Assembly: GCA_035290745.1 (NCBI GenBank)
Contig: DATDTS010000068.1
Location: 1-41,683 of the forward strand
DNA length: 41,683 nucleotides
From: Candidatus Bilamarchaeaceae archaeon
GTDB lineage: Archaea; Micrarchaeota; Micrarchaeia; Anstonellales; Bilamarchaeaceae
Direction: 5' to 3'
In this document: positions 1 through 41,683 of the stretch, in pieces
How the letters are laid out: every line of letters starts with the position of its first letter
Numbering within the stretch: position 1 is the stretch's first letter
Made by a program: the position numbers and the translations under genes
The notes under the pieces: model-generated
What the model was told of the DNA's origin: nothing
What the model saw: the letters and a program-made list of their open reading frames with translations, nothing else
Databases searched by the model: none

Positions 1-314
1 GGATCATTAAGAGGAAAATAAGCTAAGACCGCAATCGTCCCAAGGATGACAATGAGTATAAATAAAAACTTAAAGCCTTTTGGATTTTCTTCACCCTTTT
101 CCTCACATTTACATATTTCTTGTTCACATGTAGGACATTCATCTCCCTCAGTTGGAGATTTAGCTTTAGAACTAGTAAATGCTTTTTCAATAACTTCATC
201 AACAGATTTTTCCATTTCAACGGGTTTTTGAACTGAAACAACAGATTTCACTTTTGTCTTTTTTGCAGTAGATTTCTTTTTGGATCCTTTTTGAGATGTT
301 TTTTTAGCTGCCAT
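1..314 (-). CDS. hypothetical small membrane protein; C-terminus runs off the window edge and it is absent from the supplied ORF track
   Basis: Hand translation of the minus strand from ATG at 314-312 stays open to position 1. Sequence: MAAKKTSQKGSKKKSTAKKTKVKSVVSVQKPVEMEKSVDEVIEKAFTSSKAKSPTEGDECPTCEQEICKCEEKGEENPKGFKFLFILIVILGTIAVLAYFPLNDP. It has a Lys-rich N-terminus, a CPTC-x5-CKC cysteine cluster and one hydrophobic helix. I recognise no family. Confidence 0.55.
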   Translation of the reverse strand, partial: MAAKKTSQKGSKKKSTAKKTKVKSVVSVQKPVEMEKSVDEVIEKAFTSSKAKSPTEGDECPTCEQEICKCEEKGEENPKGFKFLFILIVILGTIAVLAYFPLND

Positions 315-333
315 GTAAAACTATCAAAAATGA

Positions 334-343
334 TATTTATAAA
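334..343 (-). promoter_or_regulatory. TATA-box-like element upstream of the edge-truncated minus-strand ORF
   Basis: The minus strand reads CTTTATAAATAT, centred about 25 nt upstream of the ATG at 314. This spacing fits an archaeal leaderless or short-leader transcript. Confidence 0.35.
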
Positions 344-361
344 GGTTAGGGTTTTTCCCAA

Positions 362-2014
362 TCATTTTTTATGAAAAGGGAGGTAGTTTGCTTCCAAGAA
401 TTGTCTTACAAAAACAATATATCTTGCAGGAACCTTTACTCTTCTTAACCCAGCTTCTAGAATTGTGATTTCGTCTTCTCCAAAAGACTTCAAAACAAGA
501 AGAGTAAAAAAATAAACAAGCGCAGAGAAAGCGAATAAAATCAGAAAGAGGACAAGTTTTGTGGCTTTTTGAGCCACTTCATCCAAAAGCTGTCCTTGAG
601 AAGAACCGATTTGGATATTAAACACAATTTTGTCTATTACAGAGAGAATAGGTCCGTATAAGAAAAAAAGTATAAAAAACGCAAATAATCCTGCAATTAA
701 AGGCTTGAAAATTTCTTTTGGGAATTTAAAATTAAGTATTTTTCTGGAATAGTACCAAGCTAAAAGACTTCCAACCAGAAATGCAATCAGTGATGCAATT
801 GCCGCACCGTCAATTCCAAATTTAGGGATAAATATTGCATTCAAAAGGATGTTGGAAGTAGTAACTGCTAATGCGATTTTTAATTCAATGTCCAAACGTC
901 TCATTGCTGCAAATACTGAGTTCAGGAAAAAGAAAACTGCTTGTATTGACAAACCAAAAACAAACAAAATTAACACCAAACTTCCTTTTTTATATACTGG
1001 GCCATAAAATAGATTTAATAGATCCCCTCCGAACAAAAACATCATTAAAATAATCGGAATCGATGACATTATGGTCCACTTCATAGAGACAACTATAGTT
1101 TTATTGAGTTCATTTATTTCACCCTTACCGTATAACCCAGAGACTATCGGAAAAAACATACCTGAAATTGCACTAGCAAAAATAAGTGTCAAATTAGCTA
1201 AACTTATAGCAAAAGCATAAACCGCAACATCGCCTATTGTGTCTGTTAAAAAATAACCTATCATTATTTTATCAATAGATTGAACTAAAGTCCAAAGAAA
1301 ACCAACCATTGTCATTACCATTCCAAATGAAACAAGTTCTTTTGTTAAACTAAAGAAACCTGGTACGTCTTTCTCTACTTTTAGTTTTTTCCAACCTTTT
1401 AATTCCAAAAATATAAAATAAAAACCAAAAGGTATTACAAGTAAAAAGGAAAGTAGAAAAGAAATGGAAAGGGATTCAACACTAAAACCAAAAGCATAAA
1501 ATGCAATAACAGTCAAGACTAATTTAAGAAATGCTTGAGATACCGTAAGGAACTGAGTTTCTCTAATTTTATCCCTACCAAACAGAACAATATGATTAAG
1601 ATCGTCAATTTCTTTGAGGAACAACCAGATAGACATCATTTCTAAAATTGGTTTAACAGCTGGATTGCCAAGGAGATCTGAGAGAGGACCCGCAATTAAA
1701 AAAACAATAATAAAAAATAAGAAAGTAGAGGTGATACCGCCAAAATATCCTAATTTTATTGTTTTCTTTAATTTTCCTATTTCTTCCCTGGCAGAAAGGT
1801 ATGGAACATACCTACTTAAAGAAGAAACTAAACCAAAATCACTGAATAAGTAAAAGATACTTAAAATGCTTAAAACAAAATAGAATGAACCAATTTGATC
1901 CTCTGTTAAAAGCCGTGCAATAATAACCGTATACAAAAAAGATAGTAATTTGGTAGCAATTTGACTAGCAAGTATCCAAAATGAACCCTTCACTAATCTG
2001 GATCTATGCTTCAT
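362..2014 (-). CDS. oligosaccharide/polysaccharide flippase, MOP superfamily (Wzx-like)
   Basis: 550 aa and polytopic throughout. The N-terminus KGSFWILASQIATKLLSFLYTVIIARLL..IGSFYF is typical of polysaccharide biosynthesis (Wzx) proteins. It lies at the edge of the glycan cluster. Confidence 0.85.
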   Translation of the reverse strand: MKHRSRLVKGSFWILASQIATKLLSFLYTVIIARLLTEDQIGSFYFVLSILSIFYLFSDFGLVSSLSRYVPYLSAREEIGKLKKTIKLGYFGGITSTFLFFIIVFLIAGPLSDLLGNPAVKPILEMMSIWLFLKEIDDLNHIVLFGRDKIRETQFLTVSQAFLKLVLTVIAFYAFGFSVESLSISFLLSFLLVIPFGFYFIFLELKGWKKLKVEKDVPGFFSLTKELVSFGMVMTMVGFLWTLVQSIDKIMIGYFLTDTIGDVAVYAFAISLANLTLIFASAISGMFFPIVSGLYGKGEINELNKTIVVSMKWTIMSSIPIILMMFLFGGDLLNLFYGPVYKKGSLVLILFVFGLSIQAVFFFLNSVFAAMRRLDIELKIALAVTTSNILLNAIFIPKFGIDGAAIASLIAFLVGSLLAWYYSRKILNFKFPKEIFKPLIAGLFAFFILFFLYGPILSVIDKIVFNIQIGSSQGQLLDEVAQKATKLVLFLILFAFSALVYFFTLLVLKSFGEDEITILEAGLRRVKVPARYIVFVRQFLEANYLPFHKK

Positions 2015-2031
2015 CGAAAATAGATCTCCTT

Positions 2032-3036
2032 CTAATCTTTAATATCTTTTGAATATTTTTCTGACTCAACATAAACTATCTTGCTTCCACCGTTTGAGAA
2101 GTTAAACCCGATCTCTTTAAGAGGTCTAAGCGCAGATTTCACAGCTGCCTGTTTTTCTTCTTCACAATAAAACATCAAGAAGCCTCCGCCACCTGCACCA
2201 AGAACCTTACCGCCTTTTGCACCAGCACCTAAAGCCAAAGAATAATAATTGTCAATCAAATCATTAGAGATCCCTTGTGCAAGAGATTTTTTTGCAAGCC
2301 ATGATTCATGAAGAAGATCGCCGAATGATTCAAATCTATTATGCAACAACTCTGAATAAGCTTTTTCTGCTATTGACTTCATTTTGTGCAATGTATCAAT
2401 CTTTTTCTCAGTATCTCTTTTCTGATGCTTCAATATTTGACTTGCTTTTCGATTTAGGCCAGTATAAAAGAAAAGTAACTTTTTATTAAGAGATTCAAGA
2501 GTATTTGGAGAAGTTTTTAGTGGATTAATCTCTACTTTTCCTCCTTTATAAAATTTTATTAAATTAAAACCACCATAGGCAGCACAATATTGATCCTGCT
2601 TTCCTATCGGCTCTTTTAATGTATCTATCTCTATTTTACAGGAATTTTCAGCAAGAATTTTTGCAGAAGCATCAGTTCCGATATATTTGTACAATGCATT
2701 CAAAACCCCAACCAAAAAACTACTGGAAGACCCTAATCCAGTACCATAAGCAGGAATATCGGCCAATGAACCGATTTCTACTCCACCTTTTATATTCAAA
2801 AATTTAAGAGATTCTCTTATGGTTGGGTGAAGGATTTGATCAACCGAATCAACAATTTCACTTAATCTATATTTTAAAAAAATTTTATTATCAAAGCTTC
2901 TCTTGTTCAAAACAACATAGACATACTGATCAATTGAAGTACTAAGTACACACCCATAATCATATTCATAATAAGCCGCAAGATCTGTACCGCCACCAAA
3001 AAAAGAAACACGCAAAGGAGTTCTTGATAGAATCAT
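2032..3036 (-). CDS. hddA: GHMP-family sugar kinase, probable D-glycero-alpha-D-manno-heptose 7-phosphate kinase
   Basis: The N-terminus SRTPLRVSFFGGGTDL and the GHMP ATP motif PAYGTGLGSSSSF are present, plus the C-terminal GAGGGGF. It is adjacent to gmhA, hddC and gmhB. Confidence 0.75.
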   Translation of the reverse strand: MILSRTPLRVSFFGGGTDLAAYYEYDYGCVLSTSIDQYVYVVLNKRSFDNKIFLKYRLSEIVDSVDQILHPTIRESLKFLNIKGGVEIGSLADIPAYGTGLGSSSSFLVGVLNALYKYIGTDASAKILAENSCKIEIDTLKEPIGKQDQYCAAYGGFNLIKFYKGGKVEINPLKTSPNTLESLNKKLLFFYTGLNRKASQILKHQKRDTEKKIDTLHKMKSIAEKAYSELLHNRFESFGDLLHESWLAKKSLAQGISNDLIDNYYSLALGAGAKGGKVLGAGGGGFLMFYCEEEKQAAVKSALRPLKEIGFNFSNGGSKIVYVESEKYSKDIKD

Positions 3037-3049
3037 AACACCACAATAC

Positions 3050-3628
3050 TTACTTTGATCCTTGTTTTCTGATTAACTCAATTAGATAAACTTTTAGCAA
3101 ATGACCTATTACCCAATGTAAATCTTCTGCAATTTCCATTGAATTTGTTTTACCTACTATAACATAATTTGCAAGATCCTTTAATTTACCACCGTTAAAA
3201 GCAGTTAACCCAACTGTAATTGCATGTTTAGAATTCGCGTATTTGATAGCTTCCAAAACATTTTTTGAGTTTCCACTTCCACTAAACCCTATGACAACAT
3301 CGCCTTCTTCTAAAAAGTTCTTTAATTGCTCAACAAATATTGACTCATAAGAAGAATCATTAGCCCAAGCGGTAATGAGTGGAACATTATTTACTAATGA
3401 ATAGATTTTGAGAGAAAGCCCTTCTAAAGAACTAGTTTTTGAAAGATCTGCTGCAAGGTGCAAAGAGTTTGTTGCACTATCGCCATTTCCAAAGACATAA
3501 ACCCTTTTACCAGATTTCGCAGCAGTAAAAAGAATTTCTGCGATTTTAACTACTTGATTTAAGTCCAATGATTCGAGAACTTCGTGCAAATCAAGAAGAT
3601 AATCTTTCAAACAGTTTTTTGATAACAT
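3050..3628 (-). CDS. gmhA: SIS-domain phosphoheptose isomerase (sedoheptulose-7-P isomerase)
   Basis: 192 aa with the SIS pattern GKRVYVFGNGDSA...GFSGSGNSKNV. The size and neighbours fit GmhA. Confidence 0.8.
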   Translation of the reverse strand: MLSKNCLKDYLLDLHEVLESLDLNQVVKIAEILFTAAKSGKRVYVFGNGDSATNSLHLAADLSKTSSLEGLSLKIYSLVNNVPLITAWANDSSYESIFVEQLKNFLEEGDVVIGFSGSGNSKNVLEAIKYANSKHAITVGLTAFNGGKLKDLANYVIVGKTNSMEIAEDLHWVIGHLLKVYLIELIRKQGSK

Positions 3629-4327
3629 TTATTCACCATTAGATTTAGCCGACTGGTACCTATCACGAGTACCAAGATCCATAACTTTTTCATCTGTCAA
3701 ATACGCATAGAGCGATTCGCCAGACGATATAATTTTTGGGATTATTTCTTTATCTAACATAGACTTTCCTTGAGGTAAATATTTAAAGATAGTTGGTTTG
3801 AAGCAATAAACACCTGCATTAGCCAAATTCGTGAATTTCTGACCTTTTTTTGGTTTTCCGAGAAATTTTACAATTTTTTGGCTTTTATCAACTTCTAGAA
3901 TATCAGAATCATATGGATGAGAACTCTGGTGTAAAACAAGCGTACCGATGCCATTTTTCTCAATATGAAAACCAATAAATTTTGAAAAGTCAATTTCAAT
4001 AAGCAGATCACCATAAAGTAATATAAAAGAATTGCTTCCTATCACATCTTTTGCGTTTAAAAGAGCCCCACTAGTACCCAAAGGAAATTCTTCCCTAGAG
4101 TAGGTTATACTGACTCCAAACGCTCTTCCGTTTTTAAAATAATCTTCAATAATTTTAGATAAATGGTATGTGCAAATGATAATATTAGTAATCCCATAGG
4201 CCCTAAGCCTTTCTATCTGATGTTGAAGTATTGGTTTCCCATTAAAATAAAGCATAGGTTTTGGAACTGACTCTGTAAGTGGAAGAAGCCTTGTTCCAAG
4301 ACCCCCGACCAGGATAACTGCTTTCAT
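3629..4327 (-). CDS. hddC: sugar-1-phosphate nucleotidyltransferase, probable D-glycero-alpha-D-manno-heptose 1-phosphate guanylyltransferase
   Basis: MKAVILVGGLGTRLLPLTESVPKPML is the nucleotidyltransferase signature. The gene is 232 aa and abuts gmhA (stop/start adjacent) and gmhB (4-nt overlap). Confidence 0.7.
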   Translation of the reverse strand: MKAVILVGGLGTRLLPLTESVPKPMLYFNGKPILQHQIERLRAYGITNIIICTYHLSKIIEDYFKNGRAFGVSITYSREEFPLGTSGALLNAKDVIGSNSFILLYGDLLIEIDFSKFIGFHIEKNGIGTLVLHQSSHPYDSDILEVDKSQKIVKFLGKPKKGQKFTNLANAGVYCFKPTIFKYLPQGKSMLDKEIIPKIISSGESLYAYLTDEKVMDLGTRDRYQSAKSNGE

Positions 4328-4899
4328 AGTTCTACCTCAGATATTATCTTTGCTGCATCTAATAAATCATTACAAACATAATCTGGTTTCACTTTATATT
4401 TTTTGTCTCTTCCAGCATAGCCAGTTTTCACAAGAATGCTGCTGATCTTGGCGTTTTTAGCAGTCTGAATGTCAACAGTAGTATCTCCAATCAAAAAAGA
4501 ACCTAAGAGAGATAAATTAAGGTCTTTTGATGCAGAAACAAGCATACCTATTTCAGGTTTCCTACAATGGCATTTTCTCCTGTATACGGGATTGTTTGCT
4601 TCTGGATGGCCCTGTTCTTGGTGATGGGGGCAATAATAGACTGCGTCAATTCTAGCGCCTTTCTTCTTTAGCAGGTCAACCAGGTATTGATTAAGTTTAA
4701 CCACAGTTTCCTCATTACAAAGATTTCTGGCAACGACAGGTTGGTTTGTAACGATAACTACAGCAAAATTGTGTTTATTTAGTAATTTTATCGCTTCTAC
4801 ACTGTTTTGCAGGAGTTTAATATCTTCTCTTTTATGAAGAAGATCAACTCCGTTAATGATGGTCCCATCACGATCTAGAAAAACAAGTGCTTTAAACAT
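4324..4899 (-). CDS. gmhB: HAD-family D,D-heptose 1,7-bisphosphate phosphatase
   Basis: HAD motif I FLDRDGTI is present, followed by VTNQ. The Cys/His Zn-loop pattern typical of GmhB is seen as YYCPHH...CHCRKP, and GD..VD lies near the C-terminus. Confidence 0.85.
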   Translation of the reverse strand: MFKALVFLDRDGTIINGVDLLHKREDIKLLQNSVEAIKLLNKHNFAVVIVTNQPVVARNLCNEETVVKLNQYLVDLLKKKGARIDAVYYCPHHQEQGHPEANNPVYRRKCHCRKPEIGMLVSASKDLNLSLLGSFLIGDTTVDIQTAKNAKISSILVKTGYAGRDKKYKVKPDYVCNDLLDAAKIISEVEL

Positions 4900-4969
4900 C
4901 GTATTACCTTAACTACTAACAAGACTAGAATTAGAAATAATTAAATAACTATTCTTAACAGGTAGTCTT

Positions 4970-6121
4970 ATGGATCTTGTCATAGCACATCCATTTTTAC
5001 ATCAAATGGGTGGTGGGGAAAAGGTAGTTCTTAAACTAGCAGAAAAGTTCAACCCAATAATATACTCAGTGGTCTATGAACCAAAAAAAACATTCCCTGA
5101 ATTCAAAGAATTTGATATACGATTACTACCAAAAAATATTAATGAAAATCTTTTCTTTTTTTTAAAAAATGATGCAAGAAGGCATAATGCGATAAGTGCT
5201 GGATTTAGGTATTATTCATCAAAGATAAAAGACGAATATGACGTAATAAATGCTCATGGATCACCAAGTGAATGGATAGCAAACAAAAATGAAAGGGTTT
5301 GTTGGTATGTCCATAGCCCAAATAGGGAGGCATATGATTTATACAAATGGAGAAGCCTGCAGTTAAAATGGCCAAAAAGAGTTTTAAATAAAGGATTGGT
5401 AGAAATTTTCAAGTCTGTTGAAAGCAGAATAATGCCAAAAATAGAAAAAATATGTACAAACTCAGAAGTCACAAATGAAAGGATAAAGAAATATTTGAAA
5501 AGAAATGATGCAGAGGTTATACACCCAGGAGTGGAGCCAAAAGAATTTCACTGTGAAGAATATGAAAAGTATTTTTTGTATCCATCTCGCTTTGTTCCAG
5601 AAAAACGTTTTGAAATTGCAATAGATGCATTCAAACAATTTAACAAGCAAAAAAAAGGATGGAAGCTCGTTCTTGCTGGTTTTTTACATGATTCAAAAAG
5701 AGAACAAGAATATTTAGTCAAATTAAAAAGATTGGCATATGGATTACCAATAGAATTTATATTGAATCCTTCCGACAAAAAACTAAGTGCGTTGTATTCT
5801 AGATGTTATGCAACCTTATTTACAGCTATAAACGAAGACTGGGGTCTTGTTCCACTAGAATCTATGGCATCTAAAAAGCCATGTATTTCCATGAAGGAAG
5901 GAGGGCCATGCTACAGTATACTAAACAAAAAAACAGGCTTTTTAATAGAAAAGGAAAATGAAATGACCAAAAAAATGATTTATTTAGCAGACAATCCAGA
6001 TAAAAATGAATGGCTAGGAAAAAACGGAAGGGAAAGGGTTTTAAAGAATTACACATGGAAGATATTCTTAAAAAAGATGAAGAAAGCATTTGATGAAACA
6101 AAAAATCAGCAGGGCAAATGA
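4970..6121 (+). CDS. glycosyltransferase, GT4/GT-B fold
   Basis: 383 aa. The C-terminal half carries the GT1-domain pattern: LYPSRFVPEKRFE...NEDWGLVPLESMASKKPCIS, an E-x7-E type. Confidence 0.85.
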   Translation: MDLVIAHPFLHQMGGGEKVVLKLAEKFNPIIYSVVYEPKKTFPEFKEFDIRLLPKNINENLFFFLKNDARRHNAISAGFRYYSSKIKDEYDVINAHGSPSEWIANKNERVCWYVHSPNREAYDLYKWRSLQLKWPKRVLNKGLVEIFKSVESRIMPKIEKICTNSEVTNERIKKYLKRNDAEVIHPGVEPKEFHCEEYEKYFLYPSRFVPEKRFEIAIDAFKQFNKQKKGWKLVLAGFLHDSKREQEYLVKLKRLAYGLPIEFILNPSDKKLSALYSRCYATLFTAINEDWGLVPLESMASKKPCISMKEGGPCYSILNKKTGFLIEKENEMTKKMIYLADNPDKNEWLGKNGRERVLKNYTWKIFLKKMKKAFDETKNQQGK

Positions 6122-6876
6122 TGAAAGAAGCGATAATTAAATTGATAGGGTGGAAAACACCAATATTATTTCAGGATCCAACAGTTTATGACAGGTTTAA
6201 CTGGCTTAAACGACACCTAAAAAAAGGAAATTTAAGAACACTTGATGCTGGAAGTGGGGGGGGAGGATTCACGGTATATGCATCAAAAATAGGTAACACT
6301 GCAGTTGGCATATCTTTTGAAGAAGAAGCCAACAAAAGAGCCACTAGAAGAGCAAAAATCTGGGGAACCACAAATGTTAAATTTATTACTCAGGATCTTA
6401 GAGGATTAGACCTAGTTTCTGATAGAATTGGAAAATTTGATCAGATTATATGTTTTGAGACGATTGAGCATATATTAAATGATAAAAAATTGATATGTGA
6501 TCTTTCAAATATACTTAAACCAAATGGAATATTACTTTTAACTACTCCTTTTAAGTATTATAAAAAACTTTATGGAGAAACAGATGAGTTGTCAAAAGTA
6601 GAAGATGGGGGGCACGTTAGAAGAGGTTATACTCATACTGAAATGAGGGATCTATTTGAAAAATATGGATTACAAGTAGTAACTGAGGAATATGTTAGTG
6701 GACTTGTATCACAAAAAATTACAAGTTTAATGAGAAGGTTGTTCAAAATTAATGGAAGACTTGCATGGATTATAACTGCACCTCTAAGAATATTTCAGAT
6801 AATTGATGTGCCTTTAACAAAATTAATTAACTATCCATTCTATTGTATTGGAGTTGTAGGGATTAAAAAGAAGTAA
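6118..6876 (+). CDS. class I SAM-dependent methyltransferase
   Basis: Motif I LDAGSGGGGFTVY and the post-I/II pattern DQIICFETIEHI..LKPNGILLLTTP are present. Its ATGA start overlaps the upstream GT stop. Confidence 0.85.
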   Translation: MMKEAIIKLIGWKTPILFQDPTVYDRFNWLKRHLKKGNLRTLDAGSGGGGFTVYASKIGNTAVGISFEEEANKRATRRAKIWGTTNVKFITQDLRGLDLVSDRIGKFDQIICFETIEHILNDKKLICDLSNILKPNGILLLTTPFKYYKKLYGETDELSKVEDGGHVRRGYTHTEMRDLFEKYGLQVVTEEYVSGLVSQKITSLMRRLFKINGRLAWIITAPLRIFQIIDVPLTKLINYPFYCIGVVGIKKK

Positions 6877-6877
6877 T

Positions 6878-7864
6878 TTATTCATTATTTAAAAGATATT
6901 TAGCGGTCTTTTTTATACCATTTTCTATTGAAGTCGTTGGAAGCCAGCCAAGAGAACGAATTTTATCAGTTGAAAGAAGAACAATTGGCTGATCACCTGG
7001 CCATCCAACTTGTCCACCTGTATAAAACTTCTTGACACTTTTTAATTTCATCTCTTCAATAACCAAATCTGCAACCTTATCGACTTCAATCGTATAATTA
7101 TTACCTAAATTAAAGAGATTATTCTGATCCTTGGATTTTTCTACACCAGTAAAAACACCATTGACACAATCGTTTATGTAAAGAAAAGATTTTTTCTGTT
7201 TACCATTACCCAAAATCTCCAGCTTGTATGGATCTTTTTTTAGTTTGTTAAAAAAGTCAATTACAACTCCATGGGGATAGCGTTCCCCAATAATAGAAAC
7301 AAAACGGTATATGAAATTATTAAAACCATAATAAAAAGAAAATGCTTGAATAAGCGATTCGCCAGCAAGTTTACTCGCACCGTACAAAGAATTTTGTACA
7401 AGAGTGGTGTCTTCAGGGGTAGGTATTGCCTTTGTTTCTCCATACACTGCTGCAGATGAGGTAAAAACTATTTTTTTAATATCATTGAGCCTCATTGCTT
7501 CAAGAACGTTATAAGTTGCTATTGTATTCTGTTCTAAGTCAATTCTTGTATTATTTACTCCGCCCCTTATATCCGCATTAGCTGCAATATGAAATATAAA
7601 ATCTTTACCTTTTGCAACTGTTTTGAGTTTCTCTAAATTTAAAAGATCCAGTTTTACAAATTGATATTTTTTGTTTTGTCTATGATTTTCTACAACTTTT
7701 GGTTGCCCAGTGACCATGCTATCGACAACCGTAACATTCGAACCAAATTCTAAGAGTTTGTCGACTAGATGACCGCCGATAAAGCCTGCGCCACCAGTTA
7801 CTAAAATATTCTTTTCGTTAAATAGGTCTTTCACAAAAACACCGTAGATATACTTATAGTTCAT
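6878..7864 (-). CDS. NAD-dependent epimerase/dehydratase (extended SDR; GalE/UXS-like)
   Basis: NILVTGGAGFIGGHLVDKLL Rossmann motif and YGASK catalytic motif. The start is trimmed to ATG at 7864 (MNYKY...), because the ORF-track start at 7945 would overlap the divergent gene at 7907. Confidence 0.85.
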   Translation of the reverse strand: MNYKYIYGVFVKDLFNEKNILVTGGAGFIGGHLVDKLLEFGSNVTVVDSMVTGQPKVVENHRQNKKYQFVKLDLLNLEKLKTVAKGKDFIFHIAANADIRGGVNNTRIDLEQNTIATYNVLEAMRLNDIKKIVFTSSAAVYGETKAIPTPEDTTLVQNSLYGASKLAGESLIQAFSFYYGFNNFIYRFVSIIGERYPHGVVIDFFNKLKKDPYKLEILGNGKQKKSFLYINDCVNGVFTGVEKSKDQNNLFNLGNNYTIEVDKVADLVIEEMKLKSVKKFYTGGQVGWPGDQPIVLLSTDKIRSLGWLPTTSIENGIKKTAKYLLNNE

Positions 7865-7906
7865 TCTTTCGAAGCCTTTAAAAGTATTTGGAGAACAACC
7901 AGAAAT

Positions 7907-9079
7907 ATGAATAAAAAAATCCTTATTGTTAGTGAATATTACCATCCTTTCATAAAAGGAGGGGCCGAAACAACAATAAAAGCATACGCAGAAAAACTTG
8001 TTAAAGATGGAAATGAAGTAACAATATTAACACCAAATTATGAAACTAACGATGAAATAAGAGAAAAAATAGGTGGTGTGAAGGTTATAAGATTCAAATC
8101 ACTGAGAAGATTATTGTACAAAAGTAAAAAAAGAAAAGACATAACAAAAGAAGCATATGCAAATAAAAAAAGGCTTTTCTACCTTTTTCTTTCATTTTAT
8201 ACTGTTTTTTCAGCATGTGATATGCGAAATGCGACCAAAAGGCTTATGAAAAAAAAGCACTTTGATGAGATAGGAGGTAATAACCTAGAGTCAGTTTTGG
8301 CAGTAGCTGGGATAAAAACAAAATCAAGAAAGGTTGTTTATCTAAGAGATTTTGGATTATTCTGCCATAATAGGGGTTTATATCAATGCGACTGGTTTTG
8401 TGAATTGTGCGGACTTAGAAATTTCTTAAGTGCTGGTGATTTGAAAGGAATTGTTAAATGGATGTTTGGATTAACAAAAAAACTTGAAAACAGTCAGCTA
8501 AACAAATTTAATCATATTGTAGCTGCAAGTGAATTCATAAGGAATAGAACCAGTGATATTACAAAGGTAAAAAAAGAGGATATAGAAATTATTTATGACA
8601 TAATTTCTCCAGAATATATTGCTGAAGTATCAAAGGAAGAAGCGCGAGAAAAGCTAAAACTCCCACTTAACAAGAAAATCTTTTTATATTTAGGCACACT
8701 TAGCCCTCTAAAAGGTGCACAATTCATTGTCCCATTATCAAAAAGGTTTGAGGAAATATATTTTGTTGTTGTAGGGGGAGGGCCGTTAAAAGATGAGATA
8801 TCAAAAAATCAAGGTCAAAATTTGAGATATGATGGATTTGTTGAAACTACAGAAATAAAATATTATTATAAATCAGCTGATGTCTTACTTGTACCATCAG
8901 TATGGTATGAGCCTTTTGGAAGGGTTGTAGCAGAAGGATTTGCCAATGGTTGTTTTGTGATAGGCAGTAATTATGGTGGGATAGGAGAACAGATAAAAAA
9001 ATCTAAAAAAGGCATTGCAACTACTCCAACACTAGAAGGATTAGAGAACTCAATAGAAAACTACCTCAAAAAAAGTTAG
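7907..9079 (+). CDS. glycosyltransferase, GT4/GT-B fold
   Basis: The N-terminus ILIVSEYYHPFIKGGAE and the C-terminal VPSVWYEPFGRVVAEGFANGCFVIG (E-x7-E) are present. There is a Cys/His-rich insert: FCHNRGLYQCDWFCELCG. Confidence 0.85.
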   Translation: MNKKILIVSEYYHPFIKGGAETTIKAYAEKLVKDGNEVTILTPNYETNDEIREKIGGVKVIRFKSLRRLLYKSKKRKDITKEAYANKKRLFYLFLSFYTVFSACDMRNATKRLMKKKHFDEIGGNNLESVLAVAGIKTKSRKVVYLRDFGLFCHNRGLYQCDWFCELCGLRNFLSAGDLKGIVKWMFGLTKKLENSQLNKFNHIVAASEFIRNRTSDITKVKKEDIEIIYDIISPEYIAEVSKEEAREKLKLPLNKKIFLYLGTLSPLKGAQFIVPLSKRFEEIYFVVVGGGPLKDEISKNQGQNLRYDGFVETTEIKYYYKSADVLLVPSVWYEPFGRVVAEGFANGCFVIGSNYGGIGEQIKKSKKGIATTPTLEGLENSIENYLKKS

Positions 9080-10095
9080 TGATGTCTTCTCATAATGAAG
9101 CTGTTTCTTAACTTAATTAGGGGTTTATATAAATTCGTATAAGAAGCAAAGAAGAAAACAATAGTCGTTAATAGGTACTTGCACAAACGAAAATCAATAA
9201 AAGAAAGTAAAAACCAATCTAAAAAAAGAGCATTCCTCAATAGTCTTTTTGCTTCTATATCGTTACCAGCACTTAAAAAATTCAAAGCAGGAGTTACAAG
9301 ATTCCCGTAAACCTTGTAACACCTATATTTCTTCAAGGTTAAACTATTGAAAATATGAATCTTTGACTCAAGGTATTTATCAAGTACTAAATAGAATTCA
9401 TCAGCACAAGTTCTACTAGTTTCGATTCTAATCGAAGCTTGAATTGGGCTTAAACGATAATTAATTAGTTTTTCATCAAGAATTGCTATATTCATATGTT
9501 CAAGAAAACGAAAATACATATCAAAATCAAATGCCCATTTGAAATCTTTTAAATTGTATTGACCAACTTTTTTATATAACTGAGTCCTGGCAATACAACT
9601 AGAACATACAAAAGGGTCATTAACTCTGGACACACAATATTTCAGAATATCATCAAGATCAAGAGATAGGTTCTTTTTCTCAAACCATTTTGACAACGGT
9701 TTTTCACCAATTTTTTCATCTTTGGTATTGATCAAATTAGCGCTTGCAAAAACAGCACCAACTTCAGGTTTTTTGTCTAAGATAGAAACTTGCTTTTCTA
9801 TAATGGTAGGCTCATAGATATCATCTGCATGAAATAATGCAATATATTCCCCATTCGCTTTGGAGATGCATTTATTCCAGTTCTCACTTAGTATGTTTTT
9901 AGAATTTCGAAAAAGAGTTATGCGTTTGTCAGTATATTTCTTTAAAATTTCAAAAGTATTATCCGTAGACGCGTTATCAATTATAATCAATTCAAAATCA
10001 GAATAAGTTTGGGCAAGAATAGAATCTATTGTCTTTTTTATGAATTCAGCTGCATTGTATGCAGGAACACACACTGATAGTTTTGGTTTTTCCAT
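9076..10095 (-). CDS. glycosyltransferase family 2 with hydrophobic C-terminal tail
   Basis: LSVCVPAYNAAEFIKKTIDSILAQTY.DFELIIIDNASTDNT is the GT2 signature, and a DD motif occurs in FHADDIY. The start is trimmed to ATG at 10095 (MEKPKLS). Confidence 0.85.
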   Translation of the reverse strand: MEKPKLSVCVPAYNAAEFIKKTIDSILAQTYSDFELIIIDNASTDNTFEILKKYTDKRITLFRNSKNILSENWNKCISKANGEYIALFHADDIYEPTIIEKQVSILDKKPEVGAVFASANLINTKDEKIGEKPLSKWFEKKNLSLDLDDILKYCVSRVNDPFVCSSCIARTQLYKKVGQYNLKDFKWAFDFDMYFRFLEHMNIAILDEKLINYRLSPIQASIRIETSRTCADEFYLVLDKYLESKIHIFNSLTLKKYRCYKVYGNLVTPALNFLSAGNDIEAKRLLRNALFLDWFLLSFIDFRLCKYLLTTIVFFFASYTNLYKPLIKLRNSFIMRRHH

Positions 10096-10156
10096 AGCAG
10101 GATTTAAAAAAAGACAAGTATAAAAACACTTTGGTATTGGGACATTATAGAATAAT

Positions 10157-11200
10157 ATGAAAAAAGCGTTAATCACAGGTATTACTGGGCAGGATGGATC
10201 TTACCTTGCAGAGCTTTTATTAAACAAAGGGTACGAGGTACATGGAATAATCCGAAGGGCAAGTACCTTTAATACGGTCAGGATAAACCATATCTTCCAA
10301 GACCCGCACATACAAAATGCTAAATTGTTCTTGCATTATGGAGATTTGTCTGATTCTGAACAAGTAAGCAATATAATTCATAAAATAGAACCAGATGAAG
10401 TTTACCATTTAGGTGCACAGAGCCACGTTAGGGTAAGCTTTGACATGCCAGAATACACTTCAAATGTAACTGGAGTAGGAACAACGCGAATCCTAGAGGC
10501 CATAAGGAGAAGCAAAAAAGTGATAAGATACTACCAAGCATCAAGCAGTGAGATGTTTGGATCGGCAAACCCGCCTCAAAATGAAGACAGTCCATTTAAA
10601 CCGCGCAGCCCATATGCTTGTGCAAAGGTTTATGCATACTGGATGGCAAAAAATTACAGGGACGGATATGGGATTTACGCTTCAAATGGGATATTGTTCA
10701 ATCATGAATCCCCAAGAAGAGGAGAAACATTTGTAACAAGAAAGATAACCCGGGCAGTATCAGCAATACTGGCAAAAAAACAGAGATTTTTGTATTTAGG
10801 GAATCTAGAGGCAAAGAGAGATTGGGGATATGCTCCGGAATATGTCGAAGCAATGTGGAAGATTATGCAGCAAGAAAAATCAGATGATTTTGTAATTGGA
10901 ACTGGGAAGACTCATTCTGTAAAACAATTTGTAGATGAAGCTTTTACGTATGTTGGTCTTGACCCACAAGAACATATCAAGATAGATAGGGAATATTTTA
11001 GGCCAACCGAAGTGGAAGTATTAATTGCAGATAACAAAAAAGCAAGGGAAAAAATTAAATTTGAACCAAAAATAGAATTTGAGGAGCTTGCAAAAATAAT
11101 GATGGATGCAGATATGAGAACGTTTGGTTTAGAACCAATTGGAAAAGGAGACAAAATAATCAAAAATAAGTTTAAAGACAAGTGGTGGAAAGGAGATTAG
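10157..11200 (+). CDS. gmd: GDP-mannose 4,6-dehydratase
   Basis: [45 protein letters not shown] is the hallmark Gmd N-terminus. [17 protein letters not shown] is also present. 347 aa. Confidence 0.95.
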
Positions 11201-12133
11201 ATGGATTTAAATGAAAAGAGGGTGCTTGTTACTGGGGGCAATGGATTCTTGGGTAATTTTGTAGTAGATGAATTAAAAAAAAAGAAAGTTGAATGTATTT
11301 CAACACCAACAAAAGGAGAGTATGACTTACTAGAAAGAAATGATGTTTATAAAATGTTGAAACAAGAATCACCAGAGGTTATAATTCACCTTGCAGCCAA
11401 AGTTGGGGGAATAGAAGCCTGCAAAAAGTACCCTGCATCTTTTTTTTATGAGAACATGGCTATGGGGTTGAACCTTTTTGAAGCTGCAAAAGACCATAAA
11501 ATAGAAAAATTTGTAGCGATAGGCTCAGTATGTGCATATCCAAAATTTGCACCAATTCCTTTCAAAGAGCAAGATTTATGGTCTGGATACCCTGAAGAAA
11601 CCAACGCACCATATGGCCTTGCGAAAAAGATGTTACTAGTAGAGGCACAGTCTTATAGAGAACAATACGGATTAAATGCGATATATTTGCTTCCAGTAAA
11701 TTTATATGGACCAGGAGATAATTTTAATCCGGAATCATCACATGTTATCCCAGCACTTATAAAAAAATTCATAGATGCAAAAGAACAAAATAAGAAAGAA
11801 GTGGTTATTTGGGGGAATGGAAGCCCGACTAGGGAATTTTTATATGTTGAAGACTGCGCCAGGGGGATTGTACTGGCAACTGAAAAATATGATAAATCAG
11901 AACCCGTAAACTTAGGTTCTGGAATGGAAATTAGCATTAATAACCTAGCAGAGTTGATAAAAAAGCTAACTGACTTTGAAGGAAAGTTAGTTTGGGACAC
12001 AACAAAACCAAATGGCCAGCCAAGGAGATTGTTTGACAACTCAAAGGCAAAAAAAGAGTTTGGTTTTATTGCAAGAATCGGATTTGAGAAAGGATTGAAA
12101 AAAACAATTGATTGGTATCTGAAAAACAGGTGA
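11201..12133 (+). CDS. fcl: GDP-4-keto-6-deoxy-D-mannose 3,5-epimerase/4-reductase family (GDP-L-fucose synthase, or the homologous GDP-L-colitose synthase ColC)
   Basis: VLVTGGNGFLG, SVCAYPK and NLYGPGDNFNPESSHVIPALIKKF are typical of Fcl/WcaG. It starts directly after the gmd stop. Confidence 0.85.
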   Translation: MDLNEKRVLVTGGNGFLGNFVVDELKKKKVECISTPTKGEYDLLERNDVYKMLKQESPEVIIHLAAKVGGIEACKKYPASFFYENMAMGLNLFEAAKDHKIEKFVAIGSVCAYPKFAPIPFKEQDLWSGYPEETNAPYGLAKKMLLVEAQSYREQYGLNAIYLLPVNLYGPGDNFNPESSHVIPALIKKFIDAKEQNKKEVVIWGNGSPTREFLYVEDCARGIVLATEKYDKSEPVNLGSGMEISINNLAELIKKLTDFEGKLVWDTTKPNGQPRRLFDNSKAKKEFGFIARIGFEKGLKKTIDWYLKNR

Positions 12134-12140
12134 AAATAAT

Positions 12141-13334
12141 ATGGATAACCTAAGACAAATTGGTGTTGGTTGTGCAGATATATCGGATAAAGAAAAAGAA
12201 TACGTGAATATTGCGTTAAATAACAACAGACTTTCTTATGGAGAATTTACCCACAAGTTTGAAAAAAGATTTGCAAAGTTGCATGATTGTAAATATGCAA
12301 TGATGTGCAATAGCGGTACAAGTGCCCTTAGAGTTGCGATTGCAGCTCTTAAAGAAACCGATGAATGGAAAGAAGATGATGAGGTTCTTGTTCCCTCTAT
12401 AACTTTTATATCAACTTCAAATGTTCTAATACAGCAAAACCTCAAACCTGTTTTTGTTGATGTAGATCCCAGGTATTACAACATAGATCCAACCAAAATT
12501 GAGGAGAAAATAACAGAGAAGACTAAGGCAATTATGCCAGTTCATTTGTTTGGTATGCCATGTGATATGGAACCAATAATGAAAATTGCAAAAAAACACC
12601 AATTACGAGTTGTTGAAGATTCTTGTGAGACTATGCTTGCAAAGTACAAAGGAAAAAGCGTTGGCTCGTTTGGAGATATTGGATGTTTCTCAACATATGT
12701 TGCACACTTGGTAGTAACCGGTGTTGGAGGTATTTCAACAACAAATGATAATGATTTGGCAATTAAAATGAAAAGTCTGATGAATCATGGCAGGGATTCT
12801 ATATATCTGCATATTGATGATGATAAAACAAATGATGAAGAGAAACTTTCGATGATAATGGAGAGAAGATTCAGTTTCGTAAGATTAGGTTATAGCTTCA
12901 GAGCAACGGAACTTGAAGGCGCACTTGGGTTAGGGCAATTAGAAATTGTAGATAAAATAGTACAAAAAAGAAGAGAAAACGCCGCATATCTTACTGAAAA
13001 ACTAGCTCATCTCGATGAACATTTACAGCTTCCAAAAATAGCCCCAGATAGGGATCACTCATTTATGATGTATCCAATAGTTGTAAAAGATCCAAAAATT
13101 AAAAGAGATGAATTGACGTTATATCTTGAAAAGAACGGAGTTGAAACCAGGTATATGCTGCCACTTTTAAACCAACCAATTTATATCAAACTTTTTGGAA
13201 ATCTTGAGGGTCAGTATCCAATTGCAAAGAATATAAACAAGAATGGATTTTATATCGGATGCCATCAAAAACTAGATAAAGAAGATTTAGATTATGTTAT
13301 ACAAACATTTAAAGAGTTCTTCTCCAAGCAATAA
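12141..13334 (+). CDS. DegT/DnrJ/EryC1/StrS-family PLP/PMP enzyme lacking the canonical Schiff-base lysine; candidate ColD-like GDP-4-keto-6-deoxy-D-mannose 3-dehydratase
   Basis: The family pattern runs from NSGTSAL to GDIGCFSTYVAHLVVTGVGGISTTND. At the position 7 residues before the GG, where aminotransferases of this family carry Lys, this protein has His, and no Lys occurs in the segment. It lies immediately downstream of gmd-fcl. Confidence 0.6.
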   Translation: MDNLRQIGVGCADISDKEKEYVNIALNNNRLSYGEFTHKFEKRFAKLHDCKYAMMCNSGTSALRVAIAALKETDEWKEDDEVLVPSITFISTSNVLIQQNLKPVFVDVDPRYYNIDPTKIEEKITEKTKAIMPVHLFGMPCDMEPIMKIAKKHQLRVVEDSCETMLAKYKGKSVGSFGDIGCFSTYVAHLVVTGVGGISTTNDNDLAIKMKSLMNHGRDSIYLHIDDDKTNDEEKLSMIMERRFSFVRLGYSFRATELEGALGLGQLEIVDKIVQKRRENAAYLTEKLAHLDEHLQLPKIAPDRDHSFMMYPIVVKDPKIKRDELTLYLEKNGVETRYMLPLLNQPIYIKLFGNLEGQYPIAKNINKNGFYIGCHQKLDKEDLDYVIQTFKEFFSKQ

Positions 13335-13362
13335 GTGGAATAAATAAAAAAGGTGGAAAACA

Positions 13363-14376
13363 ATGGACAGACCTAGGATTTTATGGCAATGCCCTCGTTT
13401 TAATCCATACTTTGCAGATTATTACATAAATATGAATTACAAAGATGCTTTTGTTGATTTAGGTTACACATTTGATTTTCTTACAGGTGAAGATGATTTA
13501 ATAGAAAAAGTAAATAGATTCAAACCAGATATTTTAGTAACTGCAACACAAAATGAATATTTCGAGAAATTAGACATAGAATGGTTGAATAAAAAAAGAA
13601 AAGAGGGATTGTTTGTTATTGTTGCTGTTGAAGCACTTGAGCATTATGATCCGCTTTATAGATTAGAGAATAAACCAGAGAGAATTAGATTAATACAAGA
13701 AGGAAAACTGGGAGACATGTTTTTTGGGAACAATGAGTTAGAAAGAATGAAAGGTTTTAAAGAAAAAACAGGTTACAAATATCATTTTCTGCCTCTGGCC
13801 GCAAATCATAAGGTCCAGTTTGGTTCTACACATTTTGTAGAAAAAAAATATGAATGCGCATATGTTGGCAACTATATGTTGAGTAAAAAAGAAAAATTCG
13901 CGGGATATATTGACCCACTAAAAAATAAACATAACCTAAAACTAATTGGAAATAATTGGACATTAACTGATAGAGCTATTGCAAAGATACATAGAATGTT
14001 AAAAATAAAACAAAAACCAAAGATAACTTTAGATCAAGAAAGAGAGTTATACTGGAAAACAAAGATCGGATTAAATCTTCATGAAAAAAAACAAGCTATT
14101 GAAGGATTAGACGTTAATGAAAGAACATTTAAGGTTCCCGCATGTGGATGTTTTGAATTGTGTGATGCAAATAAAAGCGTATACAAATATTTTGCAAAAG
14201 ATGAAGTAATCCTTGCAGAGGATGAAAAAGACTGGTATGAAAAGATAGAATATTATCTCGAAAATGACGAAGAAAGAGAAAAAATAGCAGAAAAAGGATA
14301 TCAAAGAGTGCAAAAAGAACATCTTTATACACACAGAGTCAAAAAGATGATAGAGATATATAAATCGTATTTATAG
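13363..14376 (+). CDS. CgeB-like glycosyltransferase family protein (Glyco_trans_1_2-type C-terminus)
   Basis: The C-terminal NERTFKVPACGCFELCD...YFAKDEVIL....DW.EKIEYYL.NDEEREKIAEKGYQRV matches the CgeB/DUF3880-type pattern. Confidence 0.6.
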   Translation: MDRPRILWQCPRFNPYFADYYINMNYKDAFVDLGYTFDFLTGEDDLIEKVNRFKPDILVTATQNEYFEKLDIEWLNKKRKEGLFVIVAVEALEHYDPLYRLENKPERIRLIQEGKLGDMFFGNNELERMKGFKEKTGYKYHFLPLAANHKVQFGSTHFVEKKYECAYVGNYMLSKKEKFAGYIDPLKNKHNLKLIGNNWTLTDRAIAKIHRMLKIKQKPKITLDQERELYWKTKIGLNLHEKKQAIEGLDVNERTFKVPACGCFELCDANKSVYKYFAKDEVILAEDEKDWYEKIEYYLENDEEREKIAEKGYQRVQKEHLYTHRVKKMIEIYKSYL

Positions 14377-14389
14377 TTTCGGTGAGTAA

Positions 14390-15544
14390 ATGAATCAGGT
14401 ACTTGTCAGTTCTGGAGTTATTTTTGGAGTTCACGGACTTGGAAATTTGTCTTACCATATTGCTAAAGGATTATATGAGCATAATATGTTAGAAAAAGTA
14501 TTTGCTTGGGATTACAAAAAAACAGACTTGCCTGACAATAAAATAAAAAGGATAGTTCCCATGGGATATTACCTAGAAAAGGTATTGGGCGGATTTAGAA
14601 ATAGAATATACAAAGACTTCCCGCAATATCTTTTACAATGCGAATTTTTTGATATAATGTGCTCTTATTATACAAATTCAACAAAAGCTAATATCGTATA
14701 TGGTGGTGGAGGCACGACCTTAAGAACTATGAAAAGGCTTAAGAAAAAAGGAATTAAATTTGTTTTTCCTGGATTTTCAACACACCCAAATGATCATTTT
14801 AGATTACAGATTGAAGAAGCAAAAAGATGGAATGTTAAATTATCTCTAAATTTAAGATCTGATTTTTTAATTAAAAAAATTAAAGAAGAGATAAAAAATT
14901 CAGATTATATAATTGCAGCATCAGAACTTGTAAAAGATAGTATGGTCCATAATGGGGTACCAAAACAGAATATATCCGTGATACCATTTGGAGTAGATAC
15001 TAAAAAGTTCAACCCTGGTAATAAAAAAGGGGGAAAATTTAGGGTTCTTTTTGCCGGTTCAATATGTTTAAGGAAAGGAGTTCCTTATTTATTAGAAGCA
15101 TGGGATTCACTGAACTTAAAAAATGCAGAATTGATTCTATCTGGAGGTATTCATTCTGAGATGAGGGAGATATTAAAAAAATATAAAAATAACAATACAA
15201 TACAAATAATAGAAAAAACAAATATAGAAAGGTTATATAAAACTGCAGATATCTTTGTTTTCCCAAGTATAGAAGAAGGATCGGCACTTGTAACCTACGA
15301 ATCGATGGCCAGCGGCCTCCCGATCGTCACAACTATGAACAGTGGTTCGGTAGCTAAAGACAAAAAAGACGGATTTATAATTCCAGCAAGAAATATAGAA
15401 AAAATAAAAGAAAAAATACTGTATTTCTATGATAATCCTAAGATGGTAAAAAAAATGGGCAAAAATGCAAGAAACCATATGGTAAAGGAATATACATGGG
15501 ATCATTTTGAAGAAAGAACAGCTGAATTTTTTTCAAGAATTTGA
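14390..15544 (+). CDS. glycosyltransferase, GT4/GT-B fold
   Basis: FRVLFAGSICLRKGVPYLLEAW and FVFPSIEEGSALVTYESMASGLPIVTT (E-x7-E) are present. Confidence 0.85.
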   Translation: MNQVLVSSGVIFGVHGLGNLSYHIAKGLYEHNMLEKVFAWDYKKTDLPDNKIKRIVPMGYYLEKVLGGFRNRIYKDFPQYLLQCEFFDIMCSYYTNSTKANIVYGGGGTTLRTMKRLKKKGIKFVFPGFSTHPNDHFRLQIEEAKRWNVKLSLNLRSDFLIKKIKEEIKNSDYIIAASELVKDSMVHNGVPKQNISVIPFGVDTKKFNPGNKKGGKFRVLFAGSICLRKGVPYLLEAWDSLNLKNAELILSGGIHSEMREILKKYKNNNTIQIIEKTNIERLYKTADIFVFPSIEEGSALVTYESMASGLPIVTTMNSGSVAKDKKDGFIIPARNIEKIKEKILYFYDNPKMVKKMGKNARNHMVKEYTWDHFEERTAEFFSRI

Positions 15545-15660
15545 TTTTATGCAACTGGATTCAAACTGTTTTATGTTTTTAGTGGCTAAGTGAAACTGAG
15601 TTAAAAAATTTTCAATTTCTCATTTGAAAAACGCAATGTGCAGAAACCATACACTTCCCG

Positions 15661-15911
15661 ATGGAACTGCGTTCCATGGGTCGGAGCGAACGAAGTTCGC
15701 TAGATGCATGAAACACGGTTTCATAGCATGCAGAGAACGAAGTTCTCTCGCACAGTGCATGGAGGAGCGCGTTTTTCAAATATTTGAACGAATGACCGAC
15801 AAATCGGTATCCGATTTGTGGTCCATTGAAATCTTGGATTTCAATAGGAGCATGAAACCCAGCCACCTACAAAAGCAGAGCTTTTGGAGGGACAAAGAAC
15901 AAAGTTCTTTG
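15661..15911. repeat. array of consecutive short perfect inverted repeats (hairpins) in a GC-enriched intergenic island; candidate structured ncRNA or ssDNA element
   Basis: Nine perfect inverted repeats were read directly, each with a 3-nt loop except the 15775-15788 palindrome. 15661-15677: ATGGAAC/tgc/GTTCCAT. 15685-15701: AGCGAAC/gaa/GTTCGCT. 15708-15724: ATGAAAC/acg/GTTTCAT. 15732-15748: AGAGAAC/gaa/GTTCTCT. 15775-15788: TTCAAATATTTGAA. 15799-15819: ACAAATCGG/tat/CCGATTTGT. 15825-15845: ATTGAAATC/ttg/GATTTCAAT. 15870-15886: CAAAAGC/aga/GCTTTTG. 15893-15911: CAAAGAAC/aaa/GTTCTTTG. The confidence refers to the existence of the repeats, not to any function. Confidence 0.9.
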
Positions 15912-15953
15912 GATTTTGGCTGGGTGCTCTTCGTTCAAATCATATAAACTGCA

Positions 15954-16901
15954 CTACTCCTTCTTCATAAAATATTCAATAGTTCTCTTGAGTCCATCAT
16001 CAAGTTTTACTTTAGGTTTCCACCCTAAAAGTTTTTCAGCCTTTGAAACATCAATAGAATAGTTCATTATCTCATTTTTTTTATACTCAATAGCACCATA
16101 GTCTATTAAGGCACTTTTTCCCATAATCTTACCTATGTTTTCGGCAATGTTTTTTATTTTATAGGATTTGCCATAGCCAACATTTATTATTTCTCCACTT
16201 GTTTTTTTATGCATAGCACCTGCAATAAGTTGTGCTTCAATTAAATCATCGATGTACAAAAAATCCCTAGTCTGCTCACCAGGAGTCATTTTAAAGTTCT
16301 GACCCATGTTTAGACTTTTTATTAAAGAAGGAATAAACATTTCTTCTCCTTGTTTTGGTCCATATACGATAGTTGTTCTCAACATTATTGCTTTTATGTT
16401 GTATAATTTATAGAATAGTTTCAAAAGTTGGTCTGCCGAAGATTTTGAAAATGCATAAGGAGATTCCGGGTTATCACTCATACTTTCTGTAACCGGAATT
16501 TCTACGCTACCATACTCCTCTATAGTACCAAGAGTTATTACAGGGATAGTAAGATTAGACTTAACTAACCCATTTAGCAGATTTAAAAGTCCTATCACAT
16601 TTATATCTATCAATGAATAAAAACTTTCAACCCCTCCCCCCCTATTCTTGTCGGCTGCAAGATGGAAAATAAAATCTGGTTTGATCTCATCTATTTTGTT
16701 AATAACCTCATTTTTTTCTCTTATATCAACAAAATATTGTTTTGTTAGGTTATTTTGATAAAAAACTTTTTTTTCGTTTTTCGACATTAGGTAAACCTTT
16801 GCACCAATGTTGAGTAATCTATCCTGTAGATATGAACCAATAAAACCAGTTGCACCAGTTATAAGTACTGTCTTGTCGATATATTCCTCTTTATATCCCA
16901 T
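15954..16901 (-). CDS. NAD-dependent epimerase/dehydratase family (extended SDR), possible nucleotide-deoxysugar 4-reductase
   Basis: VLITGATGFIGSYLQDRL Rossmann motif and YAFSK catalytic motif. It lies directly downstream of rfbH on the same strand. Confidence 0.8.
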   Translation of the reverse strand: MGYKEEYIDKTVLITGATGFIGSYLQDRLLNIGAKVYLMSKNEKKVFYQNNLTKQYFVDIREKNEVINKIDEIKPDFIFHLAADKNRGGGVESFYSLIDINVIGLLNLLNGLVKSNLTIPVITLGTIEEYGSVEIPVTESMSDNPESPYAFSKSSADQLLKLFYKLYNIKAIMLRTTIVYGPKQGEEMFIPSLIKSLNMGQNFKMTPGEQTRDFLYIDDLIEAQLIAGAMHKKTSGEIINVGYGKSYKIKNIAENIGKIMGKSALIDYGAIEYKKNEIMNYSIDVSKAEKLLGWKPKVKLDDGLKRTIEYFMKKE

Positions 16902-16992
16902 GCGCTTACCTTCTTCATCAACCCAATCATATTGTTTTATATTATATGAATTACCCTGTACAAAATTAAATAAGTTTGGGTAACCTAACTGG

Positions 16993-18303
16993 TTATAATC
17001 TTAAGAATTTTTCGAATTGATCAACAACATACATCCTCATTTCATTTGTTAAACCAGGATATACCCCAATCCAAAATGTATTGTTCATTATATAGTCAGA
17101 ATTCTTAAGATCCCCTATAATTTCATACTTTTCATCCAAATAAGCTGGTTGACGGATTAGATTGCCTCCAAAAAGCATTCTTGTTGTAATCTTTTTTGAT
17201 TCGAGAAAAGCTACAATCTGATTTTTAGTAAACTGAACTCCTTCTCGTATAGTAAGAGGAAACCCAAAAGGACTTGGGTCTGCCTTAGGGTGTTTTTTAG
17301 GAAGAACAAAATACTCTTCATAATCTTTTAGGTTTTGATAATAATAATTAAAATTTTCTTTCCTTTTCTTGATAAATTCTGGCAGTTTCTTGAGCTGCGC
17401 AAGACCAACTGCGGCTTGCATATCAGTGACTTTAAGATTGTAACCGATATTCGAATAAATGTACTTGTGATCGTACCCTTCTGGTAATTGTCCAAGTTTC
17501 CAGCCAAACCTTTTTCCACAGGTATTTGATTCACCTGGTTGGCACCAACAGTCTCTTCCCCAGTCCCTAAAAGATTCAATTGATTTCTTCAGAATCGGCT
17601 TGGAGGTTAAAACTGCGCCGCCTTCACCCATTGTCATATGGTGCGCCGGATAAAAACTTACAGTAGCAATATCTCCAAAAGTACCAACTGGCTTTCCATC
17701 AAAGGTAGCACCAACTGCGTCACAACAATCTTCTATTAAGTACAAACCATGTTTTTTTGCAATGCTTGTGATTTTATCTAGATCAAAAGGATTGCCGAGT
17801 GTATGAGCTAATACTATTCCGCGGGTTTTTTCATCTATTGCTTCCTCAAGCAAAGTGGTATCAATATTGTAAGTACCAAGTTCAACATCCAAAAAAACTG
17901 GGACTAAACCGTTCTGAAAAATTGGATTTACCGTTGTTGGAAATCCAGCCGTGACAGTTATGATCTTTTCTCCTTTTTTGAGCCTTTTTTCCCCAAGAGA
18001 TTTTGATGTTAATGCTGATAATGCTAAAAGGTTTGCAGATGAACCTGAATTGGCAAGAAGGCAATATTTTGAACCAAAAAATGTAGCAAATTCTTTTTCA
18101 AACTCTTGTGCATATTTTCCTGCTGTAAGCCAAAAATCAAGTGAACTGTCTACTAAATTAATAATTTCTTGTTCATCATAGACCCTTCCTGCGTATGGGA
18201 TTGCTGTTTCTCCTGGTTCAAACTTTGATTTGTTGGATTTTGACAGGTAAAACTGTTTAACAAGATTAAAGATAGCCCTCTTAATATCCGTATCTTCTTT
18301 CAT
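16993..18303 (-). CDS. rfbH: CDP-4-keto-6-deoxy-D-glucose 3-dehydratase (E1; RfbH/DdhC-type PMP enzyme)
   Basis: 436 aa, which is the RfbH size. The hallmark SFYPAHHMTMGEGGAV has His in place of the aminotransferase Lys. LANSGSSANLLA and WIGVYPGLT are also present. Confidence 0.85.
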   Translation of the reverse strand: MKEDTDIKRAIFNLVKQFYLSKSNKSKFEPGETAIPYAGRVYDEQEIINLVDSSLDFWLTAGKYAQEFEKEFATFFGSKYCLLANSGSSANLLALSALTSKSLGEKRLKKGEKIITVTAGFPTTVNPIFQNGLVPVFLDVELGTYNIDTTLLEEAIDEKTRGIVLAHTLGNPFDLDKITSIAKKHGLYLIEDCCDAVGATFDGKPVGTFGDIATVSFYPAHHMTMGEGGAVLTSKPILKKSIESFRDWGRDCWCQPGESNTCGKRFGWKLGQLPEGYDHKYIYSNIGYNLKVTDMQAAVGLAQLKKLPEFIKKRKENFNYYYQNLKDYEEYFVLPKKHPKADPSPFGFPLTIREGVQFTKNQIVAFLESKKITTRMLFGGNLIRQPAYLDEKYEIIGDLKNSDYIMNNTFWIGVYPGLTNEMRMYVVDQFEKFLRL

Positions 18304-18390
18304 AATTAGTTTACCAATACATAAGTTTTTATTTGATTCGAAACAGCAGAATATTAACGCTAAATCTAAGTAAACTTGTGAGTGGGAATA

Positions 18391-19269
18391 ATGGAAGAAA
18401 TAAATGCCGCAATAATAGGAAGCGGGAACATAGGTTCTGATCTTCTAGTAAAAATAATTAGGTCAAAATACATAAAATGTTCACTATTTGTAGGACGAGA
18501 TCTAAATTCTAAGGGAATAATACATGCTAAGAAATTAGGTATAAAAACAAGTTCTGAATCGATAGAGGCACTTGAAAAAGAATCTGGAAAATATGATATA
18601 ATTTTCGATGCTACAAGTGCGGAAATGCATAAACAGAATTCTCAAAGATTGTCAAAATTAGAAAAATTTGTAATAGACCTAACCCCAGCCAAAACCGGAA
18701 AGATGTGTGTTCCTTATATGAATTTAAAGGAATGCTTAAAAGAAAAAGAAATAAACCTAGTCAGTTGTGGTGGTCAGGCAACCATACCAGTAGCACATGT
18801 GATAAAAGAAACTTATCCTGATGTTAAATACATTGAAAATGTAACCTCAATTGCATCAAAATCAGCAGGACCTGCAACAAGACAAAATATCGATGAATAT
18901 GTTCAAACTACTCAAGATGCAATTAGATATTTCTCATCTGTAGACAAAACCAAGGTAATTTTAAACCTAAATCCAGCAGATCCACCTATTAACATGCATA
19001 ATACTACATATGTAGAAGTGAATGATGATATAGACCTTCCATTATTGAATATCAAACTAAAAGAGATGGTTAAAAAAATACAATCATATGTTCCAGGTTA
19101 TAACCTATTTCTTGGCCCATTATATAAAGATGGGGTAATAACTATTATGAATGAGGTAGTTGGACTGGGAGATTACCTACCAAAATATGCAGGAAATATG
19201 GACATTATGACCTGCGCAGCATTAACCGTAGCTGAGGAATATTCTAAAGGTATGATGAAAAAAAGATGA
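18391..19269 (+). CDS. acetaldehyde dehydrogenase (acetylating), DmpF/MhpF family
   Basis: AAIIGSGNIGSDLLVKI Rossmann motif and the catalytic-Cys motif SCGGQATIP. About 292 aa from the ATG at 18391; the ORF-track GTG at 18382 is an alternative start. Confidence 0.85.
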   Translation: MEEINAAIIGSGNIGSDLLVKIIRSKYIKCSLFVGRDLNSKGIIHAKKLGIKTSSESIEALEKESGKYDIIFDATSAEMHKQNSQRLSKLEKFVIDLTPAKTGKMCVPYMNLKECLKEKEINLVSCGGQATIPVAHVIKETYPDVKYIENVTSIASKSAGPATRQNIDEYVQTTQDAIRYFSSVDKTKVILNLNPADPPINMHNTTYVEVNDDIDLPLLNIKLKEMVKKIQSYVPGYNLFLGPLYKDGVITIMNEVVGLGDYLPKYAGNMDIMTCAALTVAEEYSKGMMKKR

Positions 19270-19273
19270 ATAT

Positions 19274-20299
19274 ATGAAAATCCCATTGATTATAGATTCA
19301 ACATTAAGGGATGGATCCCATGCAATGAGACACCAGTTTAGCTCGGAGAATATTACAGAGTATGCGGCAGGTGCAGAACGAGCAAGAGTTCCATTATTAG
19401 TTGTTGGGCACGGTAATGGATTAGGTGCAAGTTCATTACAATTAGGCAAAAGTTTACTCTCAGATTCTGAAATGATTTCGCTAGCTAGAAAACAACTTAA
19501 ACATACCAAACTTGGTGTTTTTATAATTCCAGGGTTCGGAACTGTTAGAGATGATTTAAAGCCTGCATTATCCTTGGGTGCTGACGTAATATTTGTAGCG
19601 TCTCATTGTTCTGAAGCGGATATCACCCAAACGCATATCAATTATTTAAAAAAACAGAATAGAAAGGCTATTGGGGTTCTAATGATGAGTCACATGCTTT
19701 CAGCTGATGAATTAGTTGAACAAGCTGATAAAATGCAAGAATATGGTGCTTATGGGGTTATGTTAATGGATTCAGCAGGTGCTTTATTGCCAACAGAGGT
19801 CAAAGAAAGAGTTTCCGCATTAGTTTCTAACCTAAGTATTAAAGTTGGTTTTCATGCCCATAACAACTTAGGGTGTGCAATTGCAAATTCTTTAGCAGCA
19901 TTAGAAGCAGGAGCTGGGATAATAGATACAACTTCAAGAGGACTAGGTGCAGGTGCAGGAAACTGCCAATTGGAAGTTTTTGTTGGTGTATTACATAAAA
20001 AAGGCATACAAACAGAAATTAATTTATACTGTGCAATGGATAATAGTGAAGAAATTGTAGCTAAATTTATGAAAAAACCACAGGTTATAAGTAGCACCAG
20101 TCTAGCAAGTGGATTGGCTGGGGTGTTTTCAGGATTTTGTCCAATTGCAGAAAAGGTATCAAAACAATTTGGTGTTGATCCGAGAGATATTTTAATGGAA
20201 CTGGGTAAAAGAAAGATTGTAGCAGGACAAGAAGATTATATTACTGATGTGGCTGCTGAACTGGCAAGGAAAAAAGCCTTTGGAGAAACAAGTTTATAG
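19274..20299 (+). CDS. 4-hydroxy-2-oxovalerate aldolase-like (DmpG/MhpE family, HMGL-like TIM barrel)
   Basis: IIDSTLRDGSHAMRHQF and GFHAHNNLGCAIANSLAALEAGA are DmpG-type motifs. It starts 5 nt after the DmpF-like stop, which is the canonical DmpFG pairing. Confidence 0.85.
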   Translation: MKIPLIIDSTLRDGSHAMRHQFSSENITEYAAGAERARVPLLVVGHGNGLGASSLQLGKSLLSDSEMISLARKQLKHTKLGVFIIPGFGTVRDDLKPALSLGADVIFVASHCSEADITQTHINYLKKQNRKAIGVLMMSHMLSADELVEQADKMQEYGAYGVMLMDSAGALLPTEVKERVSALVSNLSIKVGFHAHNNLGCAIANSLAALEAGAGIIDTTSRGLGAGAGNCQLEVFVGVLHKKGIQTEINLYCAMDNSEEIVAKFMKKPQVISSTSLASGLAGVFSGFCPIAEKVSKQFGVDPRDILMELGKRKIVAGQEDYITDVAAELARKKAFGETSL

Positions 20300-20306
20300 T
20301 GATACT

Positions 20307-21068
20307 ATGAAAAACACGACGTCTATTAAAAAGAGGCTTAAAGAAGGTGAAACTATCATTGGGACGTGGTGTTTAATTCCATCACCCCATGTAATAAATA
20401 TACTAGCAAATTCAGGTTTAGACTTTGTGTTAATTGACATGGAACATGGACCAATTAATATAACAGTTGCATCAGAGATGGTTTTAGCAACTGAAGAAAA
20501 ATGTGACGTATTAATCAGAGTTCCGAAAAATGATCCTGCACATATTCAATATGTTCTCGATATTGGTAGTTGTGGAGTTGTTATACCACATATCAAAAAT
20601 GTGGAGGACAGAAAAAAGGCTGTTTCTTATGTTAAATACCCTCCTATTGGTGATAGGGGGTTCTCTCCATATACCAAAGCTGGAAATTATACAAATAAAA
20701 CCACCCATACACGAATCCATAACGAAAACACGATTACAGCAATAATGATAGAAGATAAACATGCTCTAGATAATTTAGATCAAATCATAGATGACGAAAA
20801 TGTTGATATAGTTTATATTGGAACATATGATTTATCAGTTGCCCTTGGTATCCCAGGAGATGTTTCAAATCCAAAAGTTTTAAGTGAATTAGAAAAAGCT
20901 GTTAAAACCATTCATAAAAAAGGTAAAATTGCTGGGTGTATGGCACACAATAAAGCTGATCTTGACAAATTTAAGCAGTTGGGCATAACATTCGTTCTCT
21001 TCAAGGTTGATACCTCTATAATATCCGACGCTATTAAAAAAATCAAAACGGAGGATGAGACCGCATGA
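20307..21068 (+). CDS. HpcH/HpaI-family class II (pyruvate-dependent) aldolase
   Basis: GTWCLIPSPHVINILANSGLDFVLIDMEHGP, VLIRVP and GTYDLSVALG fit the HpaI/YfaU/GarL-type family. The start is trimmed to ATG at 20307, just past the upstream stop. Confidence 0.8.
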   Translation: MKNTTSIKKRLKEGETIIGTWCLIPSPHVINILANSGLDFVLIDMEHGPINITVASEMVLATEEKCDVLIRVPKNDPAHIQYVLDIGSCGVVIPHIKNVEDRKKAVSYVKYPPIGDRGFSPYTKAGNYTNKTTHTRIHNENTITAIMIEDKHALDNLDQIIDDENVDIVYIGTYDLSVALGIPGDVSNPKVLSELEKAVKTIHKKGKIAGCMAHNKADLDKFKQLGITFVLFKVDTSIISDAIKKIKTEDETA

Positions 21069-22840
21069 TTCGCGTGGCGGACTATGTGGCAGAGTTCATT
21101 TACAATTCCGGAGTAAAACACATCTTTTTAGTTACTGGGGGAGGTGCAATGCATCTCAATGATGGCATAGCAGCTCATAAAAAAATTAAATACGTTTGTT
21201 GTCATCATGAACAAACAGTTTCTATGGCAATTGAATCATACTCAAGAATTACAGAGAATCTTGGCGTTGGATGTGTAACCTCCGGTCCTGGTGGTACAAA
21301 TACTGTCACTGGAATAGTAAGTGCATGGCAAGATTCAATCCCGTGCATGATTATATCAGGGCAATCAAAGAGGAAAGAAACCATTGCACATTCAAAACTA
21401 GATGGTTTAAGACAATTTGGAAGTCTTGAGGTTAATATTGTAGATATTGTGAAATCAATCACTAAATATTCAGTTATGGTTATGGATCCGAAAATGATCC
21501 GTTATCATCTTGAAAAAGCAGTATATCTCGCAAAAAGCGGAAGACCTGGGCCTGTATGGATTGATGTACCCTTAGATGTTCAGGGTGCAATGGTCGATCA
21601 AAATACCTTAAAAAAGTTTACCCCGCCAGAAAAAAAGCAACCGGATATCTCCAAATCTCTAAAAGAACTAATTAAATTGTTAAAAAATGCCAAAAAACCT
21701 GTTGTAATTGCAGGTTCTGGAATTAGATCTGCAAAGGCCATTCCTCAATTTCTTTCATTTATTGAAAAAACAAACATCCCAACAGTTAATACTTTTATGA
21801 GCCTTGATATTATAGAAAATGACCATAGCTTATACATTGGAAGACTTGGAACAAAAGGGAATAGAGCTGCAAACTTTGCTGTTCAGAATGCCGATTTACT
21901 TATAGCAATAGGTACCAGCCTAAAAGTAACGGTTATAGGCTATGAATATGATTTGTTTGCACCAAAAGCAAAAAAAGTAGCAATAGATATAGATCCAATA
22001 GAACATAAAAAACCAACAATAAAAATAGATCTTTTTATTGAATCTGACGCAAAATATTTTCTAGAGGAGTTGTATAAGGAATGTAAGGATGAAAACATAA
22101 CCTCACCAGATCTTTGGAAAACAGTTTGTTCTAATTGGAAAAATAAATATCCACCTGTACTCGTATCTCAAGAATCAGATGAGATAGATATGTATTATTT
22201 TGTAGATCGTCTCTCAAACCATACTAAAAAAGAGGACATTATAATATGTGATGCTGGTTATCCATTTTATGTAGTGGCACAAGCATTAAGATTGAAAGAG
22301 GGGCAGAGGTACATAACTCCAGGAAGTCTTGGTACGATGGGGTATAATCTTCCTGCTGCTATAGGTGCCTCAACTGCTGATAAAAGTAAAAGGGTAATAT
22401 GTATTACAGGTGATGGTTCATTACAAATGAACATACAAGAGCTTCAGACGATTGTACACAACTCCATACCAGTAAAAATATTTGTCTTGAACAATTGTGG
22501 GTATGTATCGATTAAAGAAGCTCAGCTTAGATATTTTGGAAGAGTTATTGGCGCAGGAAAAGACACAGGGATATCATTTCCAGAATTATCCAAAATAGCC
22601 AATGCATATGGAATCAAATACATTACCGTATCTAATCCTAGCGAACTAGATACTGTTATAAAATCAACCTTAGAATATGATGAACCGGTTATCTGCGACA
22701 TTAAAACCACACAAAATCAAAAGATTAGTCCTATAGTAACTTCTGAGATAAGGCCTGATGGTTCCATGGTTTCAAAACCACTTGATGACATGTATCCTTT
22801 TTTAGATAGAAAGACATATTTCAATGAAACGAATGTATAA
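21065..22840 (+). CDS. thiamine-diphosphate-dependent enzyme, acetolactate-synthase-large-subunit-like three-domain architecture (YerE-like candidate)
   Basis: 591 aa. The N-terminal Pyr domain reads FLVTGGGAMHLND...HEQTVSMA. The ThDP motif is GDGSLQMNIQELQT...IFVLNNCGY (GDG-x-NN). Its ATGA start overlaps the aldolase stop. Confidence 0.85.
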   Translation: MIRVADYVAEFIYNSGVKHIFLVTGGGAMHLNDGIAAHKKIKYVCCHHEQTVSMAIESYSRITENLGVGCVTSGPGGTNTVTGIVSAWQDSIPCMIISGQSKRKETIAHSKLDGLRQFGSLEVNIVDIVKSITKYSVMVMDPKMIRYHLEKAVYLAKSGRPGPVWIDVPLDVQGAMVDQNTLKKFTPPEKKQPDISKSLKELIKLLKNAKKPVVIAGSGIRSAKAIPQFLSFIEKTNIPTVNTFMSLDIIENDHSLYIGRLGTKGNRAANFAVQNADLLIAIGTSLKVTVIGYEYDLFAPKAKKVAIDIDPIEHKKPTIKIDLFIESDAKYFLEELYKECKDENITSPDLWKTVCSNWKNKYPPVLVSQESDEIDMYYFVDRLSNHTKKEDIIICDAGYPFYVVAQALRLKEGQRYITPGSLGTMGYNLPAAIGASTADKSKRVICITGDGSLQMNIQELQTIVHNSIPVKIFVLNNCGYVSIKEAQLRYFGRVIGAGKDTGISFPELSKIANAYGIKYITVSNPSELDTVIKSTLEYDEPVICDIKTTQNQKISPIVTSEIRPDGSMVSKPLDDMYPFLDRKTYFNETNV

Positions 22841-22851
22841 ATTGTGATGAT

Positions 22852-23748
22852 ATGAGTAAGAAAAATATTTTTTTAACTGGTGGTACGGGATTTATTGGGA
22901 AAAATATTCTGGAACAGTTGTCCGATAAGTACAATATATACGCCCCAACTCATCCAGAATTAGAACTGGATGATACTGAAGCAGTCAAGGAGTATACAAA
23001 ATCCCATAATTTTGATGTAGTAATCCATGCTGCAAATTGGGGAGGAACCAGAAAAAAAACAGATGATCTTGTGAATAATGTTGAAAAAAATCTGAAGTTT
23101 TTTTTCAATATAACACGTTGTAAAGACCATTTTGGTAAGTTAATTAATTTAGGAAGTGGTGCAGAATATGGAAAGTTGTATTATACACCAAAGATGAAAG
23201 AGGACTATTTTGATAAACATGTGCCTGTAGATGAATATGGATTCTACAAGTATGTATGTTCTAAGTATATTGAAAAAATTGAAGATGCAGTTAATTTAAG
23301 AATATTTGGTTGTTATGGAAAATATGAAGATTACGAGATCAGATTTATTTCCAATGCTATATGTAAATCCATTTTTGATCTACCAATCACAATAGCAAAT
23401 AAAAATGTTTTTTTTGATTATTTGTACATCGATGATTTAATTAAAATAATAGAATATTTCATAAATAATACGGGAGAACATAGAGTCTATAATATAACAC
23501 CAGATAAATCTATTGATTTACTAACAATTGCTAAAAAAGTAAATAAAATAGCTGGAAAAAATTCAGAAATTATTATAAAAAATAAGGGAATTAACTTAGA
23601 ATATAGCGGAGACAACTCAAGATTAAAGGGCGAGATAAAAGGAATTAAATTTACTGAGATTGAAGATGGAATAAAAAAATTACATGAGTGGTACACAAAG
23701 AACAAAAAATTAGTTGAGTATGATAAGATTTCTATGGACAGATACTAA
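22852..23748 (+). CDS. NAD-dependent epimerase/dehydratase-family reductase (SDR), paralog A
   Basis: NIFLTGGTGFIGKNILEQL and YGFYKYVC (YxxxK). It is the last gene of the plus-strand aldolase/ThDP operon. Confidence 0.8.
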   Translation: MSKKNIFLTGGTGFIGKNILEQLSDKYNIYAPTHPELELDDTEAVKEYTKSHNFDVVIHAANWGGTRKKTDDLVNNVEKNLKFFFNITRCKDHFGKLINLGSGAEYGKLYYTPKMKEDYFDKHVPVDEYGFYKYVCSKYIEKIEDAVNLRIFGCYGKYEDYEIRFISNAICKSIFDLPITIANKNVFFDYLYIDDLIKIIEYFINNTGEHRVYNITPDKSIDLLTIAKKVNKIAGKNSEIIIKNKGINLEYSGDNSRLKGEIKGIKFTEIEDGIKKLHEWYTKNKKLVEYDKISMDRY

Positions 23749-24665
23749 AATTTAGACAAAGAACTTGATGGACTGCATTTATTTAAATATTCATTAGAAG
23801 CAATCTTTTTATCATCAATCAGATGCATATTTTGTTTGTAAAAATCAAAAAGATTTCTAATAGAAGAGCGATAGGTAGAGAATTTAAAATCGCCTAATTC
23901 AGTTTTAAGCCTTGAATTGTCACCACTATAAGTATAATTTAAACCATCGTTTATAATTTTTATGGAAGATTTCTTGCTAGACACAGAGTTGATAATATCT
24001 GAAACTTCCAAAAGGCTTATTGATTTGTTGGGAGAGAGATTATATGTTTTGTGTTTAGGTTTGTTTTTTATAAAATAATCTAAAATCTCCAGAAGATCTT
24101 GGATATAGATATAATCAAAAACGACGTTTTGATTAAGGATAATATCAAGACCTAAAATATTTCTAACTATGGCATTTGAAATAAACCTAAAATAACAATT
24201 TTCATACTTACCAAAAACACCAAATAGTCTTAAGTTGATAATGTTTTTTGATTTTTCAGTAAAATTGGCACAGACATATTTATAAAAACCATAGTCGTCT
24301 TTTGGAATACATTGGCCGAATTCTTCTTCTTTTATTTTTGACAAGTTACGATTTTTATCATATTCTGCACCAGATCCAAAATAGATTATTTTGTCTAAAC
24401 TATCAGCATGTCTAACAATGTTAAAAAAAATTCTTAAATTGTCACGAACTACATAACTCAAATCAGTAGTTGCTCTGTCCCCGCCCCTGTTTGCACAATG
24501 GATTATAGTGCCTATTTTATGTTTCTTTATATACTGACTAACTGCATTTTCATCTAGTAAGTCCAATTCAACATGAGAAGGTGAAAATATTGTATACTTT
24601 TCGTTAAAGTATTCATATATATTCTTACCTATAAAGCCAGTTCCACCGGTAACAAAAATATTCAT
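23745..24665 (-). CDS. NAD-dependent epimerase/dehydratase-family reductase (SDR), paralog B
   Basis: MNIFVTGGTGFIGKNIYEYF and YGFYKYVC. About half the residues are identical to 22852-23748 in a by-eye alignment. The start is trimmed to ATG at 24665. Confidence 0.8.
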   Translation of the reverse strand: MNIFVTGGTGFIGKNIYEYFNEKYTIFSPSHVELDLLDENAVSQYIKKHKIGTIIHCANRGGDRATTDLSYVVRDNLRIFFNIVRHADSLDKIIYFGSGAEYDKNRNLSKIKEEEFGQCIPKDDYGFYKYVCANFTEKSKNIINLRLFGVFGKYENCYFRFISNAIVRNILGLDIILNQNVVFDYIYIQDLLEILDYFIKNKPKHKTYNLSPNKSISLLEVSDIINSVSSKKSSIKIINDGLNYTYSGDNSRLKTELGDFKFSTYRSSIRNLFDFYKQNMHLIDDKKIASNEYLNKCSPSSSLSKF

Positions 24666-24751
24666 ATAACCTACCAACTTACCTAATACTATATTTATGA
24701 ATGACTTTAAAATTTTATCTTTATTACAAGCTTAGAGAACAAATAAAACAA

Positions 24752-25831
24752 CTACTCGCTAGGTCGTGCATGTACTCTTTCCCTGTTTTTTTGTATAAAT
24801 GTCTTCTTTTTAAAAAGTCTACAATAAGAGTAATAGAAAATAGCTATAAACTTTCTAATAGAATAAAATTGGAACAAAAAACAAATGATATAACAAAAAA
24901 ACGATAGAAAAGAAAAAGGATTTTGTCTTAGTTGCACTGATTTGAGTTTTTGAAGAACATCAATGAACTTTCTTTTTTTAGCTTCGTCTTTATCATCATT
25001 GAATATTGCAGATAAAACAAAAAAGTTTCTAAGATCTAATTTTAAATCGCAACTTTTTAAGTTGTGAGGGATACAAAAATCTCGATTCAAATCATCGTTA
25101 AGTTGAAGTCCTTTACCAAAACGAACCAAGTATATATCCAAATCAAACAAGTCTCCAAAACCTTGATATAAAACAACTGGGCGTTTCATAACACAAAATT
25201 TCTTAGAATTTAAAATAGATTTTAACGCAAAATAGGTCTGTTCGTAACTACCATATCTCCCAAATGGGAAAGGAAATTGCTTAATTAAATCAGTATTATA
25301 AACATTAACAAAGATGCCAGTAGAAGCTAAAAGAACATGCCGAATAACCTCTTTGTTTTTTTCAATCCCCTCATAACAAATAAAACCTGGAGTGTTAGAG
25401 TCTAAAACATCCGAAAAATTAAGAATATTGCTCTTATCAGCCCTTATTGCATTGCAAGCTAGGTAACTGACATCTCCCTCTTTTGTGAGATAGCTTATTA
25501 ATAAACTTAGTCTTCCAGGAATGAAATCGTCATCGTCACCTATAGTGAAAGTATACTTACCACTTGCCATTTCCAAAATTTTTTTAAAGTTGAGCGTAAA
25601 TCCTATGTTTTTATCAAATATATTTGTTTTTACTTTAATCTTAGGATTTTCTAAAATAAACTTTTTTATAATTTCTTGAGTATTATCCGTAGATCCATTA
25701 TCAGATATACAAAGTTCAATTTTATCTTCAAGATTTATTGTTTCCAACTTTAATTGATTTAGAGTTGATTCCAAAAAAACGGCTCGGTTGTAAGTAGGAA
25801 TACAAATGCTCAAAATTGGTCTTTTAGGCAT
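24752..25831 (-). CDS. glycosyltransferase family 2 with hydrophobic C-terminal segment
   Basis: LSICIPTYNRAVFLESTLNQL...ELCISDNGSTDNT and GDDDDF (DxD). Confidence 0.85.
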   Translation of the reverse strand: MPKRPILSICIPTYNRAVFLESTLNQLKLETINLEDKIELCISDNGSTDNTQEIIKKFILENPKIKVKTNIFDKNIGFTLNFKKILEMASGKYTFTIGDDDDFIPGRLSLLISYLTKEGDVSYLACNAIRADKSNILNFSDVLDSNTPGFICYEGIEKNKEVIRHVLLASTGIFVNVYNTDLIKQFPFPFGRYGSYEQTYFALKSILNSKKFCVMKRPVVLYQGFGDLFDLDIYLVRFGKGLQLNDDLNRDFCIPHNLKSCDLKLDLRNFFVLSAIFNDDKDEAKKRKFIDVLQKLKSVQLRQNPFSFLSFFCYIICFLFQFYSIRKFIAIFYYSYCRLFKKKTFIQKNRERVHARPSE

Positions 25832-25849
25832 AAAAAAACACCGAAGGCA

Positions 25850-26827
25850 TTAAGACCTTTTCAGATATTTGATATACCACGGAATTGTCTTATCAAGACC
25901 TTCGTCAATTGAATATCTAGATTCCCAGTTAAGTATTTTCTTAGCTTTTTCAGTGGAGAGGTATTGATTTTTTATTTCCCCTTTTGCATGGTTAAGTATC
26001 TCAGGTTTTAAAGTGGATTTCATCTTTTTTAGAACTAGATTTACAATATCTAATACTCTAAACTTATTTTCTGTACTTATATTAAATGCCTGTCCATTAA
26101 CTTTTTTATCACCAATTTTTTCACCAATACAGAGATATGCGTCAACAACATCTTCAACAAATAAATAATCTCTTATATACGTTCCATCGCTTCTTATAGT
26201 TGGTCGCTCATTAAAAACTACAGAGCGAATTGTTCCTGGGATAAGACGATTGAAATTCAAATCTCCGGGACCATAAATGTTTCCACAACGTGCAATAGAA
26301 ACAGGCAAACCATAGGTATGGTAGTATGATTGCACTATCAAATCAGAACAACTCTTAGAAGCATCGTATGGATGCCTTCCTTGTAAAGGAGTTTCTTCAG
26401 TATATGGAAGCTTTTCCTGATCACCATAAGCTTTATCAGAAGAAGCAAAAACAATTCTTTTAACAAGTTGGGAATTACGACACGCTTCCATAACATTCCA
26501 TGTTCCTTTAATGTTTGATTCAAATGTTGAAAGAGGAGATCTATTTGCAGTTCCAACAATTGTTTGGGCACCTAAATGAAAAACAGAATCGATCTCATAT
26601 TCGTTTAAAGCACGTTCAATAACAAAATAATCTTCTAGTCCACCATGAACTACATTCACAGCATTTAATTTAGAGGAACTAACTAGTAAAGAATTTGGAA
26701 TATGGTCTCTCATCAAGATAGTTATATTAGCACCTAGTTCAACAAATTTAGTACTAAGCCAAGAACCCAAAAGTCCCGATGCACCAGTTATAAACACATT
26801 CTTTTGAAGCCAAAAACTATCCTTCAT
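25850..26827 (-). CDS. rfbG: CDP-glucose 4,6-dehydratase
   Basis: [21 protein letters not shown] is an RfbG-type N-terminus, and YDASK is the catalytic motif. The start is trimmed to ATG at 26827, which overlaps the rfbF stop (TAATG). Confidence 0.8.
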
Positions 26828-27615
26828 TAATCCCACACCTTCCACGGCTTTTTACCTGAATCCCACATTTGGTTAAGTTCAAGATAGTCTTTATAAGTAT
26901 CCATTGCATGCCAAAATCCATTATGTTCAAAAAACGAGAATTGTTTATTAGTTACCAATTCCGTAAATGGCTTTCTTTCAAGTATACAATTATCATCATC
27001 ATCTAAATAATCAAAAATATCTTTTTTGAATGAAAAAAATCCTCCACCAACATAATCTTCTAGAACGGGTTTTTCAACAAACTCTTGAATTAAACCATTT
27101 TTACCAGGTTTAACCATACCAAATTTAGAACTTGGATGGACTGCTGTTAAAGTAGCAATGGTGTTTTGTTTCTTATGGAATGTATATAGCGAATCAAGGT
27201 TAACGTCCGACAATCCATCACCATATGTTGCCAAAAAATTATCAGAGTCTACGTATTTTTCGATCCTTTTTATTCGAGCACCAGTTTGTGCTTTTAAGCC
27301 AGTTTCTGCAAAGGTGACCGTCCAATCTTCCTCTTCTTTACCATGGTATTTTAGGTTATTTGAATGATCTTTAAGCATTATAGTAAAATCATTGTGCATC
27401 ATCTGATGGGAAAGAAAGAAATTTTTAATCGAATACCCCTTATACCCCAAACAGAGAATAAAATTGTCAAAACCATAATGTGAATATGTTTTCATAATAT
27501 GCCATAAAATTGGTAATCCTCCTATGCTAACCATTGGTTTTGGCTTGTATTCTGTTTCTTCTTTCAGACGGGTTCCTTCTCCCCCACATAAAATAACTAC
27601 AGGCGGTTTTTCCAT
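26827..27615 (-). CDS. rfbF: glucose-1-phosphate cytidylyltransferase
   Basis: [55 protein letters not shown] is the RfbF hallmark. 262 aa. Confidence 0.9.
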
Positions 27616-27628
27616 AAAATCTTCCCTA

Positions 27629-28564
27629 CTAGGTGATTATTTGATTGTGAACTAAAATATTTATAATGGAATCATAAATTTGTGATTCGCCTAGTCCGTT
27701 TTTGTCTCTCAGGTACTGATGAGAACCTACATATTTACAAAACATATCTGGCAAGGCGAATCTTTTAAATATAATATTTACACCGTTGTCTGCCAAAACT
27801 TCAGCAGTAGCACTCCCTAATCCACCAATTATACTGTGCTCTTCAATGCTAAAAATAGCTTTGGTATCCAACGCGGCTTTTAAGATTGCTTTTTGATCTA
27901 TAGGTTTTATAGTATGCATACTTATTAATCTGGTCGAAATTCCTCTCTTTTCAAGGGATAAACTGACCAAATGTGCAGTTTTTAGCATATTGCCAGTAGC
28001 TATAATTGTTATGTCACTTCCCTTCTTGACTATGATTGACTTTCCAATAGTAAACAACGGTTTAGTAGTATGTACGTGAGGATCACCATTCCTTCCGAGA
28101 CGGATATAGGCTGGCCCATGATAAGAATAAACCGCTCTTGCACATAGCTCAGCTTCAATTGGATCTCCAGGACAAATTACAACCATATTCGCAAGAGATC
28201 TCATAATAGAGATATCCTCAACAGCATGGTGAGTTGGTCCAAGTGAACCATAGGTAAGCCCACCACCGGAACCAACAAGTTTAACGTTTGCGTTCTGGTT
28301 ACAAACGTCATCCCTTATTTGTTCGAAACACCGCATGGTTAAGAAAGTTGATATAGAATATGAAAAAACAGTTTTACCTGATAAAGCAAGTCCTGCCGAG
28401 ATTCCAATCATATTAGCTTCTGCAACTCCGGTGTTTAGAAAACGATCTGGGAAATCTTGCTGAAATCTTTCAAAAAACGAAAACCCCATGTCTGCACTAA
28501 CTAAAAAAGTACTTTTATCTTTCTTAAAAATTTCATACAAAACATTGGTGAATGAATTTCTCAT
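27629..28564 (-). CDS. transketolase, C-terminal subunit (Pyr-binding plus C-terminal domain)
   Basis: FLNTGVAEANMIGISAGLALSGK and GPTHHAVEDISIMR. The start is trimmed to ATG at 28564, which overlaps the N-subunit stop (ATGA). Confidence 0.85.
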   Translation of the reverse strand: MRNSFTNVLYEIFKKDKSTFLVSADMGFSFFERFQQDFPDRFLNTGVAEANMIGISAGLALSGKTVFSYSISTFLTMRCFEQIRDDVCNQNANVKLVGSGGGLTYGSLGPTHHAVEDISIMRSLANMVVICPGDPIEAELCARAVYSYHGPAYIRLGRNGDPHVHTTKPLFTIGKSIIVKKGSDITIIATGNMLKTAHLVSLSLEKRGISTRLISMHTIKPIDQKAILKAALDTKAIFSIEEHSIIGGLGSATAEVLADNGVNIIFKRFALPDMFCKYVGSHQYLRDKNGLGESQIYDSIINILVHNQIIT

Positions 28565-29376
28565 TTGTGATCGAGCTCCTTTAGTGCATCTATACATTGT
28601 TTTTCATTTGGAGAGTGGTAATGCCATTCTAATTTATTTTCCATAAATGAAATCCCTTTTCCTTTGATAGTATGGCAGATTATGGCGGTAGGTTTATTGC
28701 CTTCAAAAGGAATTTTAGAAAAAGTATTTACAAGTTGTTGAATATTATGTCCATCCACTTCTTCTGCCCTCCAACCAAAAGAACGCCATTTATCCGAAAA
28801 TGGCTCCAGATCCATCACTTCTTTTACATTACCAAAACTTTGTATTTTATTATAATCAATAATAGCAATAACGTTGTTAAGTTTATAATGTCCTGCAGAC
28901 ATGATAGCCTCCCAAGTTGATCCTTCATCACATTCTCCATCACTGAGTAAAACAAAAACACGAGACTTTTTCTTATCATATCTTGATGCAAGGGCCATAC
29001 CAATTCCTAATGATAAACCATGCCCTAAAGAACCAGTAGATGCTTCAATTCCAGGAGCAGTACCCAAAGTCGAATGCCCTAAAAGTTTACCGCCATCTTT
29101 ATAGAATTCGTCAAGAAAACTCATCGGAAAGTAACCTCTTTCCGCAAGTGTTGCATAAAGCGCTACACTCGAATGACCTTTACTAAGAATAAAAATATCA
29201 CGATTTGGATCCTTTGGGCGTTCCGGATTAATAGCTAAGATCTCAAAATAAAGAGTTGTAAGTATGTCTATAATAGATAATGCAGAACCAATGTGAGATG
29301 CTTTCCCATTTGTCACCATCTTAATAGCATGTTTACGTATGTTTTTGGCATGTTCAACTAATTCTAAAAGATCCAT
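28561..29376 (-). CDS. transketolase, N-terminal (ThDP/PP-binding) subunit
   Basis: HIGSALSIIDIL, LSKGHSSVALYA, GSLGHGLS and LLSDGECDEGSTWEA...IIDYN (GDG-type ThDP motif). Confidence 0.85.
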   Translation of the reverse strand: MDLLELVEHAKNIRKHAIKMVTNGKASHIGSALSIIDILTTLYFEILAINPERPKDPNRDIFILSKGHSSVALYATLAERGYFPMSFLDEFYKDGGKLLGHSTLGTAPGIEASTGSLGHGLSLGIGMALASRYDKKKSRVFVLLSDGECDEGSTWEAIMSAGHYKLNNVIAIIDYNKIQSFGNVKEVMDLEPFSDKWRSFGWRAEEVDGHNIQQLVNTFSKIPFEGNKPTAIICHTIKGKGISFMENKLEWHYHSPNEKQCIDALKELDHK

Positions 29377-29425
29377 AGATTAACCTTTTGATGTACACCA
29401 GATATACAAGGAAAAATGAACCGCA

Positions 29426-30721
29426 CTAGCTAAAAAGCTTCGCCTTTTCCATGGCACTTTCCACACATTTATCTGAGTTGTAATACCTAAATTCTGCAAA
29501 TCTGCCTGCAAGAGTTACATCAATTTCTTTTACATAATCGTATATTTTCTGAATGTTCTTCTCATAATCTAAGTCATATACTACATATACATACTTCCCA
29601 ACAATTGTTTTTGAATAATCAACTTCATCATCTGAAAAACCAAGGGCTTTGCCCATTTGTTCAACAACAGTCTCATTAACTTTGTCCTTGCCTAGTTTTG
29701 ATTTTTCTCCTTTAGGTGAAAACGTTGTTTCAGATAAGATAGATGACTTACCTTTTGGGACGTTGTGTGGACTCATATTAGAAGGAAAACTTATTCTATT
29801 TGGAAGAATTTCCTTATCAGGAAGGTACATCCAATGAAAATCATTTAACTTTTTATTAACACCAATCATTGTAAGGTAAGCAGAATTCCATTTTAGATTA
29901 TCAACTGCTTCTTGAACATCTTGTGGTACGTCTTCTAAAGTTCTAAAAAAGTCTTGAATATGAAAGGTATTCACAATTTTGTTATAAATTTTTTCCTGAC
30001 CTGAGTTAGACTTAACGACCCATTTATTGTTTTCTCTCTTGATTTTTTCAATTTTGAAACTTGAATGCAATCGTTCTTTTTCAATCTTAGAAACAAGAGA
30101 GTCACTTAGCGCTTGAAAACCTCCTTTGCTAGGATAATAAAAATACAATTGATGAGTATATCCCTCGGATTCCATATCCATTGCTGCTTTTATTACGTCT
30201 CTTGTTGGAGGTTGAGGAATTCTGCCTTCTACCCAAAAAAGAGCCATTTTGGAAAGATTATAATCCCAAATCTTGGCATTGTAGGGGTAGAGATATTTAT
30301 CGCATATCGATTTTCCAAATCTATAATACATCCATTCTTTGAAGTTTTGAGGCTTTGCCAGAGAGCCCTTTTCTCTTTCAATGTATGTATCAACATAATC
30401 AGCCAAGCAATCGAATGCTTCTTGTTTTTCAAGATCTCCAAGACCATTTTCAAAAGGATACTTAACAAGCTTGCCCCCATACAAAACTTTTGTATTTCTC
30501 TTGTGTTTTATTTTGTTGTTCCCAAGAAGATCAAGCTGAAAATCAAGGACTTCTTTATTCCTTGAGAAAACAATGTGAGAACCTAAATCAAAGGTGTAGC
30601 CTCTATCATAAATAGACCTACATAACCCACCAAAAGTTGAGTCCCCTTCTAGTACTTCTGAATCTTTCACTAAATGGGCAAAGGTAAGTCCTGTGATTCC
30701 TCCGCCTAGAACTCCAATCAT
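29426..30721 (-). CDS. FAD-dependent oxidoreductase (amine-oxidase / UDP-galactopyranose-mutase-like fold)
   Basis: MIGVLGGGITGLTFAH dinucleotide motif, followed by GGLCRS...GYTFDLGSHIVFS. The start is trimmed to ATG at 30721. The exact activity cannot be decided from the sequence. Confidence 0.6.
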   Translation of the reverse strand: MIGVLGGGITGLTFAHLVKDSEVLEGDSTFGGLCRSIYDRGYTFDLGSHIVFSRNKEVLDFQLDLLGNNKIKHKRNTKVLYGGKLVKYPFENGLGDLEKQEAFDCLADYVDTYIEREKGSLAKPQNFKEWMYYRFGKSICDKYLYPYNAKIWDYNLSKMALFWVEGRIPQPPTRDVIKAAMDMESEGYTHQLYFYYPSKGGFQALSDSLVSKIEKERLHSSFKIEKIKRENNKWVVKSNSGQEKIYNKIVNTFHIQDFFRTLEDVPQDVQEAVDNLKWNSAYLTMIGVNKKLNDFHWMYLPDKEILPNRISFPSNMSPHNVPKGKSSILSETTFSPKGEKSKLGKDKVNETVVEQMGKALGFSDDEVDYSKTIVGKYVYVVYDLDYEKNIQKIYDYVKEIDVTLAGRFAEFRYYNSDKCVESAMEKAKLFS

Positions 30722-30782
30722 ACAGTTTTTATTATTAGATAATATTAAAAATACAAAGATCAAGAAGGAGAATGGTGTCTTT

Positions 30783-31796
30783 TTGGGAAAAAATGCCTAT
30801 CTAATCAATTTGTTATTTACTTTGATACTGATTGTATTGATATTCTACTTCGTAGATATTGAAGGAGTAATAAAGGAATTATACAAGGTTAATCTGGTTT
30901 ATATAATTGGTGCGATAATTGCATATCTGACACTTAATATTTTAATGTCAATCAGGATACAAAAACTTCTTGAAGCAATGAAACAACCAGTCAAACTTAT
31001 TGATTGTGTTAAGGCTAATTTTGGTGGGATGCTGTTGTCAGATGTTACACCTGTGAGAAGTGGCTATTTTTTTACTGCATTTTCTCTATCATCTGAAAGA
31101 AAAATAAAACTAGACAGAACAATGTTGTCAATATTTGGACCACAGATATTTGAGTTTATGCTTAAAGTTTTGTGCTCTGCAGTTCTTGTTTTTATTGTGA
31201 TTAACAATTTGCTTCCAAACCAAAACCAAATTATCACTATCGCATTTTTGATTCTTCTAACATTCGGATTCGTATTTTTGCTTGCCCTTCTTTTTTCAAA
31301 AAAACTATTGAAAAAATTCGAGTTTGCTAAAAAAATCCCTGGAGTGAAAAAAGTGTATTACCTAATGGAATTAATGCAAAACAATTCAAAGGTCATACTA
31401 CAAGAGTGGAAATATGTCTTTGGCGTTCTTTTTGGGGCATGGATTTTGAAGGGAATTGAATGGTACTTGATAGCAAAATCACTTAACATCGAGATAAATA
31501 CTTTCAACGAAGTATTGTTCTTCTTGATATTCCATAGTTCAATAACCTTCCTTCACTTCATGCCATTCCCAACAATTGCAGGTGCTGGAGCTTCGGAGGC
31601 TGTTTCAGCAGGGATACTTAATCTTTTAGGTATCCCATTGCAAGTCGGTCTTGCCTTTGCAATAATAACAAGAGGATTGATGATATTTGTTGATCTTATC
31701 GGGTTGATAGCTATAAGTAGATTTATTAAAAAGGGGAACTTTTTTGATTTGATAAATGAAATTGATCAGAAAGAGAAAATAGCAGAGAACAACTGA
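30783..31796 (+). CDS. flippase-like / UPF0104 (LPG-synthase-TM type) integral membrane protein
   Basis: Polytopic, with a pattern typical of the UPF0104 family (IGAIIAYLTLNILMSIRIQKLL; GGMLLSDVTPVRSGYFF). The start is uncertain. The ORF-track GTG at 30693 overlaps the divergent gene, and the in-frame TTG at 30783 follows a GGAG motif. Confidence 0.6.
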   Translation: MGKNAYLINLLFTLILIVLIFYFVDIEGVIKELYKVNLVYIIGAIIAYLTLNILMSIRIQKLLEAMKQPVKLIDCVKANFGGMLLSDVTPVRSGYFFTAFSLSSERKIKLDRTMLSIFGPQIFEFMLKVLCSAVLVFIVINNLLPNQNQIITIAFLILLTFGFVFLLALLFSKKLLKKFEFAKKIPGVKKVYYLMELMQNNSKVILQEWKYVFGVLFGAWILKGIEWYLIAKSLNIEINTFNEVLFFLIFHSSITFLHFMPFPTIAGAGASEAVSAGILNLLGIPLQVGLAFAIITRGLMIFVDLIGLIAISRFIKKGNFFDLINEIDQKEKIAENN

Positions 31797-31797
31797 G

Positions 31798-32703
31798 TTA
31801 TTTTCTTTTTTTCAACCAGTCCAAATATCTTTTCAAACCAGTTTCAAAATCAGTTTTTGGTTTCCATCCCATTTTTTCTAGTTTTTTTATTGATAGAAGC
31901 ATGATCCTTACGTCTCCAACCCAGCCCCTTTCTCCTCCTGTATATTCAAATTCTGGTTGAATCTTTAGGTATTTGCACATTAGTTTTGCAATCTTATCAA
32001 CAGTTACTTTTTCACTGCTTCCTATATTAAAAAAATCATAATTTGATTTTTGATTATCTGAAGCAAACAGACTAGCTTCAACACAGTCATTTATATAAAG
32101 ATAAGATTTGTCTTGTTTGCCATTTCCAAGAATTTCAAGCTGGTGTGGATTTTCCTTCAATTTATTATAAAAATCATGCATAACTCCGTGAGTGCTTCTA
32201 TCGCCAAAAATATTTGCATAACGAAGGCTAGTTCCTTTTATCCCATAAGAATGTGAAAATGAAGAAATATAAGATTCACAAGCCAGTTTTGAAGCCCCAT
32301 AATTACTAATTGGTATAGTTAACTCAGTTTCTGGTGTTGGGACCGGAACTTCACCATAAACAGTAGAGGTAGATGCAAAAACGACCTTTTTTATATCTTT
32401 TTTTCTGCATTCTTCAAGCAATTTAAAGGTAGTTCTTACATTTCTATCAAAACTTCTTTTTGGATCATCAGCACTAAACCTAACATTAGGATCTGCTGCA
32501 AAATGGTAAACAACTTCTGCACCATTCAATTCAGTAGAAATGTTGTTTACATCTTTTTCAATAAATTTTGATTTTGGATTGATATATTCCCTAAAACCAG
32601 AGATTAAATTATCAATTACAACAACTTCATGGCCTCTTTTGATAAGTTCATCAGCTAAATGGCTTCCAATGAATCCTGCACCGCCAGTCACAATACACTT
32701 CAT
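31798..32703 (-). CDS. NAD-dependent epimerase/dehydratase (GalE/UXS-like extended SDR)
   Basis: MKCIVTGGAGFIGSHLADELIKRGHEVVVIDNL and YGASK. It is a paralog of 6878-7864; both share LEILGNGKQ.KS.LYINDCV. Confidence 0.85.
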   Translation of the reverse strand: MKCIVTGGAGFIGSHLADELIKRGHEVVVIDNLISGFREYINPKSKFIEKDVNNISTELNGAEVVYHFAADPNVRFSADDPKRSFDRNVRTTFKLLEECRKKDIKKVVFASTSTVYGEVPVPTPETELTIPISNYGASKLACESYISSFSHSYGIKGTSLRYANIFGDRSTHGVMHDFYNKLKENPHQLEILGNGKQDKSYLYINDCVEASLFASDNQKSNYDFFNIGSSEKVTVDKIAKLMCKYLKIQPEFEYTGGERGWVGDVRIMLLSIKKLEKMGWKPKTDFETGLKRYLDWLKKRK

Positions 32704-32768
32704 AAATTCTGTTTAGTATGGAGGTTTTAAAAAGAATAACTTATAAACCTGAAAACAAGGTAGAATAA

Positions 32769-33473
32769 ATGCTAGATATAAGTGTAATCATACCTACTTG
32801 GAATGAAAAGGAGAATATAGAAAAGGCAATAAATGAAATCTCAAAAACACTAGAAAAAAGTAAAATTTCCTATGAGATTATAGTTGCAGATGATAATAGC
32901 GTGGATGGTACAAAAGAAATTGTTTCAAAAATCAAAAACCCTTTAATTAAGCTACTCAACCGAAAGCCGCCCTACGGATTTGGATATTCGATAAGAGAAG
33001 GCGTGGAGATTGCAAAGGGCAATGTGATTGTAATAATGATGGCAGATCTATCAGATGACCCTAATTTTCTACCATTAATGAAACAAAAGATTGATGAGGG
33101 GTGTGATGTGGTTGTCGGGTCAAGATTCCTAAAAGGGTCAAAGGTTTATGATTACCCTTTTCTTAAAATGCTGTCAAATAGGCTCTTCAATAACATGGTA
33201 AGGTTGTTTTTCTGGATCTCAATAAGAGACACGTCAAATGCTTTTAAGGCTTTTAGAGCGGAGAAAGTAAAGGGAATAAAAATAGAAAGCAGGGGTTTTG
33301 AGGTTTCTGCTGAAATGATGTTAAGATTATTGACAAAAAAAGCAAAAATATGTGAGATACCTGTTAACTGGATAAATAGGGAGAAAGGACAGGCAAAGTT
33401 TAAGCTTTATAATACCTTCACTAATTACTTTATACTGTTTCTTAAGATGCTAAAACTTGCTTATTTAGGGTAG
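32769..33473 (+). CDS. GT2 polyprenyl/dolichyl-phosphate hexosyltransferase (DPM1/AglJ-like)
   Basis: ISVIIPTWNEKENIEKAI...IIVADDNSVDGTKEIV and MMADLSDDP. 234 aa, a size typical of Dol-P-sugar synthases. Confidence 0.75.
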   Translation: MLDISVIIPTWNEKENIEKAINEISKTLEKSKISYEIIVADDNSVDGTKEIVSKIKNPLIKLLNRKPPYGFGYSIREGVEIAKGNVIVIMMADLSDDPNFLPLMKQKIDEGCDVVVGSRFLKGSKVYDYPFLKMLSNRLFNNMVRLFFWISIRDTSNAFKAFRAEKVKGIKIESRGFEVSAEMMLRLLTKKAKICEIPVNWINREKGQAKFKLYNTFTNYFILFLKMLKLAYLG

Positions 33474-33478
33474 TATAA

Positions 33479-34684
33479 ATGAAAATTTCTATAATTGGGA
33501 TTGGAAGAGTAGGGCTTCCCCTAGCGATTGTATTTGCATCAAAGGGAATTTGGACTTATGGAATAGACATTGATACCAAAAAAATAGAGATGCTAAAAAA
33601 AGGAAAGATGCCATTTAAAGAAAATGGAGCAGAAGAGTTGCTAAAGAAAGTGGTTAACAAGGAATTTGAACCAACACTTGATTTTTCAAAAGTGAAAGAG
33701 TCTGATTATATCATATTAACACTTGGAACACCGGTAGATGAGTTCATGAACCCGGATTTTTCACAAATTGATGGCTCGTTGGAAAAATTGGTTCCTTACC
33801 TAAAAGAAGGTCAAACCTTAATTCTTAGAAGCACCGTATCTCCAGGAAGTACTGAATATGTAAAGGGGTTTATAGAAAAGAAAACAAAATTAGAAGTTGG
33901 TAAGAATTTCTATGTTGCTTTTTGCCCTGAGAGGATAGCAGAGGGAAAAGCAATTGAGGAACTCAAAGTATTGCCAGAGATAGTTGGTGCATTGGATGAA
34001 AACAGTATGGAAAATGCAAAACTGCTTTTTATGAAATTAAAAGATAATGTCTATACGACAAGTGCTCTAAATGCTGAACTCCTCAAATTGTTTACAAATA
34101 TGTACAGATACATAAACTTTGCAATTGCAAATGAATTTATGGTCATCGCTGAAGGGTTGGGAGCGAATATTCATGAAATAGTTGAGCTTTCAAATAAAAA
34201 TTATCCAAGAGGAGGGCCAAAACAACCAGGTTTTACAGCAGGACCGTGTTTATTTAAGGATGGATTCTTTTTAACTAACAATACTCCATTCCCAGATTTG
34301 ATTTCAGCATCATGGAGAATTAACGAAAATATACCAGGCTACTTAATCCAAAAGGCAAAGAAACTCAAAGAGATAAAAGGCAAAAAAGCAGTGATTTTGG
34401 GAATGTCATTTAAGGCAAATAATGATGATGATCGTGCTTCACTATCACACAAAATAAAAAAGATATTCAAAAGAGAACTAGCCGAAGTTGTTACACATGA
34501 TGTATACCAAAATGGCCCAAAGTTTGAGGAACATATAAAAGATGCGGATTTCTTAGTAATTGCAACTGCACATGACGAATATAAAAAAGAGTTGGGATAT
34601 TACAAAAAGTTCATAAAAAAAGAATGTGTTGTTATTGATATTTGGAATGTTTTTGGAAAGCAGAATATTGTTTTTAGATGTTAG
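33479..34684 (+). CDS. nucleotide-sugar dehydrogenase (UDP-glucose/GDP-mannose dehydrogenase family)
   Basis: MKISIIGIGRVGLPLAIVFA Rossmann motif, FCPERIAEGKA, and the catalytic-Cys motif GFTAGPCLFKD. Confidence 0.85.
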   Translation: MKISIIGIGRVGLPLAIVFASKGIWTYGIDIDTKKIEMLKKGKMPFKENGAEELLKKVVNKEFEPTLDFSKVKESDYIILTLGTPVDEFMNPDFSQIDGSLEKLVPYLKEGQTLILRSTVSPGSTEYVKGFIEKKTKLEVGKNFYVAFCPERIAEGKAIEELKVLPEIVGALDENSMENAKLLFMKLKDNVYTTSALNAELLKLFTNMYRYINFAIANEFMVIAEGLGANIHEIVELSNKNYPRGGPKQPGFTAGPCLFKDGFFLTNNTPFPDLISASWRINENIPGYLIQKAKKLKEIKGKKAVILGMSFKANNDDDRASLSHKIKKIFKRELAEVVTHDVYQNGPKFEEHIKDADFLVIATAHDEYKKELGYYKKFIKKECVVIDIWNVFGKQNIVFRC

Positions 34685-34696
34685 GAAGGTAGGGTT

Positions 34697-35656
34697 ATGG
34701 CAAAAGTAATGGTAACTGGAGGAGCAGGTTTTATCGGAAGTAGAGTAGTTGATGAATTAATAAAAGAGCACGAGGTTACAGTTGTTGATAACTTGAGCAA
34801 AGGTGACATAAAAAATATTGATATGAACAAAGTTGAATTCAAACAAGCAGATCTTTGTGATGCAAGTGTAACTCAAAATTTGTTAGACGATATTGAATAC
34901 TGCTTTCATTTTGCAGCAAAAATAGGTGGAATTGGTTATTTTCACAAGTATCCTGCGGAGATATTGAGGGATAACACGTTAATGCTATCAAATATCTTGG
35001 ACAGTGCACGTAGTTCAAAAAATTTTAAGAAAATGGTATATATCTCATCATCAATGGTATTTGAACGAACAAGCTCTTTTCCATCAAAAGAGGAGGATGT
35101 GTTCACCTCTCCACCTCCAATAAGCCACTATGGGTTTTCAAAACTAGTTGGAGAGTATTATTGCAAAGCTTTCAATGAACAATATGGAATAAATTATACA
35201 ATATTTAGGCCTTTTAACGCTTACGGACCTGGCGAAGTTCCTGAGAATGAAGTTGGTATTGCACATGTTATTCCGGATCTGATAAAAAAAGTTTATGTTG
35301 ATAAGCAATACCCGATCGAAATTCTTGGAAATGGAAGCCAGGTAAGGGCATACACTTACACAACAGATTTAGCTAACGCTATTGCAAACCTAACATTTGA
35401 TAAAAGAACCGATAATGAGGATTACAATGTTGCAAATCCTAATTATTATACAGTCATGGAATTGTTAGAGAAGATTTGGAGGATGTGTGGCCCAGATAAA
35501 AAACTTAAGATAAAATCGCTGCCTACTTTTAGAGACGACGTTCAAAAAAGGATACCGTCAACCAAAAAGATAGAAAAACTTGGATGGAAGCCTAAAATCG
35601 AAATTGATGAAGGCTTGCAAAAAACATTTGCGTGGATAAAGGAAAAGATAGAATGA
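34697..35656 (+). CDS. NAD-dependent epimerase/dehydratase (extended SDR)
   Basis: VMVTGGAGFIGSRVVDELI and YGFSK. It follows the dehydrogenase, which fits a uronate epimerase or decarboxylase role. Confidence 0.8.
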   Translation: MAKVMVTGGAGFIGSRVVDELIKEHEVTVVDNLSKGDIKNIDMNKVEFKQADLCDASVTQNLLDDIEYCFHFAAKIGGIGYFHKYPAEILRDNTLMLSNILDSARSSKNFKKMVYISSSMVFERTSSFPSKEEDVFTSPPPISHYGFSKLVGEYYCKAFNEQYGINYTIFRPFNAYGPGEVPENEVGIAHVIPDLIKKVYVDKQYPIEILGNGSQVRAYTYTTDLANAIANLTFDKRTDNEDYNVANPNYYTVMELLEKIWRMCGPDKKLKIKSLPTFRDDVQKRIPSTKKIEKLGWKPKIEIDEGLQKTFAWIKEKIE

Positions 35657-35668
35657 GGAATCATTTAA

Positions 35669-37465
35669 ATGAAATTAGAAAAAGTAGACTATTTGGTTGC
35701 TTTGTGTTTACTAGTCACGCTCGCGATTAATTATGGTTTGACAAGCACTTTAAAACAAATACCCTCTCCAGTTTACGGGGGCGATTTTTATAATGGATTG
35801 GGAGGAGTCGTTCATATAACTGATGGTGGAAATCCACTTGAAAGCGCCCAAATGGTTGGTGAACTTCCTTGGGTTCCTCCTTTATACCATATAACTATTG
35901 CTATTCTTTCAAAGATTTCAGGACTTAATGAAATGAATGCGTTGATTAATTTTGCACTTCTTGTTCAGTTTGCATCTTTTATAGTTGTCTTTTTCTTATT
36001 ATTTGAGATAACACAAAATAAATATAGCGCATTGATTGGAACACTTTTATTCGTACCGCTTCATGCTCCAATATTCAAGTATTCAGATTTTGCTACTGTT
36101 TTGATGGTTCCTCTTTTTCTTTTGGGGTTAATTAGATTTACCAAGAACCCAGATCAAAAAAATATGATTTTTTGTAGCTTAACTTTGGGGCTCTTAAGTT
36201 TAAGTAATACTCAGGCATTTTTTGTTGGATTTTTAGTTTTAGGAATAACGTTTCTGTTTTGGATTCTACCAAAAATATTGAAGGACAAAACGCTTAATAC
36301 AAACCTGGAAAGCAACGATATTGAATCACTAAAGAGATATGCCATAGTGTTTGTGATTGCTTTTCTAATTGCACTCACATTCTGGTACAAACCGCTTTTT
36401 GTTTATTATGGTGAAACACCAAATGAGGTTCAAGATTTTACAAGGCCAGACGTAAGAGAACCAGCTATTTTCTGGAAAATGTTTGGAAACTTTGTTTCAT
36501 GGCTTTTGTTTCCTTACAATAATGGACCAATAATGGTATTTAGTCTCTTGTCTTTGTATGGGTTATACCAAGTTGCCAAAAACCGCAAAGAGAACACGTT
36601 CATAATTATCGTTCTAGTATCGTGGTTTATTGCAATGGCACACCCAGTCGTCACACTCCCATTAATCAACAAACATTTGGTCATGGAAATGATGGCAGAA
36701 CGTCTTCAAGTAATTTCTGTGATGTTAATTGCTTTCGGCACTTCACAAATTCCAAAACTAATTAAAAACAAAGATTTGGTTGTTGTGTTGTTTTTGGCAT
36801 TGATTTTAGTTTCAGTATTAAACTATTCAGATTATTTTGAGAAACAAAAACAAGAGCATTGGGTAGTCAATGCCGGTCAACAAGAACTAGCTCCACATTT
36901 CGCTGAACTTCAAAAATGGGTAAGAGAGAACACAAATGTCAATGATGTGTTTATTACGACTAACGAAAATGGATTTATGCTAAATGCATTAAGTGGTAGG
37001 AAGATGGTTTCATATAGAAGAGCACATGCGAGTCCTTATACGGATATGAATCAAAGAATGATGGACCAAGCCATTATATTATATGGTGAAAATGAACAAA
37101 AAACAAAAGAATTGCTACAAAAATACAATGTGAAATACCTGCTTTGGTCTCCTGACTGGTTATTTTTAGAATACTATTTTGATAGTAATGGCCAATTAGT
37201 TGGATTTAACGACCCTTTATCAGTGCCAGATACACTAAAATACGAACTTCAATTAAAAGAGAATAATGTGAATTATGTAAAAAGAAATGGATACTTTGAT
37301 CCTGCACCCCCTTCTGATGCGCCTAGATATGATATGATAGTTACACTACCAAAAAACTTAGATGTTGAGAAACCTTACAGCCAGCAGTTTTTGGATAATT
37401 TTAAACTAATAAAAACAATACAATATAATGGAAACGATGCATTTAGAATTTATGAGGTAAAATAA
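35669..37465 (+). CDS. GT-C-like polytopic membrane glycosyltransferase candidate with C-terminal soluble domain (ArnT/PMT/AglB-like architecture, family unresolved)
   Basis: 598 aa. About 11-13 hydrophobic segments in the first 390 aa or so are followed by a roughly 200-aa hydrophilic domain. An acidic residue sits in the first loop (YGGDFYNG). I found no WWDYG motif. Confidence 0.5.
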   Translation: MKLEKVDYLVALCLLVTLAINYGLTSTLKQIPSPVYGGDFYNGLGGVVHITDGGNPLESAQMVGELPWVPPLYHITIAILSKISGLNEMNALINFALLVQFASFIVVFFLLFEITQNKYSALIGTLLFVPLHAPIFKYSDFATVLMVPLFLLGLIRFTKNPDQKNMIFCSLTLGLLSLSNTQAFFVGFLVLGITFLFWILPKILKDKTLNTNLESNDIESLKRYAIVFVIAFLIALTFWYKPLFVYYGETPNEVQDFTRPDVREPAIFWKMFGNFVSWLLFPYNNGPIMVFSLLSLYGLYQVAKNRKENTFIIIVLVSWFIAMAHPVVTLPLINKHLVMEMMAERLQVISVMLIAFGTSQIPKLIKNKDLVVVLFLALILVSVLNYSDYFEKQKQEHWVVNAGQQELAPHFAELQKWVRENTNVNDVFITTNENGFMLNALSGRKMVSYRRAHASPYTDMNQRMMDQAIILYGENEQKTKELLQKYNVKYLLWSPDWLFLEYYFDSNGQLVGFNDPLSVPDTLKYELQLKENNVNYVKRNGYFDPAPPSDAPRYDMIVTLPKNLDVEKPYSQQFLDNFKLIKTIQYNGNDAFRIYEVK

Positions 37466-37477
37466 TAGGCTAACTTA

Positions 37478-37520
37478 TATACTCGACCAACAATCGGAAA
37501 AACATAGTTGGTCGAGTATA
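37478..37520. repeat. perfect 14-bp inverted repeat with 15-nt spacer just after the GT-C gene stop (possible terminator hairpin or operator)
   Basis: TATACTCGACCAAC (37478-37491) and GTTGGTCGAGTATA (37507-37520) are exact reverse complements. Confidence 0.85.
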
Positions 37521-37523
37521 GCT

Positions 37524-37546
37524 GATCCAAATAATATATTTGGATC
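37524..37546. promoter_or_regulatory. perfect 10-bp inverted repeat overlapping a TATA-like box upstream of the secretion-ATPase gene
   Basis: GATCCAAATA ata TATTTGGATC. The AT core AAATAATATATTT is centred about 30 nt upstream of the ATG at 37565. Confidence 0.6.
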
Positions 37547-37564
37547 ACAATAACTGTGTATATT

Positions 37565-38878
37565 ATGTTAGGCTGGAAAGTACTTGAAAAAGGAGAATAC
37601 AAAACAGAACTGCCTAGATTAAGCGATCAAGAAGAAAAACTAATTTTGGATGTGGAAGAATTATTCAAAAAAGAGATGAGAAGTAAAACTATAAAGTCAA
37701 AAGAAGAATGCAAAGAGTTAATTGAAAAGATAATTTATGATTACGCAAAACAGAACAGAATGCATTTAGATCTGGACCAGTTGGATTACCTTTCGGAAGT
37801 AGCAGCAATTGATGTTTACGGAAACAGATTTCTTGATTATTTGATAAAAGACCCAGAAATTGAAGAGATAAGCGTAATTGGAGTAAATAAACCGGTATAT
37901 GTCTACATAAGGAACAAAGGATGGAAAACAACAAACCTATGTTTTACAAACGATGAAATAATAAAAGAGACAATAAATAAGATTGGGAAGGAGCTTGGAA
38001 GAAGGATCACTCTCCAAAAACCTATGTTAAATGCAACTCTTGATGACGGGTCAAGACTGCATGCAACATTAAGTCCAGTATCAGAAGGAGAGATCACTAT
38101 AAGAAAATTTAGGGAAAAACCAATTTCACCTAAACAACTTTATCTTAATAAAACAATTGACAAAAGAATCCTTGCCCTTTTATCATTAATTGTACAAGGA
38201 GATAATAACATTATAATAGCAGGAAACACTGCAAGTGGAAAAACAACTATGCTAAATGCGCTTTTTTCGTTTGTGCCAATGAATGAAAGAGTTGTAATAA
38301 CTGAAGAAACACCTGAAATTAATATCCCGCATAAACACCAATTAAGATTGGTAACACAAGAAGAAATGGAAATTGATATAACAAATTTGATTTACAACAG
38401 CCTAAGAATGAGACCAGATAGAACAATTGTTGGAGAGGTAAGAAACAGAAAAGAGGTACATGCGCTTTTCGATGTTCTAACGTCAGGCCAAGCTAGAGGA
38501 AGTTTTGCAACTTTTCATGCTCAAAATGCGGAAGAAGCGTGTACAAGAATAAAAAATTTCGGCATAGACTCGCTATCTTCCATAGATTTTATACTGGTTC
38601 TTAGAAGGATGCTAAATTATAGAAATAACAAAAATAGCGAAATAAGAAAAGTGATTGAATTATATTCACCCAAGATTGGTTATATCTACAATTATCAGAA
38701 TGGAAAACTAAAACTTAGTATAAAGGATAATTTAATCAAAATGATTGGAGAGAAGCTAGGTTTGTCGAAAAGCGAAACAAAGAAGGAATTAGAAAGAAGG
38801 GAACGTCTAATTGAAAGGGCAGATGAGGAATTTTCAAAATTTTATAACAGGATACAGAAGGAGCTTTATGGACTATAA
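37565..38878 (+). CDS. type II/IV secretion-system ATPase, archaeal FlaI/ArlI / type IV pilus assembly ATPase family
   Basis: Walker A GNTASGKTT, RPDRTIVGEVR (Asp/Walker B box) and His box GSFATFHA. The start is taken at ATG 37565; the ORF-track GTG at 37556 is an alternative. Confidence 0.85.
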   Translation: MLGWKVLEKGEYKTELPRLSDQEEKLILDVEELFKKEMRSKTIKSKEECKELIEKIIYDYAKQNRMHLDLDQLDYLSEVAAIDVYGNRFLDYLIKDPEIEEISVIGVNKPVYVYIRNKGWKTTNLCFTNDEIIKETINKIGKELGRRITLQKPMLNATLDDGSRLHATLSPVSEGEITIRKFREKPISPKQLYLNKTIDKRILALLSLIVQGDNNIIIAGNTASGKTTMLNALFSFVPMNERVVITEETPEINIPHKHQLRLVTQEEMEIDITNLIYNSLRMRPDRTIVGEVRNRKEVHALFDVLTSGQARGSFATFHAQNAEEACTRIKNFGIDSLSSIDFILVLRRMLNYRNNKNSEIRKVIELYSPKIGYIYNYQNGKLKLSIKDNLIKMIGEKLGLSKSETKKELERRERLIERADEEFSKFYNRIQKELYGL

Positions 38879-40400
38879 AATATTGAATAGTTTTAGCACC
38901 TATTTTCCGAAATCGAATATAATCAAAATAGGATATCTTGAAGACTATCAAAGATATGGAACAATGGCACTGACAGTATCAATTTCTATTTTTATTATTT
39001 GTGCATTGCTTTTAGAGATAATTTTAGCTTTCGTGATTTTTTGCATTTTCTTTTTAATCATAACCAAAGTCCCGCAAATTGAATATAATAAAAACCAAGC
39101 CCGGATAGAAGCAGAGTTCCCATTTATGCTAAGAACTCTTGGAACGCTTCTTAATGTCAACATCTCATTCAAAAAAGCATTCCAAATTATTTCAAAAAGC
39201 GAAGGAAGCCTGGGGGACGAGATGAAAACTGTAAACCAGGAGGTAGATAATGGCGCTTCTGTACCAAAAGCATTGAGCAACATGGCCCAAAGAATAAGAT
39301 CAAATGACATAAAAACTGCAATATCCCAAATGATTACCGCTTATGACGTTGGTGGCAAAGGAAATGAAATAAGACGAATATCACAAGAGATGGCGATAAA
39401 GCAAAGACATAACTTGAAGGAATATGCCTCTATAAGCTCTGTTTTTGGACTGCTGTTTATAGTTTCTTCAACTTTGCTACCTACTTTTTTTGTAGTTCTG
39501 AGTTCACTTGGAGGGCAAATATTAGAAACAGAGATTACAGAAATGCATGCCAAACTAATCATCATAATTGTAATCCCGCTAATAAGTTTTATTGTTCTTC
39601 AGTTAATGAAATTAAATGAGCCACTCCAAATATCCGAAAGGAAAAAAAGTGGTAAAGAGTTTATCCTGCTAATGGTCCCAATTGCTGGGTTCCTCTTCTT
39701 TCAAGAGATTGGTTTTATTATTCTTATATTTACCTTTTTGGTTAGTGGAGCTATTTTTTACAAGCTGTATAGAAAAGAAACAAGAATAGAAATGATAGAA
39801 AAAAATCTCCCAAATGCTTTAATGGCAGCGGCAACTCTTCCCGAAAATTCAAAACTGGAGGACATTTTTAGAATATTCAAAAAAGGAGATTACGAAGAAT
39901 TATCAAAAGAAGCTGAGATATCTCTACGGCAACTGGAAAGCAAAATAGGTGATAAAAAAGTACTTCAGGATTTCAGTAAAAGAAATGATGGGCATTTAAT
40001 AGAAAGAACAGTTCAAACAATTGACTATTCCCTTGAATCAGGAAATACAAAAAGAATAAATGAAACGGCAGAAGATCTTCTTGAGTTTAATGGACTGGTA
40101 AAAGAAAGGGAGTCTCTCCTTTCAGTACAAAAATATACTCTTCTTTTTGGTGTAGTAATACTGCCTTTGATTCTCAATTCAGTTATTAGCATTTTGCAAA
40201 AAATGAGTAGCATTACCAAAGGAAATCCGGAGGTTCTAAGCTCAATAAATGGTGTTATCCCAGCTTATATACTTATTTATGCAATTTTTATTTCATATTA
40301 TATAGCTGAGATCAGCAAAAAAAGATCAACAATGTTTATTTATTTTAATGTTCTCTCTATTATAGGACTAGTTTCATTTTATTTTGGAAAAATACTGTGA
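38868..40400 (+). CDS. FlaJ/ArlJ/TadC-like polytopic platform protein (two T2SS-F-type repeats)
   Basis: About 510 aa. Two cytoplasmic helical domains (FPFMLRTLGTLLNVNISFKKAF...; LPNALMAAATLPE...) are each followed by TM helices. The ATG at 38868 overlaps the ATPase 3' end by 11 nt. Confidence 0.75.
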   Translation: MDYKILNSFSTYFPKSNIIKIGYLEDYQRYGTMALTVSISIFIICALLLEIILAFVIFCIFFLIITKVPQIEYNKNQARIEAEFPFMLRTLGTLLNVNISFKKAFQIISKSEGSLGDEMKTVNQEVDNGASVPKALSNMAQRIRSNDIKTAISQMITAYDVGGKGNEIRRISQEMAIKQRHNLKEYASISSVFGLLFIVSSTLLPTFFVVLSSLGGQILETEITEMHAKLIIIIVIPLISFIVLQLMKLNEPLQISERKKSGKEFILLMVPIAGFLFFQEIGFIILIFTFLVSGAIFYKLYRKETRIEMIEKNLPNALMAAATLPENSKLEDIFRIFKKGDYEELSKEAEISLRQLESKIGDKKVLQDFSKRNDGHLIERTVQTIDYSLESGNTKRINETAEDLLEFNGLVKERESLLSVQKYTLLFGVVILPLILNSVISILQKMSSITKGNPEVLSSINGVIPAYILIYAIFISYYIAEISKKRSTMFIYFNVLSIIGLVSFYFGKIL

Positions 40401-40404
40401 TGAC

Positions 40405-40869
40405 ATGGACCTTATAACTCAGAGCATATATAATTTGAATAATGAAGTAATAACCACTGTCTCATTATTCATAGATAGTGCATTTATTTTTGGATTAATG
40501 ATCATAGCGATTATCCTTTTCGGAGAAAAAAAATGGGAAAAAAGAAAGAAAATAATTGTCGCAATTTTGATTGGTATCCTTGTTGGGCATGGTTTGAAAC
40601 AAATATATCACATTGAAAGGCCCTGCATAGAATTAAGTTCTAAGGTAATAGATTGCTCTGATTACTCATTCCCAAGCTTGCATGCCATCACTGTGTTTAT
40701 ACTTAGTTCAGCTTTTATAAGAAGAAAAGAATATCCATTATATCTATTATTTGCTTTGCTTGTTTCATTTACAAGAATCTATTTAGGGATGCATAGCTTT
40801 GTGGATATTGCAGCTTCTGGAGCACTTGCAGCTTTGGTATACCATATTGTTGATCTGGTGAAAAAATGA
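40405..40869 (+). CDS. PAP2-superfamily phosphatase (candidate polyprenyl/dolichyl-diphosphate phosphatase)
   Basis: All three PAP2 motifs are present: KQIYHIERP, FPSLHA and FTRIYLGMHSFVDI. The start is trimmed to ATG at 40405, just after the upstream stop. Confidence 0.8.
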   Translation: MDLITQSIYNLNNEVITTVSLFIDSAFIFGLMIIAIILFGEKKWEKRKKIIVAILIGILVGHGLKQIYHIERPCIELSSKVIDCSDYSFPSLHAITVFILSSAFIRRKEYPLYLLFALLVSFTRIYLGMHSFVDIAASGALAALVYHIVDLVKK

Positions 40870-41417
40870 ATACAGAATTAAAGAGGCAGATAGTTCATAT
40901 CAGTGCAGGAATAATGTTTCTAGGCATACTTCTTTTATTAGGAAGAGAAGTTTTGATAGCTATTAGCTTTATTGGTCTTATCGTAGGTTCACTTCTAATA
41001 AACAGGTATGTGTTCACAAAGGATCATCTCTATGAAATATTATATCACCAAATTGAGCGAAAAGGGGTCCCTTTTGCAGGGTGGGGACCAACGTGGTATT
41101 TAGTTGGAATCCTTCTTCTTTCAACATTTTTGCAGGAAGTTCCCGAAATTGCTGTAGGGCTAACGATGCTCGCGATTTCTGATGGAATGGCAACAATTGT
41201 CGGAAAAAAAGGAAAACATAAAATATTTTATAATAAAGAAAAAACAATTGAAGGAACTCTTGCATTCATACTTTCATCGATGATAGGGTTTTATTTCATA
41301 GGATTTGAAATAATACCAATAGGAATAATTGCTGGAATAGCTGAAACATTGCCTCTAAAAATAGATGATAATGCATTAATCCCAATTGTGCTTATTATAC
41401 TATTCGGTTTAGTATAA
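40866..41417 (+). CDS. CTP-dependent polyprenol (dolichol) kinase / CdsA-family membrane protein
   Basis: Polytopic and 183 aa. RQIVHISAG and ISDGMATIVGKKGKHKI...KTIEGTLAF are typical of the dolichol/phytol kinase family. Its ATGA start overlaps the PAP2 stop. Confidence 0.7.
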   Translation: MNTELKRQIVHISAGIMFLGILLLLGREVLIAISFIGLIVGSLLINRYVFTKDHLYEILYHQIERKGVPFAGWGPTWYLVGILLLSTFLQEVPEIAVGLTMLAISDGMATIVGKKGKHKIFYNKEKTIEGTLAFILSSMIGFYFIGFEIIPIGIIAGIAETLPLKIDDNALIPIVLIILFGLV

Positions 41418-41433
41418 TTTAATTGGTGAACAG

Positions 41434-41683
41434 ATGATTATACTTTTTAGCAGCAAAAATCCGGCAAGCCTTAATATTGCGCAAAATTTGATGGAAAAAG
41501 GATTTGTACAAAACGATAATTATTTGTGGGAATACGGAAGCCACAAAATGATTGACACAAAGGTCGAATCAATATTAGATGTTCCGACAAACTTTGAAAC
41601 AGACTGCATCTTGGTGTTGAGCACCCATAAAAGCAAAGAATATAAAAAGATGCTGACGTGCCATGCACCTGGAAATTGGGGTA
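41434..41683 (+). CDS. dtdA: D-aminoacyl-tRNA deacylase, archaeal DTD2 type (N-terminal part, continues past the window end)
   Basis: Hand translation from ATG at 41434: MIILFSSKNPASLNIAQNLMEKGF...VLSTHKSKEYKKMLTCHAPGNWG. The SxH...LTxHxxGNWG pattern is characteristic of DTD2. It is not in the ORF track because it has no stop in the window. Confidence 0.7.
   Translation, partial: MIILFSSKNPASLNIAQNLMEKGFVQNDNYLWEYGSHKMIDTKVESILDVPTNFETDCILVLSTHKSKEYKKMLTCHAPGNWG

Follow-up and report, generated by a model that had tools for sequence, protein, structure and literature searches.

The open reading frame (ORF) at positions 12141-13334 of the window, that is, the whole 41,683-nucleotide contig of a Candidatus Bilamarchaeaceae archaeon that was analysed, most likely encodes a PMP-dependent 3-dehydratase of GDP-4-keto-6-deoxy-D-mannose that would work without an iron-sulfur cluster and would share a single Lys-to-His origin with ColD and E1 (we put the probability of this reading at roughly 60%). 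The protein (henceforth the His enzyme) has a histidine at the position of the PLP-binding lysine and belongs to a group, the His/GVGG clade, which appears from sequence comparisons to be a very large and uncharacterised sister lineage of the known ColD and E1 proteins. Judged by alignments and trees, it is neither a ColD ortholog nor a perosamine synthase.

Colitose-type 3,6-dideoxyhexoses are known mainly from the O-antigens of a few Gram-negative pathogens. If the reading is true, such sugars would be widespread on DPANN archaea, CPR bacteria and many uncultivated lineages, and surface glycans probably matter for host attachment in these organisms, which depend on hosts and have small genomes. 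Automatic annotation routinely labels clade members "perosamine synthetase" or "aminotransferase", names that cannot be right for proteins without the lysine. One biochemical characterisation would fix the annotation of many mislabelled genes, test whether the Glu of GEGG and the Asn of GYN are dispensable for C3 deoxygenation, and show the role of a conserved acidic loop.

Operon layout and the histidine at the lysine position

The His enzyme is the third gene of a tightly packed five-gene operon that runs from Gmd through an Fcl-like SDR to two glycosyltransferases (Table 1). The first three ORFs abut on the same strand, with the boundaries that an earlier note on this DNA had given them, the stop of gmd adjoining the start of the Fcl-like SDR gene; the gap between the His enzyme and the fourth gene is 28 nt, and that between the fourth and the fifth 13 nt. 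Gmd scored above the equivalog cutoff of TIGR01472 (499 vs. 415 bits), shared 53% identity with Gmd of E. coli O157, and would provide the 4-keto-6-deoxy substrate for the His enzyme. As a source of GDP-mannose, this fragmented genome offered only ambiguous nucleotidyltransferases and GlmM-type mutases, and this counts against the best explanation.

Table 1 Coordinates of the features discussed, numbered from the first letter of the window
Feature	Position	Strand	Basis or remark
Gmd, GDP-mannose 4,6-dehydratase, 347 aa	10157..11200	+	TIGR01472 499 bits, PF16363 454 bits
Fcl/ColC-family extended SDR, 310 aa, putative GDP-4-keto-sugar epimerase/4-reductase	11201..12133	+	NF047922 324 bits, sub-cutoff
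DegT-family enzyme without the PLP lysine, 397 aa, member of the His/GVGG clade	12141..13334	+	PF01041 332 bits, trees, signature positions
His189 codon CAC	12705..12707	+	position of the PLP Schiff-base lysine
Val195 codon, GVGG for GEGG	12723..12725	+	clade signature
Loop motif NHGRD.IY..IDDD, residues 215-228	12783..12824	+	start of insertion common to ColD/E1, absent from Per
Glycosyltransferase-like protein, 337 aa, operon gene 4	13363..14376	+	PF13524 107 bits
GT4 glycosyltransferase, 384 aa, operon gene 5	14390..15544	+	PF00534 103 bits
E1 copy of the window	16993-18303		

On PF01041 the ORF covered profile positions 3-359 of 360 (gathering cutoff 19.8 bits), and its best NCBIfam model was that of RfbH/E1 with 271 bits, below the cutoff. 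The earlier note had read a His where sugar aminotransferases have the PLP-binding Lys, seven residues ahead of the GG, and two alignments agreed on this: HMMER placed His189 on the Schiff-base Lys of the Caulobacter perosamine synthase (Ala in the K186A entry 3dr4), and MAFFT placed it on the Lys of E. coli O157 RfbE and on the His of E. coli O111 ColD. The segment FSTYVAHLVVTGVGG (residues 183-197 of the ORF) contains no Lys, the nearest being K172 and K209, and the motifs cited for comparison were correct, namely SFHAIKNITCAEGG with K188 in ArnB of E. coli K-12 and FYPAHHMTMGEGG in the window's E1. No indel was found that moves a Lys into the active site: 23 family members, when aligned, had no invariant Lys at any position, so that there is no shifted Lys able to substitute. 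His189 is no chance substitution, since a His occupies this position in every one of the 120 closest homologs (58-100% identity), of which 117 have GVGG, two GIGG and one GTGG; in the wider clade the His is conserved at 97%. The GVGG had rightly been called atypical, as it marks the whole clade, in which a residue other than Glu in the.xGG turn accompanies the His, whereas ColD/E1-type and Lys-type proteins have Glu. Replacement of the PLP lysine by His is the hallmark of His-type sugar 3-dehydratases (PMC8987622).

Position relative to ColD, E1 and perosamine synthase

The comparison included ColD (WbdK of E. coli O55/O111 and Yersinia pseudotuberculosis, PDB 2gms and 3b8x), E1 (RfbH/DdhC/AscC, CDP-6-deoxy-L-threo-D-glycero-4-hexulose 3-dehydrase, PDB 3bcx) and perosamine synthase (Per of Caulobacter, PDB 3bn1/3dr4, and RfbE of O157), the last of which probably acts on the same substrate as the His enzyme. 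Perosamine synthase had the highest overall similarity in sequence and fold: the pairwise score was 226 bits against 172 for ColD, identity to O157 RfbE was 37%, and perosamine synthase occupied ranks 1-8 (TM 0.85/0.92) when the AF2 model of the His enzyme (pLDDT 85.9) was searched with Foldseek. Despite these best pairwise scores it was ruled out, as the His enzyme has no Lys and the K/H branch separates it from Per. In a tree rooted with ArnB and WecE, one branch (support 91) set all the Lys-type rows apart, Per among them, and a single K/H change sufficed. A further tree put Per in a Lys/GEGG clade with a support of 97, and the His enzyme did not cluster with it. Per also differs in having an Asn before the Schiff-base Lys and GEGG after it, and in lacking an insertion of 17-20 residues. 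The rooted tree placed the His enzyme in common descent with the characterised His-type 3-dehydratases, which suggests a single Lys-to-His origin for the His/GVGG clade and ColD/E1.

With ColD the His enzyme shares the DegT fold, the His for the PLP lysine, the Gmd context and the lack of an iron-sulfur motif, as well as features absent from Per, i.e., the insertion after HG and the CE[ST]M and G.HQ motifs; from the Gmd context, the same substrate and overall reaction as those of ColD are probable. A strict ColD ortholog was ruled out by an identity of only 31% to O111 ColD and by the position in a different deep clade, ColD falling in a His/GEGG group that is separated from the His/GVGG clade (SH-aLRT support of the separating branch 99%). 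Among the characterised GDP-sugar C3-dehydratases, pairwise identities are 62-67% (PMC10440746). The C3-dehydratases of C. jejuni HS:5/HS:11 were grouped with ColD as one of the closest known systems, and within the sampled family the His/GVGG clade appears to be sister to ColD/E1 plus the aminotransferase group. Linkage to Gmd agreed with membership in the ColD group, but neither the clustering nor the active-site neighbours did. We take these neighbours in ColD to be the Ser before the His, the Glu of the.EGG turn (MEGG) and the Asn of GYN.R, positions that in the His enzyme are occupied by Ala188, Val195 (GVGG) and Ser252. The replacement of this Glu and this Asn, both present in ColD, and the restriction of the acidic IDDD motif to the clade count against the best explanation. 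Co-variation of Glu195 with Asn252 has no power, as there were only two independent pairs.

Highly conserved positions common only to the ColD/E1 clade numbered 19, and those common only to aminotransferases 9, which supports the view that the signature residues of the His enzyme are closer to those of His-type 3-dehydratases. Together with the His for Lys and the link to Gmd, these positions support the earlier note's reading of the protein in part. The cofactor-binding positions G59, T60, D160, E163 and S184 were conserved at 92% or more, and six further conserved positions (H48, W76, V195, S252, M309, C374) were specific to the clade, occurring neither in ColD/E1 nor in aminotransferases.

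The His enzyme and E1 have in common the His for Lys, the Ala before it (Ala188) and the GRD at the start of the loop. The window's E1 is 32% identical, and where it has a Cys-rich segment, presumably the [2Fe-2S] ligand site, the post-His loop of the His enzyme contains no cysteine; an E1-type iron-sulfur enzyme was ruled out because of this loop. Linkage differs as well, E1 being associated with CDP-glucose genes and the His enzyme with Gmd and GDP-sugars. The acidic loop also distinguishes the His enzyme from ColD, and its residues N215, H216, G217, R218, D219, Y222, D227 and D228 were invariant across 23 family members. Confidence of the AF2 model was low at residues 218-226 and the His loop had a pLDDT < 50, and the model was rejected as a guide to active-site geometry.

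Distribution and gene neighbourhood of the clade

The clade spans at least 405 species genomes, among them those of DPANN archaea, CPR bacteria and members of many further phyla; sequence identity is 56-67% across archaea and many bacterial phyla, and the cofactor ligands are invariant. We found no characterised member, and the ten sampled clusters, all from metagenomes, included no named or cultured one. Gmd was located within 4 kb of the His enzyme in 43 of 79 loci (directly adjacent in 30) and an SDR other than Gmd in 54 (adjacent in 41), which supports a functional tie between the His enzyme and Gmd across many genomes; Gmd and the His enzyme occurred without a reductase or paralog within 4 kb in nine loci. 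Four fusion proteins carried an N-terminal SDR, distant but matching Fcl/ColC-type enzymes, joined to the His enzyme; three of these SDRs matched the GDP-fucose synthase model and none of the four matched the Gmd and 4,6-dehydratase models. As a fusion with an Fcl/ColC-type SDR is only sensible if the product retains its 4-ketone, the gene neighbourhood agrees with a 3-dehydratase that works on the Gmd product and leaves the ketone in place. Among the proteins analysed there was no fusion of Gmd itself with the His enzyme. In four loci a Lys-type DegT paralog lay directly upstream of the His enzyme, an arrangement that we take to resemble the SpnQ/SpnR pairing. The partners encoded downstream varied, with SDRs of at least three kinds, Lys-type DegT paralogs and a DPM1-like GT2 among them, and the ten largest annotated neighbour clusters contained no acyl- or formyltransferase.

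The Fcl-like SDR of the window is equidistant from ColC (38% identity) and Fcl (39%), which belong to the same SDR family. Its score on NF047922, 324 bits against a cutoff of 500, is sub-threshold like that of O111 ColC (311) and far from that of the true O157 Fcl (539), and its best solved relatives were GDP-fucose synthases (232 bits). One Cys and one His column were invariant in all three proteins and presumably match the epimerisation pair of Fcl. A reverse search centred on this gene retrieved 80 loci of its closest relatives, which are ordinary Gmd partners, and none had a His enzyme nearby; the Fcl-like SDR is at most a candidate ColC. Thirteen His-enzyme-associated Fcl-type copies formed a clade of their own (support 99%), and an AU test did not reject a placement of the window's copy with this subclade (p = 0.96).

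Predicted reaction and rival explanations

From the sequence features, phylogeny and gene context observed, we infer the following cofactor, substrate, chemistry and product for the His enzyme. By analogy with ColD, PMP would form a ketimine with the C4 ketone of the Gmd product and His189 would abstract the C4' proton; the 3-hydroxyl would then be expelled, hydrolysis would release GDP-4-keto-3,6-dideoxy-D-mannose and ammonia, and an amino acid donor such as glutamate would turn PLP into PMP again. The adjacent Fcl/ColC-family SDR could epimerise C5 and reduce C4 to yield a GDP-3,6-dideoxyhexose, may also convert the Gmd product directly to GDP-L-fucose, and the two downstream glycosyltransferases would install the dideoxy sugar in a surface glycan. 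GDP-L-colitose would be the simplest, not a demonstrated, product, as ColD orthology is unsupported and the ColC step was not established; of the colitose pathway that the earlier note had read from gene order, the operon order and the link to Gmd stand.

Several of these observations can also be reconciled with a His-based aminotransferase that would convert the Gmd product to a perosamine-like GDP-4-amino-4,6-dideoxyhexose, Gmd and the Fcl-like SDR making GDP-fucose separately, a reading that we consider unlikely. It agrees with the closeness of perosamine synthase in sequence and fold, with the nine loci in which Gmd and the His enzyme have no reductase nearby, with the general Gmd partnership of the nearest relatives of the Fcl-like gene, and with the cluster of E. 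coli O157, which holds gmd, fcl and per without a colitose pathway; moreover, SpnQ, a His-type enzyme, transaminates in the absence of a reductase (PMC8987622). Against it, the signature positions favour the dehydratases, the Lys-type enzymes all lie beyond one single branch, the SDR fusions would serve no purpose on a product that had lost its ketone, some loci already have a Lys-type DegT paralog adjoining the His enzyme, and there was no N-acyltransferase among the ten largest annotated neighbour clusters. Unlikely to the same degree is a different keto-retaining reaction on the Gmd product, be it a 3-dehydration with another way to regenerate the cofactor, an isomerisation or an epimerisation, which the GVGG, GYS and IDDD motifs would reflect. 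The six clade-specific positions, the invariant acidic loop, the deep and separate branching of the clade and its diverse downstream partners are compatible with such a reaction, but nothing specific indicates one, 3-dehydratases have the same catalytic His and cofactor ligands, and the diversity of partners is equally expected of a 3-dehydratase that feeds several pathways, as the product of E1 does.

Slightly less probable than these two rivals is a GDP-heptose substrate, leading to GDP-3,6-dideoxy-heptose as in Campylobacter jejuni HS:5, where GDP-heptose is acted on by a 4,6-dehydratase of the Gmd family and a C3-dehydratase that depends on PLP (PMC10440746). Besides this precedent, the interval 2032-4899, some 5 kb ahead of gmd, encodes a GHMP kinase, an SIS isomerase, a nucleotidyltransferase and an HAD phosphatase, which would serve as the heptose genes. 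All four scored below the cutoffs of their heptose models, however, heptose genes were nearly absent from 80 related loci (HddA in none, GmhA in one and GmhB in two, with flanks of only 7 kb limiting the test), the window's Gmd passed the GDP-mannose equivalog cutoff, and the C. jejuni route employs a separate epimerase and reductase, with no Fcl-type enzyme such as the SDR here (PMC10440746). That the His enzyme has no activity, being a pseudoenzyme or serving a structural role alone, as the missing canonical lysine and GEGG Glu might indicate, is highly improbable given its conservation across archaea and many bacterial phyla, its invariant cofactor ligands and its place in operons with Gmd.

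The acidic loop at the place of the Cys-rich segment of E1, together with the loss of the GEGG Glu and the GYN Asn, implies that the reaction of the clade might differ from that of ColD. The lysine-less DegT enzymes would in that case comprise a third mechanistic class, the His/GVGG clade, an idea that we regard as doubtful, if somewhat less so than the alternatives above; it would mean, for instance, a transamination driven by the His or a novel rearrangement of GDP-4-keto-6-deoxymannose that retains the ketone, and would give DPANN archaea and CPR bacteria an undescribed sugar for their surface or lipid-linked glycans. A ThDP enzyme of the acetolactate-synthase type was considered as a sign of a 3,6-dideoxy-4-keto product and set aside for its ambiguous context: it follows the CDP-glucose pair (RfbF, RfbG) in locus L073 and stands beside E1 in the window.

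Histidine at the lysine position and placement in the DegT family

In the 397-residue DegT-family protein of the window (hereafter the His enzyme), the segment FSTYVAHLVVTGVGG spans residues 183–197 and places His189 where sugar aminotransferases carry the PLP-binding lysine. This observation of the earlier note was borne out, as His189 pairs with the Schiff-base lysine of Caulobacter GDP-perosamine synthase (Per) in an HMMER alignment and, in MAFFT alignments with references drawn from annotated O-antigen clusters, with the lysine of E. coli O157 RfbE and the histidine of E. coli O111 ColD (GDP-4-keto-6-deoxy-D-mannose 3-dehydratase). The motifs it quoted for ArnB and E1 (CDP-hexulose 3-dehydrase) are correct. 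The closest lysines are K172 and K209, and an indel shifting a lysine into the active site found no support, with no invariant lysine anywhere in the 23-member family alignment. The Lys-to-His substitution is a trait of the family: histidine occupies position 189 in 120/120 closest homologs, and GVGG is present in 117 of them.

An exhaustive search among 50%-identity representatives yielded three groups, i.e., a large one with His and G[V/I/M/A]GG (identity to the query down to ~38%), one with His and GEGG that includes the O111 ColD reference and several members of about E1 length, and the aminotransferases with Lys and GEGG. In the maximum-likelihood tree the query lies inside the His/non-Glu group (76/78 rows with that signature; hereafter the clade), separated by a branch with 99% SH-aLRT support from ColD, E1-like proteins and the aminotransferases. 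In a second tree with E. coli ArnB and WecE as distant Lys-type outgroups, every Lys-type protein fell on one side of one branch (support 91), and since a single K/H change suffices for this topology, the clade and ColD/E1 most plausibly go back to the same Lys-to-His event. Two representatives within the clade have the histidine replaced (P0144 by Cys, P0154 by Gln) and may be inactive or perform another chemistry, while a third (P0141, 682 aa) appears to be split by an intein, judging from Intein_splicing and PT-HINT Pfam domains between two DegT stretches from residue ~150.

Pairwise scores were highest for perosamine synthase (226 bits, vs. 197 for E1 and 172 for ColD), and Per took Foldseek ranks 1–8 with the predicted model (pLDDT 85.9). 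Despite these scores, a perosamine synthase was rejected because the residue is His instead of Lys and Per falls with the aminotransferases on the Lys/GEGG side of the tree. A ColD ortholog was also rejected: identity to O111 ColD is 31%, compared with 62–67% among the GDP-sugar C3-dehydratases characterised from E. coli, Yersinia and C. jejuni (PMC10440746), and ColD stands across the 99% branch. The interpretation in the earlier note is thus supported in part.

Active-site signatures and predicted reaction

Among positions ≥ 85% conserved within the clade, 19 are common only to the ColD/E1 group (C162, E163, H189, H216, R218, F244, F246, E257, E335, R337, and H375 among them) vs. 9 only to aminotransferases. 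The 17–20-residue insertion of ColD/E1 is also found in the clade, whereas Per lacks it, and G59, T60, D160, E163, and S184, putative cofactor ligands by analogy with the ColD structure, are retained. Immediately before the catalytic-position His/Lys, the His enzyme and E1 share an Ala, where ColD has Ser and Per has Asn. The window's own E1 has a loop with a Cys-rich segment, presumably the location of its [2Fe-2S] ligands, while the His enzyme has no Cys in this loop region and thus resembles ColD in having no iron-sulfur cluster. Clade-specific features comprise H48, W76, Val195, Ser252 (where GYN.R has Asn), M309, and C374, as well as the invariant loop motif NHGRD.IY..IDDD; co-variation of Glu195 and Asn252 was examined with a test that had no power.

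In four clade representatives (P0132, P0135, P0137, and P0139; 688–721 aa) an N-terminal SDR of a distant Fcl/ColC type is fused to the His enzyme. Its best matches are the Fcl-like protein and ColC, the GDP-L-colitose synthase; none of the four matched Gmd or 4,6-dehydratase models, and for three of them GDP-fucose synthase was the sole NCBIfam model matched, weakly (35–58 bits). Epimerase/reductases of the Fcl/ColC type require a 4-keto substrate, so the fusion argues that the product of the His enzyme would retain its ketone, as with a dehydratase and unlike the product of an aminotransferase. The most likely function, to which we give a probability of about 60%, is 3-dehydration of the Gmd product by a PMP-dependent enzyme that has no iron-sulfur cluster, with GDP-L-colitose as the simplest putative end product. 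A His-based aminotransferase is a less likely alternative, since in nine related loci that carry both Gmd and the His enzyme no reductase lies within 4 kb, and SpnQ, also of the His type, is able to transaminate (PMC8987622). The same review of nucleotide-sugar dehydratases gives only E1, ColD, and SpnQ as characterised 3-dehydratases (PMC8987622). Our literature search found no paper on the His/GVGG clade, and ten sampled clade clusters were metagenomic throughout, with automatic names only (e.g., "perosamine synthetase").

Less probably, the His enzyme and Gmd might instead act, within the window, in a GDP-heptose route towards a 3,6-dideoxy-heptose, as in C. jejuni a dehydratase of the Gmd family and an enzyme of ColD type make such sugars (PMC10440746) and a heptose-type gene set with four gene types is present in the window. 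However, all four score below the curated cutoffs, the window's Gmd passes the GDP-mannose model, and the C. jejuni route has no Fcl-type enzyme; heptose genes are moreover nearly absent in 80 related loci, a result that is restricted by the 7-kb flanks and bears on the family as a whole. The nucleotidyltransferase of this set had its top score on a mannose-1-phosphate guanylyltransferase model, and the genome (1.1 Mb, 99 contigs) contains GlmM-type mutases and ambiguous nucleotidyltransferases, while no clear ManC was found in it.

The operon and the Fcl-like gene

Five genes follow each other closely on the + strand (10157–15544); the Gmd stop abuts the Fcl-like start, and the subsequent gaps are 7, 28, and 13 nt. 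The divergent GT2 shows an EpsE/TuaG-type resemblance, unlike the small DPM1-like GT2 tied to the clade elsewhere.

Features of the window discussed in the text
Feature	Position	Strand	Remarks
Heptose-type gene set	2032-4899	-	
GT2	9076-10176	-	divergent from gmd; ~20 nt overlap with gmd start if GTG start used
Gmd	10157-11200	+	499 bits, passes curated equivalog cutoff (415)
Fcl-like SDR	11201-12133	+	324 bits, falls short of GDP-fucose synthase cutoff (500)
His enzyme (DegT family)	12141-13334	+	full-length family match, 332 bits
His189 codon (CAC)	12705-12707	+	
Glycosyltransferase-like protein	13363-14376	+	
GT4 glycosyltransferase	14390-15544	+	
E1	16993-18303		

The gene order had been read as fitting a candidate colitose pathway in the earlier note. 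The layout itself recurs, 17 loci combining Gmd with an Fcl-like gene and the His enzyme. The colitose reading is weakened by a reverse metagenome search started from the Fcl-like gene, in which Gmd was alongside in 25 of the 80 closest relatives (54–64% identity) and the His enzyme was near 0/80 (40 loci with ≥ 1.3 kb of sequence on each side). SDRs of this type are thus for the most part usual partners of Gmd, probably diverged GDP-fucose synthases. In the SDR tree, 13 His-enzyme-associated copies form their own clade (99% support), and 36 members of a separate 37-row group have no His enzyme nearby; joining the window's copy to the former was not rejected (AU p = 0.96), and an alternative placement had 65% support. 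Given such a partner, the cluster could make GDP-fucose plus a second sugar, by analogy with E. coli O157, where gmd, fcl, and per share one cluster.

Gene context across genomes

The family is present in at least 405 species genomes, and the best 80 represent uncultivated lineages throughout, both archaeal (Micrarchaeota, Nanoarchaeota, Woesearchaeota, Aenigmatarchaeota) and bacterial (many CPR groups, Gammaproteobacteria, Acidobacteria, Armatimonadota, Nitrospirales, Chloroflexi, and others). Neighbours were counted in the 79 loci with a called His-enzyme gene, as lower bounds since many contigs are short. Gmd was found within 4 kb in at least 43 loci (directly adjacent in at least 30), any non-Gmd SDR in at least 54 (41), an Fcl-type SDR in at least 30 (24), a small soluble GT2 in at least 29, plus 4 fused (at least 3 adjacent), and a second DegT paralog in at least 13 (4). 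No acyl- or formyltransferase was found among the ten largest annotated neighbour clusters.

One recurrent layout is Gmd, His enzyme, a ~300-aa SDR, and then the small GT2. The nearest relatives of this GT2 are Pyrococcus dolichol-phosphate mannose synthase (best solved relative), ArnC, and GtrB, which suggests that the finished GDP-sugar would be transferred to polyprenyl phosphate. A C-terminal GT2 domain (~230 aa) is fused to clade members in four loci (L024:7013-8908, L063:4912-6834, L071:6998-8854, L074:784-2676) and in the representatives P0122, P0127, and P0133. In another recurrent layout, with Gmd close by in most cases, a Lys-type DegT lies immediately upstream of the His enzyme; this pair would be consistent with a 3-dehydratase whose product passes to a 4-aminotransferase, leading to a 4-amino-3,4,6-trideoxy sugar. 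Examples with 33–37% identical paralogs are the Nanoarchaeota-/Woesearchaeota-type loci L030:2882-4015, L047:5757-6869, L056:5857-6957, and L076:5785-6873, with Gmd near in L047 and L056.

In one locus (L073:2169-8985) a single operon encodes Gmd, the His enzyme, an Fcl-like SDR, a glucose-1-phosphate cytidylyltransferase that scores above its cutoff (355 bits), an SDR resembling CDP-glucose 4,6-dehydratase, and a ThDP enzyme of the acetolactate-synthase type. Genes for GDP-sugars and CDP-sugars are thus interleaved there, together with a possible C-branching enzyme; akin superclusters occur in the window, L029, and L022. Four loci have a B12-binding radical SAM protein near the His enzyme (e.g., L005:1422-2834), which could be a sugar C-methyltransferase.

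Follow-up and report, generated by a model that had tools for sequence, protein, structure and literature searches.

Between the genes of the window (the whole stretch of DNA that was analysed, 41,683 nt of a metagenome-assembled genome of a Candidatus Bilamarchaeaceae archaeon; Micrarchaeia, DPANN), there is only one large gap, all others being shorter than 100 nt, and the question is what this gap contains. It comprises 409 nt (15545-15953) between two convergent genes, one for a GT4 glycosyltransferase (ORF 14390-15544, plus strand) and one for an SDR/epimerase-type sugar enzyme (15954-16901, minus strand), and within it an island (15631-15930) has a G+C content of 0.463, as compared to 0.333 in the window and 0.32 in the flanks. 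A preliminary description of the sequence had seen in this island a chain of short hairpins and thus a candidate for a novel structured RNA or ssDNA element, and the observation of a hairpin-rich island is confirmed. Eight perfect triloop hairpins with stems of 7-9 bp and loops of 3 nt lie within 15661-15911, with seven more in the remaining 41 kb and about five expected from shuffles per whole window. The core GAAC-N3-GTTC occurs four times in the window, always within the island (0.36 expected), and the long-range pair ACCCAGCCA/TGGCTGGGT (15857-15865/15917-15925) as well as the direct repeats that had been claimed are present in the sequence; only the supposed AT-rich hairpin at 15609-15630 turned out to be a chance pairing of the flank with an element terminus. 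When folded, the island is far better than shuffled controls, none of which equalled it, with RNA minimum free energies of -136.8 for the plus strand (z -8.3) and -144.6 for the minus strand (z -10.4), and with a z of -11.5 when it is folded as DNA. Both strands fold about equally well because nearly all pairs are Watson-Crick. The gap thus harbors a real, highly non-random and unannotated structured element, in which, as had been proposed, the pairing is maintained rather than the sequence.

What had been overlooked are a TCA on either side of the island and two perfect closing stems of 11-13 bp (ATTTGAA...TTCAAAT), both beginning with ATTTGAA, by which the island is divided into two adjoining modules, each of about 158 nt, in an element of 317 nt (15623-15939; all positions of the parts are given on the plus strand). 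Module X (M1; 15623-15780, 158 nt, TTTGAAAAACGC...GCGTTTTTCAAA) is closed by a perfect 13-bp stem (15622-15634/15769-15781), after which a T5 run is found on both strands, and contains four triloop hairpins (15661-15677, 15685-15701, 15708-15724 and 15732-15748) that are laid out as a 47-nt direct repeat of one hairpin pair. A TA (15781-15782), the center of the 14-bp palindrome TTCAAATATTTGAA, forms the junction to module Y (M2; 15783-15939, 157 nt, TTTGAACGAA...TTCGTTCAAA), which is closed by a perfect 11-bp stem (15782-15792/15930-15940). According to an alignment of copies, module Y consists of a 58-nt frame termed B (15782-15795, 15850-15865 and 15917-15940), invariant at every frame position when compared with other copies, and of two inserted blocks of two hairpins each. 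Block 1 (15796-15849, 54 nt), common to the window and locus L139, forms the hairpins 15795-15823 (GACC..GGTC, one bulge) and 15825-15845; the first of these has, in L139, an apex with other bases on both arms. Block 2 (15866-15916, 51 nt, hairpins 15866-15890 and 15893-15911) occurs in the window copy only, where it sits in place of the 4-nt apical loop of the long-range stem already mentioned. The tips of the window copy are symmetric and form a 6-bp terminal inverted repeat, TTTGAA/TTCAAA, and directly outside of them lie the left (15620-15622) and the right (15940-15942) copies of TCA.

Whether this element is a fixed part of the locus can be judged from the alleles, which were gathered by looking up both flanking proteins in public assemblies. 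The 409-nt gap was found in six complete contigs (L002, L003, L006-L008 and L012), and the whole element is present also in L013, a contig that is cut at the left end. In two independent contigs (L001/L009 and L010) the gap has only 89 nt, with flanking proteins that are identical between the assemblies of both kinds. The difference amounts to exactly 320 nt, which is the 317-nt element plus the repeated TCA: empty sites read ...TTTCTCA|TATAAAC, with a single TCA that corresponds to the left copy and represents the target, and filled sites read ...TTTCTCA[TTTGAAAAACGC...317 nt...CTTCGTTCAAA]TCATATAAAC. A more diverged relative, L005 (GCA_964582725.1), has a gap of 114 nt and is empty at the same position. 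The main gap of L005 carries another, 26-nt two-hairpin insert. L006 is filled, yet on a flank haplotype that is otherwise seen with empty alleles, two SNPs (15718 and 15771, G>A) occur in filled alleles, and several contigs end exactly at the element boundary. The contig breaks at the boundary, the empty L005 and the haplotype of L006 point to a repeat that has recently moved or recombined within a mixed population. It could be argued that the filled state is ancestral and that the 89-nt alleles arose by precise deletions between the TCA repeats, and the element of L006 on an empty-type haplotype is compatible with such a loss, as it is with recombination. This is very unlikely, however, as the more diverged L005 is empty, the same frame with its TCA repeat is found at many unrelated loci, and precise deletion is hardly to be expected between repeats of only 3 nt. 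An element that had been ancestral and was then excised precisely would likewise have to be called mobile.

These unrelated loci were found by scanning metagenome contigs for the right end of module Y together with a next base that excludes the window's own flank, which resulted in nine contigs with other gene contexts (ribosomal proteins, A-type ATPase, proteasome, amidohydrolase). The family frame is present at about nine loci besides the window, and at least three of them belong to the window's own MAG, since three loci (four contigs) encode proteins identical to those of the window's NCBI MAG (HLD60144, HLD60148 and HLD60356; the window has HLD60185-60210). The copies share the plan TCA-[X: TKTGAAA...]-TA-[Y: TTTGAAY...RTTCAAA]-TCA with the same X-to-Y polarity in 11 of 11 copies, counts that are based on about nine loci and on contigs in which chimeric joins at the repeats are possible (L136 and L142 share one flank only, as do L137 and L140). 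TA joins both modules in all 11 folded copies, and the exact 14-bp palindrome occurs in L138, L141 and the window. All 11 copies are followed by TCA as the right flank; on the left, TCA is found in seven, TTA in three and CGA in one. In the commonest form, which has 119 nt, X is an 'A' hairpin (TGTGAAATTCGGCAC...GTGCCGAATTTACACA) and Y a 56-nt 'B' hairpin, and these A+B copies read CACATATTTGAA at the junction. One A+B copy gives a second pair of empty and filled sites, with TATTTCACCAAG in L255 and TATTTCA[119 nt]TCACCAAG in L256, again with an exact TCA repeat and the same polarity; further alleles at L139 and at the AA-kinase locus are all filled. In both pairs, the unit is integrated at 5'-TCA-3' in one orientation, and TCA is left on both sides.

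The copies differ widely in content, with sizes between 48 nt (L138, 461-508) and the 317 nt of the window. The 48-nt copy, together with 3 nt, lies in frame inside an amidohydrolase ORF, which has 17 additional amino acids in comparison to nine of nine homologs spanning this position. Copies that share the B frame differ in size by added blocks of two hairpins, and homologous inner hairpins of different copies have a common stem base and apices that differ on both arms, which indicates that pairing was kept by replacement and not by gradual compensation. At one locus that is represented in two metagenomes (L138 and L141), the A interiors are different, and in both the B interior is inverted relative to A, so that its bulges shift to the other arm. 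Conserved one-sided bulges are found in both hairpins, with A/G on the 3' arm of A and with T plus 5 nt on the 5' arm of B. At one locus, the alleles have either TTTA or TAAA as the 4-nt apical loop of B. Interiors are thus exchanged between copies, and interiors as well as loops flip. The family is characterized by precise gains or losses that involve a 3-nt repeat, by dispersal in multiple copies, by fixed polarity and by modular content, and it is very likely that the island is one copy of this family in the Bilamarchaeaceae archaeon, namely a composite, non-autonomous mobile 'double-hairpin' DNA element.

What remains of the preliminary description is therefore the real structured element, and not the conserved RNA gene of this locus that had been its main idea. 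A host gene dedicated to a structured non-coding RNA would agree with the very strong folding z-scores and with the enrichment of the island in G+C as compared to the AT-rich genome, the two SNPs would yield G-U pairs on the minus strand, and C(UUCG)G is found as the loop of one A variant, but such a gene is highly improbable. Absence from close relatives had been named at the outset as evidence that would speak against it, and the whole island is missing, and precisely so, in sibling strains that are nearly identical and in the more distant L005. The element is also multi-copy and variable in content, one copy lies within a coding frame, both strands fold alike, and the occurrence of interiors and loops in both orientations, between copies and between alleles, is how palindromic DNA behaves, whereas an RNA would have one defined sense strand. 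The alternative of a role at the DNA level, which had also been considered, fits the data better. In Rfam 15, a search that had been proposed at the outset, no match to the window reached the gathering score, the best sub-threshold match being a chance similarity (Glutamine-II, E 0.2), and the A+B copies gave nothing, with nothing real at E<=10 either, so that the claim that no known RNA family is present holds for the island and for the A+B copies. ARAGORN detected no tRNA in the window, and readings as hammerhead, C/D-box, H/ACA or tRNA were dropped as the respective motifs were absent by eye. The ORFs of the island are not genes, because they had no match in Pfam and a protein-database search with the 107-aa ORF matched only the same locus. 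In L006, a false 146-aa gene has been called across the element.

The family was not encountered in several other places. Blastn and regular-expression searches gave no further family copies inside the window; a 10-bp inverted repeat of TTTGAAAGAT in a SIS gene is due to chance, because the encoded domain is uninterrupted. The other Micrarchaeota contigs that were inspected (L147-L149) contain no family members, and blastn against plasmids and phages gave no match. Among viral contigs, five of seven patterns had no matches and two had chance matches only, one being a module A 17-mer and the other a junction 17-mer with 97 matches, none of them with arms. A pattern of three GAAC-N3-GTTC cores, which is too loose, was found in at least 120 stretches of genome contigs (L015-L134), none of which was listed as element-like by blastn.

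A second insertion in the window has the same architecture. The gap 37466-37555 is the only other strongly structured gap (DNA fold z -9.8), and it contains a 70-nt element with a repeated ATA (37480-37552, plus strand; ATA at 37477-37479 and 37550-37552) that forms two hairpins, one with a 14-bp stem (37478-37520) and one with an 11-bp stem and an ATA loop (37523-37547). This site is filled in the window and in L248-L251, and it is empty in L247, which lacks exactly 73 nt (...AACTTATAACTGTG). The sequence is unrelated to that of the first family and there are no terminal inverted repeats. The structured gaps of the window are thus the two polymorphic insertions only.

As to the question of how such elements move, the first comparison is with the prokaryotic MITEs (Correia, RUP, Nezha, Sulfolobus SM1-4), which are likewise small, non-coding, multi-copy, strain-variable and usually intergenic, have a short flanking direct repeat and a strong predicted secondary structure, and have no transposase of their own. 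IS5/PIF-like and IS3-like transposases make 3-bp duplications, and in a classical MITE a DDE transposase of such a type would bind the TKTGAA termini as double-stranded DNA and produce the TCA duplication by staggered cuts. Such a transposition is possible, though less likely than not: the element is non-coding, dispersed and smaller than about 500 bp, the two empty/filled pairs have exact 3-nt direct repeats as a target-site duplication, the unrelated second element has its ATA repeat, 6 bp at the tips of the window copy form a terminal inverted repeat, and DPANN genomes have been reported to be rich in MITEs (PMC11602168). However, terminal inverted repeats of at least about 10 bp that match a parent IS are absent, as they do not exceed 6 bp, match at 5 of 6 positions in the A+B copies and are missing in the second element. 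Unlike in MITEs, the ends are formed by the element's own hairpins, each self-complementary and flush with the boundary, in an arrangement of two abutting palindromes whose content varies from the smallest to the largest copy. The orientation of the non-palindromic TCA is fixed relative to the X-to-Y order, which a two-fold symmetric transpososome does not predict, and a cognate IS is not known, nor was a related one found near any copy. More generally, no transposase or recombinase gene was detected near any copy, that is, in the 41.7-kb window and in the short copy-bearing loci.

Fixed polarity and end hairpins without real terminal inverted repeats are features of IS200/IS605-type derivatives such as PATEs and REP/BIME sequences, which depend on Y1 HUH enzymes (TnpA, RAYT) and which, like the elements described here, are mosaics of palindromic units and plausible single-strand substrates. 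If the family were PATE- or REP-like in this sense, it would move as single-stranded DNA, with a Y1 HUH enzyme reading the end hairpins and inserting the unit 3' of T-Y-A, and the right TCA would be part of the element. This is a doubtful but serious possibility. It is in agreement with the strict polarity relative to TCA, with the invariant right and variable left flank, with the conserved one-sided bulges, and with the TCA-sense (top) strand being slightly more stable than the bottom strand in nine of nine A+B copies. In IS608, the cleavage sites are 19 and 10 nt away from the hairpin feet, whereas the hairpins of the present elements abut the boundaries. The flanks are exactly identical in the two verified events and in the unrelated element, which resembles a true duplication, the B interior can be inverted and its bulges are then moved to the other arm, no GTAG or CGTC tag was noticed beside the stems when the copies were read by eye, and no gene of a TnpA or RAYT was seen in the 41.7-kb window and the short loci. 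The flanks point in both directions, since their asymmetric conservation favors a target on one side and an element end on the other, whereas the ATA repeat of the unrelated element favors a true duplication. In its workings, the element resembles the selfish repeats of the MITE or REP type, and it has some, but not all, characteristics of the IS200/IS605 type.

The absence of real terminal inverted repeats, the flush hairpins with one-sided bulges, and the fixed non-palindromic target argue against a symmetric double-strand DDE mechanism and in favor of an enzyme that recognizes a strand in its folded form or the junction of a circle, as IS200/IS605-like or IS110-like systems do. A staggered-cut duplication, however, is at least as good an explanation of the exact 3-nt repeats, among them the ATA of the unrelated element. 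A strand-specific route with a folded or circular intermediate, either IS200/IS605-HUH-like or IS110-like, is thus only slightly favored over a DDE cut-and-paste mechanism. The transposing unit would consist of two self-complementary modules that are joined by TA and lack long terminal inverted repeats, and it would be moved in trans by a putative enzyme that is encoded elsewhere, recognizes the folded hairpin ends and joins them at the 3-nt core. As the comparison of copies suggests, growth may occur by nested insertion or by templated palindrome formation; TCA flanks are not found on all inner blocks.

The shape of the modules also recalls integron attC sites, which are imperfect hairpins with a basal AAC...GTT, asymmetric bulges of extrahelical bases on one side and a variable apical structure, and integrons are known in Archaea. 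Module Y is closed by TTTGAAC...GTTCAAA, which places AAC/GTT where the R''/R' boxes have them, and the modules have attC-like asymmetric bulges and variable apices. That they are attC-like folded recombination sites or empty cassettes is nevertheless extremely unlikely: the consensus RYYYAAC/GTTRRRY is matched at only 5 of 7 positions on each side, empty sites lack both arms, which places the crossover outside of the stem and not at G|TT, and the window contains neither an integrase nor a cassette array.

In their behavior, the closest analogs appear to be the Rickettsia palindromic elements and the G+C-rich hairpin elements of mitochondria. Rickettsia palindromic elements insert in frame into protein-coding genes (PMC10969869), and with them the family shares the palindromic repeat, the small-genome organism and the in-frame gene insertion, as seen in the amidohydrolase of L138. 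It differs from them in that it occurs in another domain of life, with one in-frame case and with no sign of a conserved encoded peptide, and the likeness is one of behavior. A double-hairpin architecture is already known in mitochondria. The hairpin elements found there (GC42, Allomyces double-hairpin elements, sponge RHEs) are also G+C-enriched in AT-rich compact genomes, with short target repeats, presence/absence polymorphism and mergers of palindromes, and without a known transposase; GC42 of yeast has an AG target repeat, and its palindromes merge and shuffle into larger clusters (PMC4478555). In contrast to these, the present family resides in an archaeal chromosome, uses a TCA target and has a fixed hairpin order, and the comparison is meant as an analogy that implies no homology. 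In the literature that was searched, no account of this double-hairpin architecture in Micrarchaeia was found. It may be, and this is proposed tentatively, that double-hairpin elements without terminal inverted repeats form a class of archaeal mobile DNA with a mechanism of its own, whose members, probably in the form of folded single strands or of small circles, integrate at a 3-nt TCA core with a single orientation, and whose hairpin pairs become nested into G+C-rich islands with flip-flopping interiors, in which case a DPANN enzyme would be the candidate for their mobilization.

At the locus of the window, the element would be a selfish passenger within the 3' region that both convergent sugar-pathway genes have in common, and, if co-transcribed, it would provide them with a 3' structure of great stability. 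The T5 runs make it conceivable that the element acts at the convergent 3' ends. A host function as terminator, as RNA stabilizer or as protein-binding array may also exist. A terminator and promoter consensus scan of the island gave nothing above shuffles, and the sibling strains manage without the element.

Small palindromic mobile elements for which no enzyme is known, such as the Rickettsia palindromic elements, the mitochondrial GC clusters and the double-hairpin elements, are a long-standing puzzle, and for this puzzle the family provides clean material, with verified empty and filled alleles, a fixed target, a fixed polarity and graded sizes. As the host genome has only about 1 Mb, the list of candidate enzymes is short. 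The example also serves as a warning that strong folding z-scores of a G+C-rich island, in a genome that is AT-rich, are no proof of an RNA gene. Since the elements break metagenome assemblies at their boundaries and create false ORFs, it is advisable to mask them in the annotation of DPANN MAGs. At the locus described here, they bring strain-level variation to a surface-glycan island.

Both mobile insertions lie in the strain-variable glycan-island region of the window, which over positions 1-41683 consists nearly entirely of a surface-glycan and nucleotide-sugar biosynthesis island with many GT2/GT4 glycosyltransferases, epimerases/dehydratases, DegT aminotransferases and a flippase, followed by a pair formed by an archaeal-type pilus ATPase and a membrane protein. 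The second insertion is found upstream of the T2SS/FlaI-like ATPase gene and is likewise a double hairpin (stems of 14 bp and 11 bp); with its repeat it occupies 37477-37552, comprising 70 nt plus a repeated ATA. Its sequence is unrelated to that of the main element, the 317-nt non-coding double-hairpin insertion between the GT4 and SDR genes, and one assembly (L247) is precisely without it.

At the main-element locus, the relative L005 (GCA_964582725.1) lacks the 320-nt insertion in the gap homologous to 15545-15953, and its target position reads TTA as opposed to TCA. Its gap contains an insert of its own, the 26-nt GTGGATTCCACCAGTCTATTTGACTG about 37 nt past the GT4 stop, which folds as two small hairpins. 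Among the filled alleles, the only SNPs inside the main element are at 15718 and 15771, both G>A and both at stem positions, where they are expected to give C-A mismatches on the plus strand and G-U pairs on the minus strand, a weak indication with n=2. Both strands of the element retain long open frames, in the window of 107 aa and 84 aa, which give rise to spurious ORFs; in L006 a gene caller's 146-aa "protein" (P0001, 3955-4395) spans the element from end to end.

A minimal copy of the family, the 48-nt doublet ATTTGAATCaacGATTCAAAT and ATTTGAAAAATagagaaaATTTTTCAAAT (within L138 458-511), lies inside an amidohydrolase/MTA-deaminase-like ORF, the reading frame of which is kept. The doublet adds 17 aa that are absent in all nine aligned homologs spanning the region (9/9), and such an in-frame insertion into a coding gene resembles the behaviour of the Rickettsia palindromic element (RPE). 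Contigs with the commonest family form, the A+B element, share its flank on one side only at an AA-kinase locus (L136, L142, L261-L266) and in L137 and L140, with different genes on the other side, which reflects either recombination or inversion between two identical A+B copies or joins made by the assembler across the repeat.

A further structured stretch, richer in G+C, is found in L254 (9100-9288) about 1 kb to the left of the window, where the contig ends. A long stem closes it, it contains a TTTGAAAT...ATTTCAAA hairpin as well as one with a triloop, and on the minus strand it terminates in T8. No Rfam family matches it, and it could represent either one more element or an RNA that lacks annotation. 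The stretch L139 780-1030, seen also in L270 and L272, includes an intron-containing tRNA that scores 50.9 bits in Rfam and was missed by ARAGORN. Less than 150 nt after it come AGAGAACaaaGTTCTCT, ATTTACCataGGTAAAT and ATTGAACttcGTTCAAT, each a solitary triloop hairpin; an expanded A+B element follows further downstream and, directly past this, two further hairpins.

What the first reader, a model, noticed from the sequence alone, without database searches (positions are those of the whole stretch)
16993..18303. CDP-3,6-dideoxyhexose core (rfbH with rfbF/rfbG) split across two operons, with no E3 reductase visible
RfbH (E1) is identified by SFYPAHHMTMGEGG. RfbF and RfbG lie about 7.5 kb away, at 25850-27615 on the same strand, and the aldolase/ThDP operon is inserted between them. 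In the established E1 mechanism the PMP/[2Fe-2S] enzyme needs the flavin/[2Fe-2S] reductase E3 (DdhD/AscD/RfbI). I see no ferredoxin-NADP-reductase-like or plant-type [2Fe-2S] ORF anywhere in this window. Either E3 is encoded elsewhere, a general reductase substitutes for it, or the FAD-dependent protein at 29426-30721 plays a role. The last option is pure speculation. 3,6-dideoxyhexoses are best known from Gram-negative bacterial O-antigens, so an archaeal occurrence would be notable.
Basis: partly seen in the sequence, partly recalled or inferred. Interest (0 to 1): 0.6.

Follow-up and report, generated by a model that had tools for sequence, protein, structure and literature searches.

The report
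Archaeal E1 sugar dehydrase without E3
A tiny DPANN archaeon carries an intact iron-sulfur "E1" enzyme for making 3,6-dideoxy sugars but not its textbook reductase partner E3; that turns out to be the normal state for this enzyme outside Proteobacteria, and the genes lying "in between" are the next steps of the same pathway.

Summary
ORF 16993-18303(-) is a full-length RfbH/E1 (NCBIfam equivalog 713 bits, cut-off 423). It aligns without gaps to Yersinia E1 (3BCX). It keeps the catalytic His and the four [2Fe-2S] cysteines (C194, C252, C254, C262). RfbF and RfbG lie at 25850-27615(-).

The operon between them is not an intruder. It has the erwiniose-type gene content (ErwJ, ErwI, HpcH aldolase, ErwE, reductase) whose carboligase takes the RfbH product as acceptor. 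Pectobacterium versatile has the same gene set plus E3. The nearest Micrarchaeote has rfbFGH contiguous and divergent from that operon.

E3 is missing, and not only here. I found no fused Fer2-FNR protein in this genome, in 201 genomes of the phylum, or in 100 loci of the nearest RfbH relatives. In my samples E3 next to RfbH is confined to two subclades, almost all Proteobacteria. The Cys ligands are invariant with or without E3, so an outside electron donor is still needed, most likely general carriers as shown for SpnQ. No dedicated partner emerged, and the FAD protein at 29426 is not one.

All 30 sampled archaeal RfbH fall in one archaea-dominated clade. The scan has met E3-less RfbH many times on other DNA. 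I class this as a modest variant of a known kind.

The parts
16993..18303 (-). RfbH / E1: CDP-6-deoxy-L-threo-D-glycero-4-hexulose 3-dehydrase (PMP plus [2Fe-2S])
   Evidence: NF011936 scores 712.7 bits against a cut-off of 423. Gapless alignment to 3BCX, E 2e-164. His221 and Cys194/252/254/262 are present and invariant in 160 homologs.
15954..16901 (-). Extended SDR directly downstream of rfbH on the same strand; candidate CDP-sugar epimerase or reductase, specificity unknown
   Evidence: Pfam Epimerase/GDP_Man_Dehyd. Below every NCBIfam cut-off. Best PDB hit is a UDP-glucose 4-epimerase (4ZRM).
18304..18381 (.). 78-bp divergent intergenic region between rfbH and the erwJ-like gene
   Evidence: ORF coordinates and sequence. 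The nearest relative L005 has the same divergent layout between rfbFGH and the erw operon.
18382..19269 (+). ErwJ-like acetylating acetaldehyde dehydrogenase
   Evidence: TIGR03215 scores 354 bits against a cut-off of 282. Homologs lie in the L005 and L090 clusters. Role as in PMC9306805.
19274..20299 (+). ErwI-like 4-hydroxy-2-oxovalerate (DmpG-type) aldolase
   Evidence: TIGR03217 scores 395 bits against a cut-off of 286. Homologs in L005 and L090.
20247..21068 (+). HpcH/HpaI-family class II aldolase
   Evidence: PF03328 at 6.3e-30. A homolog (178 bits) sits between rfbH and erwE in Pectobacterium versatile L090.
21065..22840 (+). ErwE/YerE-like ThDP carboligase (acetolactate-synthase fold). 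Its proposed acceptor is the RfbH product.
   Evidence: Three TPP_enzyme domains. Below all acetolactate-synthase cut-offs. 534 bits to the L090 ErwE-like protein. A strong homolog (above 0.6 bit per residue) lies within 10 kb of RfbH in 29/80 and 22/80 loci.
22852..23748 (+). Short SDR, ErwF/YerF-like side-chain reductase candidate
   Evidence: Pfam Epimerase. Its homolog closes the erw operon in L005 (319 bits).
23745..24677 (-). Paralogous SDR, last gene of the minus-strand tkt-rfbFG operon
   Evidence: Pfam Epimerase. Homologs sit next to rfbH or the tkt pair in L016, L170 and L171.
24752..25831 (-). GT2 glycosyltransferase in the rfbFG operon
   Evidence: PF00535 at 2.9e-20.
25850..26845 (-). 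RfbG-like NDP-glucose 4,6-dehydratase (probably CDP-specific). The real start is probably the ATG at 26827.
   Evidence: TIGR02622 scores 198.7 bits, below the 278 cut-off. PDB hits to CDP- and dTDP-glucose 4,6-dehydratases. It carries SSDKAYG and YDASK. Strong homologs lie in rfbF-rfbG-rfbH strings in 47/80 nearest loci.
26827..27615 (-). RfbF: glucose-1-phosphate cytidylyltransferase
   Evidence: TIGR02623 scores 297.5 bits against a cut-off of 300.25. Strong homologs lie beside RfbH in 58/80 and 74/80 loci.
27629..29376 (-). Split transketolase-like pair (N subunit 28561-29376, C subunit 27629-28597), co-oriented upstream of rfbF
   Evidence: Pfam Transketolase_N; Transket_pyr plus Transketolase_C. 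In relative L171 the order tktN-tktC-rfbF-rfbG-rfbH is on one strand. A homolog of the N subunit lies near RfbH in 7/80, 15/80 and 4/20 loci.
29426..30763 (-). Amine-oxidase-fold FAD protein. It is not an FNR or ferredoxin type and is not a conserved neighbour of RfbH.
   Evidence: PF01593 plus PF13450. PRK07208-type, below cut-off. Any homolog occurs in only 2/80 and 1/80 RfbH loci, and none above 100 bits in 20 loci of the phylum.

Best explanation
The ORF at 16993-18303 encodes a functional E1-type (RfbH/DdhC/AscC) PMP- and [2Fe-2S]-dependent 3-dehydrase.

Proposed pathway. RfbF makes CDP-glucose. RfbG makes CDP-4-keto-6-deoxyglucose. RfbH removes the C3 hydroxyl to give CDP-4-keto-3,6-dideoxyglucose. 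The divergently transcribed operon next to rfbH (ErwJ, ErwI, HpcH aldolase, ErwE-like ThDP carboligase, SDR) then attaches and reduces a carbon side chain on C4. The product would be an erwiniose-like branched 3,6-dideoxyhexose for a surface glycan. The split transketolase upstream of rfbF may make a second kind of branch.

The physical separation of rfbH from rfbFG is a local rearrangement of a cluster that is contiguous in relatives.

The organism has no E3. Like all sampled RfbH enzymes outside Proteobacteria, this E1 most likely takes its two electrons from general cellular carriers. Candidates are a small ferredoxin reduced by the stand-alone FNR-like flavoprotein or by the 2-oxoacid:ferredoxin oxidoreductase. 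This would parallel SpnQ, which works with ferredoxin/ferredoxin reductase or flavodoxin/flavodoxin reductase.

Shown here: enzyme identity, ligand conservation, gene content, and absence of E3. Inferred: substrate, product, and the identity of the electron donor.
For: Identity: the NCBIfam equivalog scores 713 bits against a cut-off of 423. The alignment to 3BCX is gapless. His221 and the C-X57-C-X-C-X7-C cysteines are present and invariant in 160/160 homologs.

Pathway link: L090 (Pectobacterium versatile) reads E3-rfbF-rfbG-rfbH-hpcH-erwE-SDR-erwJ-erwI. L005 (nearest Micrarchaeote) has rfbF-rfbG-rfbH divergent from erwJ-erwI-erwE-SDR. The published scheme makes CDP-4-keto-3,6-dideoxyglucose the proposed ErwE acceptor (PMC9306805). 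A strong ThDP-enzyme homolog lies within 10 kb of RfbH in 29/80 and 22/80 loci.

No E3: there is no fused Fer2-FNR in the own genome. The E3 profile was validated on 32 positive loci and by Pfam. It finds 0/80 nearest loci, 0/20 loci of the phylum and no full-length match in 201 genomes of the phylum, 152 of them at least 90% complete. It also finds none in Methanoregula, two Paenibacillus isolates and Microcoleus. E3 linkage clusters in two subclades that are almost all Proteobacteria (6 changes against 29.5 in shuffles).

Possible donors in the genome: a 222-aa FAD_binding_6 plus NAD_binding_1 protein, two 90-aa Fer2 ferredoxins and one OFOR alpha subunit.

Precedent: SpnQ uses Fd/FNR or Fld/FldR in place of E3 (review PMC8987622).
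Against: There is no biochemistry; substrate, product and electron donor are all inferred.

RfbG scores below the CDP-glucose 4,6-dehydratase cut-off, and RfbF scores just below its own.

The genome is only 75% complete.

No candidate donor tracks RfbH. The FNR-like protein is in 176/201 genomes of the phylum regardless of RfbH. Eight RfbH-positive genomes, up to 96% complete, have no Fer2 ferredoxin. No flavodoxin was found, and the 4Fe-4S ferredoxin matches are weak.

ErwE-type activity has been shown in vitro only with surrogate acceptors, not with the CDP-sugar.
Confidence: 0.7

Rival explanations
1. A dedicated 'split E3': the stand-alone FNR-like flavoprotein (G000 C99, L001 1201-1869) plus one of the two 90-aa [2Fe-2S] ferredoxins (L003, L004) form a specific two-protein equivalent of E3 for RfbH.
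For: Together they supply all three E3 domains. The FNR-like protein scores 95 bits against the E3 profile over positions 113-305. 15 of 23 RfbH-positive genomes of the phylum have a Fer2 ferredoxin, against 45 of 178 RfbH-negative ones.
Against: The genes are unlinked to the sugar cluster and to each other. The FNR-like protein is near-universal in the phylum (176/201) whether or not RfbH is present. The Fer2 enrichment disappears within families: in f1 it is 5/8 against 21/37, and in f2 it is 14/14. Eight RfbH-positive genomes lack Fer2 and three lack the FNR-like protein.
Confidence: 0.2
2. E3 exists but lies in the unassembled quarter of the genome.
For: Completeness is 74.9% in 99 contigs. 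In some Proteobacteria without an adjacent E3, a full-length E3-like gene lies elsewhere: Janthinobacterium at 351 bits and Pigmentiphaga at 345 bits.
Against: No full-length E3 match was found in any of 201 genomes of the phylum, 152 of them at least 90% complete and 21 carrying RfbH above cut-off. None was found in 100 related loci, nor in the isolate genomes of two Paenibacillus species and Microcoleus.
Confidence: 0.04
3. The enzyme needs no reductase. It works like ColD (PLP/PMP cycling with an amino-acid donor), and the cluster is structural or vestigial.
For: ColD does this chemistry without Fe-S or a reductase. The window encodes a separate ColD-like His-for-Lys enzyme. An earlier scan note (e1-5229435, not tested here) describes Fe-S-free RfbH relatives.
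Against: All four cluster cysteines are invariant in 128 homologs that have no E3 within 10 kb, which argues for a working cluster. According to the review, E1 shows no transaminase-type turnover under SpnQ-like conditions.
Confidence: 0.05
4. The amine-oxidase-fold FAD protein at 29426-30763 is the E3 substitute.
For: It is a flavoprotein and it heads the operon that contains rfbF and rfbG.
Against: It has no Fe-S or FNR-type domain. Homologs lie near RfbH in only 2/80 and 1/80 loci, and none above 100 bits in 20 loci of the phylum. It is divergently paired with an LPG_synthase_TM membrane protein, which points to a lipid- or glycan-related role.
Confidence: 0.02

Closest known systems
E1/E3 system of Yersinia pseudotuberculosis and Salmonella (AscC/DdhC/RfbH with AscD/DdhD/RfbI; PDB 3BCX)
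   Same: The window protein is about 52% identical to a Yersinia RfbH and aligns without gaps to 3BCX. It has the catalytic His, the four [2Fe-2S] cysteines, and the upstream RfbF and RfbG enzymes.
   Different: There is no E3 (fused Fer2-FAD-NAD reductase) in the cluster, in the genome or in the phylum. The genes are not in one ddhDABC operon. The host is a DPANN archaeon.
SpnQ of Saccharopolyspora spinosa (E3-independent Fe-S 3-dehydrase)
   Same: It is an Fe-S plus PMP 3-dehydrase with no dedicated reductase gene. In vitro it is served by general ferredoxin or flavodoxin reductase pairs (review PMC8987622). This is the working model adopted here.
   Different: SpnQ acts on a TDP-2,6-dideoxy sugar in a secondary-metabolite pathway. 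Here the context is CDP-glucose (RfbF, RfbG) and a surface-glycan island. Sequence relatedness to SpnQ was not measured.
Erwiniose cluster of Pectobacterium (ErwE, ErwF, ErwI, ErwJ; Steitz et al. 2022, PMC9306805)
   Same: The gene content matches that of P. versatile L090: rfbF, rfbG, rfbH, HpcH aldolase, ErwE-like ThDP enzyme, SDR, ErwJ and ErwI.
   Different: Pectobacterium has E3 at the head of the cluster and the window has none. The gene order differs. The window adds a split transketolase and a second SDR.
ColD (GDP-4-keto-6-deoxymannose 3-dehydratase)
   Same: Same fold, and His in place of the PLP lysine.
   Different: ColD has no Fe-S cysteines and needs no reductase. RfbH here keeps all four cysteines. 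A separate ColD-like gene lies at 12141-13334.

Membership tests
E1 (RfbH/DdhC/AscC) CDP-4-keto-6-deoxyglucose 3-dehydrase | Full-length match above the curated equivalog cut-off | tested here: met
   NF011936 scores 712.7 bits against a cut-off of 423, over residues 3-435 of 436. 3BCX matches at E 2e-164 without a gap.
E1 (RfbH/DdhC/AscC) CDP-4-keto-6-deoxyglucose 3-dehydrase | His replaces the PLP-binding Lys (E1 His220) | tested here: met
   His221 aligns with His220 of 3BCX and with Lys220 of the H220K mutant 3BB8. It is invariant in 160 homologs.
E1 (RfbH/DdhC/AscC) CDP-4-keto-6-deoxyglucose 3-dehydrase | Four-cysteine [2Fe-2S] motif C-X57-C-X1-C-X7-C. The motif wording is from memory of Agnihotri et al. 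2004, which is cited in PMC8987622 but was not readable here. | tested here: met
   Cys194, 252, 254 and 262 have exactly these spacings. They align with E1 Cys193, 251, 253 and 261. They are invariant in 160/160 homologs.
E1 (RfbH/DdhC/AscC) CDP-4-keto-6-deoxyglucose 3-dehydrase | CDP-sugar supply: a glucose-1-P cytidylyltransferase and a 4,6-dehydratase in the cluster | tested here: met
   RfbF scores 297.5 bits on TIGR02623 (cut-off 300.25). RfbG is a 4,6-dehydratase-type SDR that scores below the TIGR02622 cut-off but is syntenic with rfbF and rfbH in relatives.
E1 (RfbH/DdhC/AscC) CDP-4-keto-6-deoxyglucose 3-dehydrase | Bound PMP and [2Fe-2S], and C3 deoxygenation activity | not testable with these tools
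   This needs purified protein.
Two-component E1/E3 deoxygenation system (ddhABCD / ascABCD / rfbFGHI) | An E3 reductase (Fer2 plus FAD_binding_6 plus NAD_binding_1 in one chain) encoded with E1 | tested here: not met
   No such domains occur in the window. The E3 profile gives 32 positive controls but 0/80 and 0/20 related loci.
Two-component E1/E3 deoxygenation system (ddhABCD / ascABCD / rfbFGHI) | E3 encoded elsewhere in the genome | tested here: not met
   The own genome has only an FNR-like match over profile positions 113-305 and a ferredoxin fragment. No full-length match exists in 201 genomes of the phylum. Caveat: the own genome is 75% complete.
SpnQ-type E3-independent Fe-S 3-dehydrase | Fe-S motif and catalytic His present, no dedicated reductase gene | tested here: met
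SpnQ-type E3-independent Fe-S 3-dehydrase | Turnover supported by general ferredoxin or flavodoxin reductase pairs | not testable with these tools
   Candidate carriers exist: an FNR-like protein, two Fer2 ferredoxins and an OFOR. None tracks RfbH.
ColD-type reductase-independent 3-dehydratase | No Fe-S cysteine motif | tested here: not met
   All four cysteines are present and conserved. RfbH is therefore not of ColD type.
Erwiniose-type acyl-branched 3,6-dideoxyhexose cluster | ErwE-like ThDP carboligase, ErwF-like reductase, ErwI aldolase and ErwJ aldehyde dehydrogenase next to the genes for CDP-4-keto-3,6-dideoxyglucose | tested here: met
   Family hits. Homologs score 289-534 bits against the Pectobacterium versatile cluster L090. 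The scheme is in PMC9306805.

The most novel reading that the evidence does not exclude
E1-type dehydrases outside Proteobacteria, including all sampled archaeal ones, may be wired to a different, still unidentified electron source. One candidate is ferredoxin reduced directly by 2-oxoacid:ferredoxin oxidoreductase. That would couple sugar C3 deoxygenation to central anaerobic redox metabolism rather than to NADH through E3. In that case the fused E3 would be a late proteobacterial add-on to an older E3-free enzyme.
Probability: 0.2. Interest if true: 0.55.

Novelty: new variant of a known kind. Interest (0 to 1): 0.38.

Why it matters
The textbook picture of C3 deoxygenation (E1 plus its private reductase E3) comes from Yersinia and Salmonella. 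In the loci sampled here that pairing is a proteobacterial speciality. The enzyme keeps its iron-sulfur ligands in every other lineage sampled, archaea included, yet has no partner gene. This locus is therefore a clean, small-genome case for asking what reduces E1 in most organisms. It also predicts that a DPANN archaeon decorates its surface with a branched 3,6-dideoxy sugar, a sugar class so far described chemically only from bacteria. My literature search found no archaeal report.

Tried and rejected
1. I looked for any conserved alternative redox partner near E3-less RfbH by clustering all ORFs within 6 kb in 80 loci. Only SDRs, RfbF, the ThDP enzyme and a NeuB-like protein recur. No reductase or ferredoxin does.

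2. I tested co-occurrence of RfbH with the FNR-like protein and with Fer2 ferredoxins across 201 genomes of the phylum. There is no signal beyond shared ancestry.

3. I looked for an E3-specific NCBIfam model to use as a family query. None appeared among the hits to the FNR-like protein, so I built an E3 profile from 12 loci instead.

4. The first regex and phmmer scan for E3 gave zero hits and had no positive control. I repeated it after fetching proteobacterial loci, where it found E3 readily.

5. I tried to read the primary E1 structure paper and the SpnQ paper (PMC2782820, PMC2515268). Neither is held. I used the 2022 review instead.

6. The FAD protein at 29426 as a reductase is rejected on neighbourhood counts.

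7. A recent bacterial origin for this particular gene is rejected. All 30 sampled archaeal copies fall in one clade.
Full report
**1. Is it there?**

Yes. The ORF at 16993-18303(-) is 436 aa. It belongs to the DegT/DnrJ/EryC1 family (1.1e-98). It scores 712.7 bits on the NCBIfam equivalog model for RfbH, whose cut-off is 423.

It aligns from residue 6 to 434, without a single gap, with Yersinia pseudotuberculosis E1 (PDB 3BCX, E 2e-164). The register is query position = E1 position + 1.

The PDB also holds the H220K mutant (3BB8). Comparing the two alignments shows that His221 of the window protein is the residue that replaces the PLP lysine.

The protein has cysteines at 194, 252, 254 and 262, which gives the spacing C-X57-C-X1-C-X7-C. 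From memory, this is the [2Fe-2S] motif published for E1 (Agnihotri et al. 2004). That paper is cited in PMC8987622, but I could not read it. These cysteines align with E1 Cys193, 251, 253 and 261.

In an alignment of 160 homologs from two independent samples, the four Cys and the His are invariant.

RfbF (26827-27615, -) scores 297.5 bits on the glucose-1-phosphate cytidylyltransferase model, a hair under the 300.25 cut-off.

RfbG (25850-26845, -) is a 4,6-dehydratase-type SDR:
- It scores 198.7 bits on the CDP-glucose 4,6-dehydratase model, whose cut-off is 278.
- Its PDB hits to CDP- and dTDP-glucose dehydratases are about equally strong.
- It carries SSDKAYG and YDASK. From memory, Asp-Lys rather than Asp-Glu is the CDP-type signature.
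- Strong homologs of this RfbG sit in rfbF-rfbG-rfbH strings in 47 of the 80 nearest loci. Its role is therefore supported by synteny more than by the model score.

**2. The "inserted" operon belongs to the pathway.**

The plus-strand operon at 18382-23748 starts 78 bp from rfbH, divergently. It encodes five proteins:
- an acetylating acetaldehyde dehydrogenase;
- a DmpG-type 4-hydroxy-2-oxovalerate aldolase;
- an HpcH/HpaI aldolase;
- an acetolactate-synthase-fold ThDP enzyme that fails every acetolactate-synthase cut-off;
- a short SDR.

In Pectobacterium atrosepticum, ErwJ (aldehyde dehydrogenase) and ErwI (aldolase) are proposed to make 4-hydroxy-2-oxopentanoate. The ThDP enzyme ErwE is proposed to add it to CDP-4-keto-3,6-dideoxyglucose, the E1 product, and ErwF to reduce the adduct. 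ErwE activity was shown with surrogate acceptors.

I then checked synteny myself.
- Locus L090 of Pectobacterium versatile reads E3-rfbF-rfbG-rfbH-HpcH aldolase-ErwE-SDR-ErwJ-ErwI. Scores against the window proteins run from 178 to 545 bits, apart from the SDR, which is only distantly related (26 bits). The window thus carries a counterpart of every gene of that set except E3.
It is present in this Pectobacterium cluster too (Pfam confirmed).
- In L005, the closest relative (a Micrarchaeote, 66% identical RfbH), rfbF-rfbG-rfbH are contiguous and divergent from erwJ-erwI-erwE-SDR.
- In 20 further RfbH loci from the same phylum, rfbFGH are contiguous in most.
- In L171 the string tktN-tktC-rfbF-rfbG-rfbH lies on one strand.

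The window's separation of rfbH from rfbFG is therefore a local rearrangement of one functional cluster, not two unrelated operons.

**3. Is E3 really missing?**

The window has no Fer2, FAD_binding_6 or NAD_binding_1 domain.

In the whole assembly (1.10 Mb, 99 contigs, 74.9% complete), NAD_binding_1 finds two proteins:
- a 222-aa stand-alone FNR-like protein on C99;
- PyrK, next to PyrD.

Fer2 finds two 90-aa ferredoxins.

To get a proper probe and a positive control I fetched the 80 nearest relatives of Yersinia E1. In 32 of them a ~330-aa ORF about 2 kb upstream of E1 matches the profile I built from 12 such ORFs, all above 200 bits. Pfam confirms Fer2 plus FAD_binding_6 plus NAD_binding_1 in two of them.

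The same profile gives these results:
- No hit at all in the 80 nearest relatives of the window's RfbH, searched 10 kb on either side.
- No hit in 20 RfbH loci from the phylum.
- In the own genome, only the FNR-like protein (profile positions 113-305) and a ferredoxin fragment.
- In 201 genomes of the phylum (152 at least 90% complete), only FAD/NAD-domain matches starting at about profile position 75-140. None is full length.

Whole-genome searches of other taxa:
- No full-length E3 in three Micrarchaeota, a Methanoregula, two Paenibacillus isolates and a Microcoleus.
- Full-length E3-like genes elsewhere in the chromosome in Janthinobacterium (351 bits) and Pigmentiphaga (345 bits).

On a tree of 161 RfbH sequences, E3 linkage needs only 6 changes, against 29.5 in shuffles. 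It is confined to two subclades that are almost entirely Proteobacteria, with a few Bacteroidota rows.

The missing partner is therefore real. It is not explained by MAG incompleteness. In these samples it is the normal condition for RfbH outside Proteobacteria.

**4. What supplies the electrons?**

The cluster ligands are invariant in the 128 homologs with no E3 within 10 kb. The cluster is presumably used, so an external donor is needed.

The review PMC8987622 states that SpnQ, the other Fe-S 3-dehydrase, works with ferredoxin/ferredoxin reductase or flavodoxin/flavodoxin reductase pairs in place of E3.

In this genome the three E3 domains exist as separate proteins: the FNR-like protein and two Fer2 ferredoxins. 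There is also a 2-oxoacid:ferredoxin oxidoreductase alpha subunit. No flavodoxin was found, and 4Fe-4S ferredoxin matches are weak.

I tested whether any of these tracks RfbH across the phylum.
- The FNR-like protein is in 176 of 201 genomes regardless of RfbH.
- Fer2 ferredoxins are in 15 of 23 RfbH-positive genomes, against 45 of 178 others.
- Within families the difference vanishes. Eight RfbH-positive genomes, up to 96% complete, have no Fer2 ferredoxin.
- Clustering all neighbours of E3-less RfbH found no recurrent redox protein.
Its homologs are near RfbH in only 2 of 80 and 1 of 80 loci.

My conclusion is that general carriers, not a dedicated partner, reduce this E1. Which carrier does so remains open.

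**5. Archaeal occurrence and origin.**

RfbH above the curated cut-off occurs in 21 of 201 sampled genomes of the phylum, plus two copies truncated at contig ends. It also occurs in Methanoregula, Methanobacteriaceae and Helarchaeota MAGs.

In an IQ-TREE (quick) tree of 113 sequences, all 30 archaeal copies fall into one 36-row clade. Its SH-aLRT support is 83, and six bacterial rows are nested inside it. The domain label needs 3 changes, against 26.6 in shuffles.

Rooted on the window's own ColD-like protein, this clade sits within bacterial diversity. That outgroup branch is very long, so the direction of transfer is not established.

The gene is thus long resident and mobile among archaea, not a recent bacterial import into this MAG.

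A text search found no paper describing 3,6-dideoxyhexoses in archaea. The prediction is chemically untested.

**6. Comparison with the known, and verdict.**

The enzyme passes every sequence test for E1. The system fails the defining test of the E1/E3 pair. It works, by inference, like SpnQ. It feeds an erwiniose-type branching module published in 2022.

The scan has noted E3-less RfbH on many other genomes. One follow-up there (e1-1442116) reached the same conclusion, that the absence is normal for this branch. My counts are independent of it.

I class the finding as a new variant of a known kind, of modest interest. It is a clean archaeal, small-genome example of a widespread but biochemically unexplained E3-free E1.

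Noticed in passing
window 10157-13334 (+): Gmd (TIGR01472, 499 bits), an Fcl-like SDR, and a DegT-family protein (P0002) that has His where perosamine synthase has the PLP lysine and has no Fe-S cysteines. This looks like a second, ColD-type (GDP-colitose-like) 3-deoxygenation route in the same island. A strong homolog (587 bits) lies near Gmd and RfbH in relative L184.
   Followed up: partly
window 27629-29376 (-); L171, L177, L186, L006, L031: A split transketolase-like pair sits directly upstream of rfbF. In L171 the order tktN-tktC-rfbF-rfbG-rfbH is on one strand. A homolog of the N subunit recurs near RfbH in 7/80, 15/80 and 4/20 loci. It may add a second, two-carbon branch to the same 4-keto sugar.
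   Followed up: partly
L078:10761-11909 and 19 other loci among L005-L084: A NeuB-family (PEP-condensing) protein with a SAF domain lies immediately downstream of E3-less RfbH in 20 of 80 bacterial loci. This hints at another, undescribed use of the RfbH product.
   Followed up: no
L090:11475-12260 (Pectobacterium versatile): An HpcH/HpaI aldolase lies between rfbH and the ErwE-like gene in this Pectobacterium cluster. The window's 'extra' aldolase (20247-21068) therefore has a counterpart in a bacterial erwiniose-type cluster.
   Followed up: partly
G000 C99 (L001 1201-1869) and 176 of 201 genomes of the phylum: A stand-alone ~220-250-aa FAD_binding_6 plus NAD_binding_1 protein is near-universal in this DPANN phylum. 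It is distinct from PyrK, and its function and partner are unknown.
   Followed up: partly
window 2032-4899 (-): GHMP kinase, SIS isomerase, nucleotidyltransferase and HAD phosphatase lie in a row. This is the gene content of a GDP-glycero-manno-heptose pathway.
   Followed up: no
window 35669-37465 (+) and 40866-41417 (+): Two ORFs, of 598 aa and 183 aa, have no Pfam match at E 0.01. The 598-aa protein has homologs (149-372 bits) in loci L173 and L181 of the phylum.
   Followed up: no

Follow-up and report, generated by a model that had tools for sequence, protein, structure and literature searches.

Which function could a DmpF/DmpG enzyme pair, typical of meta-cleavage and cholesterol pathways, have among the nucleotide-sugar genes of an archaeon? 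The question is raised by a 41,683-nt stretch of DNA (the window), which is a whole contig from the MAG of a DPANN archaeon of the Micrarchaeia, Candidatus Bilamarchaeaceae archaeon. Its island of sugar genes carries an operon in which this pair is followed by a second aldolase, a ThDP enzyme and a short-chain dehydrogenase/reductase (SDR). Judging from homology and gene context, the five operon genes (18391-23748) and the adjacent rfbH, rfbG and rfbF probably form a cassette for a C-4 acyl-branched 3,6-dideoxyhexose of the erwiniose type.

Organization of the gene island

All ORFs were found where the original prediction had placed them, and profile searches upheld the enzyme families (Table 1). 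The GC content is 0.29-0.37, in line with the expected small, AT-rich archaeal genome. The predicted tight coupling is present: the first four genes of the operon are separated by 4 nt, 7 nt and an ATGA overlap, and 11 nt precede the SDR gene. The start of rfbH lies 87 bp upstream in divergent orientation, while rfbG and rfbF converge on the operon from the minus strand, so that both proposed arrangements are visible in the coordinates. Two starts deserve comment. The dmpF-like gene begins with the ATG at 18391, and its mechanical ORF opens at a GTG at 18382. The HpcH gene starts at 20247 (273 aa, 53-nt overlap with dmpG) in the mechanical ORF and also in the annotation of the sister contig. 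We favour position 20307, as proposed originally, because the homologues are 248-256 aa long.

Table 1. Features of the island and the evidence for their assignment
Feature	Position	Strand	Evidence
RfbH/E1, CDP-6-deoxy-L-threo-D-glycero-4-hexulose-3-dehydrase	16993-18303	-	NF011936 713 bits, cut-off 423
Presumed divergent promoter region, rfbH/dmpF-like gene, 87 bp	18304-18390	.	coordinates
DmpF-like acylating acetaldehyde dehydrogenase	18391-19269	+	TIGR03215 354 bits, cut-off 282; PF09290
DmpG-like class II pyruvate aldolase	19274-20299	+	TIGR03217 395 bits, cut-off 286; DmpG_comm domain
HpcH/HpaI-family class II pyruvate aldolase	20307-21068	+	PF03328 105 bits
YerE/ErwE/JanthE-like ThDP carboligase, ~590 aa	21065-22840	+	three TPP domains
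First SDR, extended, NAD-dependent epimerase/dehydratase family	22852-23748	+	PF01370 83 bits
Second SDR	23745-24677	-	paralogue of first SDR, 49% identity
GT2 glycosyltransferase	24752-25831	-	PF00535 73 bits
RfbG-like NDP-hexose 4,6-dehydratase	25850-26845	-	best NCBIfam match TIGR02622, 199 bits, under 278 cut-off
RfbF-like glucose-1-phosphate cytidylyltransferase	26827-27615	-	TIGR02623 297.5 bits, marginally under 300.25 cut-off
Split transketolase	27629-29376	-	Transketolase_N, Transket_pyr, Transketolase_C (Pfam)
Transketolase C-terminal half	27629-28597	-	split transketolase
Transketolase N-terminal half	28561-29376	-	split transketolase

The ThDP enzyme

The best PDB match of the ThDP enzyme is 8rph (405 bits), which is JanthE, a member of the YerE-like subclass (PMC12188165, PMC12247030). 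PpYerE (5ahk) follows with 270 bits and acetohydroxyacid synthases (AHAS) reach at most 254. Among the NCBIfam profiles, every acetolactate synthase (ALS) equivalog cut-off was missed (409 bits for TIGR00118, cut-off 538). The enzyme thus stands outside the housekeeping acetolactate synthases, with which a firm clustering would have argued against a role in sugar branching. It retains the catalytic Glu (HHEQ) and a GDG motif, and its C-terminal segment L-D-D-M-Y-P-F-L aligns with JanthE, whereas the alignments with PpYerE and AHAS end before reaching it. The enzyme would decarboxylate a 2-oxoacid donor and add the remainder to C-4 of a CDP-4-keto-3,6-dideoxyhexose.

In a neighbor-joining (NJ) tree, which carries no support values, the ThDP sequences sort by cassette type (DmpFG only, DmpFG plus HpcH, or HpcH only), with the DmpFG plus HpcH cassettes forming two groups, not a single one. 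This sorting suggests that the ThDP enzyme and the donor-building genes have co-evolved.

Predicted synthesis of the donor

The DmpF-like protein finds its best PDB matches in acetaldehyde dehydrogenases (7z3s, 4lrs_B, 4jn6_B, 1nvm_B), and its catalytic Cys lies in a conserved SCGGQATIP motif. It is predicted to convert acetyl-CoA and NAD(P)H to acetaldehyde, which the DmpG-like aldolase would condense with pyruvate to 4-hydroxy-2-oxopentanoate. The catalytic residues R17/D18/H21/H200/H202 of DmpG (1NVM numbering) are all kept, and they are invariant throughout the 120 closest homologues. Positions 88 and 291 are both Phe, in contrast to Leu and Tyr in all four solved catabolic enzymes. Phe occupies the Tyr291 position in 120/120 and the Leu88 position in 108/120 of these homologues. 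The DmpG-like protein sits in a clade that is linked to glycan genes and has an active-site signature unlike the catabolic one, not in the catabolic clades that would have spoken against the original prediction. In BphI, the Y290F exchange abolishes 4S stereocontrol and the double exchange L87W/Y290F makes the enzyme 4R-specific (PMC3962088). With Phe at both positions that govern stereocontrol, we thus predict the 4R enantiomer of the product, which is the one needed by ErwE of the erwiniose pathway (PMC9306805).

We inspected the neighborhoods of three close DmpG relatives (65-77% identity), from Micrarchaeota, Curtissbacteria and one metagenome contig. All three display the order DmpF-DmpG-(HpcH)-ThDP-SDR next to rfbF/G/H.

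The additional HpcH/HpaI aldolase

The HpcH aldolase reaches no NCBIfam equivalog cut-off: the GarL, HpaI and YfaU models give 136-157 bits, all under their cut-offs, and the best PDB matches are HpaI (139 bits) and YfaU (130 bits). Its closest relatives are in every case encoded directly upstream of a YerE-like ThDP gene. We could observe two types of cassette, the second with the order Fe-S protein/HAD/HMGL-MptE fusion/HpcH/ThDP/SDR, and in both of them the HpcH gene always separates the gene for an HMGL-type aldolase from that for the ThDP enzyme. We regard the protein as a second, catalytically intact pyruvate aldolase that belongs to the donor-building part of the cassette. Since cassettes with DmpFG only exist as well (L082, L084, L049 and L050), HpcH probably alters the product, and the branch may be longer than in erwiniose or of another kind.

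Conservation of the cassette

In 47 species genomes, a homologue of the ThDP gene has complete 10-kb flanks; rfbH (at least 45% identity) lies within 10 kb of this homologue in 28 of them and rfbF in 30. The linkage of the ThDP cassette to rfbH/F/G, on which the original prediction depended, is thus kept across phyla. The order DmpF-DmpG-HpcH-ThDP is complete in L001, L083, L003 and L008 and partial in L005. An SDR gene directly follows the ThDP gene in L001, L082, L083 and L084, and SDR homologues (35-54% identity) are found near it at 20 of 80 genome loci. The cassettes of the closest DmpG relatives are hosted by DPANN archaea, CPR and other bacteria.

Probable acceptor supply and neighboring genes

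RfbH has HH in place of the Lys of aminotransferases and a C-x-C-x7-C motif (CWCQPGESNTC). It likely supplies the 4-keto-3,6-dideoxy acceptor. An E3 gene (AscD/RfbI-type [2Fe-2S] flavoprotein reductase) is not encoded within the 41.7-kb contig, so RfbH would need a reductase encoded elsewhere. The first SDR is a putative side-chain ketoreductase of the ErwF/YerF type. The GT2 enzyme (98% identity in the sister genome, same site) is possibly the transferase for the branched sugar, an assignment made by position. The second SDR adjoins the swapped module and alone among the compared island proteins falls to 76% identity with the sister genome; it probably serves as reductase in a second branching module. 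The halves of the split transketolase score 277 and 199 bits against NF004559 and are missing from the corresponding site in the sister genome. Transketolase genes also adjoin YerE-like genes in L036, L050 and L084. The split transketolase may serve sugar branching as a second ThDP enzyme, or it may be a housekeeping transketolase.

Proposed pathway and alternatives

The original prediction had the ThDP enzyme act on the RfbH product, with the aldehyde dehydrogenase and an aldolase providing 4-hydroxy-2-oxovalerate as a longer donor and a reduction completing the pathway. Both parts of this proposal are backed by comparative evidence and by published biochemistry of a homologous system (PMC9306805). 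The accompanying statement that no characterised system has such a logic does not hold, since the erwiniose cluster ErwJ/ErwI/ErwE/ErwF matches it (PMC9306805). For Pectobacterium atrosepticum SCRI1043, Steitz et al. (2022) proposed that ErwJ/ErwI form 4-hydroxy-2-oxopentanoate, that ErwE, an enzyme of the YerE type, joins this compound to CDP-4-keto-3,6-dideoxyglucose and that ErwF reduces the product (PMC9306805). In vitro, where a ketone stood in for the CDP-ketosugar acceptor, ErwE uses (R)-4-hydroxy-2-oxopentanoate and rejects pyruvate (PMC9306805). The mechanism itself is therefore already published for bacterial erwiniose.

Applied to the window, RfbF, RfbG and RfbH would convert glucose-1-phosphate to CDP-4-keto-3,6-dideoxy-D-glucose. 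The DmpF-like enzyme would reduce acetyl-CoA to acetaldehyde and hand it to the DmpG-like aldolase, whose communication domain makes a DmpF-DmpG complex probable, for the synthesis of (presumably 4R) 4-hydroxy-2-oxopentanoate. The ThDP enzyme would decarboxylate this donor and add the acyl-anion equivalent to the C-4 carbonyl, leaving a tertiary alcohol. Reduction of the side-chain ketone by the SDR would then yield a 1,3-dihydroxybutyl branch and thus an erwiniose-like sugar, which a glycosyltransferase, possibly the GT2 enzyme, would place in a surface glycan.

Besides the lack of an E3 gene on the contig, some features count against this erwiniose-type reading. The RfbG-like protein scores well under the CDP-glucose dehydratase cut-off and RfbF marginally under its own, and the plain erwiniose scheme gives the HpcH aldolase no job. 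It is conceivable, if rather unlikely, that both aldolases work on one donor, HpcH for instance extending the DmpG product (or a derived aldehyde) by another unit, either pyruvate or an aldehyde. In this case, the chain moved by the ThDP enzyme would exceed C4 in length or branching, and the sugar would be an undescribed one. The invariable position of HpcH in two cassette types, the DmpFG plus HpcH order kept in at least five lineages and the separate NJ groups of the ThDP enzymes from cassettes with and without HpcH fit this idea. The caryophyllose and gastriose clusters likewise pair an aldolase with a YerE-like enzyme, with donors of up to C8, and the caryophyllose aldolase belongs to the HpcH/citrate-lyase family (PMC9306805). 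However, no cassette enzyme obviously converts the first aldol product to an aldehyde, the product would match no known glycan structure, and residue 88 of DmpG shows no correlation with the presence of HpcH.

A C2 branch derived from pyruvate, as in yersiniose, would leave DmpFG and HpcH to acetaldehyde/pyruvate housekeeping or to a non-sugar substituent. YpYerE uses pyruvate, and JanthE takes it among other donors (PMC12247030, PMC12188165). Moreover, at 70 of the 80 genome loci where a related ThDP gene occurs, both a DmpG-like and an HpcH-like gene are missing. Yet the four genes are translationally coupled and the cassette is kept as a unit in archaea and bacteria; we also see no obvious purpose that a meta-cleavage aldolase could serve in DPANN or CPR organisms. 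ErwE, from a DmpFG-type cluster, does not accept pyruvate (PMC9306805). We regard a yersiniose-type pathway as highly improbable. Hardly credible, and already disfavoured, is a catabolic or housekeeping operon in which meta-cleavage DmpFG and an acetolactate synthase for branched-chain amino acids lie in the glycan island by chance. NCBIfam does name DmpF and DmpG as catabolic equivalogs and returns a biosynthetic ALS as top match of the ThDP protein, but the latter stays far below the ALS cut-off and scores much higher with JanthE than with AHAS. Neither ilvN, ilvC, ilvD nor hydratase or ring-cleavage genes are found within the contig, no solved catabolic enzyme shares the stereocontrol residues of DmpG, and the linkage to rfbH extends across phyla.

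Comparison with known systems

The catabolic pairs DmpFG, BphIJ and HsaFG have the same fold and domain architecture as the window pair, communication domain included, and match it in every catalytic residue; the window proteins also pass the NCBIfam equivalog cut-offs. The window pair differs in its stereocontrol residues and in its context, which is glycan biosynthesis instead of aromatic catabolism, and it is predicted to work in the direction of synthesis, not cleavage. JanthE (Janthinobacterium sp. HH01; PDB 8rph/8rpi/8rpj) is the nearest solved structure of the ThDP enzyme and aligns end to end. This YerE-like enzyme takes long and hydroxylated 2-oxoacid donors and ketone acceptors; its ThDP motif is an unusual CDG, in place of the canonical GDG found in the window enzyme.

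For the Erw, YerE and MMAR_2331/MMAR_2332 proteins, the likeness was drawn through published descriptions, so that orthology is indirect. Yersiniose A synthesis in Yersinia pseudotuberculosis (YerE/YerF) resembles the window in the ThDP-dependent C-4 branching of CDP-4-keto-3,6-dideoxy-D-glucose, the subsequent ketoreduction and an acceptor from rfbF/G/H-type genes. It differs in that YerE takes pyruvate and can do without genes for building a donor, and the solved YerE homologue PpYerE is only a distant relative of the window enzyme. The caryophyllose, gastriose and R. palustris clusters (MMAR_2331/MMAR_2332; MygI/MyGE/MygF) also combine an aldolase, a YerE-like ThDP enzyme and a reductase, and MMAR_2331 is a reported member of the aldolase/citrate-lyase family. 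These clusters build longer branches (C6-C7), DmpFG is not described for them, and aldehyde partner and product differ.

The erwiniose cluster agrees with the window in its enzyme types (DmpF/BphJ-like, DmpG/BphI-like, YerE-like ThDP enzyme and NAD(P)H reductase), in its position beside genes for CDP-4-keto-3,6-dideoxyglucose and in its logic of an aldolase-built gamma-hydroxy-2-oxoacid donor, ThDP-dependent attachment to a ketosugar and final reduction. The window differs in that its contig lacks an E3 gene and in gene order, which is J-I-(H)-E-F in the window and, as consecutive accession numbers suggest, E-F-J-I in the gammaproteobacterium. With a DPANN archaeon as host, an LPS O-antigen is ruled out as the target glycan. 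New relative to erwiniose are thus the archaeal (Micrarchaeia) host, the HpcH aldolase added between the HMGL-type aldolase and the ThDP gene, and the putative, strain-variable second ThDP module represented by the split transketolase.

Gene content of the operon and its surroundings

The window ORFs and profile searches located all the genes named in the original prediction on this 41,683-nt contig, which the window covers in full and which belongs to a 'Candidatus Bilamarchaeaceae archaeon' MAG (Micrarchaeia, DPANN) with a GC content of about 0.29–0.37 (table). Within the operon, gaps of 4 nt and 7 nt are followed by a 4-nt ATGA overlap between the gene of the PF03328 protein and the ThDP start, and then by 11 nt. 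Translational coupling links the three donor-building genes (dmpF, dmpG and hpcH) with the ThDP gene. For hpcH we favour the predicted start at 20307, given homologues of 248–256 aa; a start at 20247 is given by the mechanical ORF and likewise by the gene called on the sister contig. An interval of 87 bp separates the operon from the divergently running rfbH, and a minus-strand run with a second SDR, a GT2, rfbG-like and rfbF-like genes, a split transketolase and a flavoprotein converges on it. The sister genome locus (L001, 97–99% identical DNA) carries the same operon.

Features of the window and of related loci (L001, sister genome locus; other L numbers, genome loci or metagenome contigs)
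Feature	Coordinates	Strand	Remarks
dmpF-like (acylating acetaldehyde dehydrogenase)	18391-19269	+	TIGR03215, 354 bits (cut-off 282)
dmpG-like aldolase	19274-20299	+	TIGR03217, 395 bits (cut-off 286); DmpG communication domain
HpcH/HpaI aldolase	20307-21068	+	PF03328; GarL, HpaI and YfaU equidistant, all cut-offs missed
Three-domain ThDP enzyme	21065-22840	+	591 aa
SDR	22852-23748	+	11 nt past the ThDP gene
Split transketolase	27629-29376	-	1.8 kb, beside rfbF; absent from L001
Amine-oxidase-family flavoprotein	29426-30763	-	Closes the rfbF operon in window and L001
Gmd; GDP-fucose-synthase/ColC-like SDR; DegT-family protein	10157-13334	+	Gmd 499 bits (cut-off 415); SDR 324 bits (below cut-off); DegT-family protein, best match RfbH 271 bits (below cut-off), would be ColD-like
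Genes resembling the NDP-glycero-manno-heptose pathway (four)	2032-4899	-	GHMP kinase (HddA-like), SIS isomerase (GmhA-like), nucleotidyltransferase, HAD phosphatase (GmhB-like); all below equivalog cut-offs
Structured insert, 318 nt	15624-15941		Between GT4 and SDR genes
SDR next to the insert	15954-16901
Protein of 598 aa	35669-37465	+	No Pfam match
T2SSE-type ATPase and T2SSF-type membrane protein	37556-40400	+	Archaeal type IV pilus or archaellum-like assembly
Second ALS/YerE-like ThDP enzyme, PanB, 2-hydroxyacid dehydrogenase	L001 13036-16656		On a 4.2-kb insert that separates the two SDR genes
Second cassette type	L014 5724-11806; L085-L088		Several bacterial lineages; Fer4/LdpA_C iron-sulfur protein, HAD hydrolase, HMGL-like/MptE-like fusion (~575 aa), HpcH, YerE-like ThDP enzyme, SDR
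Copy of insert unit 1	L090 1884-2105		85-94% identity
Match to window 15650-16897, then divergent	L089 1-2423		99.8% identity in the matching part

The ThDP enzyme and the DmpF/DmpG pair

Compared with solved structures, the ThDP enzyme scores highest with JanthE (8rph, 405 bits, end-to-end), a carboligase of the YerE-like kind whose donors include long and hydroxylated ones (PMC12188165), against 270 bits for PpYerE (5ahk) and at most 254 for plant and bacterial AHAS. The enzyme has both the GDG motif and the catalytic Glu. Its C-terminal segment with the motif L-[ED]-D-M-[YF]-P-F-L is covered by the JanthE alignment, whereas the alignments to PpYerE and AHAS stop short of it. This motif together with a second one retrieved at least 590 stretches of GTDB species genomes, and more than 8,000 proteins in the protein collection match the enzyme with E<1e-30. 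Archaeal relatives in that collection include proteins from Methanoperedens, Methanolobus, Altiarchaeales and Thaumarchaeota, and a genome scan adds Methanoregula and Pacearchaeota. 'YerE-like' enzymes form a subclass in a 2025 review, which also refers to an in-silico study covering over 200 such enzymes (PMC12247030).

The dmpF-like and dmpG-like genes are adjacent, and the catalytic residues of both products are intact; in an alignment with 1NVM, the DmpG-like aldolase keeps Arg17, Asp18, His21, His200 and His202. At positions Leu88 and Tyr291 (Leu87 and Tyr290 of BphI), which are Leu/Tyr in four of four solved catabolic enzymes (1nvm, 8ih7, 4jn6, 4lrs), the window protein has Phe/Phe. The same holds for most of its 120 closest homologues, with Phe at the Tyr position in 120/120 and at the Leu position in 108/120, and Phe291 occurs in every cassette-linked DmpG extracted from eight loci. 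Wild-type BphI is strictly 4S; its Y290F variant loses 4S control, and L87W/Y290F and L87N/Y290F are 4R-specific (PMC3962088). Given the natural Phe/Phe pair, the DmpG-like aldolase is predicted to form the 4R product, which is the enantiomer used by ErwE, the YerE-like enzyme of the erwiniose pathway, and also the configuration in erwiniose and caryophyllose (PMC9306805). The signature also sets the glycan-linked DmpG clade apart from the catabolic enzymes after which its members are named. The closest relatives in this clade (62–80% identity) belong to Micrarchaeota, Parvarchaeota, Curtissbacteria and Acidoferrales or lie on metagenome contigs.

Two more familiar roles had to be weighed for these genes. 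A DmpFG pair would ordinarily be read as BphIJ-like meta-cleavage catabolism, and both proteins clear the corresponding profile cut-offs. However, no hydratase, hydrolase or ring-cleavage gene was found in the 41.7-kb contig or in the related loci inspected (L001, L082–L084), and the 4S residues Leu87/Tyr290 are replaced by Phe/Phe. The original prediction would have lost ground had DmpFG fallen into catabolic clades; the DmpG clade has instead a glycan context and the non-catabolic residue pair. Likewise, the ThDP enzyme could be a biosynthetic acetolactate synthase (IlvB), and it does obtain 409 bits with TIGR00118. The cut-off of that model is 538, every other ALS equivalog cut-off is missed as well, and profile searches found no ilvN, ilvC or ilvD on the contig. 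The feared grouping with housekeeping acetolactate synthases is not what the structure comparisons gave, and we regard the enzyme as a YerE-like carboligase, not a housekeeping AHAS. The acceptor-binding Arg of the AHAS 'RFDDR' motif, tried as a class marker, does not separate the classes: JanthE and PpYerE keep it, and the window protein has Ser.

Conserved linkage across genomes

We ran the window proteins by tblastn against 80 genome loci, each with a ThDP homologue of 42–51% identity at its centre; none of the loci is from Pectobacterium, Yersinia or Mycobacterium. An rfbH gene (at least 45% identity) is present in 45/80 loci. Among the 47 loci with full 10-kb flanks, 28 have rfbH and 30 have rfbF, so that the linkage to rfb genes is kept in related genomes. 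DmpF and DmpG adjoin the ThDP gene in L003, L008, L049 and L050 (in L005, dmpG lies at the contig end), and HpcH adjoins it in L003, L005, L008, L014 and L017. Three neighbourhoods of DmpG relatives were opened, and all three are glycan clusters beside rfbF/G/H. The order is DmpF-DmpG-ThDP-SDR in L082 and L084 and DmpF-DmpG-HpcH-ThDP-SDR in L083; an SDR directly follows the ThDP gene in L001 and L082–L084. The testable points raised in advance against the prediction (the affiliation of the ThDP enzyme, that of DmpFG, and the rfb linkage) were checked, and each therefore favours the glycan reading.

The HpcH aldolase and a second cassette type

Alignments of the HpcH aldolase score 139 bits with HpaI and 130 bits with YfaU, and the catalytic His, Arg, Glu and Asp positions of the aldolase, judged by eye, are conserved. 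Its closest relatives (44–56% identity) are always encoded immediately upstream of a YerE-like gene of about 600 codons. They are split between DmpFG+HpcH cassettes and a second recurrent cassette beside rfbF/G/H (table), of which we found no description in the cited literature. HpcH is present in both cassette types, and thus an HMGL-type aldolase, then HpcH, then the ThDP enzyme appears as a repeated design. A neighbour-joining tree without support values places the ThDP proteins in different groups according to whether their cassette has DmpFG only, DmpFG+HpcH or HpcH only, which suggests that the donor varies with the cassette type.

Possible roles for HpcH are a second aldol extension, the provision of an alternative donor, or the handling of an unwanted enantiomer. 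The last idea, a correction of stereochemistry, gained no support, because residue 88 of DmpG (Leu or Phe) does not correlate with the presence of HpcH among the cassette-linked DmpGs from eight loci.

Candidate genes for the acceptor sugar

RfbH is clearly identified (713 bits, cut-off 423). RfbF, with 297.5 bits, is 3 bits short of its cut-off of 300.25, and RfbG, with 199 bits, stays well short of the CDP-glucose dehydratase cut-off of 278. No E3 (AscD/RfbI-type ferredoxin-NAD(P) reductase) is encoded across the 41.7-kb contig. Some E1 homologues run on general cellular reductases, so the missing E3 weakens the assignment but does not refute it. The Fer4/LdpA_C iron-sulfur protein of the second cassette type could be a stand-in for this reductase.

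Other sugar genes lie elsewhere on the contig (table). The Gmd, ColC-like and ColD-like proteins resemble a GDP-colitose-type route, so a second 3,6-dideoxyhexose may be made from the island.

A possible second ThDP module

The window and L001 are collinear but for three indels. L001 has an insert with a second ThDP enzyme, which is 40% identical to the first, and a bona fide PanB (320 bits, cut-off 208); the window has a split transketolase that L001 lacks, and the third indel is the 318-nt structured insert of the window. The two SDRs share 49% identity, and between window and L001 the second is 76% identical, the only compared island protein with so low a value. Transketolase genes also occur near YerE-like genes in L036, L050 and L084. 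The product of PanB, ketopantoate, is a gamma-hydroxy-2-oxoacid and belongs to the donor class preferred by ErwE-like enzymes. Our hypothesis is that the swap reflects an exchangeable module that would provide the same ketosugar with a second branch donor; it is put forward as such since split transketolase is also the usual housekeeping form in archaea. Split-gene transketolases have been proposed, without demonstration, to branch ketosugars (PMC12247030).

Structured insert and other features of the window

The 318-nt insert is GC-rich (0.45, against about 0.31 in its flanks) and is cleanly missing in L001, where the flanks are 97–99% identical. Its fold has two units in tandem, both about 160 nt long, closed by an 11–13-bp stem and holding several perfect 7–10-bp hairpins with 3-nt loops (MFE z-scores of -11.6 and -12.2 for the plus and minus strand). 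The insert has no Rfam match, and its mechanical ORF is without Pfam match; across the whole window, no Rfam family reached its gathering threshold. Unit 1 recurs in an unrelated context on another archaeal metagenome contig, flanked by AMP-phosphorylase-like and ribose-1,5-bisphosphate-isomerase-like genes. Either a mobile hairpin element or a structured RNA not described so far could account for the insert.

The metagenome contig L089 matches the window through the insert and the neighbouring SDR and then diverges, continuing into a PurE-like gene where the window has rfbH. This suggests a population variant in which the rfbH-dmpFG cassette is absent or relocated, or else a chimeric contig. 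The T2SSE/T2SSF-type genes lie immediately downstream of the glycan island.

Implications

When the literature was searched for archaeal or DPANN examples of YerE-like enzymes or of 3,6-dideoxyhexose pathways, nothing relevant turned up. A wider reading, which we consider possible but rather unlikely, is that DmpFG, HpcH, the ThDP enzyme and the SDR make an undescribed branched higher-carbon sugar. Its side chain, built by two aldolases, would be longer or more branched than the C4 chain of erwiniose, and it would decorate the surfaces of DPANN archaea, CPR and other cassette-bearing bacteria. No C-branched 3,6-dideoxyhexose pathway would have been recognised in Archaea before, and a second, strain-swappable ThDP branching module would come with it.

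If this were true, the swappable module (split transketolase here, ThDP2-PanB-dehydrogenase in L001) would let one organism make two different branched sugars from one CDP-ketosugar.

Apart from this wider reading, the glycan-building role explains why genes with 'aromatic-catabolism' DmpF/DmpG names are present in tiny DPANN/CPR genomes, and metabolic reconstructions of reduced genomes would be misled by the present DmpFG annotations. 4R-selective pyruvate aldolases are predicted to be available from the natural Phe/Phe DmpG clade, and the JanthE-like carboligases are a large pool for tertiary alcohol synthesis.

Comparison with known pathways

The original prediction let the ThDP enzyme act on the RfbH product with a 2-oxoacid donor supplied by the aldolases and the dehydrogenase, and could name no characterised system of this logic. 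Such a system does exist. In Pectobacterium atrosepticum, ErwJ (BphJ/DmpF-like) and ErwI (BphI/DmpG-like) are proposed to make (R)-4-hydroxy-2-oxopentanoate, which the YerE-like ErwE would join to CDP-4-keto-3,6-dideoxyglucose before reduction by ErwF gives erwiniose (PMC9306805, Steitz et al. 2022). Assayed in vitro with a ketone surrogate, ErwE accepted this hydroxy-oxoacid as donor but not pyruvate (PMC9306805). The four Erw proteins have the accessions WP_011093010-13. The predicted mechanism is well supported and right in kind: it matches the 'unifying scheme' published with erwiniose in 2022 (PMC9306805), and was therefore a re-derivation of that scheme from raw sequence.

By enzyme type, the window shares with the erwiniose pathway the YerE-like ThDP gene, the adjacent DmpF/DmpG pair and a linked SDR, the last likened to ErwF/YerF by its position after the ThDP gene. 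In yersiniose A synthesis, YerE takes pyruvate and needs no donor-building genes, whereas the window has three. Both caryophyllose and gastriose have had aldolases beside YerE-like enzymes assigned to them (PMC9306805); for caryophyllose this is MMAR_2331, an aldolase/citrate-lyase family member paired with MMAR_2332. The HpcH/citrate-lyase-family aldolase adjoining the YerE-like enzyme in the window corresponds by family to the caryophyllose arrangement. The HpcH aldolase is the part outside the published erwiniose scheme. What remains of interest is the archaeal/DPANN and CPR spread, this second aldolase, the predicted 4R-selective DmpG clade and the swappable ThDP module; the extra aldolase and the module hint at sugars of as yet unobserved structure. 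The window operon is a variant of the published acyl-branched sugar pathway type and not a new kind of system, and with it the 2022 scheme, so far limited to a few (myco)bacteria, also takes in Archaea and a large number of uncultured phyla.
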